Shown here: positions 1-64,000 of the stretch, one piece after another | Layout of the letters: each line of letters opens with the position of its first letter | How positions within the stretch are numbered: the stretch's first letter is position 1 | From: Azolla caroliniana | Lineage: Eukaryota; Plantae; Polypodiophyta | Assembly (NCBI GenBank): GCA_043228905.1 | Contig: JBHGNT010000011.1 | Location: 5,704,001 to 5,768,000 of the forward strand | Direction of reading: 5' to 3' | Length of the DNA: 64,000 bases | The notes under the pieces: model-generated | Database searches by the model: none | Told to the model about the DNA's origin: nothing | The model's input: the letters and a program-made list of their open reading frames with translations, nothing else | Program-made: the position numbers and the translations under genes

Positions 1-69
1 GGGTGCCTTGTTCATCCGTGGTCCTTCTCCAAAGCTTCTTCTTCATACTGCTTCTTCTTCTGTTTCCAG

Positions 70-513
70 GTATGTCAAGCTTCCTAGGTGTAAATAAAAT
101 CATGTTCGTGTTTGGAGGGTTTCAGGGTTTTATAGTTTTAGGGTTTAAGCTTTAAGCTGTAATGTTTTAGAGCTGCATGGTTGTATGGTTTAATCATGTT
201 CTATGGATGTCATTTCCCTAGGTTAATGTATTATTATCTAATGTGATTATTTAGGGTTTAGGGGAGCTTTAAACAAGGTTTAGAGAAGGTTTAAGATTAA
301 GGATTGGGGGAAAGTTTAAGTAGGATTTAGGGGAAGTTTAGGGCTAGGATTCAGGGAAGTTTACCGTTCCATGTATGAGATCTTCCTATGTTTAACTGTA
401 TCATTATCTCATGTGATAATTTGGGTTTTATGATTTAAGAAGGTTTACGGTTTAGGCTAATAGTTGGGGTTTAAAAGTTATACTTTTGCACGACCCAACA
501 GCTCAGACTGCAG
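70..513 (+). other. Probable first intron of PPR-1, rich in degenerate TTTAGGG (telomere/telo-box-like) motifs
   Basis: Canonical GTATGT donor at 70, AT/GT-rich body with many TTTAGGG/GGTTTA variants, and AG acceptors just before PPR-like coding begins. Confidence 0.55.
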
Positions 514-2671
514 TATAACTATTCGGGAATTTAAAGCTCTATGTAAGCAAGGTCATCTTCATAGTGCGATTCGCATCCTTTACTATCTAGAAGAACAGGG
601 ATACCAGAAGAGCTCATATACATATGTATGCCTTTTGCAAGGATGCACTCAATCTAATGCCTTAGAAGAAGGCAGGCTTATTCATGGTGATGTTGTAAAA
701 CATGACCTGAACCCGAATATCTTCATCTCTAGTACAATTATTCATATGTATGCTCGATTGGGTAGCATTGAAGATGCTCAGGTTGTATTTGATGGTATGC
801 CAGAACGGAATTTGGTCACATGGAGTACTATGATTGAAGCTTATTGCCAACATGAGAAATATGAAGAAGCACTTGATGCTTTCTTGAGGATGAGAAAGGA
901 AGATTTGGTACCTGATCTGGTCAACTTTGCTAGTGTTTTCAAGGCTTGCGCTGGTCTCAGAGACCTTGCAAGAGGGAAGACTATTCATGAGCTCCTGAAA
1001 AGAAGTGGAATCAAGGCAAATAATATGTTGGGAAACTCTCTCCTCAATATGTATATGAAATGTGGTAGTATGAACGATGCAAGGGAAGTGTTCGATAACA
1101 TGGAAGAAAGAGATGCAGGGTCTTGGAGTATTATCATTTCAGGATATGCAAAGAATGGAAATGCGGGTGAAGCAATGCGTTTGTTCCAGAACATGCAATA
1201 TTCTAATATAGAACCTGATGAAGTGACATTTTTGAGTATCTTAAATGCATGTGCTGTAATTGGAGATTTGGAACAACTGAACAAAATTTATGATCACATC
1301 AAGAAGAGTGGAGCAAAACTTAGCAATTTCACATGGAATACACTCATTGATGTGTATGCCAAGTGCGGCAGCTTAACAGATGCTCAAAATCTTTTCCTAG
1401 AGATTATGGAACGAGATGCTGTTACTTGGAATGCAATGATTGCAGGGTTGACCAAGCATGGGCATCACGGAGATGCTGTAAGGTTGCACGGACAAATGCT
1501 TATGGAGGGAATTCATCCCGACCCAGTCAGTTTTGTAAGTGTTCTCAATGCTTGTACGGCATCTGAAGACTTGGAATATGGCCAGCGGATCCACTCACAA
1601 ATATTCAAAAGCAAAGATTTTGTCAATGTTTTCGTGGAGAATGCTCTCGTTGATATGTATGCAAAATGTGGAAGCCTAACCACTGCGCGACAAGTGTTCG
1701 AGAATATGCGTAAGCGAAACATTGTCTCTTGGAACACAATGATAGCTGGTTATGGCAAACACAGCCTTGACCATGATGTTTTGCTACTCTTTGAGCGGAT
1801 GTGTGATGAAGGTGTGAAGCCAGATGAGTTCACATATGTAAGCTTGCTCAATGCATGCTCTACAATAGCAGCGTTAGAGCCAGGGATGCAAAGTCACCAT
1901 GACATTCTAATGAGCAATCATGAATTTGATGTGTTTGTGGGGAATGCTCTTATTGACATGTATGCGAAATGTGGGAGGATCATGGATGCTAACAAAGTCT
2001 TAGATAGAATGCCGGAAAAGAGTGTAGTATCATGGAATGCAATGTTGGCAGGATATGCCCAACATGGGTATGGGCATGAAGCTCTAATTTTAGCCCATCG
2101 AATGGGGTGTGAACAAACTGATCTCAACCATGTAAGTTTTGTGGGTATTCTTTCAGCTTGTAGCCATGCGGGATTAGTGGAAGAGGGTAGGTATTGTTTC
2201 CTGTTTATGACTTTCCATCACAAGGTTCCTCGAGCTGTAGAGCACTATGGATGCATGATTGACCTTCTTGGCCGAGCTGGTCATTTACAAGAGGCCGAGG
2301 AGCTTCTTAAAGGGATGCCAAATGATGCGAATGCTAGCATTGTGCTTTGGAGGGCTCTTCTAGGTGCATGTAGAATACATGGAAATATTGAGTTAGCTGT
2401 TCGTGTTGCGGAGCGTGTTCTCGATATGGATCCTGCCGACCCTGGAGTTCTCCTGCTATTGTCCAACATTCATACAACATCTGAACGCTCTTCGCAAGTG
2501 TGTCTCTTGGGCTTCGAGGATGAAGAAAGCATGATCATGATGATGAATGAGAAGGAAGAAGGTGAAGAAGAAGAAGAAGAAGAAGAAGAAGAAGAAGAAG
2601 AAGAAGAAGAAGAAGAAGAAGAAGAAGAGGAAGAGGAAGATGGGTGTAGAGGTTATGATGCATCTGCTTGA
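464..2671 (+). CDS. PLS-class PPR protein with E extension, no DYW domain (PPR-1; organellar RNA-editing specificity factor type)
   Basis: 735-aa ORF of tandem P-L-S triplets (NALVDMYAKCGS..A..VF..M..RNIVSWNTMIAGY), then EHYGCMIDLLGRAG and WRALLGACRIHGN (E region). The ORF-track start is a TTG; the true start probably lies in an upstream exon (donor CAG|GTATGT at 70, candidate acceptor AGs at 501/506/513). Confidence 0.93.
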   Translation: MGFKSYTFARPNSSDCSITIREFKALCKQGHLHSAIRILYYLEEQGYQKSSYTYVCLLQGCTQSNALEEGRLIHGDVVKHDLNPNIFISSTIIHMYARLGSIEDAQVVFDGMPERNLVTWSTMIEAYCQHEKYEEALDAFLRMRKEDLVPDLVNFASVFKACAGLRDLARGKTIHELLKRSGIKANNMLGNSLLNMYMKCGSMNDAREVFDNMEERDAGSWSIIISGYAKNGNAGEAMRLFQNMQYSNIEPDEVTFLSILNACAVIGDLEQLNKIYDHIKKSGAKLSNFTWNTLIDVYAKCGSLTDAQNLFLEIMERDAVTWNAMIAGLTKHGHHGDAVRLHGQMLMEGIHPDPVSFVSVLNACTASEDLEYGQRIHSQIFKSKDFVNVFVENALVDMYAKCGSLTTARQVFENMRKRNIVSWNTMIAGYGKHSLDHDVLLLFERMCDEGVKPDEFTYVSLLNACSTIAALEPGMQSHHDILMSNHEFDVFVGNALIDMYAKCGRIMDANKVLDRMPEKSVVSWNAMLAGYAQHGYGHEALILAHRMGCEQTDLNHVSFVGILSACSHAGLVEEGRYCFLFMTFHHKVPRAVEHYGCMIDLLGRAGHLQEAEELLKGMPNDANASIVLWRALLGACRIHGNIELAVRVAERVLDMDPADPGVLLLLSNIHTTSERSSQVCLLGFEDEESMIMMMNEKEEGEEEEEEEEEEEEEEEEEEEEEEEEEDGCRGYDASA
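2564..2626 (+). repeat. (GAA)21 microsatellite encoding poly-Glu at the C-terminus of PPR-1
   Basis: Perfect GAA run inside the ORF, continued by GAG GAA GAG GAA. Confidence 0.97.
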
Positions 2672-3179
2672 GTTTCCTCACATTCTTTTGATGAGTCATT
2701 CTAAAGTCGGGTGAGATTTTAATCAAATTTATATTTTTTTTATTCAGAAATCCCTTTCAGATCCAACACATTTCAGTACTTTATAAACAGGTCCATGAAA
2801 GTTGTGGAAAAACATGCTATCTACAGCAACACTAATGAAGAGTATAGCTTACCTTCTAGTTTGCTGAGGTTAGTTAAACCTTTATGATTTATATGATACA
2901 AAAGTGTACATTTAATCCATATGATTGCTGGTTATATTTATAGAGAATCGTACATGGAGGTCCTATTTATAGAACTTTCCATTGTATCTGTAAATTTCTA
3001 CTTTATATAATACAACCTAACCCAAACCTTCCTCATATTCTTGTAGTGGTACTAGATGGGATCAAAGAACAGCAGTCTAGCACTTGCTTGCAACAGAGAA
3101 AATTGTCAGGATGTTTGCTATGCAGTCATGCCAATTATTTAGATGCATTGAAGAATTGTGAAGAAATACACAGATCAAA

Positions 3180-3720
3180 CTCTACAGTCTAAGGTCTTGG
3201 TTTGAAAGATGCAAGGATCTTGAAGGAAAGAGTTGGTATGCTGTCGTAGGAACTAATCTATAACCAAGTGACATTCTCACAAGTCGAAACTGCGAACACA
3301 AAAATTATGAGGATGTTGTTCTGGAAGTAATTTCTCTTAAACAATATGCTTTGGTTGATGTCAGGGTCAAGAAAGACAAACATGCTAAGAGTTCAAAGAT
3401 TGTTGAACTTAAGGGTGGACTAATGGATTGGCTCATTTGAAGAAGACTGCTCAAGAAGGGTGGGCTACATTGTAGAAAACATACAAGACCAATATGCATC
3501 GCCAAATTTGCATGTGCAAGAATTTCTTTGGTGCTTCTATGAAGGGAAAAAATCCAGTAACCTGATCAATCATTATTCGAAGGGAAGGCTAACGTGATCA
3601 ATTGTGTTTCCTGAAGCACTTAATTAGTGATGAAGACTTGGCAATGATATTGTTGGCTAACCTTCCTTTCTTCAACGTCAACATGCCAAGGACTACAGGT
3701 TGTCCAGAGGGAAAAGTTAG
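3180..3720 (+). pseudogene. Highly decayed Ty1/copia gag relic
   Basis: From 3623 the sequence reads ISDEDLAMILLANLP, a typical copia Gag motif; surrounding frames are broken. Boundaries approximate. Confidence 0.5.
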
Positions 3721-4099
3721 AAGCAACAATTAAATCAATGCAACCATGCAAGTTCATCAGTTTCAAGCTAAGCAAGAGGATGGAATAGTACATCTGGTAA
3801 GATCGAAACCACTGGAATGTTGACAGTGGGAAATTGTGACAAGATTAGGAAGGAATAGAGAAAATGATGAGGATACTGTTTGGGCTTTCTTGTATTATAC
3901 ACATATTGCAGATTCACCTGTACAACAATGTTCCGTAAATAGGAATTAGAACTAAGGTTATTGATGATTATAACATTTAATAAATTGGAATTTTAGGGTG
4001 AACCAGACAATACTTGAAGTGGCATGATGTTTCTAAAAGATTTCCAAGTGCAAGTGGTTTTGTGAGGATATTTGCTGCCATCTCTTGAGCGGACTGAAA

Positions 4100-5900
4100 A
4101 TGCATTTATATACTTTGAGCCTCCACCTTTTTCCCCCTGTAAAGTGGTGATACATGAAAATTTGAAGGTGAAGAAGATTTTTGGTCAATCCTATGCTGGT
4201 AGCCTATTGTATAAATGAGTTGGAGATCCCTTTAGAAAACCAAGTTCAGCCAACAATTGTTTCCTTGTTTGTCTGCCAATGTCGTGACATACTCCACCTA
4301 ACAAGATGAAAGAGCCATGATTTTTCATGTCAACTTTGCCCAAGCAAGGACTGCTCTAATGTCATAACAATTTGCAGTGCTTCCTGCCAACGATGAGAAC
4401 CAGGTGGTTCATAAACTTACTAGACCAGAATGATCGAGTGAATTGATGTGTTTAGGATTGGGATTGATCACACAGACAATAACCAAACAAAGCAGAATAC
4501 AGATGGAAAAACAGTGCACACAAAATTTTACGTGGAAACCCTAAAACGGGGAAAAAACCACAGGACCCTCAGGGTGCCAAAACTTTAGGGGAATATCCAG
4601 AATACTTAAAGCTCCCAACCTTGGAAACAGCCATCGTCACTCTCAGTGGACGGAACAGAAACAGTAAGATATACAGCATAAACACACGTTTATGTATAAC
4701 TATATAATTTACACTTTTGGCCCTTAGCCGATCTTTAAACGGCTCTTAGCTGTTAGCCGGCTCCGAGGCGGCTTTCGGCCCTTAGCCGGCTTTCAGCTCT
4801 TAGCCAATCCTTAGCCAGCTTCCGGGCCTTCTCCCATGAGAAGGGAAACCAACATAACATGAATAATATCTAGCCTTGTGTTACCATGATATGCATTAAA
4901 CATCCGGCAACACTTAAATAAGGAAGTTGATAATTCTTTCTTTCTGACCATTTTATCCTGTCCACCATGAGAACCTTCCATTTGTTGTTACAGGAGTATC
5001 CTTGGAAAAATAATGTTCCAAGCCAAATCCTGTATAGTTGTGGTTGCCTGAGGTTCAAAGTGCAGTCCTGTTGGTTTCTAAACCAAGCAGGGTGTGATGA
5101 GCACCAAATCTGCCATCCCACCTCTTTTGACTGACCAGAAATGCGTATTCCGTTTTCTGCTTGGATCAATTCATGAACATAGACAACCACAATGAAAATC
5201 TGACTTTTATCTGACACATTCCATTCCACATCTGGAAGAATCTAAGTTTCTCCAAAAACTGTCTGTTTTCGTGTACCCAAGTTTCTTATGCATGTCTCCA
5301 AAAGCACAAAATCCGGATCCATCTGCTGTCATCTTGTTGCTGCTCATTGTTGAGTTCAGAATTTGTAATGTACTATCATTCTCTTCAAAATCCAGATCCA
5401 TCTGTTGTCATTATGTCACTCAGCCTTGAATCCAGAAGTTGTAATGTACTATCAGTGGTATCCCATTTGGGCTATTTATGACTCTTTATATCTTCGCATT
5501 GGTCCATCAGAAGCCACACTCATTTGGATGTGCTCATTGTGTTTGCCTCACAAGGTTTATGTTATGCTTCAACAAGTTCATTATCCGCCTTCTATTCTTG
5601 GCCTGAATTATGTATCAGCAACAAAGGAGTGACCTTCTCAAGGCGGTTTGTCCTCGCTCGGCCTAGAGTAGTAGTCTATTGCTCTTTCCGTGTCCCATTT
5701 TGTATGTTCTGTAAGGGAACATTCCTTAGGCTTGTCGCAGCCATTTCTTCACTCTTTTGAGAAACAATGTTTCTCTCTTTTTCTAGAGATTTGATCTGCT
5801 TTCCATGGAGCCAAACAACCTTCCTGAGCTTGCCAAATGTGCAATCTCCTCACTTAATCAGCCTAAAACGGATGATGTTTGCATCATCGTCCCCCTTGAC
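4100..5900 (-). pseudogene. Possible decayed LINE ORF2 (RT) relic, interrupted by a solo LTR
   Basis: Minus-strand fragments weakly resemble LINE RT segments (AVLAWAK..VDMK near 4325-4355; GFLKGSP near 4220-4240). Boundaries approximate. Confidence 0.3.
4444..4859 (-). mobile_element. Solo LTR (copia-like), 416 bp
   Basis: TG..CA ends flanked by a perfect TSD TGAAT (4439-4443 and 4860-4864). The minus strand carries the copia LTR motif GTGGTTTTTT..GGGTTTCCACGT, also present in the LTR of element C. Confidence 0.85.
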
Positions 5901-7792
5901 AACTCAATAGTCCATTGGACATTTCTATAGGTGGCATGAGCTAGAACCACCCTATTCATTGCTAACAATGTGGCTAAAATAGCATTCACTCTTCACCATG
6001 GTATGTGTCCCAACTATCTTTCTATGCATTTGGTTAAGGGAAAACGGTGTGGTGTTTGAGCATTGAAATGCAATATTGTCTATTGTGGAAATGCAATATT
6101 GTCTATGTGGAGATGGCAACACATGTCCTCACAAGGCCACTTGCAATGGAAGTCATTCTAGAACACCATCATGTCTCTTTATAAATCATCATTTCCTATT
6201 CATGGAACTTACCATTGTACATATGGAATATCTTCTTTGTATGTAATACAAGCACAAGCTCAAACATAGGAGTCTTATCATTTTCTCTAATAACTCTTAT
6301 TAAAGGCCTTGCAAAGCACAACATTAGATTTAAAAGCATTTCAAACAACTTGGTCGCAACAAGATGTCCACACACTTACGTTTGTGTGGACCTACCTATT
6401 TATGTTTTTCGTTGGTTTGGGGTAATTTATTGAGGGTATGGGTTAATAAACGTTATAGTAAAATTGTCATAATTATGCTTGTTACTTTGGCTTAGTGTTT
6501 ACTCGGTTGAAATGTGTCTCTCCATCAAGGCAACTGACTATCTCCATCAAAGTGGTGATTCTAGTATTGATCAACAAAAGCTAACTTATGATGTATAGCA
6601 AAGGTGCATTTATTGCACTTAAAATAAGCATCCATTAGAAATAGAATTGAGATTAGGGTTTATTAATTAGCATTAATTTAGGTAATTGTGCACATGTACT
6701 TATTAATGATATAATGAGTTGTTTTTCTAATTGAGAACAATGATCTATTTTGGACTGAACATTATCATTCAGTTGATTATTTATTATACACAAGCATTTG
6801 AAGAATTAAGAATTCAAACAATATCTTTAAATAAACACCATTGGCACTTCAAGATTCACCTCTTTGTCATGAAAAACGTTTCCATAATATTCTTTAACTT
6901 CAATGCAAATTTATAAGTGGACATTCCATTAATCACCTATCTATCACGAGAAAAGTTTCCATAATATTCTTGTAACAACTTCAATACATTTATAAATGGA
7001 CCTACCATTAATGTGTGGAAAGGATCCACCCATGAACATTTCCTTGCTTTTTTAGAGTTATGATTTTTTACTATAGTAACCCATCCTAAGAAGCTACACT
7101 CTATATACCATGAAAATGAAAAGAATAGACAAAACAAGTAGCTTCAATACATCCATGACAACTAGTTTCGAAGTGATGACACAAATACTTTGCACCTTCG
7201 ACATTTGCTCATTGATGCATGTCATATATGTTAAGAAGGTGTACCTATTATGGTTAAATCTTACTTAGGATATCATGGCGTGTGTAGACTTGACCTATAG
7301 AAATGTGTATGTCGATTTTGGCATTGCAACTTGTGATATAGAATTCAACAAATGTCCCTCTTTTGCACATGTAACTGAAGGAGATACCTAAAGTTGTGAT
7401 GTATTAATTACATCCTTGCATGGGCTCGTAACTATGGCCTTCTTAAGATATTTCCCAACCTAAGCTACAAGGATATACATTGATCCCTTACATGTGGCAC
7501 ATGCCAACCACACTTTTAGCCTTAAGTAATTAGGTTGTGTATCCCCCATGCCTAAGAGGATCAACAAGACTTGAGCACTTATCCCTACATAGAATCCTTT
7601 GATTGTGTAACTAAACATTAAGGAAAGGCAACTTTTCAGTTTCTGTTGAACCATCCAATATTTAGTTTGATGACATGCAATTACATTGCATAAAATACCT
7701 TCTTTGTTTTAGTTGGGAGCTTATACATTGAACCCTAAACTGAATGAATGTCTTGGTGCACTAAATTAGGCCCTTTAGCAACTAGTATGCAA

Positions 7793-8159
7793 GGTATATG
7801 ATTGATGTGTATACACTAGGGCCAGATGGTCAACATCCTATTATTTGTTTTGATGATTACAACAAGCTAAGCTTGAGCTCGAGGATTTAACACAAGGATG
7901 ATCTAACAATCATAGTCCTAATAGTTGGGCTCCTCCCAAGCTTAGGCTAGTGAAGCCATCATATAATGTTTAATGTCAACTACACTTGCCAAATATGGTA
8001 TATGATTGATGTATGTACACTAAGGTTTGATGATCAACGCCACAACATTTGTTTCGACGACTAAAGGGTTTTCAACAAGCTAACTTAGAGCTTGAGGACC
8101 CAAGCTTAGGCTAGTGAGCCATCATATAATGTCCCAAGTATAAACGAGACTTGCCAAAA
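7793..8159. repeat. Degenerate tandem duplication, unit ~200 bp
   Basis: GGTATATGATTGATGT..ACACTA at 7793 and 7997; CCCAAGCTTAGGCTAGTGA(A)GCCATCATATAATGT at ~7935 and ~8099. Confidence 0.8.
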
Positions 8160-8238
8160 TAAGACATCCCCCCTTTTTTATTCATAAAAATTCTCCGATG
8201 AAGTAAATCTTTGGGTGTCAAAAACTATGTGATAGAGA

Positions 8239-8730
8239 TCATTCTACCTCGATTCCGAGGAAGTAGTGGAGCTCCTTCATGTCCGTCATCTCGAACTTGT
8301 CGGAAAGGAGGGATTTGACCTTATTGATTTCGACGAGATGCTCACCTCCAATGACTAGGTCATCCACATATAAGATGATGACGATCGGACTTGCGGAATC
8401 GCTTCGTATGTAGAGGGAGTTGTCTGATTTTGACATACGTAAGCCGATTTGATGAAGATATTGCGTTACCTTCGAATGCCAAGCATGTGGTGCTTGCTTG
8501 AGGCCGTAGAGTGGCTTCTTGAGTCGGCATACAACTTTCAGATGGATGCTCGAGTTGAAGCCGGGTGGTTGTATCATGTACACCTCCTCTTCTAATTCGC
8601 CTTGTAGAAAGGCATTCTTGACGTCCATTTGACGGAGGTGCCACCCTTTCGCTGCTGCAAGCGCTATCACGATTCACACGGTTGTCATCTTTGCCACCGG
8701 GGCAAAGGTCTCTTCATAGTCGACGCCCTT
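8239..8730 (-). pseudogene. Isolated Ty1/copia reverse transcriptase fragment (family close to elements A/E)
   Basis: [33 protein letters not shown] and LYVDDL motifs; no LTRs around it. Confidence 0.92.
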
Positions 8731-9029
8731 GATTGAGGAAGAAACTAGAAAATGGTCTTGAGGTTTCTTTTCCTCGTGTGGATAGGGGTGGTGAGAAGTG
8801 TAGGGACATTCTTGGAAATAAAGGGGAAGTGAAGGGGGGGCATTTTGGAGATTTTCCAATACCATATGGAGATCCATCATTACCCCAATATCATAAAAGC
8901 CACCTTAATCAGATAATATGAACAATATGGCCTCAATGGCTATAGCTATGGCTATGGCATCTTCCTTGGTTTCATAGAGTATGAGATTTCCATTTCCTGC
9001 AATGACCCATCTTTGATCTAATTACAAAG

Positions 9030-11723
9030 ATGCCATTGGTGAGCATACTAGAGGACCCCTTTTGTTGCTCCTCAGAGCTACCTTCCATCGACCATTCTCT
9101 GCACCTTCTACGCAAGATCAAGCAAAACAGAGACTTAAATCATGCCAATAGAGTCATATTTGAGCTCACAAGTCGTGGTTTAGATCTACATATATCTATC
9201 AGAGACTATATAGTCCCTATGCTCGTAGAATGTGGTTCCTCTGCCTCATTTACTCATCAAGTATTCAATCGTTTGCCTTGTGCTAATGAATACACATGGA
9301 CCTCATTAATACAAGTCTATATTGATAATGGGTTCTTTGAATTTGCCCTAGATTTGTTCACTTTGATGCAAAGTGATGGTATTGAACCCACTAGTTATAC
9401 CCTGGTAGCACTTTTGAAGGCTTGTTTGTGCCTCAAAGATCTCGAGAAAGGAAGAGAAATCCATTCGTATGTTTTAAACAATGGGTTTCATAAGAATGCT
9501 TATGTTGGAAGCACTCTCATTGATTTGTATTCGAAATGTGGTTGTATGGATGAGGCTAGAGAAACATTTGAACTATTGCCGAATATGAACGATGAAGAAA
9601 TTGTGGTTCGGAATGCATTGATGGCTGGCTATGCTGAGAATGGATATGCCAAAGAAGCTCTTGAATGCTTGGATGAAATGAAGCAACATGGTGTTGTACC
9701 AGATGTGGTCACTCTTGTTTGTGGTCTAAAAGCCTGTGGAGTTATTGGAGAGATCGAGAAAGGTCAGATTTTAGAATCCGAGGTTATCATAAGGGGTTTT
9801 GATAGAGATATTATTGTCGGTAATAGTTTGATTGGTATGTATGTGAATTGCGGTCTAATTTCTGAGGCACTAAAGGTATTTCAACTTCTGTCGGTTTGTA
9901 ATGTTGTCTCTTGGAACACATTGATTTCACACTATGCTGAGTTTGGGCCATGGATAGAAGCATTGAATCACTTTGAATCCATGCAAAAAGAAAAGATATT
10001 GCCTGATTTTATCACCTTTTGTTGTATTATTAAGGCTTGCACTAATCTAAGAGATTTACAGAAGGGTCAAATTCTACACATGGAGATTATGATGAAAGGA
10101 TTTGAACAAAAAGTTAATGTTGGCAATTCGTTGACTAACATGTATGTAAATTGTGGGTGTTTTTTGGAGGCTTGGCGTGTTGTTTATGGATTACGAGATC
10201 GGGGAGTGGTTACATGGAACACTTTGATCACATCTTATGCTGAAAATGGGCTTGGTGAGGAAGCATTGAGATGTTTTGTACTCATGCAGGCTGAAAATAT
10301 CCTACCAAATCAGATCACGTTGGTTTCAGTATTTAAGGCTTGTGGTAGCATTGGAGCTATTCAGAAAGGCTATGAATTACATATGGAGATGGAGCAGCAA
10401 AAGTCTGAAATGAATGTTTCCATTGGGAATGCTCTAATAGGTATGTATGCTGAATGTGGTTTCGTATTAAAAGCCGAAGAAATCTTTAATACTATGCCTT
10501 TTCGGAATGTCGCTTCATGGATTGCACTTATAGCAGGTTATACTCAAAATGGATTCAATCAAAGTGCTCTTGAAAGCTTTGATAATATGAATTCACATGG
10601 TGTTTCTCCAACAAATGCCACCTTTTCGTCCATATTGAAAGCTTGTGGTAAGAGAGGAGTGACATGCAAGGGTAGAGAAATTCACAACATGATCATCAAG
10701 AGAGGCCTAGAAAATGATGTTTCGGTTGGGAATAGTTTGATCGATATGTATGTGAATATGGGTTTACTTGATGAGGCCCAATTTGTTTTTGATAACTTGC
10801 TAGTGAGAGATGTTGTGGCTTGGAGCTCAATGATAAGAGGATGTGGTACAAATCATGAGGTCAATTTGGCGATATATTTATTTGAGGCTATGCAAAGAGA
10901 TGGTGTGAAACCAAATGCTATTACATTCACGTGCCTTTTGACTGCATGTTGCCATGGTAGACTCATCACTAAGGGCCGAGATTACTTCAGAATGATGAGA
11001 GAAGAACATCACATCTTGCCGACAATAGAACACTATACTTGTATGGTTGATCTCCTTGCGAGGTCGGGGAACCTTCACGAGGCAGAGAGATTCATTGAGA
11101 TGTTGAACATTTCATCTCAAAGTATATGGGCAGCCTTGTTAAATAGCTGTAGAACTTATGTAGATCCAGAGCTTGGCATACGATGCTTTAGTGAGCTTGT
11201 TGGGGTTCATCCAGAAGATGCGACATGGTATGTGCTTATGTCATCTATACATGTGAGTGCTGGGAGGTGTGAGGATGCCTTTAAGATAGAGGAGGTAAGA
11301 AGACATGCTGGAGCAAAGAAGAAGAATGCTAGAGCTTCCATAGAAGTTAATGGACAGATACATACATTTACTGTGGGAGAAGCACAATGTGATCGAGTTT
11401 CCGAAATGCTGAAGGACATGAACATCCACATCCAAGAAGAAAGACATTTTGTGGATATAGATTCGGTTTCAAAGCTCATTCATGATGAGAGTAAGGAAAC
11501 TTCCTTGTGTGATCATGCCGAGAAAGTAGCTATTGCATTTGGGCTTCTTAATACTCCACAAGGCCAGACTTTACGTGTGACGAAAAACTTGAAGATGTGC
11601 AATGACTGTCATAGTGCTAGCAAGATCATATCTCAGCACAAGAAACGGGAAATCATTGTTCGAGATGAATCATGCATTCATCGTTTCAAGGATGGTATAT
11701 GCTCTTGCGGTGATACATTTTGA
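9030..11723 (+). CDS. PLS-class PPR-DYW protein with DYW:KP-like deaminase domain (PPR-2; candidate U-to-C RNA editing factor)
   Basis: 897-aa uninterrupted ORF: PLS array, E1/E2, then [11 protein letters not shown], zinc motif HAEK..CNDCH, and terminus [14 protein letters not shown]. Confidence 0.93.
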
Positions 11724-12666
11724 TGATGAAAATGGAAAATGTGCAAGACAGTTTGCCTTGGGATGAAGCTGAAGTTAGTTTTGGCTCTGAATATATATAT
11801 ATATAACCAATGATATTCTGTTTCGGAAAGTTACAAGGATCAGAAACACAAAATGCTTCAAAGAAGACAAACAAGAACAGGAAGTGCAAACATAGCAGGC
11901 CAAATGGATGCCAAAGTTAAATATCTGAAATCGGTAACCCTACATGAATAGTTTACCTAATGAATGAGTACCACAAGTCAGGAGTTGGTGCACATATTCA
12001 CTCTACAATTACCATAGTTCTAGAAACTATGATTGAGTTAACGAGGCATTTGCAGTTGAGAGTGTACATGAGAGTTTATAGTTACATGTGAATGGCTTAA
12101 TTTTGGAGACAAGCATATGACTACTTACACAAGTTCACCATGTAAGTTATCCAGGGTTATCGGAGGGCCAAACTCTCGTTTGACCTCCATAGATCGTCAT
12201 TTGGTGACAAATTACCTTGAAATGTGGCATAAAGAGGTCCCCCAAGGTACTGTTGCAACACTACAACAGGATGTGGTTACCGTGTTTATTTGTCCCATTA
12301 ACTCAATATTTGCCCTGTTTTCTTTATCAAAAGATCAAAACCAGAGCTACAAAAGACATGGGGTTCCTCTTTGTGAACAGATCGAGAAAAGAAGTTATTG
12401 CGTATTGCCTTTCCGAACCTTTGGTATATACATTGGTAATTTGCCAATGCTCATGTTCAAGCATATGCATTGGACCCAAAGGTTGTAAGATATTGTTGAA
12501 TATGTAGATTACCATGTGATTAATTGGGGTTCATGTACAAGATCTTGTATCATTATCAAGGTCATCGAGCATCTCATTCCTTTATGTCATGTCTCTTGTA
12601 AGAGTAGCCCTAGCTTTACTATGTTAACACTACTAATTATCTTAACTATCACACTACACACATTCC

Positions 12667-12701
<35 letters not shown>

Positions 12702-12714
12702 AACTATCAAATCT

Positions 12715-13705
12715 ATGAGAAGTTTATATCTTGTGTGGATGGTTGATGGACTTCCACATTTTTTCAATAGCACTATTGGTTGTATGCAAGGATCACCAAT
12801 TCTATTTGGTCTATACATTGATGAATTGAAAGAAATGGTTGTCAAGTTTGTAAAAGGTGTTGAAGAAGTTGCCATTGCGAATGTAATCTTTATGCTTTTG
12901 CTATATGTGTATGATGTAGTGCTTTTTTCCAAATATCAAGATGCATAAAAGTTTATCAAGGAATTGAATTTTTTTTTCATGCATACTAGATTAAGTGTCA
13001 ACAACTCTAAAGCAAAGATTATGCTTGTAAAAAGCCAATAAAAAGATAAACCATGCATTATATATAATAACGTGCCACTTGATTGTGTGGAAAGCTTCAA
13101 ATATCTGGGCCTTCAAGATCCATAAAATCTTAGATAAATTTAATGTGTGCTACCAATCGCCTAGAGGACAAGAGAGCATATTGTGCATTTGAGAACACAT
13201 GCAATCACAAAGAAGTTAAGTATTGGTATGAGATATTGGTTCCTCATGAGATATCTTTTCAAAACTTTGGGGACACCAGTGCTTCTCAATGAGGTGGTAG
13301 TATCCTTAAATCTACTTGGAAGGAGTTTGAAAATATCCAAAAACATTTTCTTACAAAGTTTGTACAAGTTAAGAAACAAACATCATACACCCTCCTCTTA
13401 CTTGAGATGGGATCACTTCCCATTGAGATCATGGCCATGGAAAGGGTTGTACAATGTGTGCTTAAGGTTCAAAAAAGTCCCTCATATTGACTTCCTAGAA
13501 TCATATGGGAAGCAAGAAAAAAGATCCAAAAGACGCATACAAGAAAAATTACATGTTTCGGTTGGATGCAATATATGGAAAAATGGTTTGGTAGATAGGA
13601 TGCAAACATACTTGTTTCATGTTGCATCACTAGGTTCCTCTGTAAATGATAACTTTTTGCAACGCCAATTTATCATGACATGGCAAAAATGTGGAGGCTC
13701 ACTCA
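12715..13705 (+). pseudogene. Decayed LINE ORF2 fragment (RT and downstream region)
   Basis: GCMQGSPILFGLYID (QGxPLSPxLF), LLLYVYDVVL (YADD-derived) and VESFKYLG motifs, with many stops and frameshifts. Confidence 0.8.
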
Positions 13706-14750
13706 TTCGTGATGTAAATGATGGAGAGAGATAGAAAAATGAAAGAGAAGAGACGAGAAAGAGAAAAGAATACTTCAATATACTATTAGGAAAACTATAC
13801 AATCTTCTTAGACTCCTAAAAATAACAACCCCAAAGAACTACTTTAATCTCAATGAAATTAGTTGACAATAGTATTTCCATCTTCTCTCTTTCTTCTACT
13901 AAGCTTCTTCTCACTTCTTCTATTTTTCTTATTCTTCCCCCTCTCAATTGCTAAGAATACCCTCCTATTTATACGTTTTGGGTTGCGTTATTCTTGCTTT
14001 TTTCTTTTCTTTTCTTTTTACATATGCTCGAGTTTATGTGAGGCGTTTTTTTATATCCCCATTTTTGCTTTGTTATCCCAAATTTGTCATACAAGAAATC
14101 TCTCTTTGTCAGTTTTCTTATGAATCTTTTCTTTTGAAATTTGGATATAAGATGAAGAAGTTATGAGCTTTTTTCTCTACCTTGCTTTTTCTGCCTTTTT
14201 CTGCGTCTTTTTTTCTTTTTCTTTTTTCTTGCTTTTTCTATTTTTGAAGAACGCCTCTAACTTTATATTGCTTCAAGTTCCTTCCTCCATTAATACTTGA
14301 TCCTTTCATATTGTCTTTTATTATTGGACCTCTTAGCATCCACATGTTTGCAATAGTCTTTTCGTACAAACAAAGACTGACTTCACGATATGGAGCACAT
14401 AGGAGGAAATAAGTTAAACTAGGAATATTAAAAAGATTGAATGGTAGAACAAGGGTATGATAAAACAAACCTATAATGACTTTGGGTCAAATATAGCAAA
14501 AAGGTTTAGCTCAATTGCTAAGATCTTGTGCTATGAGTGGGAGGTTTGAGGTTTGAGGTTTGAGTTCCACTTGGACCATGAAAGACTAAGTGGGAGCTCG
14601 AGAGATAATGTTACAAGAATTTGTCAAACCGACGTTTAGCGTGACACTGTGCCATCTCATTAGAAATTCGTCATAAAGACCAAGATGGATCTTTTGTATA
14701 TTTTGGAACTCCAAGCGTGACGTAGCACCCTTAGACTGTAAATATTTCAG

Positions 14751-14815
14751 ATGACGAGATTTGAACCCACCATGCTAACCGAAGTCAACGTCTTGTCCGT
14801 TGAACGACACCTGAG
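14751..14815 (-). other. tRNA-like sequence (possible tRNA-derived SINE head or pseudo-tRNA)
   Basis: Minus strand GTCGTTCAACGGACAAGAC (A-box/D-arm-like) ... GGGTTCAAATCTC (B-box) at tRNA-like spacing; no full cloverleaf. Confidence 0.4.
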
Positions 14816-15249
14816 GATAGGCAAAAATATTTTAAAACTTATAAGTTTTTATTATTATTTACCTTTCATGGCCCCCATGAGGCTATACTTGAAATTTGGT
14901 GAAAGTAAATGATAATACTAATATTAATAATAATCATAAAAGGAAAAACAAAGAGATTCAGAAGAAGGAAACTAACATTCGACTCGAACGCTTAGTTCAA
15001 GTTGAAGGCTTAACCTTCAACTCTGAGCCTTTGAGTCGAAGGGTCAAAGTCGATGGTCACCCGTCTACTGCAGCCACCACTTGCTTACCCGCTTGCTGTG
15101 TCTTAAGTATGGCACTTAAGTTATCACTCCCTCTTAATATGTCATCATATCTTGAACAAATTGTGCTATATATTGAGCATGCGAAGAGCAAGTGACTTTC
15201 ATCCTCTACCATGCCTTCATTGCAAGTACTTTACATGCTTTCAAATTCG

Positions 15250-16888
15250 TTACATTTTGATACCATGATGGAACTTCAATAACTAGATTGTGAAATCAAG
15301 TGTGAAGTAGTGTAAGGATTCTATGAGCATTACTACTCATATTGGCAATGAGATAAGGTTGGATACAGTCAATATGCATTCTTGCCTTATATTGAGACCA
15401 ACATTCAAGGTTGACATTTGTAATGTAGTATTCTACCTTTGTCCTCTTAGCATCTTACCACTTCATCTGTAATGATTCCACCAACTTTTCCTCAATCATT
15501 ACAAATGCATAACATCACCTGAAAGCTCTAAAAGATCATCCAAACACCCCACCCCATCTTTTGAACCATTTCTTATGTCAACAACCCAACCGGATGAGAG
15601 ACTTTTACTCTTATGATTCTTTAGTACCTTACATACAACAATCCAAGCAAGATGTGAAAATCAATGATTCGGCATATTCTTGACTTTTGTAATGTATATC
15701 TATATACTCTTTAGAATGCCAATATCTCTATGGACCAAACACCTATTTCCAAGAGCATAACCTAGTAAGAGGTAGTGCATTGAACTCCTAATTGCCTCCT
15801 TAAAAACATCTTTTTTATTTTCTCAATCTCATTCTATGCATTAAGAGAGATGGTGTCACCCCATACTTCTACTCCATAAAGCAATACTTGAGTTACCATG
15901 GCATTGAACAACATTAGTTTTACTTCCCATCCACAAGTATCACTTTGGTTGCATTGGTTCTCCAAAAGGTAATACAATTTCCAACCGGCTTGAGGCCAAG
16001 AATCAAAGTATGCACTCCATTTATTTGTGGCAGGCACATCAATGCCAAGATATTTAAAGCTTTGAACAAATTGTATATGTTCACCTCTATATGTGATCAT
16101 AGGGTAATGGTGGGTTGGATTACTTGCATTGCCATCATTTTGTTTTCTCCACTAGTCCACTACTATGGCAAAATTCTTCTAATACCCCAAGTAAATGTTG
16201 CATACTATCAACATTATATGAGAAGAGCACCACATCATCTGCATATAAAAGCAATAGGATATTAACATGTTGTATCAATTCGGGGGCATTCAATCCTTCT
16301 TCTCTTTATTCACCACTTCTTCTAATTTACCAATATACATAAGCCAAAGAGTGGGTGATAGTGGACATCCTTGCTTGACCCCCATGTTACTTAAAACGTG
16401 CTTTGAGAATCCACTATTCATTTTTAGTTGGTATTTAACTCGTTCCTTTAGGTGTGCAACAACAACTTGGTACTCTAATGGCATGACAATCTCTACTATC
16501 TACACCAAGGCTCACTTTGTGGTATGGTATCAAAAACTTTCTTGAAATCAGCCAAACAACAAAAGTGTTTTTCCTTATAGTCGACTCTCTTCCATGGTTA
16601 CTCTCAATGTGACCAAATGATCCGTAGTAGAGTGTTTTGGTCTAAATCTTGCTTGCCCAAGTGCTCATTTGCTTGTACTTTCAACCCATGTGCTTATCTT
16701 TTGCTCCATAATAGTGCTATATAATTTAGCAATAGTTGAGCTCACCATTATTGTACGATGGTTTGATACTTGATTCTTATCTCCGGCTTTAAATATTGGT
16801 TTAATGCAATTCATAAGCCAATCATTTGGAAAACCTTGTTTTATAGTTTGCTTTATAATTGTCCTTATCTAATGATGAGTATGTGGCC
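15250..16888 (-). pseudogene. Decayed LINE ORF2 (RT to C-terminus), interrupted at its 5' side by gypsy element G
   Basis: GFPNDWLMNCIKPIFKAGDKNQVSNHRTI (~16745-16840), GVKQGCPLSPTL, VQSFKYLG and LLYGVEVWG motifs. Confidence 0.88.
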
Positions 16889-17505
16889 TGTTATCCGTGG
16901 GACAATAAGACTAAGGTATGAAAAGGATCGTAAAATTAAAGTGTGAAAGGGGACAAGTAGATCACGATAAAAGAAGTCGAGCACTAGTAGTTGAGGGGAA
17001 AAGTAACCGAAATACAAGCAACCATAAACATAGGCCGAGGATCAAGAGAGAGTAGTTGGGACGAGCCGATGAGGGAGAGAGCTATATAAATCGTGAAGTG
17101 GCAAAAACAGGGAGAGGCCATAAGGGAATACAGAAGATATATCTAATTCGAGCCATAGTGACTAACTTGATTAGAAATATAGATATGTATTGAGAGAGAG
17201 AACAATACAGATTTACTCGGTTTGTACTACCAATGTATTATCTATTTAATAATCAATTACGTATAGTTTTTGGGTCCATCTCTATGCCTCTCTCGTTTCC
17301 ATTTCCATTTCCATTTCCAATTGTGCTATTTGTTCTATAAGTCATGAGTGCGGATCAGTCGTAGCTGATTCTCGAAGTGTCCAACTAGAAGGGTGTAACG
17401 TTCGGCCTCTACTCGGCCCTACCTTAGTCTCTTACGTGACCACGATTCCTTGACCCGATTACTCAAGAGGAGTAATCGAAGGTGTTCCCCAACAAAAGAG
17501 TAACA
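16889..17505 (+). repeat. G 5' LTR (617 bp)
   Basis: TGTTA..TAACA ends, TATA box (CTATATAAA at ~17082), followed by a PBS-like site. Confidence 0.82.
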
Positions 17506-17510
17506 CAATT

Positions 17511-17523
17511 TGGCACTCCTGGT
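17511..17523 (+). promoter_or_regulatory. G primer-binding site, tRNA-Arg-like (TGGCACTCCTGGT)
   Basis: Begins TGG 5 nt after the LTR; resembles the complement of the plant tRNA-Arg(UCU) 3' end (TGGCAC(A/G)CCC..), recalled from memory. Confidence 0.6.
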
Positions 17524-17576
17524 TCACATTGTGAGGTCACCGCGAACAACGTGTAGGAGACACCCTAGTCATTATA

Positions 17577-20500
17577 ATGACGCCCAACTCCAGCACACAT
17601 TCTTGGCTACCATCTCGATGAGTCGAACCAGCCGAAGGCATCTTCGACTCCCCGCTCACGCAACAATTGCCACCACAGTAATCACTGTCACACCAATCAC
17701 CATTGCCAACACTCGACGCTCAGTCAACCGTGGGCTCCGACCCCGTTTCACCTCGTAATTCCCCCGAAGTCAACCAAGCTGAAGACAACCCCTTTCTGGC
17801 GTTACCCGAATATCCAGATTTCGACACCATGTCGTATTCGTATCAACGTTACACGGATGGCCACAATGCAGAATCACAGATCAGATCCTTCTTGTCGACA
17901 TGACAAGCCAACCATTTGACGTAACGTCTAATCGCTGTCGCGAAAATACGACAAGGATACGCGAACTTGAGGCAGGACCCTGGGGCCTCCTACCAGAGAA
18001 TATCAAATTCGTGTGTTTATGTACTAAGAATTAACCGAAATAAGAAAGATTGACAAATTTCATTAACAAATAGAAAGAAAGATTACAGTTAATCCCAAGA
18101 TTGGGATTACAAAAAGTTTAGCTAATGGAGATTGCTAGAATAATAGATTAGAAGAATTTGAGATATGGATTCAATAGAAAATTAGGGGTTTTTTTTTTGC
18201 TTTGATAAGAGATTATGGTTTATGAGTTGAATAGCTTCCGTATGGAAAATTTTGAATTATGAGTGATAGATCCCCTAAGAAAATTCAGATTCTTCCTTTT
18301 TCTCTCTCACCCATACACTTGCATGAAGGAACTTCAGTTTGCATCTCCCATCCCTTTGCATGCATTCCACATGGCGTTTTTACTTTCGTTGCATGATCGT
18401 TCCCCTTTTTCTTTTCATGCCTTCCATATGATCTTTATTTTATGCATGCCCTCCAACTTTAGTTGCATGTGTACACATGGCCTTTACTTTAGTCTCTTTT
18501 ACTTTACTTGCCACATGATCCTATCATCTGTCCGTCTCGATGGTCGCCCATCCAATCTATCCGTCTCGAATCACCACCCATCCAATCCATCCGGTCCACG
18601 TCCAACCTCATCCGGTCGCTGATTCCGGTTTGGTTTTCGACCGGTTCCAATTTGGTTTTCAGCTTACCAGCTGGTTCCGAATTGATTTCCGACCGTTTCC
18701 GGTTCCATTTTATTGTCAGTCGGTTTTTGGGAACTTGGCTACATTTATCCATCTAAACAAAGTGGCCAAAGTGCTCTTAGCACAAATGAAAATGAGGGAT
18801 CTCAATGTGCTTATATAGCAAGGGCCTTAAGTTTCCTATCTATGTGGGATAAATCATAGTTCTATTTTCCCTATTTTCCCTATCTTCTCAAACTTCATGT
18901 TCTCATAACTTGATATGTAGTAAAATGCATTTTGAAGCTCTTAAGTACATCCATCTTTCTATAACAAGCTACTTAATCTAATCTAAAATAATTATTTCAT
19001 TATTTTTTTACACAGTGCGTGAGGATTCACACGACACCGCTACCTAGGCTGACTCATCGAAAATCGCAGAGTTCACATTATCTCTCGATGGACCTGCAAC
19101 ACGCTGGTATTCCTTGCACGACCTAGGGGAATTCGCGAGGTTTGAAGATGTTCGCAATTGATTCCTTGAACTTTCCCACCGAGAAATACCCAAGTAAGAA
19201 CTGCTCTGTCAGTCTATGTAATCGCATAAGAGCCAAATGAAACAGTCTCCTAGTTCACAATCCACTTCCAAGATCTTTATTGCCAAATCGTTCAAGATGT
19301 GTCTGTGAATCATCTTAAGGACACATTCCTCACAGAGCTACAAGAGCCTCTTCGCACGACTTTAGCCTTGACCGACGTATCACAACAAACGATTGAGCAA
19401 GTGGTCAGTCACATCCTCTCCTTGGACAGATCTCAAAATAATACCTCTTTTTCTATGAGTTCTCTCCAAAGCGCCTTGCCGACACACGAAGAAACCTAGT
19501 TTCGGCAGGCGATCCAATGCACGACATGCTTGAATTTCCGGCCACTCGGCCATTGATTGCGCTCTCCGACCACACTACCCGATTTGCCACTCCTAAGGGC
19601 ACACGATAGAGCAATGTGAATATAATATGCTCAACTGCACAACCGCCGCCCCGGTACGCCAAACCGAACCTCGCCACAATCGTCCTCGACAAGATGATTG
19701 TAATCGTCAGCCACCTCGATTTTGGGAAGTCGAGCGACCCAGGTACGAAGATCGGTATCGACCCAAGGGGGATTGCTATCGTCCAGACAATCGGTCTCGA
19801 TTCGAGGAGGATCGCTATTGGCCTGCCAAAGATCGCCACCGGCCAAAGGAGGACTACTATCGGCCAGTGGATGACTAGTATCATTACAACTACGATCATG
19901 ACAATGATTATGAGACACGATACCGTTCCAACTGTAGGTAGGATCGGTGACACCCCCAAAACAATCGCAGACATCACCAACTGGGGAATAATCGAAGACC
20001 CCCAAATAATCGACACCGGGATCCGCCGTGTCCAGATCATTGTCAACCGTCTCCCCACATCGAGTCTCGGGATGATCACCATCAAATGCAGTGATACGAC
20101 ACGCCACCCCGAGAAGAACCCCTAGACCTCTGCAATTCGAACATGGGGAATCAAGCAACTTTGCTCCGATCACATGCTTCAATTGCAATCAACCAGGGCA
20201 TTATGCGACTCAGTGTTCGGTCAATGATTGCGGCAAGGGCCCCGTAGTAAATATCATCACGACCGAAGTCCAATAGGTAACAACAAGAAGCAAGGCACAA
20301 CACACGCAATGGCACGTCTAGGATGAAGTCTGTCAAGCCTCAAAAGAATGGATTGAGAAAGCTAATAACGCTAATGTCGACTACATGAATACTGAAATGA
20401 AAGACACCACTATCGGCTCGTCAACTTCCTCAAAACCTACCAATTCTCTTGACGAAGATCCAACCTGGCAAGCACTTACCATCTGCCAGATATCAATGCC

Positions 20501-22518
20501 CTTAAGTAAGCTCCTTCATTTGCTTCCACGATTCAAGGACACAGTGGTATCCTTGACCACCGAAAAAGATCGGACGACTGTGCCGAGTCAAGTATAGGTT
20601 CCCCACTAATGGACTCCCAAAACCTTGCTTTGAAACTCATTATCAAAGGGCGTGATATACACGGTTGCATTATTAGCATTATTAGCGAAGCCACTTGCCG
20701 AGCTCTCAGCATTAACCAATGGGAACCGTGCCCATTTGGGTTATGAATGGCGGATACATGTTCCATCCAGCTGATGGGCTTAATCTGACACCTCAATTTC
20801 ATTCTTGGAGGCCATACACTTACGATCTCGGTAGTGGTCTTAAGGCTGGATTTTCCCGGCGTCTACTTGATATTGCTCGGACGTCCTTGATTACGCACGA
20901 CGAACATTAAGCAACACTGGTAGCGCAATATGATCTCCTTCCGACGCGGGAAAACAAAGGTATGTGTCATCATGGACGAACGAATACCCACCCCAAAGGA
21001 CACCACTCCTCTCTTTGTTGAAGGTGTCCACATGCTCGACGGCCTAGCAGACGAGGAAGTCGATAGCTTTTTGGAAGATCACCCAAAGATTGTACCGCTA
21101 TTCGACATCGACATCGTCGAAGCCGTCAGTCCTTATGTCTCCGAGCTGGTAGAAGGGGAATGAGATATCGGCCGAGAACCTGATCCGAAATCGGTTGAGG
21201 AGTTACACTAGGCACGCGAAGCGCTCGAACGAGAATTAGCCATATCACAATGCGTAAAGGCATCAACACTAGAGGAAATCAACCTCGACACTACCACAAA
21301 TCCACAACTGCTCAAAATAACAAAGGAACTCGCCCATGACGAACGATCGACATTGGTAGGCCTGCTCATAGAGTATCACGATGTTTTTGTGTGGTCATAT
21401 AGTGACATGAAAGGATTAGATCCTCGATACTACCAACACCAAATCCATCTGAAGCAAGATGCCCGACTCGTGTAGCAACGCTGTTACAGAATGAATCCCA
21501 ATTATGTGGCAAAAGTCAAAGAGGAAATCGACAAGCTTCTCCATGTGGGGTTCATTCGACCCGTCAAGCATGTCACGTGATTAAGTCCAATCGTGGTCGC
21601 CCCAAAGAAAAACTGCAAAATAAGGATATGTGTCGATTATCGGAAGATGAACGTTAAACCCATCACCGACGCATTTCCTCTCCCTTTTACGGATGGTGTG
21701 TTAGATGTCGTCATGAGACACGAACAATATAGCTTTCTGTATGGGTTCGGTGGTTACAATCAGATCTGCCTGCACATTGACAACCAAGAAAAGAAAGCAT
21801 TCGTAACAGAATGTCGTGTTTTCATGGTGGTTGTGATGATGTTCGGATTGAAGATGGTGCCGACGACCTTCTAGCAGATCATCACCGAAAATTTCGGCGA
21901 CTATATTCCGACATTCATGCAAGTCTTCCTCAATAATTTCTTTGTGTAGGGACGACAAGTCGAGCACCTCAACCAGTTACGTCTCTGTCTCGATCATTTT
22001 CGGCAAGCTCGGCTCAACCTAAACCCCACGAAATGCACGTTTAATGTCTCTAGTGGCGCCCTATTTGGGCATATCGTCAGCCGAGAGGGGATTGCTATGG
22101 AACCCAATAAACTAAAACCCATCTTGGCCGCTCCGGCCCCTACCACTGCGAAGGCCTTGAGCCGATTTGGCCGATTCGTTGGCATAATCGAATGTTGCGT
22201 TATTTGGCCAAATTCGCGACGTCATTACATGCGGCGGTTCAATTGCCCTTCCAATGGACGGGAATAGAAGACAACGCTTACAAGGCTCTTAAGGTTATGC
22301 TATCTCAGGCACCGGTTGTGCAATCCCTCGATTGGTCTCAACCATTTCACGTTTTCGTTGACGCTTCTGACGTGGCTATTGGGAGTGCCCTAATGCAAAT
22401 GACTCCTCCGAACTGGTACTAGCAAGTTTACTATGCCAATCGACGGCTCTCGACGGCCAAAAAGAACTATTCGACCACAGAGCGCGAAGCACTTGGCATG
22501 ATATACAACATAACAAAG
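17577..22518 (+). pseudogene. G gag-protease-RT-RNase H (degenerate; interrupted by insert 17936-19036)
   Basis: CCHC knuckles (~19518, ~20174), RT motifs PKKNCKIRICVDYRKMN, DAFPLPF, GYNQI, MMFGL, and RNase H VFVDASDVAIG..NYSTTEREALGM. Start approximate. Confidence 0.88.
17936..19036. mobile_element. Solo-LTR-like insert (1101 bp) in G gag
   Basis: TGTCG..CGACA ends; apparent 4-bp TSD TCGC/CCGC; AT-rich and non-coding; gag resumes afterwards. Confidence 0.75.
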
Positions 22519-24930
22519 TGTAAAAGTTAGCGTGCGGAAGCTTGACAAAACTGGTTTAGTCAGGCAGCAACAGAGAATAGAAAACACAGGTTCAATGGAA
22601 GCTTGAGAATATTTAGCATACACGGGAGAGATAGAAGGAGTAGAACATAAAACTCTATTCTAAAATAATAATCCTCTTTATATATAGAATGTGCTCAAAG
22701 AGCACTTTTATACAAGTCCATAAAGGACTGACAAAAGTACTGACAGGTACTTCAATGCTCATACGAGCGACCGTCACTGACTCCCAAAAATATGCCTATG
22801 TAGTAGGCTGGATCCTCTAACGGCCTACTGATTTCAATCTAATACGACTCTTGGTTCTGGATATTATCCGGACATCGATCCGGTTCTTCGTTCCGGATAC
22901 CGATCCAGATCCGTTTGAGCTTGCTCGCTCAACACTCCCCCTCAAGCTCAACTTGAGGTCAGATCGTGGTGTTAGTGTCTGCAGTAGCCAGTCCTTTCCT
23001 CCGGCTCCTCACGTCCTCCTGCCTTGCTCGCGCTCCTCGTCCGGTCCAGTTCTGCTTTCCATGATTCGTCCGGTTCTACACACCTCGTCCTCCTTGGTCG
23101 GCTTGTCTGCTCAGCAAGCTCATCTTAGCTCCTTCACTGCTATGACTCGTCCGCTTGGCCTTTAGTTGATCCGGCTCCTCCGAATCAAGTTGTTGGACCG
23201 AATCGGCTTCCTCTGATTCGTTCCAGCTCTTGTCCAAATCAGTTGCCTCTGATTCGTTCCGACTCTTGTCCGAGTTGGTATTCTCCAACTCATCTTCCGT
23301 TTTCAGGCCCTTCACCACATCGGACCACGTTCGGGTCTTGGCCTTCTTCTAGTCAACTCTGTCCTTCTTGACTCTGCCGCCGCTGTCGCTTGCTTCGACT
23401 TGTTCGGATGTGCCGACTCCTTCGGTCGGCTCGGGTTCCTTTATCTGCTCATCTCCCCCCTTGGTTCTTTCTTCCTCTCTGGCTCCTTGTCCGGTGCCAT
23501 CTGTTCCCGTTCCTATTTTCCCCCTCAAGTGCGGCACATTGAGATGTTGAATGCCGAGCATCTCCGAGAAATGCTGCAAATTGTCCGATCCAAGCAGCTT
23601 GGTGAAGATGTCAGCAACCTGCCGATCTATGTGAACATACCGAAGTTCAACTTCACCGCTCAAAACCTGCTCATGAACAAAGTGATAATGCACTTCTATG
23701 TGCTTTGTCCGAGCATGGAATACAAGGTTCTTGGTGAGTTGTATGTTGCTTACGTTGTCACAATAAATCAGGATCTGGGTCAGCACCTCGATCCGGAGGT
23801 CTCGCAACAGCCGCTAAAGCTAGATGGCTTCACAGGTGGCAATGGTAGCGCCCCGGTACTCAGGCTCAATGCTCGACAGAGCCAATGTTGGCTGCTTTTT
23901 GCTGCTCCATGCAACAACCGCACTACCAAGAGAAAACATGTAACCGGAGGTGGATCGACGATCTGATGCATCACCAGCCCAGTCAACATCGGTATACTCG
24001 ACCAACTTCCCAACTATACCATGTCGGTATAACAGTCCTCGGTCCGTCGTTTCGCTCACATATCGCAATAGTCGATGCACGCACTGAAGGTGCTCCACGG
24101 TAGGCTTCTGCATAAACTAGCTGATCACCCCGATTGGATAACTGATGTCGGGTCGGGTGATCATCAAGGATATAAGGCTTCTGACAATTTGTCAGAACTG
24201 TTTCTTATCGCAAGCCGGGCCGGAGTCGGGACGTAGCTTCAGTTTCCGGAGTCGGTCGGCATTCTGTCATGCCGAACTTGTGCAACATATTCAACAAATA
24301 GTGTATTTGTGAGAGCAATATGCCATCTAGGGTCCGGATAACCTCGATCCCACGAAAATAATGAAGGTCTCCCAAGTCCTTCATTTCAAATGCGTCCGAC
24401 AACTCGGACTTCACTATGCCGATTTCATCCAGTCCGGGTCCGGTGATGACTAAATCATCAACATATAGTAGGATACAAACCGGACCATCCAGAACTTTTC
24501 AGATGAATAGTGACGAGTCGGACTTTGAGGCCGCAAACCCCATCTTACGCAACCAGTGCGTGAACTTCGCATTCCAAGCTTGGGGGGCTTGCTTCAGACC
24601 GTAAACCGACTTCTTGAGTCGGCATACTGCTGACTTGTTCATCTCCGATTGGAATTCGAGGTGTTGGATCATATAGACCCGTTCTTCAAGGTCACCTTGA
24701 AGAAACACATTCTTCACGTCCATTTGGTGAAGATTTCATCCCCTTGCTGTAGCAACAACCAATACCACACGAACCATCGTCATCTTCGCTACCGGAGTGA
24801 AGGTCTCGTCGTAGTCGATTCCGTGGGTCTGTGCATATGTTGAGAAGCAAGCTCAACATGGTATGCGATGCTTATTGGGAAATAAGCTATAGTAGTTATT
24901 TAGCTACTTGTGAACATAAAGGAGAAACAA

Positions 24931-25050
24931 CTAATTAGCTACTGACAGCTAATTAGCTACTGACAGCTATTTAGCGACTGACAGCTATTTAGCTACTGAC
25001 AGCTATTTAGCGACTGATAGCTAATTAGCTACAGGCAACTAATTAGTTGC
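24931..25050 (+). repeat. 18-bp tandem array (~6.5 copies) in B LTR U3 (second copy near 29537-29656)
   Basis: Unit CTA(A/T)TTAGC(T/G)ACTGACAG; the array contains the palindrome AGCTAATTAGCT. Confidence 0.95.
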
Positions 25051-25492
25051 ATACGTAAGTAACTTATTACTTAGGTAGAAAGTAAGAGAGTAAGAATAGA
25101 GAAGAAGATATACAGAAAGTAGAACTCTGAGAGAGAGATAGTGAGCATAGAGAGAAAGAACTCAGAGAGTGAGAGCAAGAGAGAGAAACAAACGAGAGCA
25201 AGTAGAGCTCTGCGCATAATGAAATAGAAGAAGTTTTTGGCTGCTACAGAGGTAAGTCTCCTTCCCCCTTCCCTTCTGTGTTTGAGCACTAAACGATCTA
25301 GCACACCACGATCCGCCGCGCACATAAGAAGAGCCCGAGTGCCTTCTTCACGTTTTCTTAACATGGTATCAGAGCATAGTTGCTCATAAAGAAGAGTACA
25401 AAAGTGCATAGATCTGAGAAAGGTATTTCTCTGTTTGCTGATCTGCTACAGAGAAAGTTACTTGTTGAAGTAATCGTAGCAGAAACCCTAGT

Positions 25493-28400
25493 TTGGAAGA
25501 GATAATGGCTGCAGAGAATGCGGGCCAAATAGTTACAGAGAAACTAGATAAAAACAATTTCCCGGCGTGGAAATTTAGAATGACAAATTTCCTAATGGGG
25601 AAAGGATACTGGGATTACATTGAAGGAGACCTAGAAGAGGCTCCGGAGATCCCAGAAGAAAATGCCACAGCAGCACAGATTAAAGCATTCAAAGATTGGA
25701 ATCAAGGGGCAAGGAAGGTAATGCATTGGCTCTCACTTAGCATCTCAGATTCGATGCTTGGGCACATACAGGATGCTATGCTCCCAAAAGAAGCTTGGGA
25801 CAGTTTGGTAAAACTGTTTGCAGTAAACACAAAAGCTAGAAAGCTACAGTTGAAGACTGAGCTAAATACCTTAGAAAAAGGTAAGATGTCAATAAATGAG
25901 TATGCCTTAAAAATAAAGAGCATATGTGAATCACTTGCTTCTATCAATGTAAAGATAGAAGATGATGATAAGGTAGAAATATGCTTGAGAGGCTTGGGAC
26001 CCCAATACAAAAGCTTTAAAACCTCTATGCTTACAAGGGATAGTATCCCAAGTTTCTCAGATCTGGTTTCAATGCTTGTAGTAGAAGAAAGGAATCAGAT
26101 GGATGATGTAAATAAAGGAAATCTTGAGAATGAGGGGCAAGCCCTATATAATAGTGCTGGAAGAGGCCGAGGAAGAGGCCATGGAAGATTTGGCTCAGCA
26201 AGAACCCACAATAATGGTTATCAAGGAAGAGGACAACAAACCATTAGAGGAAGAAACAACAACAGAGGCAGGGGGAGCAACCAAGGTAGAGGTAAGCAAA
26301 CATATGTAAATGATGATGGCTGTTGGTATTGTGGAAAACCAGGCCACACACAGGCTGAATGTTACAAGAAGCAAAATGATGAGCAAAGAGGAAAGAGACA
26401 GCAGAATAACTATGCCCAAACTAGTGAAGATTGTGAAAAAGATGGTGCATTTGTGGTACAACATGAGATAGCAGCAGTGGCTGAAAGCTCACAGAAATGT
26501 AATGAAGAGTTTACATGGTATGTAGACTCGGGGGCATCTAACCATATGACTGGACATGCAAACTAGTTTGAAAGGTTGAGAGAACCAGAGATTCCTGGCT
26601 ATGTACAGACGGGTGATAATAGTACTCACCAAATAGAACATGTTGGAGATATTCCATTGTGGGAAGAAAAAGGAAAGACTAAGTATATGTTGAATGTAAT
26701 GCATGTTCCAAATCTTGCTAAGAATCTGATTTCTGTCGGACAGATAGTAGAGCAAGGTATGCAAGTAAAGTTTAAGCAAAGTGGATGCTATATAGAAAAG
26801 AATGGGAAGCTCATTGCAAAAGGGAAACGACAAGGAAGAATGTTTATTTTGGATGTTGACATGCCTAGACAGATCTCAGCTATGTTTGCAAATGGAATGA
26901 GTGTAGTCTCAGATGTGGAAATGTGGCATAAAAGGATTGGCCACATAAGTATGCAAACCCTAAAGAATATGTTGAGAAAAGATGCAGTGGCTGGACTGCC
27001 AAAACTGAAAAATTGTGAAATGGGAAAGATATGTGAAGCATGTCAATATGGAAAGCAAAATAGGTTGCCATTCCCTCATGAAAGACATGTAAGTAAAAAT
27101 TTGTTGGATTTGGTACATACGGATGTATGGGGACCAACTAAGAATGCATCTATCGGTGGCTGCAGATTTTATGTAACTTTTATTGATGATTGCTCAAGGA
27201 AAACATGGGTGTACTTCATGAAAGAGAAAAGTGAAGTGTTTGAATGTTTTCGTAAGTTTAAATGCATGGTAGAAAAGCAGGCAGGTACAAGAATAAAATG
27301 TTTAAGATCTGATGGAGGAGGAGAGTATTTCTCCAATGAATTTTCTGATTTTCTATGCAATCAGGGAATAAGAAGACAGTTCACATGTAGATATACTCCA
27401 CAACAAAATGGAGTTGCTGAGAGTAAAAACAGAACATTGGTGAACATTGCAAGGGCTTTGATGACAGAGAAGAATATGCCATTGTACTATTGGGCAGAAG
27501 CTGTAAATACAGCAAATTATATTCTAAATAGATGTATAACATCGGGAGTACATGAAGCAACTCCTGAAGAGTGTTTCTATGGAAGGAAACCTAGTATAGA
27601 ACACTTAAAAGTGTTTGGATGCCTTGCATATGTACATGTGCCTGCAGAAGTAAGAAGTAAGCTGGATCCAAAGGCAGAAAAATGTATTTTTGTTGGCTAT
27701 TCAGAAGAACAAAAAGGGTATAGATGCTATAACCCTGTAACAAAGAAGATTGTGACAAGTAGGGATGTAATCTTTGATGAGTTAGCCAGCTGGTATAGTC
27801 CAAAACAGAATCCAGAGACTGATGAAGACAATGAGATTGAAGACAAAGACAAATCTGAAAATGTAGAAGACTGCCACAGAGATGGAAGCAAGGTTGGACA
27901 GCAAAGTCCAACATCAACAGAATGTTCTGGACTATCAAAAAGCTCAGATGGTAAATCTGATTCAAATTCTTGGAGTGGAAAAAGTGGAGGACACAAAAAA
28001 TGTGATGATAAAAAAGGAAAACAAAAAATGCCAGAGTATGAAATGTTGGATGACTTGTCTAAAAACATGGAAGATGAGGATTCAGATGTGTCATTGGATG
28101 ATCTTCTTGGTATAAGAGGACTGAAAATCCCTGGTATGGAAAAAGCATTGAAGGATGCAAATCAGAAACTGAGAAGATCAGATAGAGAGAAAAAAATTGT
28201 TGAAAGATTTGGTTATGATACATACATGGCTATGCATTATGCATACATGTCTAAGGTGGTACAGATCCCTGATCCAAGTAGTTTTGATGAGGCTAAAATT
28301 GAGAAGAAATGGGTGGACGCAATGCAAGAAGAGATTGATGCATTGGCTGAAAACAGAACATGGGATTTGGTGAAGTTACCAAAAGAAAAAAATGTGGTAG

Positions 28401-29425
28401 GTTGCAAATGGGTCTACAAGACAAAGCATGATTCCAGTGGGAATGTAAGTAGACATAAAGCAAGATTGGTTGCAAAGGGATATGCCCAAATGCAAGGAAT
28501 TGATTACGATGAGACATTTGCACCGGTTGCAAAGATGGCAACATTGAGGACATTACTGGCTGTAGGTGCAGCCAGAAGATGGTTTCTTCATCATATGGAT
28601 GTAAAAAATGCCTTTTTACATGGTAACTTGGAAGAAGAAGTGTATATGTGTCAACCACCAGGTTTTGAAGATAGGAAGCATCCAGATTATGTATGTAAGC
28701 TGAAAAAGGCTCTCTATGGACTGAAACAGGCACCAAGAACATGGCACAGAGAACTTTCAGATTATCTGAAAAAACTTGACTTCAAAATGTCAAAGGCTGA
28801 TTCATCATTGTATGTTAAAAGGAAAGATGATTGTATGGTTGTGATTCTGATTTATGTTGATGATCTCATCATTGGAGGTGATTTCATGGATGAGATAAGT
28901 AAGCTGAAAAGAAATTTGGAAATGAAATTTCATATGAAAGATTTGGGAGATCTGAGATATTTTTTGGGTATTGAAATCATCAGATCTGAAAGTGGTATAT
29001 GTGTGTTGCAAAGACAATATGCAACAACTATGTTGAAAAAGTATGGTATGCTTGGATGCAAACCTATTGGAGTACCACTAGATAAAAACTGCAAATTGAG
29101 TGCTGATTTGGGAGAGTATATAGACGGTACTGTCACAATCTGGTGTGACAACATGAGCAGCATTCAACTTGCAAAGAACCCTGTGTTCCATGCAAGAACA
29201 AAGCACATTGAAGTGCATTATCACTTTGTTAGAGAAAAAGTGATTGAAGGAGAAGTTGATCTGGTGTATGTGAATACAAATCAGCAGGTTGCTGATATTC
29301 TCACAAAGGGATTGAGTGTGGAAAAGCATACACAGTTTCGGAACATGATGGGAGTTGTAGACATTGATATGATGGCTGAAAAGCATCATGAAAAAGAAGT
29401 TGTAGATAACCCCAAGAAAGGATAA
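25493..29425 (+). pseudogene. B gag-pol with one in-frame TAG (26564) and an internal RT/RNase H deletion (~29125)
   Basis: Gag, CCHC, WYVDSGAS protease, integrase HTDVWGP, RT YVDD; the protein jumps from LGEYID directly to GTVTIWCDN. Confidence 0.92.
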
Positions 29426-32376
29426 GTTGAGCTTGAGGGGGAGTGTTGAGAAGCAAGCTCAACATGGTATGCGATGCTTATTGGGAAATAAGCTATAGTA
29501 GTTATTTAGCTACTTGTGAACATAAAGGAGAAACAACTAATTAGCTACTGACAGCTAATTAGCTACTGACAGCTATTTAGCGACTGACAGCTATTTAGCT
29601 ACTGACAGCTATTTAGCGACTGATAGCTAATTAGCTACAGGCAGCTAATTAGCTGCATACGTAAGTAACTTATTACTTAGGTAGAAAGTAAGAGAGTAAG
29701 AATAGAGAAGAAGATATACAGAAAGTAGAACTCTGAGAGAGAGATAGTGAGCATAGAGAGAAAGAACTCAGAGAGTGAGAGCAAGAGAGAGAAACAAACG
29801 AGAGCAAGTAGAGCTCTGCGCATAATGAAATAGAAGAAGTTTTTGGCTGCTACAGAGGTAAGTCTCCTTCCCCCTTCCCTTCTGTGTTTGAGCACTAAAC
29901 GATCTAGCACACCACGATCCGCCGCGCACATAAGAAGAGCCCGAGTGCCTTCTTCACGTTTTCTTAACACATATCCCGTTGGCACTAACCGGGCCTTGTA
30001 CCGGTTGACCGAACCGTCGGCATTGTACTTCTCCTTATATACCCATTTGCAATTGATCGGTTTACACTATCGGGGAGGGTCAACCAAGTCCCATGTGTCA
30101 TTGGCATCAAGTGCCCGCATTTCTTCCTCCATAGCAGCACGCCAATTTGCGTCTTCTGCTGCTTCTGCGTAGCTTTCCGGCTCACACACTTCCGCCACCT
30201 TAGTCATGTACGCATAGTGATGCACCATGTACTCATTGTATCCGTACCTCTGGACGGGGTTCTTCTGGCAGATTGAACCACGCAACTTTTCGTTAGCCGG
30301 TTTGAGGCCCTTCTTGGCCGGTTCAGACTTCCTTTCTAAAGGTTCGTCTTCTTCCTTTTCGGGGTCAGATTCGCTCTGATCCGACCCTTCACTACCGGTA
30401 TCATATTCCAGCATCTTCTTCTTCCCCTTCTCTTTGTGCGTGAACCGTCTCCTCGGTTCCTTGTGTGGGGAGAGCATGATAGAGTCTCCATTACTTGCCG
30501 GTTCTTCATCCCACTGGTCATGCCGACTTAGCCGCTCATTCGGTCCACTTAGCCAGAATGAGATCAGACTCTCCTCTAGAGTACCGAATCCTTCATCTTT
30601 TTCTTGAACCTCTCCGGGTTCCCTAGCCTCATCCTTCGGAAACGGGTCTTCGTCGGGATTTGGAGTCGATAGGGAGTACCATGATGCCGACTCATCAAAC
30701 TCGACATCTCGACTTACTCGTACATGTTTAGTCCGGGGGTTATAACACTTATACCCCTTTTGTTCATGCGAGTAGCCAACGAGTATGCACTTCTCTGATT
30801 TCTGATCTAGCTTCCTCCGCTTCTCATCCGGTACATGCACATATGCTATGCTATCGAATATTCAAATGTGTCTCAAATTCGGCTTCCGCCTGAAATACAA
30901 CTCATGTGCTAACACCTCATCCCCGATCCGGTTTTGGATGTAGATAGCCGTCTGGACAGCCTCAGCCCAGTAGAATTTGGGCATGCTCTTCTACTCCAGC
31001 ATTGCCCTTGCCACGTCGACAATCGACCGATTCTTTCTTTCGGCCACAACGTTTTGTTCCGGTGTATATCGACAGTTGAATTCTCTCCGAATTCCTTTTT
31101 GCTGTAGATAATTGTTGAGTTGGCTGGAAAAAGTATTCTTTTCCGCCATCTGACCGCATGCACTTTATCTTCCTCTCCGTTTCCCTTTCGACTAAGCTTT
31201 GAAGGTTCCAGAAAGAGTCAAAGACTTTGCTTTGCTTCTCGATGAGGTAGATCCACGTGTGTCGGGTGTAGTCGTCGATGAAGGAGACGAAATACTGACT
31301 CCTGCCAAGATTTACATTCTATGCCGGTCCCCACACATCCGAATGGATTAGATCGAGCTTGTTACGCCTCCGGTTTTGTTTGATGGAGAATGGAAGCCGG
31401 TGTTGCTTCCCGAGTTGGTAGGCTTCACATAGTTGGGCCTTCCGACCACTAAACTTCAGCAATCAGAACAGAAGTTGTTTCAATTGCAGTTCTTGAAGCC
31501 TCCGGTAGTTGATGTGGCCGATCCACTTCTGCCAGAGATCGATGTCTGATTCAATCTTCTGTCCTTTGGTTAACATGGCGGTGCTGACGTCATTTGTGTT
31601 GAGGATGAACATACTCCCTTCTCTGCGCCCTTGTGCAATTATCCGTTCTTCTTCCTCGATGAAGCACCCGAGGTGCGTAAACCGCACATGCATTCCCTGA
31701 TCGACAATTTGTCCAATCGACACCAGGTTCTTAGTGATTGACAGAATGTGTAGTACGTTCATAAGCTTTCCCTTTTGTCCAACATGGCTTAACGAGACAT
31801 CTCTGATATGTACAATCTGGTGAGGGGTGTCATCTCCGGTTTCGACGATTCTCGGTTGTTCCGGTTTCTCCAAAAACGAGAACCACTCTTCGTGGCTCGT
31901 CATGTGGTTTGACGCTCCAAAATCAACATACCATAATTCCTCTGATCTGGAAGTGGTCTTCTTCATCAAGTTCGCGTTGTGCTTCATCTCGAAGGCTGGC
32001 CCTTTTCCGGTCTTCCTAGCTCTGGATCCTTCCAATCCTTCTACGTAGTGCGAGCTTTGTTGGTTCCTTGTCCAGCCTTGCCGGATCTGGATTTATCCAA
32101 ATCGGCGTCCTTCTTCCAGCACTCGCTCTCTCTCTATCCTTTCTTGCCACATTCCCAGCATTCCGTGTCAGTTTTCGACTGCCGATTTCTGGCTCCGACT
32201 TGACTCCCCTTGCTTGTGGAGGGTCCGGAACTACTATCGGCACAATCTTTGGGCCTTCCGTTCTGGTCTTGTCGGCCACCTCCATTGCGTGCCGACCCAC
32301 CTCCTCCTCCACATCCACGGGGTCAATTCGCCTCCGTGTACAACATCCGGTTGTTGTTGGGAGACAGGTCCCTCCG

Positions 32377-32570
32377 GATGGTGCAGACCCGATATGAACC
32401 GGATGAGGAGTACCCGGCTACGGAGAGCCGGATGATACAGACCCGGTATGAACCGGATGAGGAGTACCCGGCTACGGAGAGCCGGATGATATAGGCCCGG
32501 TATGAACCGGATGAGGAGTACCCGGCTATGGAGAGCCGGATGGTGCAGGCCCGGTATGAACCGGATGAAG
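32377..32570 (+). repeat. 54-bp tandem array in C LTR U3 (3.5 copies in 5' LTR; 4.5 copies at ~42612-42860)
   Basis: Unit GATG(G/A)T(G/A)CAG(A/G)CCCGGTATGAACCGGATGAGGAGTACCCGGCTA(C/T)GGAGAGCCG. Confidence 0.95.
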
Positions 32571-35500
32571 AGACACATTCGTAAATATGTTTCTGAGAGC
32601 CCATCGAGGCTACACTTGTAAATAGCCGAAAAGTCATATTAGTATAAATATGACTTAGGGCAAACTAATATTATGTAGGTCGTTGTCATTCTTCCTTGTT
32701 GGTGCAAGAAGAAGAGAGAGCGCGTAACTGTACAGAGAGAGAGAGAGAGAGAACGAGGTCATTGCCTCTGTTGTAACCGCCGCCTGTGGCGAAGATCGTG
32801 AGCCCGAGGTCGTTGCCTCCGTGTACTCACTGTTTTGTACATTCATACATAGTGACAGTTTGCAGCCTGTGGGCTGCCGTGGTTTTTTCCCTTAGTTTGG
32901 GGTTTTCCACGTTAACCTCCTGTGTACCATTTCTCTTCTTTGTGTCGTGTTCTATTTCCCGTGTTTCTGTGTATGAGAAGAAGCTCGGTTGTGGCCGAGC
33001 GTTGTGCATAAGGAACGTTGTGTTCCCGTCAAGTGGTATCAGAGCAAAATTGACACAGAAAATGGACGAATCATTTGGCGGCATGTTCAAGCTCACCGGC
33101 TCCAACTATTCAGTATGGAAGTCGAAGATGAGGGACATGCTCGTTGTTAAAGACCGCTGGCTGCCGGTTCAGTTCGGGGACAAGAGACCGGACAAAATTG
33201 ACGCCGCGATATGGGAGGTGATGCACATGAAGACAACGGCGTACATACGGTGCTTCATCGACATGAGCCTGTACAACAACTTCAATGAAGAGAGCAAGGC
33301 TCATGAGCTCTGGGAGAAGATCGGCATAATGTTCCAGAACAAAAATGCTGTCAATCAGGTGTCGGTATTCCGGAAGCTAGTAAGACTCCGGTACCAAGAT
33401 GGCTCCAGCATGGTGGAGCACATGAATGCCTTCCAGGGGCTGATACACCAGGCAACGTCATTGGAAGTACCTCTTGCCGATGAAGTATTAGCGCTACTCC
33501 TGCTCGGCTCCCTCTCGGATAGCTGGGAGACGTTGGTTGTCACTTTGGGCAACGCCGGGCCGGAAGGAAAATGGTTATCCCTAGCAAGAGTAAAGTCGAG
33601 CTTGCTAGATGAGGAGGTGCGTCGGAAAGACAAAGATACGAGCTCCGACTCCAAAGCGCTTCTTACCGAATCGGAACGCGGAAGACATAGAAACCGTAGT
33701 CCCCAGAACCGGGAGAAGTCGGGGACACGGTCAAAGTCAAGGGGGAGGCCTACTTGCTTCTATTGCGGCAAGCCGGGACACTTCCAAAAGAACTGTTGGC
33801 ATTTCCGTAAAGACAAGGAAACCGACGGTACCGACTCGAAGCGGATACCGGACCGGAACGGTAAAGACCGGAGGGGGCCGGACCAGAAGGGGACAATGGC
33901 AATCGCGGCAAGTGAAGAAGAGTTGATGCTCATCACCGAGGAGAGTGAGATAAACCTTGCCGGCGACGAGATGATCTGGGTGGTAGACTCCGGAGCGTCG
34001 TTCCACCTTACCCCGGACCGGAAATGCTTCTCATCCTACTCAGCCGGTGACCACGGCTGTGTCCGGATGGGGAATGAAGGTACATGCCGAATTATCGGCA
34101 TAGGAGATGTGTGGCTCTCAACACCAACCGGATGCAAGTTGCTGCTGAAGGATGTCCGACACGTTCCAGAGGTTCGTCTGAACCTGATATCAGCCAGTCG
34201 GCTAGATGATGAAGGCTACACGGGTAGCATCCGGAACGGGGACATGAAGTTCAGCAAAGGGAGCCTGATTGTGGCTCGGGCCCGGAAGGTAAACACGTTG
34301 TACCTGATGAATGCCCGGTTATGCCCGGAAGAAGTGAACGTGGCATCCGACACTACCGGTGAGCTGTGGCACAAGAGGCTGTGTCACATGAGTGAGAAGG
34401 GGATGAAGAGGCTTGGAGACGACAACCTCATTCCAGTGAAGAACGTGCACTTAGAGAAGTGCACTGATTGTTTGGCTGGTAAGTAGAACCGGACCTCTTT
34501 CCGACCAAGGCCACCGATGAGACGTAATGCACCACTGGAGTTGGTGCATACGGATGTGTGTCAAGTAGACACGAAGTCACATGCCGGAGCGCAGTACTTC
34601 GTGACGTTCATAGATGACCACAGCCGGAAGCTGTGGGCCACACCGTTGAAGACAAAGGATCAGGTGTTATCCGTCTTCAAAGAGCTCCACGTGAGAGTGG
34701 AAAGAGAAACCGGTCGGAAGCTGAAGGCGGTTCGAGCAGATAACGGAGGAGAGTACCGGGGGCAGTTTGAGGAGTACTGCCGCTCGAAGGGAATCCGGTT
34801 CGAATTTACCGTGCCGAAGACGCCGGAACTAAACGGACTGGCCGAGAGGATGAACCGGACCATAATGGAGAGGGTCCGGAGTATGCTAGCGCATGCAAAA
34901 CTACCCAAGAAGTTTTGGGCTGAGGCACTGTCGACAGCGACATATGTGATAAACAGATCACCCTCAGTACCCTTGGACGGAGACACACCACAGAGAGTAT
35001 GGACCGGTAAGGAAGTGTCCTACCAGCATCTGAGGGTGTTCGGGTGTCTCGCGTACGTGCATGTAGCAAAGGACCGGAGAGGAAAGTTAGATCCAAAGAC
35101 CCGGCCATGCATATTCCTCGGTTACGGTGACGATGAGTTCGGCTACCGAGTGTGGGACCCGGTCGACAAGAAGATATTCCGGAGTCGAGATATTATCTTC
35201 ATGGAGGACAAGATGCTCGCCGACTAGGAGTTGGAGAAGAAGATAATGAACTCCGAGTCGACCGGTAAGGATAGACTCTACGATGAGCAGACCCAACCGG
35301 CAAGAGACCGGTTAGCACTCGAGGAACCAGCCGGTTACGGTGAGGATACCGAACCGGCAGAAGAAGAAGTAGAGGAAGCTGAGACTGGAACCGGTCAAGA
35401 CCCCGAATCGGATTCGGATGAAGAGCAAATGGTGGAGCCGGTTACCGAAGCCCGAAGACGTAGATATCGTCTCAGAGAGAGAAGGGCGCCCCGGAGATTT

Positions 35501-37095
35501 CCGGATGCAGAGCATGTTTTGCTGACCGATGGGGGGGAGCCGGAAAGCTTCGAAGAAGCGAAGGAAGACACCCACAGCCGAAAATGGTTGAGTGCCATGC
35601 AGGACGAGATGGATTCCCTGCATGAGAACCATACATACGAATTGGTGGAGTTGCCGAAAGGAAAGCGGGCAGTCCGAAACAAGTGGGTGTACAAGTTGAA
35701 ACCGGGAGATGCCGGCAATCCCCCGAGATACAAAGCCAGGATCGTGGTGAAGGGGTTCCAGCAGAAGAAGGGCGTGGACTTCGACGAGATATTTGCCCCG
35801 GTAGTAAAGATGACCTCCATCCGAACGGTGCTGAGTATAGCAGCAAGCATGGACCTCGAGGTAGAGCAGCTGGACATGAAGACGACATTCTTTCATGGTG
35901 ACCTCGAAGAGGAGATCTACATGCAGCAACCGGAAGGATTCGTGGAGAAAGGGAAGGAGCACCTGGTATGCCGGCTGAAGAAGAGCCTGTACGGACTGAA
36001 GCAGGCTCCCTGGCAATGGTACCGGAAGTTCGACTCCTTCATGACCGATCAAGGGTACCACAAGACGCAGGCTGATCACTGCGTGTTTGTGAAGAAGTTC
36101 GAAGGAGGGGACTTCCTGATACTCCTCCTGTACGTGGATGACATGTTGATCGTCGGATGAGACCAAGTAAAAATACGGATGCTGAAGAAGGCTCTCAACC
36201 GGACCTTCTCAATGAAAGACTTGGATCCGGCAAGACAAATGCTGGGGATGCACATCATTCGGGACCGGTCAGTGAAGCAATTATGGCTGTCACAGGAGAA
36301 GTATGTGACAAAGGTGCTGCACCGGTTCAACATGTCAGAAGCAAAACCGGTCGGATCGACACTTCCTGCAAACTGCAAGCTATCCGGCAAGCAAAGCCCG
36401 AAGATGAAAGCAGAGAAGGCAGATATGATGAAGATTCCATATGCCTCTGCCGTCGGGAGCTTGATGTACACTATGGTGTGTACCCGACCGGACATAGGAT
36501 ACGCAGTCGGAGTGGTGAGCCGGTTCATGAGTAATCCCGGCAAGGAGCACTGGAACGTAGTCAAATGGATACTCCGGTATTTGAAGGGCACTTCAAATAT
36601 GTGTCTCCGATTCGGCTCCGGAAAACCTCAACTGGACGGTTTCACCGATTCGGACATGTCGGCTGATGTGGATACCAGCCGGTCTACATCCGGGTATGTA
36701 ATGACATATGCAGGGGGAGCTGTTTCGTGGCAGTCGAGGCTGCAGAAGACGGTTGCATTGTCAACCACGGAGGCGGAGTACATGGCGGCTGTGGAAGCCG
36801 GTAAGGAAATTTATGGATGAAGGACTTCATCGGAGAGCTCGGTATACGGCAAGAGGAATACCGACTCTATTGCGACAGTCAAAGTGCCATCCACCTTGCT
36901 AAAAATGCGGCCTACCATTCCCGGACGAAGCATATCCAGCAGAGGTATCACTGGATCCGGGAAAGAGTAGATGACTAGGAGTTCGCACTGACGAAGATCC
37001 ACACGGCCGAGAACGGGTCAGATATGCTGACCAAAGTGCTCACACCCGACAAGCTGGATGCATGCCGGAAGAGAATCGGACTGGTAAGACACCCC

Positions 37096-37266
37096 TGTCG
37101 AATACATGTGTATAATGGACGTATTCACACTATTCCGTTTTGGCCATTTATGTAATTAGCATAAAGGGTAGTTGCCCTAAGACAGTCACTATATATAGTG
37201 ACCTTGTAACCTCTTTGTGAGGTTGGTTGTTGTATTATTTGCCTTATGAAAGAAAGTTTCTTTGTG

Positions 37267-37303
<37 letters not shown>

Positions 37304-40300
37304 AACGACATAGAAACTGTCATACACAGGGAATAAACAGGAATCGAGTGCTTCTTGATCTTCCGCACTGACGACATTGCTCCCAACATCTGGTATCAGA
37401 GCCTCCACAGTAGTCGGTCCTTCAATCCGCTGTCGGCCGTCGTCTCTGCATTCGGTTTCCTGCGTCACTCGAAGAAGAGAGAAGAAGAAGAAGAAAAAAA
37501 AACCAGGTTTGCATCTCATCGAGTTAGATCATCTTGCTTGGAGTAAGCCATCAGGTTGTACTCTGTCCCTTGTGATCGTAACCGCTCGAGGTGAAATCCC
37601 CTTGTACAACATTGACACGATCGTGCTCCTTTCGGTTAAACGGCATACGAAAAGGTCATTGAACGCTGCTCGCTGCTCGTTGTAACCACTCGGTGCAGAT
37701 CGGTCTCAAGACAACGACCCCAAATTCGTGCTTCATCTGGCTGATCGACATTCGGGAGGATCAGTTGGATTCGTCTCCCTCGCTGCTGCAGTCAACCGAA
37801 GCAAAATCGGTCCAGATAATCGGTTTCAATAATCGGTATTCGGCATATATATCCGAACCGAACCGGGCTCACTCCGACTCGGCAACATTCGGGAAGACCA
37901 GTCGGTTCTGTCCCTCAAGTTACCAGAGTCATCAAGAGCAAGTTCAACAATATATATATCCGAAGCCGAACCGACCCGGCTTCAAATCCGACTAGAACGA
38001 TATCGGGTGAGCCAACCGGCTGCACTCCAACAAGGTTCGTAGTCAACTTCGAACCGAGCTTCGTCAACTGAAACCGAATTTGATGGCATCAACATCCGGC
38101 TCGTCAGAAATGAGTCTACGCAAGTTCGATGGATCGAACTTCAACTTCTGGAAGGAACAAATGCAGGACTATCTCATAGTCAAAGGGCAAATCGATCCCA
38201 TCGAAAATGAAGAACCTCCAGAAGGATACAAACCAATTGAGTGGCAGAAGCTGGACAGAATCGTCCGCGCCACAATTCGGATGCACCTATCGGAATCGGT
38301 ATACTTTACGGTGCAATCGTGTACGACAGCATTCGAACTGTGGAAAACGCTGTCGGACACTTACGAAAAGAAGGTCGCCGCAACAAAGATGTTTCTGATC
38401 CGGCGCCTCTACAACTTGCGGATGAAAGAATCCGACTCGGTTCAAGCACACCTCAATGAGTACGAAAGCATAAGCTCCCAAATCTCGTCACAGGGGACGG
38501 CAATCGAGGATGAACTCAGAGCAATGATACTCATGAGTAGCCTTCCCTCATCATGGGAAACTTTCGTCACAACCGTGTGCAACGCGTCAACCACGGCTGT
38601 CAAATACTCCGAAGTCACGAGCGCAATCCTAACCGAAGCAGCTCGGAGAAAGTCTTTTGCCAAAGACTCAACAGACGACGCTTACGTAGTACAAGGTTCG
38701 ACAGACCGATCGAACATACGAGGAAGAGATTCCTCACGGCCGCCGAACAATCAGCGAAGACGGAGCCAGTCACGGGATAACCGAATCTGCAACTATTGCA
38801 AGAAACCCGGACACATCAAAGCCGACTGCCGCGCACTCAAGAACAAGAACAACAAGAAGAGTGGCCGGCATGAGGAGATCAACTACGTCAGCTTCTCAGC
38901 TGATGTACTGCCGGACGACCCGAATATACTATCAATCGAAAATCCGGTCGGATCAGAAGCTCTACTCACGACTGAAGAATCGAGCACATGGCTCTTAGAC
39001 TCGGGTGCGTCATTTCACGTGACTCCTCATCGATCCCAATTTCGGCAATATACGATCCGTCACTCCGACTCAGTTCGAGTCGGCAACTCACAACACTGTG
39101 ACATCATCGGAATCGGCACAGTAGAGCTCAACCTTGCAGGTGGCTCTACACTTGTACTCCACAATGTCCGACATGTACCCGAGCTCTCAAGGCCATTGAT
39201 CTCAGTCGGACAACTAGATGAAGACGGCATTCGTGCCGGCTTTTCTTCAGGAGGGTGGACACTCCACAGGGGGAACCTCCTGCTTGCTAGAGGACCCAAG
39301 ATACACTCACTGTATCCGTTACATGTTACGCTCAGAGAGGGTAACCTGTTTTTGGTGGATATTCCTGTGTCATCACTATGGCACAGAAGATTAGGACACC
39401 TCAGCAAGGCCGGCATCACGCATCTATCTAGAGCCGGATACATCCCAAAACTCTCCTTCTCCGACCATCAATTCTGCGAGCATTGCCAGTATGGCAAACA
39501 AGCAGCTGCATCACACCCGACATCAGCACCAAGAGAAACGAGACCTCTTGATTTAGTCCATTCGGACGTCTGTGGCCCAATGCCGCATCAGTCTCTAGGC
39601 GGTGCCTCTTACTTCGTCAGTTTTATTGACGATTCGACTCGAAAGGTGTGGGCTTATCCAATTCGCACCAAAGATCGTGTCTTCTCGATCTTCACCGATT
39701 GGCTCGCTATGGTGGAAAATCAAACCGACCGAAAGCTGAAATGCTTTCGAACCGACAACGGGGGAGAGTTTAAATCCGAAGAATTCGTCAAATTCTGCCG
39801 ACAACGCGGCATCCGACGTGAACTTACGGCACCACACAGTCCGGAGCAAAACGGGATTGCAGAACGAATGAATCGGACAATCCAAGAACGGACAGTTTCC
39901 ATGCTCCAACACTCCGGACTGTCGGATGGCTTCTGGGCAGAGGCTCTACTCACGGCAGTACACATAATCAATATGTCGCCAAGTAGACCTCTAGGACTTC
40001 AAATTCCTCAGGAACTATGGATCGGCAGTAAGCCGAATTACGACAAGCTGAGGATCTTCGGATGCGAGGCGTACGCCCTTATTCCGAAAGATGATCGCCG
40101 AAAACTTGCACCTCGGTCCAGGAAATGCATTTTCCTTGGATATGGATCAGACGGAGAAATGGGATACCGACTCTGGGACCCCGAACGCAGACAAATCGTT
40201 CGAAGTTCGGACGTTGTGTTCAACGAGTCGGCTATGAATCCATCAGTCGACAAACCGATCGAAGTCCGAAGGGTAACATTTTCCGATGTGCCGACCCTTC

Positions 40301-42441
40301 AAGAAGGCCCCGCTCTCCACACACGGTCAGCTTCACGGGTAGCTGAACCTTACACTACCGACTCGGACAACTCCGACTCGGCACAGCAGAACAATCCGCT
40401 TTCGGACCATCCGACCACGATACCCGATGCGACCAGTCCAATCATACCTCGACGATCCGAGAGACTGTCGCAACCTCCGGAGAGGTACTCTCCTGGAGTT
40501 TTCTTCACCGACGCCGGCGAACCGACGTCTTACGAAGAAGCATCGACATCTGTCGATTCCGCCACCTGGCATCTGGCGATGGAGTCAGAAATGCACTCCA
40601 TTCGGGCAAACAAGACTTGGGATCTGGTCGAATTACCCAGGAACCGACGTGCTCTTCCTTGCAAGTGGGTTTATCGACTAAAAGAGACGTCTGATTCGAC
40701 CACCCCAAAGTACAAGGCCAGATTAGTTGCGAAGGGCTTCCGACAAGAATATGGCATCGACTTCGACGAGATTTTCTCACCAGTGGTGAAAATGACAACC
40801 CTTCGTTTTCTGCTCGGCGTAGTGGCAGCCGACAACTTGGAGCTGATTCAGCTAGATGTCAAAACAGCCTTCCTCCATGGTGATCTCGAGGAGGAAATTT
40901 ATATGGAGCAGCCAAAAGGCTTCGTGGCACCTGGCCAAGAACATCTAGTCTGCCGACTCAGGAAGAGTCTATACGGCCTCAAACAGGCACCGCGACAATG
41001 GTACAAGAAGTTCGACGACTTCATCCAATCGATCGGCTTCTCAAAAAGCGATGAGGACCATTGTCTCTTTACCAACACAGCTCAAGATGGATCACCCATC
41101 TTCCTCATCATTTACGTGGACGACATGCTAATTTCTGGACGCCACGCGGGCGAACTTGCCGATCTCGTTCGGCAACTGCGGTTGAAGTTTGCCATGAAGG
41201 ACCTCGGTCCGGCACGACACATACTCGGCATGAAGATTAGTCGCCATCGCGATAAACGACATCTTTTTTTGTCTCAGACCGACTACATCGGACGTGTCTT
41301 GGAACGCTTCAACATGCAATCAGCCAAATCTGCTTCAACCCCGCTCCCCATGAATCTTCGGCTCTCTCAGCGAGACTGCCCGACATCCGGTCCGGAGGGG
41401 GAAGATATGAAGTCGGTACCGTATGCACCGGCAGTCGGCTCCCTTATGTACCTGATGGTCGCGACACGGCCTGATATTTCTCATGCCGTAGGAGTCGTTA
41501 GCAGATTTATGCACAATCCTGGCCGATCGCATTGGAACGCAGTCAAGCATGTGTTCAGATATCTGGCTGGCACAAAAGACCATGGCATTCTTTTCGGTCC
41601 GAACCGAACCTCAGGCGTAGTCGGTTACACCGACTCGGATTTCGCCGGCTGTATAGACAGTCGGAAATAAACAACCGGATACTGCTTCAAATTCGGCAAT
41701 GGAGCAATCTCGTGGAAGTCGAAACTTCAGGAGTGCACAGCGACCTCAACGACCGAAGCAGAATATGTAGCTGCGTCCGACGCAGCAAAAGAAGCTTTGT
41801 GGCTCGGTCGGCTGGCGCACACATTTCAACAAGTCGACCATGACTCGGCTCCAGTTGTCTACAGCGACAGTCAAGGTGCTGTTGCTCTGTCGAAAAATCC
41901 GGTTCATCATAACGCCTCCAAACATATCGACGTTCGATATCACTTCGTTCGGGACTGCGTCATTTCAGGGAAAATCGGTCTAGAGAAAATATCCACAACC
42001 GACAATGTCGCAGATGGAATGACCAAGTGTCTTTCGGCAGACCGTTTTCGGTCTCTTCGGCATCAGATGGGCGTAACGACAAACCAGTCCGGTTAGAGCC
42101 GGACACAGAGCAGGATGGTTCCCGACAACCAACATCAGTTCCTTAATGATCGGCTTCAACTGTTCCGACCCGACCAGTTCGGTCTTCTGCCTTCGGACCC
42201 TGCCGACCCGAACAAAGCTGATATGTCCGAGAACCCAAGTCTATACCTGTATACGCCCATTACGGGGGAGTGTCGAATACATGTGTATAATGGACGTATT
42301 CACACTATTCCGTTTTGGCCATTTATGTAATTAGCATAAAGGGTAGTTGCCCTAAGACAGTCACTATATATAGTGACCTTGTAACCTCTTTGTGAGGTTG
42401 GTTGTTGTATTATTTGCCTTATGAAAGAAAGTTTCTTTGTG

Positions 42442-42478
<37 letters not shown>

Positions 42479-42563
42479 AACGACATAGAAACTGTCATAC
42501 ACAGGGAATAAACAGGAATCGAGTGCTTCTTGATCTTCCGCACTGACGACATTGCTCCCAACA
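37096..42563 (+). mobile_element. Element D: very young Ty1/copia inserted at the end of C pol
   Basis: 293-bp LTRs at 37096-37388 and 42271-42563 that appear identical, TSD ACCCC, PBS TGGTATCAGAGC at 37391, PPT GGGGGAG. Confidence 0.97.
38083..42096 (+). CDS. D Gag-Pol polyprotein, intact except for one in-frame TAA at 41668
   Basis: 1196-aa ORF (Gag, CNYCKKPGHIKADC, LLDSGAS, HSDVCGP, YVDD, YTDSD); the same frame continues through RNase H (KHIDVRYHF) to 42096. Confidence 0.93.
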
Positions 42564-44133
42564 ACCCCATGCCGGAGTGAAGGGGGAGTTGTTGGGAGAC
42601 AGGTCCCTCCGGATGGTGCAGACCCGGTATGAACCGGATGAGGAGTACCCGGCTACGGAGAGCCGGATGATACAGGCCCGGTATGAACCGGATGAGGAGT
42701 ACCCGGCTACGGAGAGCCGGATGATACAGGCCCGGTATGAACCGGATGAGGAGTACCCGGCTATGGAGAGCCGGATGGTGCAGGCCCGGTATGAACCAGA
42801 TGAGGAGTACCCGGCTATGGAGAGACAGATGGTGCAGGCCCGGTATGAACCGGATGAAGAGACATATTCGTAAATATGTTTCTGAGAGCCCATCGAGGCT
42901 ACATTTGTAAATAGCCGAAAAGTCATATTAGTATAAATATGACTTAGGGAAAACTAATATTATGTAGGTCGTTGTCATTCTTCCTTGTTGGTGCAAGAAG
43001 AAGAGAGAGCGCGTAACTGTACAGAGAGAGAGAGAGAGAACGAGGTCGTTGCCTCTGTTGTAACCGCCGCCTGTGGCGAAGATCGTGAGCCCGAGGTCGT
43101 TGCCTCCGTGTACTCACTGTTTTGTACATTCATACATAGTGACAGTTTGCAGCCTGTGGGCTGCCGTGGTTTTTTCCCTTAGTTTGGGGTTTTCCACGTT
43201 AACCTCCTGTGTACCATTTCTCTTCTTTGTGTCGTGTTCTATTTCCCTTGTTTCTGTGTATGAGAAGAAGCTCGGTTGTGGCCGAGCGTTGCGCATAAGG
43301 AACGTTGTGTTCCCGTCAGTTGTCTAATTGAGTTGACCAGCAACATGGATTGTAAGTCGAAGAAGGACGGTGGCTTCTCTCAAGGGAAAATTGCCGTCCG
43401 GATTGGCCTGTACCGTTGTGCTAGACCACCAAGACAGATCTGGACCATTCTTCTTCTTCCACCGTTATGTTGATGGATCTGAGTGCATCACAAATCTCCT
43501 TAATCTTGGTGGTGTAGCCCGTAACCGATATATCTCTTTGCCAGATGTTGTTCAGCTCTTACTGGAGCTGCAACTTACGAGCTTTGGTACTTGTGGCGAA
43601 AATCTTCCGTAGATTTTCTTAGGCCTCCTTTCGCGTTTTTGCATCCTTGATGTAGTCGAGCATTTGATCGTGCACACCAAATGCAAGGCAATACATTACT
43701 TGGGTCACTCCTTCCTCCCATGCCGGGAAGTCTTTGTGTGCCGGCTCCGGTGCTACCTCGTTGGTTCCTTCCACATAGCTCCAATATCCATGCCCCATCA
43801 AGTACTGGTGCATTTTATATGACTAGGATGCATAGTTGCTCTGGTCGAGCTTTTATGTGGGAAGCAAACATTGCATACCTTTGTCCATTTCGGTTCTCTA
43901 CTGTTCTTCACCAGGGGTTAGGGTTTGTCTTCGAAAGCGTTTCTCGGCTCCAAAGGAGTCTCAACCCTCGCGCTCTGATACCATGTAAAAGTTAGCGTGT
44001 GGAAGCTTGACAAAACCAGTTTAACCGGGCATCAACAGAGAATAGAAAACACAGGTTCAATGGAAGCTTGAGAATATTTAGCATACACGGGAGAGATAGA
44101 GAGAGCGCAGAACATAAAACTCTATTCTAAAAT

Positions 44134-47100
44134 TGTAGAAAGTAGCGTGCGGAAGCAGGTATGAAGATAGAACAGAGGAAGGAAACACAGGTTTAATGGA
44201 GAGCTTGGACTTACACGGTATACGCGGGAGAGACAGAGAGAAACACAAAAAACTATATTTCACAATAATACTCAATCTCTGTGTGTACATAAGACGTCCT
44301 CAGTGAGCACTTTTATACAAGTCCTAGAAGGACTGACCGAAGTACTGACAGTACTTCAATGCTCATTAAGAGCTCCTACACTAACTCCCAAATATATCCC
44401 TCACGGAATATCTTTCCTAACGACCTCCCGGTTTCCGCACTCGGCCTAACCGATCGGTCCCAGCCGATCCGGTCCTCGGCTTCTTCAGCCGATCTGGCCG
44501 ATGTTGAGCTTGTCTCTCAACACTCCCTCTCAAGCTCAACTTGAGGCTCTTCGGGATCTTCACAGCACCGGTTCCTCCTGGCTTCTCGCCTCGCTCGCGC
44601 TCCTCGACCTGTTCGACTCCGCGCGCTTCGACCCTTCTGGTCGGCTTGTCTGCTCATGCGGCCCTCATCAGCTCTTCTGTTGTTGCGGTGTTGACGCTTC
44701 TTCTGCTGCCTTTTCTTCCGCTTGGGCCTCGGTTGATTCAGCCCGTCTGAATCAAACATCCGAACCAACTCGGCTACCTCCGATCGGTTTTTGCTCTCGT
44801 CCGAGTTGGCTGTCTCCAACTCGTCTTCGGTTTTCTCGCCCTTGATGGCGTCATCTCCTCTATCCGTGGTTGGCTTCGGCTCTTTCCTTCGGCTGCTCCC
44901 CTTCTGTCTGCTTTCGGACTTTTCCGTGGGTCCGCCCTCGGCTTCTTCAGCCGATCCGTCTTCAACCGAGTCAACAAATGAGTCAACCGACTCGGTGTCA
45001 TGGTCACCGCTCCTTTCCTACTGCCTTGCTTGGTCGTTCGCGACTATTCTCCCCCTCAAGTTCGGCACATCAAGGTGACGCAACCCGAGCGCACCCGAGA
45101 ATTGCCGCAACTTGTCCAGACCAAGAGGCTTGGTGAAGATGTCGGCAACCTACCGATCCGTCGGAACGTACTGAAGTTCGACTTCACCGGAAAGGACACG
45201 CTCACGGACGAAGTGGTAGTGCACCTCAATGTGCTTGGTCCGTGCGTGGAAAACAGGGTTTTTCGCGAGTTGGATGCTGCTGAGGTTGTCGCAGTAGATC
45301 GTTGTCGGATCTGACACCTCCTCTTGCAGGTCCTTAAGTAGCCGCTTCAACCATATGGCTTCGCATGTCGCGACAGCCGCTCCTCGGTACTCAGCTTCGG
45401 TGCTCGACAGGGCAACTGTCGGCTGCTTCTTACTGCTCCACGCGATCACGGCACTCCCGAGGGAGAAAGCGTATCCGGACGTGGATCGGCGATCGGCGGC
45501 GTTGCCAGCCCAATCAGCATCGGTGTAGCCGACTAACTGCGCGGCTGCACCGGTCTGATATAGCAGTCCCCGGTCCTTAGTGCCGTTGAAATACCGAAGT
45601 ATGTGTTGCGCACACTGAAGGTGCTCCTCGGTAGGTCGCGCCATGAACTGACTGATCACTCTGACCGGATAACTGAGGTCGGGTCGGGTGATGGTCAAGT
45701 ATATGAGGCTTCCGACAATTTGTCGGAACCTCGTTGGGTCGCATACCTTTCCCGTATCGGGACGAAGCTTGATGGTTCTGTCCAGAGGAGTCGATACGGA
45801 CTTACAGTCGGCCATCCCGAGTTTGAAGAGCATACCCAGCACGTAATGACGTTGGCTGATCAATATGCCTTCGGGGGTACGGATCACTTCGATCCCGAGG
45901 AAGTAATGAAGGTCCCCCAGATCCTTCATGTCGAACGATGCCGCAAGCTGGAGCTTCACGCGGTCGATTTCACCTAGGTCGGCACCGGTGATGACCAAGT
46001 CATCAACATACAGTAAAATACTAACCGGTCCGAGTCGACCTTTCCGGATGAACAGGGAAGAGTCCGATTTTGACGTGACGAAGCCCAACCGACGCAGTTG
46101 TTGCGTGATCTTCGCGTTCCAGGCACGCGGGGCTTGCTTCAGTCCGTAAAGGGACTTCTTCAGTCGGCATATTGCCGAGGAGTTCGTTCCAGAGTGAAAT
46201 CCGAGGGGTTGTACTATGTACACCTGTTCCTCAAGGTCACCTTGCAGGAACGCATTCTTTACATCCATCTGATGTAGGTGCCACCCCTTGGCCGCGGCTA
46301 CTACGAGCAAAACAGGGACGGTCGTCATTTTCGCGACCGGCACAAACGTCTCATCGTAGTCGATGCCGTGTTTCTACACGTAGCCCTTTGCCACTAGCCG
46401 AGCCTTGTACCAGTTGACCGAGCCATCGGTGTTGTACTTGACCTTGTACACCCACCTACACCCGATCGGTTTTACCCCTTTTGGTGCGTCAACCAGGTCC
46501 CAGGTCTCGTTCTCCGCCAATGCGTGCATCTCTTCCTCCATTGCGGCACGCCAATTCGCGTCTTTAGCCGCTTCTGCGTAGCTCTCCGGCTCACGCACTT
46601 CCGCTACACGGGTCATGTACGCATAATGATACGCCATGTACTCGTTGTATCCGAACCGCAAAACAGGGTTCTTCTGGCGGGTAGATCGGCGTAATCTCAC
46701 ATCAGCCGATGTCGAGGCCTTCTCGGTCGACGCGGTCTTCACCTTTAAAAACCCGTCACCGGTTCCCTCGGAGTCGGACTCGCGTCGGTCTGACTCGTTC
46801 CTTTCCGTGTCGGAATCCGACACCTTTTTCTTCCCTTTCTCTTTCCGCGTAAGCCGTCTCCTCGGCTTCCTGCGCGGGGAATGCATGGCCGAGTCTCCAC
46901 TACTCGCCGGCTCTTCATCGGACTGGTCGTACCGACTCAGTTGTCCAATCGGTCCACTTAACCGGAGTGAAATCGGAATCTCTTCGCGGGTCTCGATTTC
47001 GGGCTCATCCGGAGGCATCTCGGCCTCGCTGACCTCATCGTCAGAGCTCGGATTGGAGTCGAGGTTCGTAGTCGGGTGCAGGTACCAGGACGTGGACTCG

Positions 47101-49972
47101 TCAAACACAACGTCGCGGCTGACACGCGCTTGTTTGGTGCGAGGGTTATAGCACTTATAACCCTTCTGCTTCTCCGAGTAACTGACCAAGATGCACTTCT
47201 CGGCCTTGCGTCCAGCTTCCTCCTTTTCTCCTTCGGTACATGCACATACGCAATGCTACCGAACACCCTCAAGTGTCGCAAGTTCGGCTTCGTTCCGAAA
47301 TATAGCTCGTGCGCCGACACTTTGTCTCCGATCCGGTTCTAGATGTATACCGCGGTCCTTACCGCCTCGGCCTAGTAGAACTTGGGCAAGCTCTTCTCCT
47401 CCAGCATTGCCCGTGCCGCTTCCACAATCGACCGACTCTTCCTCTCGGCCACGCCGTTCTGCTCTGGCGTGTATCTACAATTGAATTCGCGCCTAATTCC
47501 CATTTGTTGTAGATAACCGTTGAATTGACCGGAAAAGTACTCTTTCCCGCCATCCGACCGCAGACACTTGATCTTCCATCCCGTTTCGGATTCCACGAAC
47601 CCTTTGAGGTCCCGGAAACAGTCGAAGACTTCGCTCTTCCTCTTAATGAGGTAGATCCACGTGTGCCGCGTGTGGTCGTCGATGAAGGAGACGAAATATC
47701 GGCTCCCGCCAAGACTAATGTTTTGTGTCGGCCCCCATACATCGGAGTGTATAAGGTCGAGCTTGTTCCGGCTCCGGTTTCGCTCGTTGGGGAAGGGAAG
47801 TCGGTGTTGCTTCCTGAGCTGGCAGGCTTCACAAATTTGTGCCTTTCGGCCACTAAATTTGGGCAAACCGAACACTACCTGTTTCGTTTGCAGATCTTGA
47901 AGCCGCTGGTAGTTGACGTGGCCTATCCGCTTGTGCCACAAGTCGATGTCCGACTTAGTCTTTTGTCCCTTCGCGAACATTGCGGTGCCGCCGTCAATGG
48001 AGTCGAGGATGAACAACCTCCCGTCTCTGCGCCCTTGCGCAATCACACGGCCTTCTTCCTCAATGAAGCACCCGTGGTGTGTAAACCAAACCTCCATCCC
48101 TTGGTCGACGATCTGTCCGACCGAGACCAAGTTCTTCGTGATTGTCGGAACGTGCAGCACGTTCTTGAGTTTCCCTTTCTGCCCGACATGGCTAAGGGGA
48201 ACTTCTCCGACATTCGCGATCGGATGCGGAGTGTCGTCTCCTATTGCGACTACTCCAGGTTGTATCGGTTTTTCAAGGTACGAGAACCACTCCTTATGGC
48301 TCGTCATGTGGTTTGACGCGCCGGAGTCTACGTACCACACCTCGTCCGATCTTGGGGTGCTCTGTTTCATTGAGTTTGCTTCGTGTCTCGTCACGAAGAT
48401 AGACCCTTCTCCGGCTCTACCGAAGTCTTCAGCGTAGTGCGATCGCTGCCGATTTCCCTTGTGGGTATGTCTGGAGCCGTTCCCGGAACCAGTTCTCTCG
48501 GAATCGGCGCGCTTCTTCCAGCACTCACTTTCCCTGTTGCCTTTCTTGCCACAGTACCAGCACTCCGCGATGGCCTTCCCTTGTCGGTTCTCATCGCTTC
48601 GACTCCCCCTGTTTCCGGAGGGTCCGGAGTTGCTGTCGGCATCACTTCGGTGCCTTCTTTCTTGAATCGGCGCGCTTCTTCCAGCACTCACTTTCCCTGT
48701 TGCCTTTCTTGCCACAGTACCAGCACTCCGCGATGGCCTTCCCTTGTCGGTTCTCATCGCTTCGACTCCCCCTGTTTCCGGAGGGTCCGGAGTTGCTGTC
48801 GGCATCACTTCGGTGACTTCTTTCTTGATCTCGTCGGTCGCCTCCATTGCGTGCCGACTCGCCTCATCCTCCACGTCCACGGGGCCTATCTCCCTCCGTG
48901 TACAACATTCCGTTGTCGGTGTGCGTGCTTGTAGACGCACCCGCGTGGTTCTCCTCTACCAGGAGCATCGACTGTAAGTCGAAAAAGGATGGTGTATTCT
49001 CCCGGGTACACACAGCCGTTCGGAACGCTCCGAACTTCGACGCCAAACCTCCGAGACAGATCTGGACCATCTCGCTCTCCTCGATGTTCACCTCTATGGA
49101 GGCGAGGGAGTCGCAGATATCCTTGATCTTTGAGGTATAGTCCGCCACCGACAAGTCGCGTTGTCGTAGGTTGCTCAACTCTTGTCGGAGCTGAAGCTTC
49201 CTGGCTATGGTGCTCGCGGCGAAAATCTTCTTCAAATTTTCCCACGCACCCTTCGGCGTCTTTGCATCCCGAACATAGCTCAATAGTTGTTCGCCCACAC
49301 ACGACGCGAAGCAGTATAATACCCTGCTCGCCGATTGCTCCCATGACGGGAAGTCTCTGTGTGTCGATTCGGGTGCCATGTCATTAGCTCCTTCGACATA
49401 ACTCCAATAGCCGTGCCCGAGCAAGTACTGGTGCATCTTGTAGGACCAAGATGCATAGTTGGTTCTGTCGAGCTTCTCTGTTGGAAGCAAGCTTACCATG
49501 CCTCTATCCATCGTTCTTCTTGTTCTTCTTCGTCAAGCTGTGTCGGCTACAGAGAGGTTCTCAACCCTCGCGCTCTGATACCATGTAGAAAGTAGCGTGC
49601 GGAAGCAGGTATGAAGACAGAATAGAGGAAGGAAACACAGGTTTAATGGAGAGCTTGGACTTACACGGTATACGCGGGAGAGACAGAGAGAAACACAAAA
49701 AACTATATTTCACAATAATACTCTATCTCTGTGTGTACATAAGACGTGCTCAATGAGCACTTTTATACAAGTCCTAGAAGGACTGACCGAAGTACTGACA
49801 GTACTTCAATGCTCATTAAGAGCTCCTACACTAACTCCCAAATATATTCCTCACGGAATATCTTTCCTAACGACCTCCCGATTTACGCACTCGGCCTAAC
49901 CGATCGGTCCCAACCGATCCGGTCCTCGGCTTCTTCAGCCGATCCGGCCGATGTTGAGCTTGTCTCTCAACA
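44134..49972 (-). mobile_element. Element E: Ty1/copia with non-matching flanks
   Basis: 389-bp LTRs at 44134-44522 and 49584-49972 (about 10 differences), PBS at 49572-49583, PPT at 44523; gag-pol 49511 to ~45000 with several stops and frameshifts; flanks AAAAT vs ATGGG. Confidence 0.95.
48501..48826 (-). repeat. 163-bp tandem duplication of the Gag zinc-knuckle region in E
   Basis: GAATCGGCGCGCTTCTTCCAGCAC... begins at both 48501 and 48664; copies nearly identical. Confidence 0.95.
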
Positions 49973-50240
49973 ATGGGTGCTTCAACAACAAAATTCATTT
50001 ACGAAAACTTATGGTGTTGTTTCGTCTGCCCGATTGAGCTCGTCAACGACCAAGGGGGACATTTCCTCAACAAAATTATTTGGGAACTCACGACACACTA
50101 TGTGGTGGTCCATAAGAAAAGCACACTACATTATCCGCAAGCCAATGGCCTGGCCGAGTCCACAAATAAAACGTTGCAGACCATCCTAAAGAAAATTGTA
50201 AACGAAAATCGCATCAACTGGGATGATAAGCTGCATAGCG
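49973..50240 (+). pseudogene. G integrase core fragment
   Basis: FIYENLW..PIELVNDQGGHF..HYPQANGLAESTNKTL..WDDKL, truncated on both sides. Confidence 0.88.
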
Positions 50241-50479
50241 TCGTGAACCCGAATGCCAACCGAAAAGGTGTGGACATCTTAAATCCATATATTGGCCATA
50301 CACCACCTAATCCATTAATATGCCACCCAAGATAAGCTGAAATGGAGGTTCACTGGGGCACATCGCCCAAATTACGGTAACTACCCCACCTACTCGAAAA
50401 AAGGAACCCACTAACTTAAGTATTTAAGAAGCATGCACACAACGCAAGAAAAGTAAGTACAAACCATTTCCTGACGCAT

Positions 50480-51854
50480 TGTCGTAGTGTGAATCACACA
50501 CTACGTGAAATATGTAAAATACAATATCCGATTTAAAGTACGTATAATAAATAAAATAAAATATTAATAAAATATTTATTACATGCATAGGGCAAGATTT
50601 GAACCCTATACCTCCACATAAAAAACCCCAACTTTACAAGACATCTTGCATGTCAAAGAATGTATAAAGGAATCATTTACAACTCATATCTTACAAGACA
50701 TCTTGCATGTCAAAGGAAAACAATGTGTAGATGAAACAACATAAAAAAAACAACTCCAAAACACCACATAATGTACTTCCATTAGTTAAGAATGTATAAA
50801 GGAATCATTTACAACTCATATCTTACAAGACATCTTGCATGTCAAAGGAAAACAATGTGTAGATGAAACAACATAAAAAAAACAACTCCAAAACACCACA
50901 TCATTCTATGTGTATAGCATTACTCGAACACATATTCTCCACGTGAGCCTCATACAAAACAAAATTCAGCATAGATGTCCTCCATTTGCTCCTCATGGCA
51001 ACACCCATCTAGATGTTAGGAACACTTGGAGGGAACAGCCACCGCGGTGGTTGATAATTCCACTTCACTTTACCATCCATTATCTGCAGCATCGGCGAAC
51101 CACTCCATTTCCGAAGGAATCGAGCTCTAGCTTCTTCACTTGCATCAGATGGCCCTTGAAGACTTTCAAACTCACCTCGCAACGTAGAAATAAGATTAAA
51201 CCATTGTACTAACTTATCCTTAGTGTTCTAAATATAGATTTAATACCTATAACACCTTTATTTACGCCTACCTTTATTAAAAAGGTAAGTCATGCATTTT
51301 TAGAGTGCGTGAATACTTTATTTATAAGAAAAATGTAAACCAATAAAATATTACTCGTGCACATCTAGCGAGCATGAGCACTATATTTAGGAAATAAAAG
51401 CATAGTGTAAAAAGCAACTCATGCACATTTAGTGTGCATGAACACTTTAGAATAAGCATAGAGTCTATCTATAGAAAAAGCATGGATTGTTAAGACTCTC
51501 TCATCACTATATAAGGATGAGGGAGCACAATGTAATAGGTGTGTGAAATATTTGGAAATTGGATATATTTCTAAAAGACACCAATTAATATATGTGTGGG
51601 ATTCACGAAATAATCTATACTTGTGGGATTCACAAGTTCTTTTTAATCTCTTTCTTTCAATCTAAATACATATTCTTATCTAAATATTGATTAATCGAAT
51701 ACAATACACTCATGGGATTCACGAGATTTCTATCTCTCTTTCTAATAATCTATCCATAACTATAAACTTGTCTCAAATTCTTCCTCTTACTAGTCCAAAA
51801 CCCCAACGGTTCCCACCCGACTCACACAACGATCTGGTGCCGAAAGGCACGACA
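50480..51854. mobile_element. Solo-LTR-like insert (1375 bp) with an internal 132-bp-period duplication (50656-50901)
   Basis: TGTCGT..ACGACA ends; apparent 4-bp TSD GCAT/GCGT; left end resembles the reverse complement of the right end of insert 17936-19036. Confidence 0.7.
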
Positions 51855-53456
51855 GCGTGGCCTTAAAACGTCATTATGGCAGGAGAGATTCTGAATCTAG
51901 GGCACAAGGCCACTTCTCGAGAACCAAGGCCCATACATAAATCAGGGCACCACAGGTGCAACACTCACATAGGAACACACGCCCATAACCCTCAAACTAT
52001 CTCACCTTCTGCGTAGAAGCTCTCTTGCTCTCTCGCGCCCTACACCGAAGTTGCCTCGCTCTCTCGCTCCCAACATAGAAACCATCACTCTCTTCCTTAC
52101 TCAACACCAACCAAGCCAAACATGTTGCTCGAAGTTTCCATGCAGCTCTGCAGTTGGCTGAACAGGCATAGCCTGGGCGGTTATCTAAAGGTTGTCGATG
52201 CACCTCCCCACCCCGACGCGCAAGAAATCGGACGTTGGGTGCATCCCAACACCATCACCAAAAACTAGATCCGGTCAACGCTGGGTCTAAAGCACGATGG
52301 ACAACATGACATCGAGGCTCTGCCTCGAAACGTCGTCGAGGCTCATTTCAAGGAGTACTCGGTTTTCGTGAAGGAATATCACACGCAAGGAGGGCCTAAC
52401 GAGTTCTTTGGAGATTTGTCCTGCTTTCTCTTGGAGTCCGGCTACATGCATGCTAACGTGTATAGCATGCAAAAAAAGAAGGCAGGTACCATCATCACCG
52501 CTCTTACAAGGGTGGTGTAATCAAATGGGGGATCCTCGCCGGGGAAGGAGTCTGCGCTGGTCTATCGGCTTTCTAGACAGGGAAAAGGTTCTTGCCTACT
52601 CTAGCACATTACCTATCTATGCTCTAGCCTCCCCATTCCGCACCCGCTCCCCATCCAACCCTCACCCTCCCCGCCCCACCCACTCAGACAACGCAGCAAC
52701 AGGCTTTACACCTTGCCTAGGACAAATGGCAGGATGATGTGCATGCACAAACTCTGGCCTCGCCACTGCCGACCCAAGCCACCAAGGCCCAGGAACCAGT
52801 GGACGATATCACCATCCGGGGGCATGAAAAGCCCAAGACATATGCCCCAGTGGAGAAGCCGAAGCCTAAATAAACAAGCCGACAACAAGACCTTTGGGAG
52901 GAGACCTAGACAACCTTGGTCGAAAACAAGCAACCACCCTTGGTTAATTGTCCTAAACGGCTCGGAGAGGAGTTGAAGGATGCAAAGAAGGCGTCCCCAC
53001 AACTGAGCCCCGCAAAGAAACTTCGTTGCTTGCATAGACACAGCGAGGAACAAGCCAAGGGGGACTCCTTCGCTGCAAATCTACAATTGGTTGTCATCCC
53101 TGAGAAGACTGAAACTGTCATCCAGGACAAGGCTCTATCCTTAACAGGGAATATAGAGCAAGGTCAAGCTTCCTGCATCTCGGAGGAAGTATGACCTTCA
53201 AGGACCTGCCCGTCGAAGCATATGAGCTCAGTGTGATTTTACGGCACGACGCGGCATACGAGTTGATAGACTTTCTCGCTCGTCTCTAGGTTGCCACCGC
53301 AACACGCATGGCCGCGGAACATGCCGAGAAACAGATGGTCCAACGAGCTGTCGCAAGAGAAGCCGAGTCAGATGACAAGTAGGCGCTACAAAAAATCGGC
53401 CGGAAATGGCAAACCAAGAGTCGTCGCCTCCTCATCAAGCTACCCGAACTTAACAC

Positions 53457-56400
53457 TGTAAGAAAAGTTCAGAACATAATGGGTTGGATTGACAACAGAG
53501 AATGAGAGAGAGTTTTCGAACAATGTAGAACAAGGTAAGATATTATATTAAGACAGGTGTATTACAATGTAAGAACCTTCAGAAAACTCTAGATGTAGTA
53601 TCACACACTTTTCTAAACAATACTTCATACATATATATATACAAAGAAGTAACAACTAGTCGTTAATTCTTTGTAACTGTTGTTTTGTCTTTTTCTTATT
53701 GTCTTTTGTAACTCATATTTTGACTTTATCCTCATAACTCATGTTTTATCATTTGTGGTGTAAACAAGTAATCTTAACACCCCCCGGTAGTTGTGACACC
53801 ACCAAATCATCTATTTGGATGAATACTTAATCCAATATGGTGGCAGCAACTCCAATGTTTTGCGTTGGGTACTGGCTTGGTAAGAAAATCAGCCCACATA
53901 GTTTGTGTTGAAGTATGTCCAATTGAGAGGTTAGATTCTTCAAGAAGTTCTGAGATGAAGTGATGTCGTCCGCGGATATGCATGTTTTGCTCTGTGATCT
54001 TGGGGTCCTTAGTGATTTTGATGCAGGATTGGTTGTCACACCATAACTTGAATTCAGAAATTTTGAGGATGGCAAGTTCATCAATGATGGACTTCAACCA
54101 TAATCCTTCCTTAGTAGTGAGAGTAGCTGCTATATATTCTACTTCAATGGAAGAGAGGGTGACATTAGCTTGTTTCTTTGTTCGCCATGAAATGGCACCA
54201 CCTGCAAATAGGAATACATAGCCAGAGGTGGATTGAGAGGTATCCCTGTCCCCCCCCCCCCCCCCCCCCCCCCAATCTGCATCCGTCCAACCATGTAGTG
54301 GTGTTGATAGCCAGCCTTGGATATTTGAATGTTGGGCTTTAGAGTATGATGTGTAAGTAAGTGTCATATCCCTTGTGTACTTCAGATACCGTAATACTCT
54401 TTTAAGTGCTTTCTAATGGTTAACTCCTGGATTCTCAATGAATCTTGATAGGTATCCAGTGGCAAAAGATAAGTCGGGTCGAGTACAGCTAGCGAGGTAT
54501 CGAATGCTCCCCAACACTTGGCGATACGGGATATTCTTCATAAAGTAAGTTTCTTCAGTTGTATGTGGTGAATCTTCATATGATAATTTGCATGGTACTG
54601 TGAGGGGAGTGGAGTTTGGAGAACACTCAAACATATCAAACTTGGTTAGTATATTATCAACAAAATTTTCTTGTGATAGGGAGAGTGTACCTAGAGTTCG
54701 ATTCCTTTTTACATGAATCCCAAGAAAATGTTCTAGTGGCCCAAGATGTTTCATTGGGAATTGTTGTCATAACTCTGCAATAAATTCCATTACCAAGTCT
54801 TCCAATGTCCCAGCAATAGGTAAATCATCCACATAGACTCCCAAGAGTAAGAATTCTGTTTTTGTTTCCCTTATATATATATTAGGTTCCGATTGAAGTT
54901 GTTGAAATTTGATTGATAAGAGGAACGTATGAAACTTGGCATACCATTGTCTCGGAGATTGTTTTAGGCCATATAAAGGTTTGTTAAGTTTACACACATA
55001 ATTAGGGTCTATATTACTATCTAACATTTGAGGTTGTTCTATATATATATCTTCTTCTAAATCACCATGTAAAAACGTTGTTTCAACATCAACATGATGA
55101 AGTTCAAGATTTAAATATGCCGTAATGGCAAGAATCAATCAAAGTGCAGTGATCTTTAGAGTGGGTGAAAAAGTTTCATGGTAGTCCACACCTGGTATTT
55201 GGGAGAATCCTCGAGCTACTAATCTCGCTTTGAACCTCATGGGAGTACCTAGGGCATCATATTTCTTTGTAAAAAGCCACTTACAAGTGATGACATTGGA
55301 GTGACAAGGCCGCGGTACTAATGTCCATGTGTGATTCTTTTGGAGTGCTGAGAATTCAGATTTAATTGCCGCAACCCAATTGTCTTTTTCTTTACTTTTT
55401 AATGCTTGCTTGAAGGTGAGAATTGGAGTTGTGTCGCAGTTGTCTCCTTCGATGATGGCTGCAAAGATGGCTATGTGGGACTCCGTCTCTGTTACGAAGT
55501 GACATGTCAACTTTTCAAGCACCTCGTCCTTAGTTGCATCATAGATATCACGAAGTAACCTTACCTTAGTCTTTTTAGCCCTAATTTCTTTGTCTTTTAA
55601 GGTTGTTTTGGAGAGGTTGCAGGTTTTTAGGCGACCGAGATCCATATTCTCAGATCTGGAGCTTTGTTTTCTTGCAGTTATGGAGGATGCACAGGGTTGA
55701 ATGTGGTCGCCACTCGTATGCTCAGGTTCAAGGCTTCGAGTAATATATTGGGCAGTGGATTGATTATTGCTTTCGAGGCTTCGGTCATACACTTGTTCAC
55801 CTTTGGGGCTTTGAGCATCAGATTGGCAGACAAATTGACCACCAATTTTGAGATTTTGAGGATACTCTGAGGTGTAGGGTTTTAGATGACCTGAACTTGT
55901 ATGTTCAGATTCACAATTTCGACATTCGGATGCTGAGGAAGAGTTGTTGGGTTGTTGGCGGTGCACTAGCACATCCTCAGGTTCGAGACTTCAAGTGGCT
56001 GATTTGGTGATCATAGGCTCGGTGGCGGTGTTCACAGTAGAGATTCCCAACCCCTCATCTTGAGTGGTTAAGATCTGAGAATGAGGTAATTGGTTGAGTT
56101 TCTCTCCTCTATTTCCTGTTGCATTGTTGTGTAGTTCGGCATTGATGATGTTCATCCCATCATTTTCAGATTCCATTGTTGTTGCTTGAGGAAGTCTTAA
56201 CTTTGTGATTTCCTTGGTAAGGTGTTCACTCCCGGTTTCTTTCATTACATATGATGACCTAGAAAAAAGACTTTTCTCATCAAACTCCGCAGAACAACTA
56301 AAAATTATTTTACCTGTATCGGGAAGGTAAATTCTGTATGCTTTTACTCCATATGGCTCCCCATATCCAATAAGTTTTCCTTTGAGGCATCGATCCTCAA

Positions 56401-58976
56401 GTTTTGTCCTCTTGGCAAGTTCTATGTATGCAAATGCAGTTGCTCCAAATACTCAAAGATGTGATATCTCAGGTGGGTACCCATACCACATGGTGTATGG
56501 CACTTGTCCTTCTATACCTTGGTGAGGAGTTCTATTTTGTAGGTAACAAGCTGTGGCGACTGCTTCTTCCCAGAATCTCGAGGCCATTCCACTCGTCTTC
56601 AGCATACTCCTAGCAACATTTAATAAGGTGTGATTCTTTCTCTCAGCTATCCCATTTTGTTGAGGTGTGTAGACAGTTGACTTTTGATGAAATATAACAT
56701 TTTTTGTGTTAAAGGCTTCCCATTCTTGTGAAACAAACTCCCCACCATTGTCACTTCTTATTACTTTAACTTTAAGTTGTGTTTGATTTTCAACAAAGCT
56801 CTTATATGCACAAAATGCTTTGAATGCATTTCCCTTTTGTTTAAGAAAGTTAACCATTGTAAATCGCGAAGTGTTATCAATAAATGTTATAAAGTACCTT
56901 GCTCCGGAGAGTGAGTTGGGAGTTATCGATCCACATACATCCATGTGAACAAGTTGGAGTAGTTCCTTTGTCTTTTAGTTACTTAGTGGGAATGATTTTT
57001 GAGCCGTTTTCCCATACATGCATCCTTCGCAAATATCAATAGATTTAAAGATTGTGGAAGGTAAACCTCTTACTAGGTTCTGATTTTGACACAACTTGAG
57101 TGTTGGTGTATGTAGAGGACCGAACTGGCAATGCCATAGATAGGTGGGGGACACATTGTCTACTCCTCCTTGATGTACTTCAGCAGCTAATGCTTCTCCT
57201 AGATTTGCCTTGACAGGATATAGTTGCCCTTGTTTTGGACATACAATTTTTATCTCATGTTGATCATCTTGGATGTATGGGGTAGCTTGTTGTTTGCTGA
57301 ATTTGACTGTCATTCCTTTTGCAGTAGCTTGTCCCACAGATAATAGGTGTTTTGCAATTCCAGGTACAAAGTATATATCTGAAATTTGTACAACATGATT
57401 ACTAATGAGTCTTAATTTGATATTACCTTTCCCAATTGCCACTTTTTGACCTTTGTCTCCGAAGGTGACCTTCAATGGTATTGGGAGCTCTTGATAGTTG
57501 TCCAACCAGTCTTTTCGATATGTTAGATGGTGAGTAGCCCCGGTATCCAAGAACCAGGTGTTATCATCTTCATTTTCTTCAAATGTGTTTGCATTATATG
57601 CTTGAATGTACTCTTCTTCATCAGGTTCTACATTTTGTTCAGGTGCTTCTTCAAAAGAGTATTCTGGATTTCTATCATCTTCTTGTTGGATAACCACATT
57701 ATGTGCCTGGGGTCGGTTGGAGTTCTTCTCTGCTTGCTTAAGGTGACATACTCGATCAATATGTCCTTCCTTCTTGCAATATCTACAGATGATTCTAAAG
57801 CTTCCATTTTGTCGTGAGTTGTTCCCATAGTATTTTTGTGCTTCACTCTTGATGTATGTTTTATTATTATTAGATTCATTATTTCTTACTTTTTCAGGTC
57901 TGTTCCTCTATTGGTTTGCTGGATGACCCCTTTGGAATCGATTGATGGAGACTGCCATTGCGATTGGTTGAGCATTATTCTTCATTTGTCATCGAATGTC
58001 TTCATGGCGGATGTTAGTAAGTAGATCAGACAATGTTGTCGTGCTACTATGCATAGTGATGAATGTTCCCCAAGATTCGGGGAGTTTGCTTAGCACTAAT
58101 CCAATCTTGATGTCTTCTGAGATGCAGTTGCCGGCAGTAGTTGCATCATCCATGGTTGCCTCCCAAGTTGATAAGAAGGTAGGAACATCTTCTTCTTCCT
58201 GTAAAACATACATATTAAATAGGGTAGCTAAGGTGTGGAGTTTAGTTGTACCATCTTGAGGTTCGTATAGTTCCTTCAGTTTCGCCCACATTGCAGCTGC
58301 AAATGTGAGTTTTCGAATTATTTCTGATTGCTTTTCATCTACATTTAACATTATCTCTAGTTTAGCTCTTTTATCCAGCTTTCGCCACTCATGCCATTCA
58401 TTTGACTCTCGTTTTACAGGTTCTGGACTAGCGCCAGTTGTGATGTCGAGGAGCTCCTCAACATCAAGTAGCAACTCCATTCGAGTCTTCCAGGTTTTGT
58501 AGTTTTTCTCCGTTAATTTGTCCAAGGTATATTTTCTGCTTGAGCTTGCCATAGTGATAGTACTGAGATTTGTTTATTTCAAAACAATCTGTGGTGAGTT
58601 TTGTTGGTTATAGGGGAGTATGAGATTCAGATCGTGCAACTAAGCTCTGACACCATGTAAGAAAAGTTTAGAACATAATGGGTTGGACTGACAACAGAGA
58701 ACAAGAGAGAGTTTTCGAACAATGTAGAACAAGGTAAGATATTATATTAAGACAGGTGTATTACAATGTAAGAACCTATAGAAAACTCTAGATGTAGTAT
58801 CACACACTTTTCTAAACAATACTTCATACATATATATACAAAGAAGTAACAACTAGCCGTTACTTCTTTGGAACTGTTGTTTTGTCTTTTTCTTATTGTC
58901 TTTTGTAACTCATATTTTGTCTTTATCCTCATAACTCATGCTTTATCATTTGTGGTGTAAACAGGTAATCTTAACA
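53457..58976 (-). mobile_element. Element F: AT-rich Ty1/copia inserted in the G extra ORF
   Basis: LTRs 53457-53779 and 58656-58976, TSD AACAC, PBS TGGTGTCAGAGC; gag from 58552, FLDTGAT protease, INT, RT YVDD, RNase H ending at 53807; several stops. Confidence 0.95.
54250..54273 (-). repeat. C24/G24 homopolymer in F RNase H
   Basis: Translates in frame as DADW-GGGGGGG-DRD. Confidence 0.9.
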
Positions 58977-60789
58977 AACACAGCCCTGGTCAAAGCTTAC
59001 TGGGAATTGGGCAAGATGACCTGTGCAAGCAAGGATATGGCTCTCAGTAGCAAACAGGTGCGGAAACATGCCAAGACAGCAACAGAGTTGTGGTAGGCTT
59101 CGGAAAGCTTAATAGCCGAGCTTGAACAACGGCTCCAAGGAATCGGGAAAAATGACCCTCCCGCTCTCCTACCTCCCAATCCTAGCTAGGAGGATGCATT
59201 CACACAGACCAAAGAAACTCCAGAATCGGTTCCCGCCACCGAACACCACACAGCCCCTCCCGACACAACAACGGCCCCGCCGTCGAACTATGAAGAAGAG
59301 TTGGCATCTCAGAAGGCGATCACCGAGAAGGCCAAAGAGAGATACCAAGAGGCAAAGGAGGAGCTCGACCACCTCCGCGAGTAGGCAAAAAACCGAGAGA
59401 TTGAACTCTAGCAACTGCTTGATGCATGGATGGTTGAGCATAGGCAAGTCCTCCAAGTCCTGGAAGCAAAAGCAACGGCAACTCTTCAGGCCGCTAACAC
59501 GGAAGCAACCACCAAGATCCATGCGATGGAAGCATAGGGCACGCTTGCTGCTCGTGTTGCAAACAAGGCATCCGTGGGCAAAATTCATCACATCGAGGAG
59601 GGGTATCAACGGGCTTCCGCAATAACAAACGACCAACTCCTGATTCTCCAAAACGAGCACACAAAACTCCAACAACACTTTAGTAGGAAACATCAAATGT
59701 TAGGAGAATTGGAGGAAGAAAAATAAACATTGTTTGAGTCCCTCCACAAGCTACAAACCTCTGCGCAACAAGACCAGGAACGAGATTGGGAACGGTACCA
59801 GCAAGAGCTGGAAGAGGAAAAGAATCAGATCCTCCAACTGTATGAACAACACGTGGAGCTAATGGATCAAAATAAGGCCAACCTAAGCACCTCGTACCAA
59901 ATCCAGAAAGCCCAGCTCGAACTTGATGCCGCAATGGCCACAGAGAAAAGGAACATCTTACACGTCAAGTACGAAATGGACAAAACGTGGATCAAGGCAT
60001 TGATTGCAAAGCATTGGAAGAAACTCAATTAAAAGGTTGAAGAGGCACTAGGTCAAGCGTGGAATGAGTGGTTACAAGTTTTCCGAGCAGATGCTGAGAA
60101 CCGAAAAAAGGAGGGCCACAAATTTCACAAAATGAACAAGAATAGCATTCAGGTTCTCTGCGAAGACCTCACCGAGGAGTTTCAAGCCTTGGCGCGAACA
60201 CACACCACGGCAATCGGAACCCTTCTTGAGGAATTCAACGATGATCAACTGTTGCTCACCATTGAAACGAAAGTATATGGATGCGAGCGCCTCCGAGCCG
60301 AGAAGGGAGAACTGACCTCGGTACAAGCATCAACAGAAGTGTAGCCCGCAAGTGCAACACAAGAGCCAAAAGTAGAAGATGTGATGTGCGTGAACCAGGA
60401 GATTGAACCAGTGGTCAAACACGACAGGGAGCCAAATCAGGAGGAGGTGGTTCCAGAAGCTATGTCAAAGGTTGCAGACCAACGACTAGGTTTATCGGCC
60501 GAGCTCCAGCCAGAGGAGCCAAAGCAGGAGGAGGCAACTCAACCAGACAGAGCCCAAGAGGCCGTTCCGGAATTGGCAAACCAAGGGCTAGATTTTTCGG
60601 CCACGCTCAAACCGGACGAGTTAGAACAGGAGGAGGGCCTTCGTGCATTTTTGGAAGAAAAATAGTGTATCGTGGAATATTTTTTCGATTCTTCATTTCA
60701 GATGGCGATAATTTCAAGTTTTCAATGTCGATTTCTTTGATTGATTTCTGGGTTCAACATGCAAGGCACTATCCCATGGGCGTGCCAGG

Positions 60790-60861
60790 TGTTATCCATG
60801 GGATAATAAAACTAAGGTGTGAAAAGGATTGTAAAAGTAAAGTGTGAAACGAGACAAGTAG
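60790..60861 (+). repeat. Start of G 3' LTR, interrupted by element H
   Basis: TGTTATCCATGGGATAATAAAACTAAGG... aligns with 16889-16960. Confidence 0.85.
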
Positions 60862-62500
60862 TGTTGAGCGGCAAGCTCAACTGGAGCCGGATCGGCTGGA
60901 TAAGCCTGAGTTGGCAAGCGAGACGGATCGGTAAGCCGGTGAGCAACCGAGCCAGCAAGCAACACGGTTAGCCAGATCCAATCGGTAACCGGAAGCCTAG
61001 TATTAGTTTAGACTACTAGGCAATTATAGTCTTGTAGTAAGTGTCAGATGCTCGTGTGAGCATTGAAGTACGCGGTACTTTTGTCAGTCCCACAAGGACT
61101 TGTATAAATAGTGCTACTGAGCACAATTGTATGTACAGAGTGTTTTTATCGTTTTTGAATCTAACTTTTATGTTCTGCTCTCTCTGTCTCTCCCGTGGAC
61201 TCGGTGTATTCTCTGTTTTCTAACGCTTCCGCAAGTAATCGTTTACATGGTATCAGAGCGCGAGGGTTGAGAACCTCTGCAACCCTAACAGCTCGTAAGA
61301 ACAGCAGATAGAGAAGTGATGGATAGAGGAATGGCTAGCTCACTCCCTGTGGAGAAACTCAACAGATCCAACTACACATCTTGGTCGTACAAGATGCACC
61401 AGTACCTGCTTGGGCATGACTACTGGAGTTTCGTCGAAGGAGCCAACGAAACAACACATGATACGACACATAAGGATTTCCCAGTGTGGGAACAATCGGC
61501 AAGCAGAGTGATGTACTGCTCGCGTCCAGTGTCGGAGACCAGCTGCTGAGCCACATCCGAGACGCCAAGACGCCGAAGGAGGCTTGGGGAAACCTGAAGA
61601 AGGTTTTCGCTGCGACACTACAGCCCGGAAGCTGCAACTCCGACAGGAGTTGAGCAATGTTCGACAGAAGGACATGTCAGTGGTGGATTACACGGCCCGG
61701 ATCAAAGAGATCTGTGACTCGTTTGCCTCTATCAACGTTACCATAGAGGAAGATGAGATGGTACAGGTCCGTCTTGGGGGCCTAGCATCTAAGTTCAGAG
61801 CGTTCCGAACGGCGGTATGTACAAGGGAGAATACGCCGTCATTTTTCGACTTACAGTCGATGCTCCTTGTAGAGGAGAACCACGTCGGTGCGTCAACTAG
61901 CGCACCCATTGACAGCCGGATGTTGTACACGGAAGCGGATCGGTCCCGTGGGCGTGGTGGACGAGGCGGGTCGGCACGCAATGGAGGCGGCCGGCAAGAC
62001 CAGGAACAAAGGCACAGAGAACGTGCCGACAGCAGTTCCGGATCATCCGGGAGCAGGGGGAGTCATGGCAGCACCGGAAGATGGCAAGAGAAGACTGCAA
62101 CGGAATGTTGGTACTGTGGCAAAAAGGGCCACAGAGAAAGAGAGTGCTTGAGAAAACGCGCCGATTCGGACAAATCTGGATCCGGCAAGGCCGGCAAGGA
62201 TGGCCAGCAAAGCTCGCACTACACAAAGGGATCGGGAGGATCCAAGAACGGTAATGGGCCAGCCTTGGTGATGAAGCACGAGGCGAACTCGATGAAGAAG
62301 ACCACTTCCAAATCGGAGGAAGTGTGGTATGTTGATTCTCGTGCGTCGAACCACATGACGAGCCACAAAGAGTGGTTCTCCTTCTTGGAGAAACCGGATG
62401 TCAGGAACAGTACTAAGATAGAGAAGGAATTAGTACTAAACGAAGGATTAGTACTATGAGAGGTGTAGAACTTCTTCAAGAGAAGGAAGAAGTGAGCGAG

Positions 62501-62555
<55 letters not shown>

Positions 62556-62969
62556 TGATAAGAAAAATATGTATAAGAGAATATACAATGGTGGCTAAAA
62601 GGCTTAAGACTAGCGTTGAACCAATTTGGTTCAACATACTGCCTAGTGCCCTCTTTTATAGTGTTTTCAGGAGTAATCCTGAAGCTTCTAGAATGTTCCA
62701 GAGAAATCTGGAATATACACTAATTTCCTATAATAAAATGTAAATGAAAATAATATCCTACGTATTACAATAGATGATCTAATGGTCAAGAGCTCGACCC
62801 ATATAACCTAAGGTCATGGGTTCGAGTCTTGCCATATCATGACACCGGATCAACCAGGAGTAGTCGAAACCGGAGACGACACTCCTCACCCAATCGTGCA
62901 CGTCGGAGAAGTCCCTTTGAGCCACGTCGGAAAGAAGGGGAAGCTGATGAATGTAGTACACGTTCCGAC
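60862..62969 (+). mobile_element. Element H: Ty1/copia (A/E-related), 5' part only
   Basis: LTR 60862-61247 (TG..CA), PBS TGGTATCAGAGC at 61248, frameshifted gag from 61319, CWYCGKKGH knuckle, WYVDSRAS protease; interrupted twice. Confidence 0.93.
62399..62844 (-). mobile_element. Solo LTR (446 bp) in H protease
   Basis: TGTCA..TGACA ends, perfect TSD CCGGA, (GA)n tract, minus-strand TATAAAA; H coding resumes afterwards. Confidence 0.92.
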
Positions 62970-64000
62970 TGTCACGGATCATAAGCTCAAGAGATAAGCA
63001 AAAAGATAACCAAATGGACAAGAAAGAAGATAGTATTACAGGAAAGACTCCATAACTGGTGTTGTTCACCTTGAATTCCTTCAAGGTGAACTCCTCTATT
63101 TATACTACATGGCATGCATACTTGTTGCACGCATGTGAATCTACAATAGAGCATGTAGGTATGCATGCATGTGCCAAGTGTAAATACTACAAGGGAGCAA
63201 CTATGCACATGATGCTAGCAAAATAATAAGGACCAATTACATACATAACTATGTACTAGATATCTTGGTTAACTCATAATACTAGATTATAACATGGTCG
63301 TGTCAAGAGTTTGAATCTTGACATTATCCCCCCTCCTACGCCGCCTTCCCAAATCGGCCGCTGGTTTGTGGGGATATCAGTGATGAAAATCTTGGACGAC
63401 CTCTAGGGCATTTTGTAAATTTGTCGATGGTTCCCACGTGGCCTCAGACATGGGGTAACCCCTCCATAGGACGAGGTATTGCAAGTGTCGACGGTGCCAA
63501 CGCGACTCAAGGATTTGGTCGACCTCGTATTCCTCCCCTGTCGTCAATTGCACAGGTGGTGGTGGTGGGGCCTGACGTCCTGGGAGTTGTGAAGCATAAT
63601 GGGGTTCGAGGAGGGAGACATGAAAAACATCGTGAATCCAGAAGTGGGATGGAAGGGCGAGCCGGAAGGCGACGGGATTGATGCACTCGATGATACGGAA
63701 TGGTCCCAACTTCTTGTAATCAAGTTTCGCACATGGACGAGTAGTAGAGATGTGTCGACGTAACCACCAGACCATGTCTCCAAGGACAAAGTGTGGAGTG
63801 GAAGATCGATGGCGATCAGCCTGCTTCTTGTATTGTTCACTAGCAAGACTAAGCTCCAAGGATAAATCATGATGTAGTTCTTCCAAAATGTGGGCGCGAT
63901 CCTCCGCCGAAGGGTTCACGGAAGTGGTAGGAAGGGAAATGTTGAAGCGAGGATGTAAACCATAGTTGGCAAAGTAGGGAGTGACGCCAGTCGATGCATG
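62970..64000 (-). mobile_element. Element J: chromovirus (Ty3/gypsy) 3' end with LTR, PPT, and integrase C-terminus with chromodomain
   Basis: LTR 62970-63323 (TGTCA..TGACA), purine-rich PPT on the minus strand immediately inside the LTR, ORF 63377-63919 with GPF motif (KLDYKKLGPF) and chromodomain EYEVDQIL..YLVLWRGY..ATWEP. Confidence 0.94.

What the first reader, a model, noticed from the sequence alone, without database searches (positions are those of the whole stretch)
11310..11723. PPR-2 carries a DYW:KP-type deaminase domain: candidate reverse (U-to-C) RNA editing enzyme
Seen: the PG box (PGxSWIE) is replaced by [11 protein letters not shown], the SHP segment is missing ([15 protein letters not shown]), the zinc site is HAEK..CNDCH (11514) rather than HSEK, and the terminus is HRF..CSCGDTF rather than DYW. 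Known: this combination characterises the DYW:KP clade of ferns, hornworts and some lycophytes, which has been tied to U-to-C editing. Here the KP itself reads KN and the triplet is DTF, so it is a further variant. Inference: a natural, intact candidate U-to-C editor with an unknown organellar target.
Basis: partly seen in the sequence, partly recalled or inferred. Interest (0 to 1): 0.75.

Follow-up and report, generated by a model that had tools for sequence, protein, structure and literature searches.

The report
Fern reverse RNA-editing enzyme, ordinary member
This intact plant gene encodes an RNA-binding repeat protein whose end domain falls in a known group of fern editing enzymes, so it likely changes a U to a C in an organelle RNA; it is an ordinary member of that group, and its own activity and target are untested.

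Summary
Bases 9030-11723 are an uninterrupted gene of 897 aa: PLS-type PPR repeats, E1-E2 and a 133-aa DYW domain (11322-11720). The domain has no PG box, lacks the three-residue xHP segment, and has HAE, Met92, Lys88, all zinc ligands and a D-T-F end.

Two trees place it inside the DYW:KP clade (100/100) and inside a fern-type subclade (100/99) that matches the designer editor KP6, which ends D-M-F.

It is not a further variant. Only 8 of 18 clade members have literal KP and 11 of 18 end D-x-F. A 99% identical contig ends D-A-F.

The direction of editing is not settled by these motifs. KP6 works both ways in human cells, four of seven designer KP proteins were inactive, and this protein mixes residues that tuned KP6 towards each direction.

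The gene is under purifying selection. The domain has some unusual substitutions (R91K, G41R, E15T), a weak hint of decay. Organelle, target and expression were not determined. Two look-ups found no earlier scan report of this on other DNA.

Verdict: new member of a known kind; likely a U-to-C editor (0.6); low interest.

The parts
9030..11723 (+). Uninterrupted PLS-class PPR-E1-E2-DYW:KP gene, 897 aa plus stop (start codon assumed to be the first ATG of the frame)
   Evidence: colinear over 884 columns (42% identity) with the 894-aa Ceratopteris protein KAH7331570.1
9030..9287 (+). Short leader (about 20 aa, not like a typical transit peptide) and two degenerate L- and S-like repeats
   Evidence: read by eye; the Ceratopteris homolog has an equally short leader
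9288..10811 (+). Five P1-L1-S1 triplets (RNA-recognition array); the first S1 carries a 3-residue insertion
   Evidence: Pfam PPR_2/PPR hits; boundaries read by eye; insertion seen as a gap
10812..11117 (+). P2-L2-S2 triplet (35, 36, 31 aa)
   Evidence: by eye; helical repeats in the model
11118..11321 (+). E1 and E2 motifs (34 aa each)
   Evidence: Pfam E_motif, weak and below its cut-off; alignment to 9KFX; by eye
11322..11720 (+). DYW:KP-clade deaminase-fold domain, 133 aa, KP6-type subclade
11322..11327 (+). Lys1-Asn2 at the position of the name-giving Lys-Pro pair
   Evidence: unchanged in L001 and with no listed difference in X3
11514..11525 (+). His65-Ala66-Glu67-Lys68: first zinc ligand, KP-type Ala, catalytic Glu
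11583..11585 (+). Lys88, the active-site lysine required for U-to-C editing in designer KP proteins
   Evidence: position by colinear numbering
11592..11594 (+). Lys91 in place of a nearly invariant Arg (OTP86 R918, 9KFX R568; PPR-DYW interface)
   Evidence: Arg in 27 of 28 clade members and 183 of 189 rows overall; role from PMC13324415
11598..11612 (+). Cys93-x-x-Cys96 (catalytic zinc) and His97 (second zinc site, with His120, Cys127, Cys129)
11712..11720 (+). Terminal D-T-F triplet (D-A-F in L001, X7, X8)

Best explanation
The gene encodes an intact PPR protein whose end domain belongs to the DYW:KP clade and its KP6-type subclade, and it likely works as a fern organellar editing factor that binds one RNA site and likely turns its U into C. 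Shown here: the architecture, the clade, an intact active site (His65, Glu67, Cys93, Cys96, Lys88, second zinc site) and purifying selection. Inferred from the family: import into plastid or mitochondrion; one-repeat-one-base binding of a pyrimidine-rich stretch upstream of the edited base (by-eye code: A at -6, U at -7, -15 and -18, pyrimidine at -10, -12 and -16); docking of the domain on P2-L2-S2-E1 as in 9KFX. Taken from work on designer proteins and not proven in plants: Lys88 attacks C4 of the uridine to form a covalent RNA-protein link that is later resolved to cytidine. Some C-to-U side activity, as in KP6, is not excluded.
For: Trees: inside the KP clade at 100/100 and inside a 19-row HAE, mostly 133-aa subclade at 100/99, with 20 PG rows on the other side (53 rows picked from 188); the same nesting at 0.992 and 0.997 with 188 rows. 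The 14 best homologs of the first search are all KP-type, and those with a species name are from Ceratopteris and Adiantum. At the 43 KP6 positions mutated in PMC11845758, this protein has the KP6 residue at 17, the general KP consensus residue at 5 and another residue at 21 (by eye). KP6 ends D-M-F, came from 287 fern domains and gave about 50% U-to-C editing and no C-to-U in E. coli (PMC9478123). Lys88 is present. The model of P2 to DYW has pLDDT 91 and matches 9KFX with TM 0.90. Differences in related runs: 20 synonymous to 16 non-synonymous, omega about 0.23-0.32, p <= 0.0007 against neutrality. The catalytic half (positions 61-133) is as close to the clade majority as a median member, 0.79 against 0.81.
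Against: No natural KP protein had been shown active as of PMC11845758. Four of seven designer KP proteins were inactive, and KP6 also edits C-to-U in HEK293T cells and only C-to-U in vitro. Lys88 and HAE do not decide the direction. The protein carries Val113, which shifted KP6 towards C-to-U, beside Thr17, which shifted it towards U-to-C. It departs from nearly fixed clade residues (Glu15, Gly41, Arg91, Glu107) and ranks second lowest of 29 in identity to the clade majority over the domain. No transit peptide is evident, and target and organelle are unknown.
Confidence: 0.6

Rival explanations
1. It is a KP-clade protein that works mainly or equally as a C-to-U deaminase in the plant (a two-way or re-reversed editor), using Glu67 and zinc-bound water in the usual hydrolytic way.
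For: It sits in the subclade of KP6, the one designer KP protein that edits both ways in human cells and only C-to-U in vitro. It has Val113; L113V gave 51% C-to-U against 12% U-to-C in replicate 1 and is named as a C-to-U shift in the text. All residues for hydrolytic deamination are present.
Against: KP6 gave only U-to-C in E. coli. Thr17 points the other way, and Phe133 is the unshifted KP6 residue. The KP clade is confined to lineages with U-to-C editing. Effects of single changes in a designer protein need not carry over.
Confidence: 0.17
2. The deaminase domain is losing its function. The repeat array is kept as an RNA-binding specificity factor, and catalysis, if any, comes from a separate donor domain.
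For: Substitutions at nearly fixed clade positions: Glu15 to Thr (Glu in 27 of 28), Gly41 to Arg (28 of 28), Arg91 to Lys (27 of 28), Glu107 to Lys (25 of 28). Arg91 and His121 correspond to interface residues whose Ala mutants fell below 50% activity in OTP86. Listed differences split 8 non-synonymous to 1 synonymous in the domain against 8 to 19 in the repeats, Fisher p 0.005-0.02. Editing by donor domains in trans is proposed to dominate in ferns.
Against: The test was post hoc and used only the 40 listed rows of 134. With a pooled synonymous rate the domain still has omega 0.34-0.49 (6 amino-acid changes against 12-18 expected if neutral), and the excess per codon is not significant, p = 0.12. 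No stop or frameshift is listed in the domain for any run laid or in L001. The departure count at conserved positions (6 of 57) is matched by two other members. Positions 20-60 are the most variable part in 8 of 10 close pairs, and Ala changes in this gating region kept over 90% activity in OTP86. Lys91 also occurs in P0043.
Confidence: 0.15
3. It serves mainly as a catalytic donor: other PPR proteins that lack a DYW domain recruit its KP domain to many U-to-C sites.
For: Fern transcriptomes hold thousands of PLS proteins but few full-length DYW:KP proteins (4 to 16 in four Schizaeales species), and action in trans is proposed there and in Salviniales. Changes at interface positions 91 and 121 could loosen the tie to its own repeats (inference).
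Against: The proposed donors have short or no PPR tracts. This protein has a long array under purifying selection with mostly canonical code residues (about 7 of 11 P and S repeats, by eye).
Confidence: 0.08

Closest known systems
KP6, designer fern DYW:KP editor (Ichinose et al. 2022, PMC9478123; 2025, PMC11845758) and the natural fern subclade it was built from
   Same: 133-aa domain with gap-free colinear numbering; HAE; Lys88; Met92; Phe133; D-x-F end (KP6: D-M-F); the KP6 residue at 17 of 43 mutated positions; about 85 of 133 identical in all and 58 of 72 over positions 62-133 (by eye from the primer table, not computed).
   Different: A natural protein with five PLS triplets and an unknown target; Asn2, Thr15, Arg41, Lys91, Val113, Thr132. 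Activity untested. KP6 itself was not in my trees; the label 'KP6-type' is mine.
Ceratopteris richardii KP509_20G040800 (KAH7331570.1, 894 aa; P0193, P0002) and KP509_20G040700; Adiantum DYW:KP proteins
   Same: Same length and layout, same short leader, 42% identity over the whole protein and 55% over residues 700-897; same subclade.
   Different: It keeps literal KP and ends D-M-F. Orthology is not shown (support 93/79 for the three-row group). These proteins are annotated as hypothetical or as DYW-domain proteins only.
Hornwort GRP and DRH types and other KP subclades (designer KP1-KP5, KP7)
   Same: KP clade, HAE or HCE, no D-Y-W end.
   Different: Rows ending GRP, DRP or DHH form a sister group (99/95) outside the subclade of this protein.
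DYW:PG C-to-U deaminases (OTP86 7O4E/7O4F, DYW1 7W86, consensus PPR-DYW 9KFX)
   Same: Fold (TM 0.90 to 9KFX), both zinc sites, catalytic Glu, active-site Lys.
   Different: PG box, xHP segment, HSE and the D-Y-W end are all absent here; separate clade.

Membership tests
PPR-DYW:KP subclass | PLS array followed by P2-L2-S2, E1, E2 and a DYW-fold domain | tested here: met
   repeat boundaries by eye
PPR-DYW:KP subclass | Groups with KP domains and apart from PG domains in a tree | tested here: met
   100/100, 0.992. Groups were labelled by me from motifs; no experimentally tested KP protein was in the tree.
PPR-DYW:KP subclass | KP-type N-terminal box in place of the PG box (consensus Lys-Pro at positions 1-2) | tested here: inconclusive
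   The PG box is absent and Lys1 is present, but the Pro is replaced by Asn. The literal pair is a consensus, not a strict mark: 8 of 18 clade members have it, and Pro2 is in 18 of 28. Asn2 was in 0 of 28.
PPR-DYW:KP subclass | Loss of the xHP segment (132-133 aa domain), as in most KP proteins | tested here: met
   133 aa against 136 aa
PPR-DYW:KP subclass | Ala or Cys in place of Ser in H-x-E; Met at position 92 | tested here: met
   Ala66 and Met92; features
PPR-DYW:KP subclass | Zinc ligands, catalytic Glu and Lys88 intact | tested here: met
   necessary but shared with PG domains
PPR-DYW:KP subclass | Scores as DYW:KP with the published PPRfinder profiles | not testable with these tools
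   These profiles (Gutmann et al. 2020, seen only as cited) are not among the libraries
PPR-DYW:KP subclass | Host is a hornwort, lycophyte or fern with organellar U-to-C editing | tested here: inconclusive
The named closest relatives are ferns and the KP6 subclade is described as fern-specific.
PPR-DYW:KP subclass | U-to-C editing activity on an organellar target; organellar import | not testable with these tools
   No assay, no host organelle genome, no targeting predictor
KP6-type fern subclade | 133-aa HAE domain with D-x-F-type end, grouping with fern sequences | tested here: met
   19-row subclade at 100/99; Asp131 in 27 of 28 and Phe133 in 18 of 28 members; KP6 ends D-M-F
DYW:PG (C-to-U) subclass | PG box, xHP segment, HSE, D-Y-W end and PG clade | tested here: not met
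DYW:WW subgroup (name recalled) | Two Trp residues in the N-terminal box | tested here: not met
   The box has no Trp; the two WW-bearing rows P0094 and P0133 lie outside the KP clade

The most novel reading that the evidence does not exclude
This is a natural, full-length, two-way RNA editor. It is a KP6-type enzyme with its own long targeting array, whose mix of direction-tuning residues (Thr17 with Val113) and altered repeat-domain interface (Lys91, Arg121) lets it switch one organellar site between U and C. That would be the first natural case of the two-way behaviour seen so far only in a designer protein.
Probability: 0.12. Interest if true: 0.65.

Novelty: new member of a known kind. 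Interest (0 to 1): 0.22.

Why it matters
How plants finish U-to-C editing is still open. The work I found uses designer consensus proteins, which stay cross-linked to the RNA, whereas edited RNA in the fern Ceratopteris is free (PMC11332814). PMC11845758 states that the activity of natural KP proteins is unknown. An intact natural full-length KP protein is therefore usable test material, and such proteins are few per fern transcriptome (4 to 16 in four species, PMC13263110). This gene has no advantage over its Ceratopteris homolog, which lies in a model species with listed editing sites, and it carries more unusual substitutions. It adds one more candidate and does not open the question further.

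Tried and rejected
Host genome: none is held, so paralogues were not counted, and no organelle sequence was available for target prediction.

Expression: no RNA holder listed. X7 and X8 are only guessed to be RNA and were laid as contigs, so they say nothing on expression or splicing.

Second read-laying: only X3 covered the domain. X8, X10 and X12 gave only a short paralogous piece, so no full orthologue set was obtained.

Orthologue searches: the exact protein is not in the collection. Best identities were 59% over residues 700-897 and, among short proteins, 55% over residues 600-897 or 60% over a partial match. The metagenome scan gave 2 loci from 142 candidate stretches: one near-identical (L001) and one weak (L002, 40% over 53 residues, not followed).

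Folding: the single-sequence fold failed (pLDDT 39.5) and was not used.

'KN and DTF mark a new variant': rejected.

'The domain evolves neutrally': first suggested, then weakened; kept only as a minor rival.

Repeat boundaries and code residues rest on reading by eye, not on a computed parse.

Earlier scan notes: none by sequence; two notes by words, on a different fusion in peat moss, not relevant.

Literature: searches found no paper that shows activity or a target for a natural DYW:KP protein. The library lacks most subscription journals, and a term with a colon could not be searched.

Full report
The observation. The window is repeat-rich plant nuclear DNA with two PPR genes and many retrotransposon remnants. 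The second PPR gene is an open frame at 9006-11723 with its first ATG at 9030, giving 897 aa. Pfam finds PPR repeats, a weak E motif and DYW_deaminase at E = 6e-32. Read by eye, the layout is a short leader, two degenerate repeats, five P1-L1-S1 triplets, P2-L2-S2, E1, E2 and a 133-aa domain at 11322-11720. One contig of run X1 spans 8728-11805 with 11 differing letters and no indel in the frame. An independent contig, L001, matches the 3' part at 99%.

Which family. A search with residues 700-897 gave 42 proteins at E <= 1e-20 among 291 candidates. The best 14 (49-59% identity) all lack the PG box and xHP segment and have HAE. Those among them with a species name are from Ceratopteris and Adiantum. 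A second library gave 150 listed hits. One protein without the motif was dropped and two short ones. In a FastTree tree of the remaining 188 rows, the query lies in a 19-row subclade (0.997) inside a 51-row KP clade (0.992). An IQ-TREE run on 53 rows that I picked from these (query, 18 subclade members, 14 other KP, 20 PG) gave 100/100 for KP against PG and 100/99 for the subclade. The labels are mine, and no tested KP protein was in the trees. A model of the P2-to-DYW part built on 47 sequences has pLDDT 91 and matches the PPR-DYW structure 9KFX at TM 0.90. This confirms the fold but cannot tell the direction of editing.

Relation to KP6. PMC9478123 (parts 1-3 of 6 and supplement file 2 read) built KP6 from a fern-specific subclade of 287 DYW sequences; its cloning primer shows a D-M-F end. 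PMC11845758 (parts 1-2 of 4, and part 1 of two supplement files) numbers the domain 1-133, and that numbering fits this protein without gaps: Lys88, Met92, Phe133. At the 43 KP6 positions mutated there, this protein has the KP6 residue at 17, the general KP consensus residue at 5 and something else at 21 (by eye). By eye from the primer table, about 85 of 133 residues are identical. The alignment figures of these papers are not held as text, so this comparison was not computed.

Not a further variant. Among 18 subclade members, positions 1-2 read KP in 8, LP, KA, KR and EP in 2 each, and KI and NT in 1 each; 11 of 18 end D-x-F. In a wider set of 28, Pro2 is in 18, Asp131 in 27 and Phe133 in 18, and position 132 holds eight different residues. 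Neither Asn2 nor Thr132 occurs in those 28, but L001 and runs X7 and X8 have Ala132. The middle letter of the triplet therefore varies even among near-identical copies.

How it likely works. By family knowledge the repeats bind the RNA upstream of the edited base, one repeat per base, with S2 at -4. The fifth and last residues read by eye are ND three times, NN three times, SN once and NG once among 11 P and S repeats, with three non-canonical pairs. This predicts a pyrimidine-rich site with A at -6. The domain would dock on P2-L2-S2-E1 as in 9KFX (PMC13324415, section 11 and passages). In designer KP proteins Lys88 is needed for U-to-C editing and is proposed to attack C4 of uridine, leaving an RNA-protein link that plants must resolve (PMC11713852, part 1 of 3; PMC11332814, part 1 of 6). 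All residues needed are present. None of this was tested for this protein.

Limits on the direction. Lys88 is in 178 of 189 aligned rows, PG domains included. [quoted passage not shown] Four of seven designer KP proteins were inactive. KP6 gave only U-to-C in E. coli, both reactions in HEK293T cells and only C-to-U in vitro. Single changes tuned KP6: V17T towards U-to-C and L113V towards C-to-U. This protein has both Thr17 and Val113. Clade membership therefore makes U-to-C the most likely role (0.6), with two-way or C-to-U activity a real rival (0.17).

Is it still functional? I classed 36 listed differences inside the frame from related runs. Of these, 35 come from the 40 rows shown out of 134 (four rows outside the frame and one likely paralogue row were left out) and one comes. 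Twenty are synonymous and 16 are not, giving omega about 0.23-0.32 and p <= 0.0007 against neutrality. The split is uneven: 8 non-synonymous to 1 synonymous in the domain against 8 to 19 in the repeats (Fisher p 0.005-0.02, post hoc). The domain also departs from nearly fixed clade residues (Glu15, Gly41, Arg91, Glu107) and ranks second lowest of 29 in identity to the clade majority. Arg91 and His121 match interface residues whose Ala mutants fell below half activity in OTP86 (PMC7611903 passages).

Against decay: with a pooled synonymous rate the domain has omega 0.34-0.49, with 6 amino-acid changes where 12-18 are expected under neutrality, and the excess per codon is not significant (p = 0.12). 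The catalytic half is at the clade median (0.79 against 0.81), and the divergence lies mostly in positions 1-60, of which 20-60 is the most variable part in close pairs. No stop or frameshift was listed in the domain. I give decay 0.15. A donor role in trans, proposed for ferns in PMC13263110 and PMC12548569 (passages), gets 0.08, because this protein has a long conserved array of its own.

What stays open. The leader is about 20 residues and not like a typical transit peptide, but the Ceratopteris homolog KAH7331570.1 is equally short and colinear. Organelle, target and expression were not determined.

Novelty. DYW:KP proteins are a catalogued subclass of hornworts, lycophytes and ferns (Gutmann 2020 and Gerke 2020 seen only as cited). 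PMC11845758 says that the activity of natural KP proteins is unknown. My searches and the passages of a 2026 assay paper (PMC13656186) showed no later demonstration, within a library that lacks most subscription journals. This gene is one more intact candidate among several hundred of its subclade and offers no special handle on the open question. Verdict: new member of a known kind, interest 0.22.

Noticed in passing
window 464-2671 (+): A second PLS-class PPR gene with an E1 motif and a cut-off E2, followed by a long poly-Glu run from a GAA repeat (about 2565-2640) and no DYW domain. By eye its E1 looks PG-type, so it may be a specificity factor that needs a donor deaminase.
   Followed up: partly
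window 8927-8977 (+): A 16-codon frame with repeated ATGGCT units, rich in Ala, Met and Ser like the start of a transit peptide, lies about 100 bases upstream of the gene in another frame. A GT at 8969 and an AG at 9028-9029 could splice 14 codons in frame onto the ATG at 9030. Not supported by data: a contig of X8 aligns through 8986-9029, and X1 has a 6-base deletion at 8939.
   Followed up: partly
window about 9590-9600 (+): A three-residue insertion at the end of the first S1 repeat, absent from the two homologs compared; it may disturb base reading at that repeat.
   Followed up: no
window 11606 (runs X6, X7, X8): Related runs have Glu in place of Asp95 inside the CxxC motif; 2 of 28 clade members also have Glu.
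   Followed up: partly
protein P0020 (ENA, 856 aa): Looks like a mosaic: a PG-like N-terminal half of the domain with HSE, and a KP-subclade-like C-terminal half ending D-L-F. It could be a natural recombinant or an assembly chimera.
   Followed up: no
proteins P0002 and P0014: Two Ceratopteris members of this subclade have neighbouring locus tags (KP509_20G040800 and KP509_20G040700), which suggests a tandem pair.
   Followed up: no
window 25469-29425, 32777-36820, 38011-41670 (+); 45150-49532, 53807-58573 (-): Several Ty1/copia-like retrotransposon frames, most broken by stops (read; not searched).
   Followed up: no
L002:4001-4144: A weak 53-residue match (40%) in a 114-kb metagenome contig; probably not a DYW domain.
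   Followed up: no

Follow-up and report, generated by a model that had tools for sequence, protein, structure and literature searches.

A Ty3/gypsy lineage with a copy of the tRNA-Arg 3' half in place of the polypurine tract, and possible priming of its plus strand by host tRNA-Arg

Retroviruses and LTR retrotransposons are generally taken to prime plus-strand synthesis from a polypurine tract (PPT), and programs that find LTR elements search for such a tract. PPT priming is described as the rule in excerpts of the relevant literature (PMC6317226, PMC5371799, PMC11963269, PMC6850104, PMC5006619, PMC7175516), in which the variants presented concern the minus strand only, namely half tRNAs, the self-priming of Tf1 and the pyrimidine tract of Skipper. 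A PPT before the 3' LTR is ascribed there to "most" Ty3/gypsy elements rather than to all of them (PMC6317226).

Yeast Ty3, as excerpted from PMC5371799, has the order gag-PR-RT-RH-INT, direct LTRs, a short tRNA site after the 5' LTR and a primer end just upstream of U3, all of which recur in the element described here (element G). However, a 12-nt purine RNA primes the plus strand of Ty3, whereas element G has a copy of a tRNA 3' half and no purine tract. Ty1 and Ty3 also possess bipartite primer-binding sites (PBSs), in which two segments pair with the acceptor stem and T arm of one tRNA and are separated in Ty1 by a small loop (same excerpts of PMC5371799). The same two segments are present in element G, but those of Ty1 and Ty3 lie on RNA and serve the minus strand, whereas here a bipartite site would exist only on minus-strand cDNA, at the PPT position. 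Sequences complementary to the element's own PBS are likewise a feature of Tf1/sushi, Tcn1 and TAR (excerpts of PMC7175516 and PMC6317226); in Tf1 the complement is the first 11 nt of the transcript, whereas in element G it is a tRNA copy situated where the internal region ends on its 3' side. Among plant elements, Athila, Tat/Ogre/Retand, Phygy and Selgy taken as a group resemble element G in lacking a chromodomain and in having an extra ORF after pol, and the 5' site of element G is putatively of the tRNA-Arg type, as in Ogre, yet the excerpts describe no inverted second site in plant non-chromoviruses (PMC6317226). An exact-phrase search of open-access text also failed to return any account of a tRNA site standing inverted where the PPT should be. 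Tf1, for its part, still uses a PPT. Element G is an element of a known kind, for which the inferred priming route would be new.

Element G and the site before its 3' LTR

Element G is a non-chromovirus Ty3/gypsy element with the gene order gag-PR-RT-RH-INT on one strand. Its parts in the window (the whole 64-kb stretch of Azolla caroliniana DNA that was analysed) are as follows.

16889 to 17505, + strand: 5' LTR, with ends TGTTA...TAACA and a TATA-like box near 17083
17511 to 17520, + strand: putative 5' primer-binding site of 10 nt, decayed in the window
17811 to 22518, + strand: remains of the gag, protease, RT and RNase H genes, interrupted by stops and shifts of frame
49976 to 50245, + strand: integrase core fragment of the same clade as the RT, 74-76% identical to P0125
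52131 to 60666, + strand: extra sense ORF after pol, broken, and split by a copia element at 53457-58976
60748 to 60757, + strand: copy of tRNA positions 49-58 (5' strand of the T-stem, and T-loop), with two differences from the tRNA form
60758 to 60770, + strand: insert of 13 nt that separates tRNA positions 58 and 59 and contains a 4-bp hairpin
60771 to 60787, + strand: second part of the tRNA copy, which covers positions 59-76, lacks nt 66 and has CCA as its last letters
60788 to 60789, + strand: spacer that separates CCA from the LTR (of this 2-nt length in 75 of the 100 readable matches)
60790 to 60861, + strand: start of the 3' LTR, truncated by a copia insertion

The initial annotation had placed gag-pol and the LTR TATA box on the plus strand, and gag, protease, RT, RNase H, the integrase piece and the extra ORF all do lie on that strand, collinear with intact relatives. 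The left and right halves of the element are joined across nested copia elements and a deletion, which has removed some 270 pol codons from the stretch that links RNase H to integrase; both halves share the same closest proteins, and they may derive from two copies of one family. The left flank of the element reads GGCC, to be set beside the 4-bp target duplication of Phygy, which has the form NCGN. The extra ORF of the window is similar to an open ORF of 915 aa in the relative L132 (30-2774, motif orientation), which is likewise a sense ORF after pol, appears coiled-coil-like by eye, and matched no Pfam family at cut-off.

The LTRs are direct, with TG...CA ends, and whole LTRs are present in the metagenome loci described below. 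Of the 3' LTR, whose end lies outside the window, only 72 nt (60790-60861) are present, which are 89% identical to the start of the LTR at 16889-17505; a separate minus-strand element as owner of the 60790 LTR, a possibility that had been raised at the outset, is not borne out. A copia LTR from about 60863 cuts it, the copia TGGTATCAGAGC site standing at 61248. The 3' end of the window's 5' LTR matches the LTR ends of L184, L128 and L191, and is followed by a PBS: after a 5-nt spacer, TGGCACTCCT begins at 17511 and is identical at 8 of 10 positions to the mirror of the 3' tail. In relatives the intact site is TGGCACGCCC, 10 nt in length and the mirror of the tail, and L191, a member of the window's own family, has TGGCACGCCC with the same spacer and leader as the window.

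At the other end, the + strand at 60772-60789 reads TCCCATGGGCGTGCCA-GG, and TGTTATCC begins directly afterwards at 60790. The sequence, the coordinates and the absence of a purine run are as first annotated: in the 25 nt preceding 60790 there are at most 6 purines per 10 nt, compared with 7-9 per 10 nt at four copia LTR edges in the window (two more LTR-edge probes, with uncertain boundaries, gave 6 and 9). The tract usual for Ty3/gypsy elements is therefore lacking before the 3' LTR of element G. Allowing up to one mismatch, the tail 10-mer has a single match in the 64 kb (at 60778), against 1.69 expected by chance. Since the 10-mer alone is within chance expectation, the case rests on its position and on its recurrence in relatives.

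A 10-bp hairpin can form between the module described below and the LTR start (60769-60806), in some families only. As a general mechanism this hairpin was dropped, LTR starts being different in many families.

A split copy of the tRNA-Arg 3' half in many families

The sequence at 60772-60789 proves to be the 3' part of a 40-nt module (60748-60787) that begins 24 nt further upstream, copies tRNA-Arg positions 49-76 and ends with CCA 2 nt before the 3' LTR. The copy is split between positions 58 and 59 by the 13-nt, hairpin-bearing insert and lacks nt 66, and its last 10 nt (60778-60787) mirror the 5' site. The copy in the window has decayed at several positions. That of L212 consists, in order, of GTGGGTTCGA, an insert of 13 nt containing a 4-bp hairpin, GTCCCAC, GGGCGTGCCA, GG and then the LTR. 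When the outer halves were searched with a free gap between them, 15 of 15 natural loci were tRNA-Arg genes, of prokaryotes or a phage and not of the host. In these genes ARAGORN identifies the halves as T arm, acceptor strand on the 3' side, discriminator and CCA. The assignment to tRNA-Arg, the type named in the initial annotation, thus rests on prokaryote and phage genes rather than on those of the host; the 3' end of plant tRNA-Arg is similar. There is no tRNA gene in the 64-kb window and no tRNA-Arg gene in the metagenome loci, and an Rfam search with the module of L164 gave no tRNA match and two chance hits, as expected for a split half.

Metagenome contigs were scanned with a 22-nt pattern that excludes the LTR, so that loci were chosen by motif and PPT-bearing relatives would escape detection. 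The scan returned 104 matches in 102 loci, and the motif is accordingly not peculiar to this copy; the accessions listed lie close together, however, and the 102 loci therefore probably represent few host species rather than independent taxa. TGTT follows within 12 nt of the module in 91 of 100 readable matches (four were too short), compared with 12 of 264 control windows. The absence of a PPT in these loci is partly fixed by the search pattern, which also set positions 60-64 and 68-76, so that compensated variants could not appear there. Positions 49-58, in contrast, were free in the search, and with one sequence taken from each of 46 clusters they match the tRNA at a mean of 8.2 of 10 positions, against 4.3 in a control 25 nt upstream. 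The T-loop (54-57) is kept in 34-39 of the 46 clusters and the stem (49-53) in 36-43, position 58 being the least kept (28 of 46).

Four public DNA runs from three samples and three studies, the best of which may be the source of the window, supplied contigs for alignment to 60480-60960, where depth peaks at 60752-60802, far above the flanks; diverged contigs (records 8, 14, 15, 24 and 30, with 14-18 other letters) bridge the module and the LTR start, and loose ends occur on both sides of the shared block. Together, the depth peak, the diverged bridging contigs and the loose ends indicate that many families share this block and not its surroundings. Runs that include DNA of the window itself show a common block that extends from position 49 to within the start of the LTR, with loose ends at 281-284 and 328/333 of L212.

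The orientation of the module relative to the genes is largely the same across relatives. Upstream sequence of 500 nt is available in 68 loci, of which 19 have a homologue of the extra ORF there on the + strand and one on the - strand, and TATA-like boxes occur on the + strand in 48 of 52 LTRs and on the - strand in 15. In L169, RT-RNase H lies on the + strand upstream of the module, and its RT groups with that of the window at 99% SH-aLRT in a quick tree. The polarity of the extra ORF, RT and TATA boxes places the site at the PPT position of sense elements, and the two inverted PBS-like sites that had been seen to bracket the internal region are, family-wide, a tRNA 3'-end copy and its mirror site after the 5' LTR. 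The anatomy of the module, its register with tRNA-Arg genes, its conservation and its orientation are observations, and the replacement of the PPT by a copy of the tRNA-Arg 3' half is real, conserved and lineage-wide.

Several structural variants were encountered among the loci. An internal deletion in L169 joins RT-RNase H to the end of the extra ORF, the module and the LTR. Short derivatives (L127, L131, L133, L134, L136, L142, L143, L155, L160, L161, L167, L173 and L177) have an internal region of 0.6-2.7 kb and no pol, with both sites and a strong LTR-end hairpin retained in all 13. The insert in L122, L219, L149, L186 and L221 resembles a tRNA end fused to its own complement, and in L122 and L219 it is a 12-nt palindrome, a hint that the insert originated by snap-back copying. 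Viral contigs contained no relative of the polyprotein, and 120 loci that a loose pattern returned from them were taken as chance.

The tail and the 5' site are exact 10-nt complements in 13 of the 14 contigs that contain both ends. Across these 14 contigs, PBS nt 10 and module nt 67 are C-G in eight, T-A in five and T-G in one (the rearranged L152), a covariation with a Fisher p of 0.003, uncorrected for kinship. It probably reflects one or two events, given that there are two related subfamilies per side, that LTRs within a contig are 77-100% alike and that the pairs are family-level. In L134 (2494) and L167 (2258, both in motif orientation) the 5' site is TGGCGACCAC, which is unlike the tail but has the same leader, and the internal region continues to the 3' end shared with the others, though the phase is uncertain; this suggests a primer switch. 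Tried as a possible tRNA-Arg end, the L134 site matched four phage tRNA-Asp genes, and it fits a tRNA end of some kind. In L152 an LTR start in inverted orientation directly adjoins the 5' site and leader at about 800-900 (motif orientation), and a second, oppositely oriented module stands at 2553-2574; such a junction is expected of a template switch, or of a fold-back, at the inverted 10-mers. Such 10-mers may explain how inverted-LTR elements originate from ordinary ones.

Candidate primers of the plus strand

We consider it very probable that a whole clade of plant LTR retrotransposons has lost the PPT and starts its second strand from a tRNA 3' end, furnished either by host tRNA-Arg or by a mimic. 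In the former case a second tRNA would be docked on a two-part site of the minus-strand cDNA; in the latter the primer would be encoded by the element and could serve both ends. Our main reading, to which we assign a probability of about 0.5 on the basis of sequence, is that a Ty3/gypsy lineage without a PPT carries a copy of tRNA-Arg positions 49-76 in its place and that host tRNA-Arg primes the plus strand. Of the two mechanisms first proposed for the locus, a second tRNA-Arg on minus-strand cDNA is favoured, while pairing of the RNA's own CCA-ending segment with its PBS is supported by one covarying pair.

The route, which we infer throughout, would begin with packaging of the + strand RNA, as the polarity of the genes and TATA boxes implies, and tRNA-Arg would prime the minus strand in the conventional manner at the 10-nt 5' site. 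Strand transfer and clearing by RNase H would leave a minus strand that exposes the two-part site, to which a second tRNA would pair through nt 76-59 (with nt 66 bulged) and nt 57-49, the hairpin looping out at 58. Extension of the second tRNA by RT would cross the spacer and enter U3, just as from a primer at a PPT, and both tRNAs would presumably be removed by RNase H.

A number of features of the module fit a second tRNA. Without the insert, its outer halves match tRNA-Arg genes only (the 15 of 15 prokaryote or phage genes above), and the break at 58/59 falls at the usual end of an 18-nt PBS; methylated A58 stops RT, and 58 is the position least kept, the T-loop being kept about as well as the stem. 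Changes lean towards those that G:T pairing tolerates on the minus strand: at CpG 65/67, CA (G-to-A) is found 33 times and TG (C-to-T) nine times (p 3e-4; by cluster 16 vs 6, p 0.05), with an even background of CpG decay (505 vs 507). A change of G51 to A, which recurs (11 of 96 matches) in the family that includes L132 and L176 (with open extra ORFs of 900 aa), breaks the T-stem in cis but not the tRNA:DNA helix. There is also precedent in the two-part tRNA sites of Ty1 and Ty3, which pair with acceptor stem and T arm (excerpts of PMC5371799). Other observations are less easily accommodated. The missing nt 66 would leave a bulge in the helix, and there is no lean at CpG 56/57 by cluster (9 vs 8). 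A tRNA paired to DNA should be a substrate of RNase H, to which the primer would thus be exposed, and its protection by the bulge or junction is a guess. At positions 49-57, 35 of 67 cluster-level changes are not wobble-compatible (32 are), and the covariation of nt 10 and 67 would be explained only with a second tRNA-Arg variant carrying A67.

If the primer were instead made by the element, neither a second tRNA nor a primer that has to escape RNase H would be needed: the module in the element's RNA would fold as a T-arm hairpin, resist RNase H in place of the PPT and be cut after CCA, and the plus strand would be primed through the 10-nt tail. The geometry would be PPT-like, with the 2-nt spacer of 75 of 100 matches, the loss of nt 66 would set the tail directly on the stem, and a long GUGGG/CCCAC hairpin forms in the + RNA of three of six folded modules. 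Nevertheless, the other three fold otherwise, the G51-to-A change disrupts the stem in a family that has open ORFs, and positions 49-51 are eroded in several families in which the loop is kept. Moreover, C65 to T, harmless for the stem, is the rarer change (12 vs 36 of 104), and such a fragment always matches its own cDNA, so that nothing would tie its tail to a tRNA or to the 5' site; we regard such a primer as possible but rather unlikely. The exact complementarity of tail and 5' site in 13 of 14 contigs, and the covariation of nt 10 and 67, speak for pairing of the CCA tail with the 5' site of the same or a co-packaged RNA, a cut after CCA then allowing it to prime the minus strand and the same cut later yielding the plus-strand primer. 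That the complementarity ends at the start of the T-stem would then explain the 10-nt length and the missing nt 66 together, and Tf1 does make its primer by cutting an RNA:RNA duplex (excerpts of PMC7175516). The covariation is probably one or two events, however, the 5' site of L134 and L167 is unlike the tail (phase unsure), the cut would sever one genome from its U3-R end, and the kept T-loop would be unexplained. This route seems to us doubtful on present evidence, although it, the element-made primer and the second tRNA are not mutually exclusive, and end-to-end pairing could precede tRNA loading.

Further alternatives would assign the module to another strand or function. A role in packaging, dimerisation or strand transfer, with an unremarkable RNase H-resistant fragment as primer, or an optional module in a lineage of which some members retain a PPT, would be compatible with a search by motif in which PPT-bearing relatives are invisible, and with the palindromic insert of some families (L122, L219). 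We nonetheless think it improbable, as the short distance from CCA to the LTR is constant among many LTRs that are unrelated, which puts CCA where a primer end must lie, and the module is kept in short non-autonomous derivatives. Read on the minus strand, the module is a strong, canonical-looking PBS 2 nt from the LTR edge, and the other end is purine-rich on that strand in the short derivatives; it might accordingly be the ordinary two-part PBS of a minus-strand genome, with antisense genes or as part of a separate minus-strand element. Against this, gag, pol and the extra ORF point toward the module on the + strand in the window and in L169, the extra ORF and TATA-like boxes have the polarity counted above (19 loci to one, and 48 of 52 LTRs to 15), and the other end is also tRNA-type, with no purine tract in the autonomous family, so that the puzzle would remain and the probability of this explanation is very low. 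We give still less credence to a fold-back of DNA, in which the minus-strand end (the complement of the 5' site) would anneal to the module and prime without an RNA primer. The two 10-mers are indeed inverted repeats and L152 has the predicted junction, but this is a single contig of low coverage, whose junction would equally follow from a template switch; inverted LTRs would result unless a DNA nick freed the plus strand, whereas LTRs are direct in the window and in those contigs that contain two copies, and the T-arm part of the module would not be needed.

Should a tRNA end indeed prime the plus strand, this successful, high-copy lineage would demonstrate that a single type of primer can serve RT for both strands, and it would have to be asked how RNA paired to DNA avoids RNase H as a primer when there is no purine tract. 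The module would then also offer a short and sharply defined substrate for tests of primer selection.

Affinities of element G and its genomic surroundings

Element G was compared with several named lineages. An extra archaeal-type RNase H, present in the control P0235, is absent from P0121, P0123 and P0125 of the same clade, and identity with Tat/Ogre/Retand was set aside in view of these close relatives, the RH-INT stretch of the window itself being deleted. The integrases of P0123 and P0125 have no chromodomain, the mark of chromoviruses. The tRNA-Asp/Asn type of PBS found in Athila (excerpt of PMC6317226, supplementary file 5) is not matched, nor are the tRNA-Trp and tRNA-Ala PBSs that excerpted sources give for Phygy and Selgy, from which element G is also distinguished by its extra ORF. 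A tRNA-Arg-type PBS is reported for Ogre (89%), TatIII (64%) and part of Retand (30%) in the same supplementary file (PMC6317226); the tRNA-Arg ends that matched element G were those of prokaryotes or a phage. In a quick tree without labelled lineage references, the RT of the window stands apart from angiosperm and pine matches and forms a separate clade, its nearest named kin being liverwort and fern proteins. Self-priming of the Tf1 type relies on a PBS complement inside the LTR, at the 5' end of the transcript, and none was found there: with up to one mismatch, the tail 10-mer has no match in the window besides 60778, and in 22 loci scanned under relaxed conditions all its occurrences belong to modules.

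At least seven copia elements are nested within element G (window 22519-58976, and 60863 onward), several of them with LTR pairs 96-100% alike, and the deletion lies near 49972. AT-rich insertions are present at about 17970-19040 (in gag, unrelated) and 50246-52100 (after integrase), the latter containing a 117-nt direct repeat at 50656-50904. On the minus strand, about 63300-64000 resembles by eye a chromodomain-bearing integrase end, and by the same judgement belongs to another gypsy type nested in copia. That the host is likely a fern was judged from two PPR genes outside the element, at 464-2671 and 9006-11723, the second with a DYW deaminase domain: their closest named matches by identity are mostly fern proteins (49-52%).
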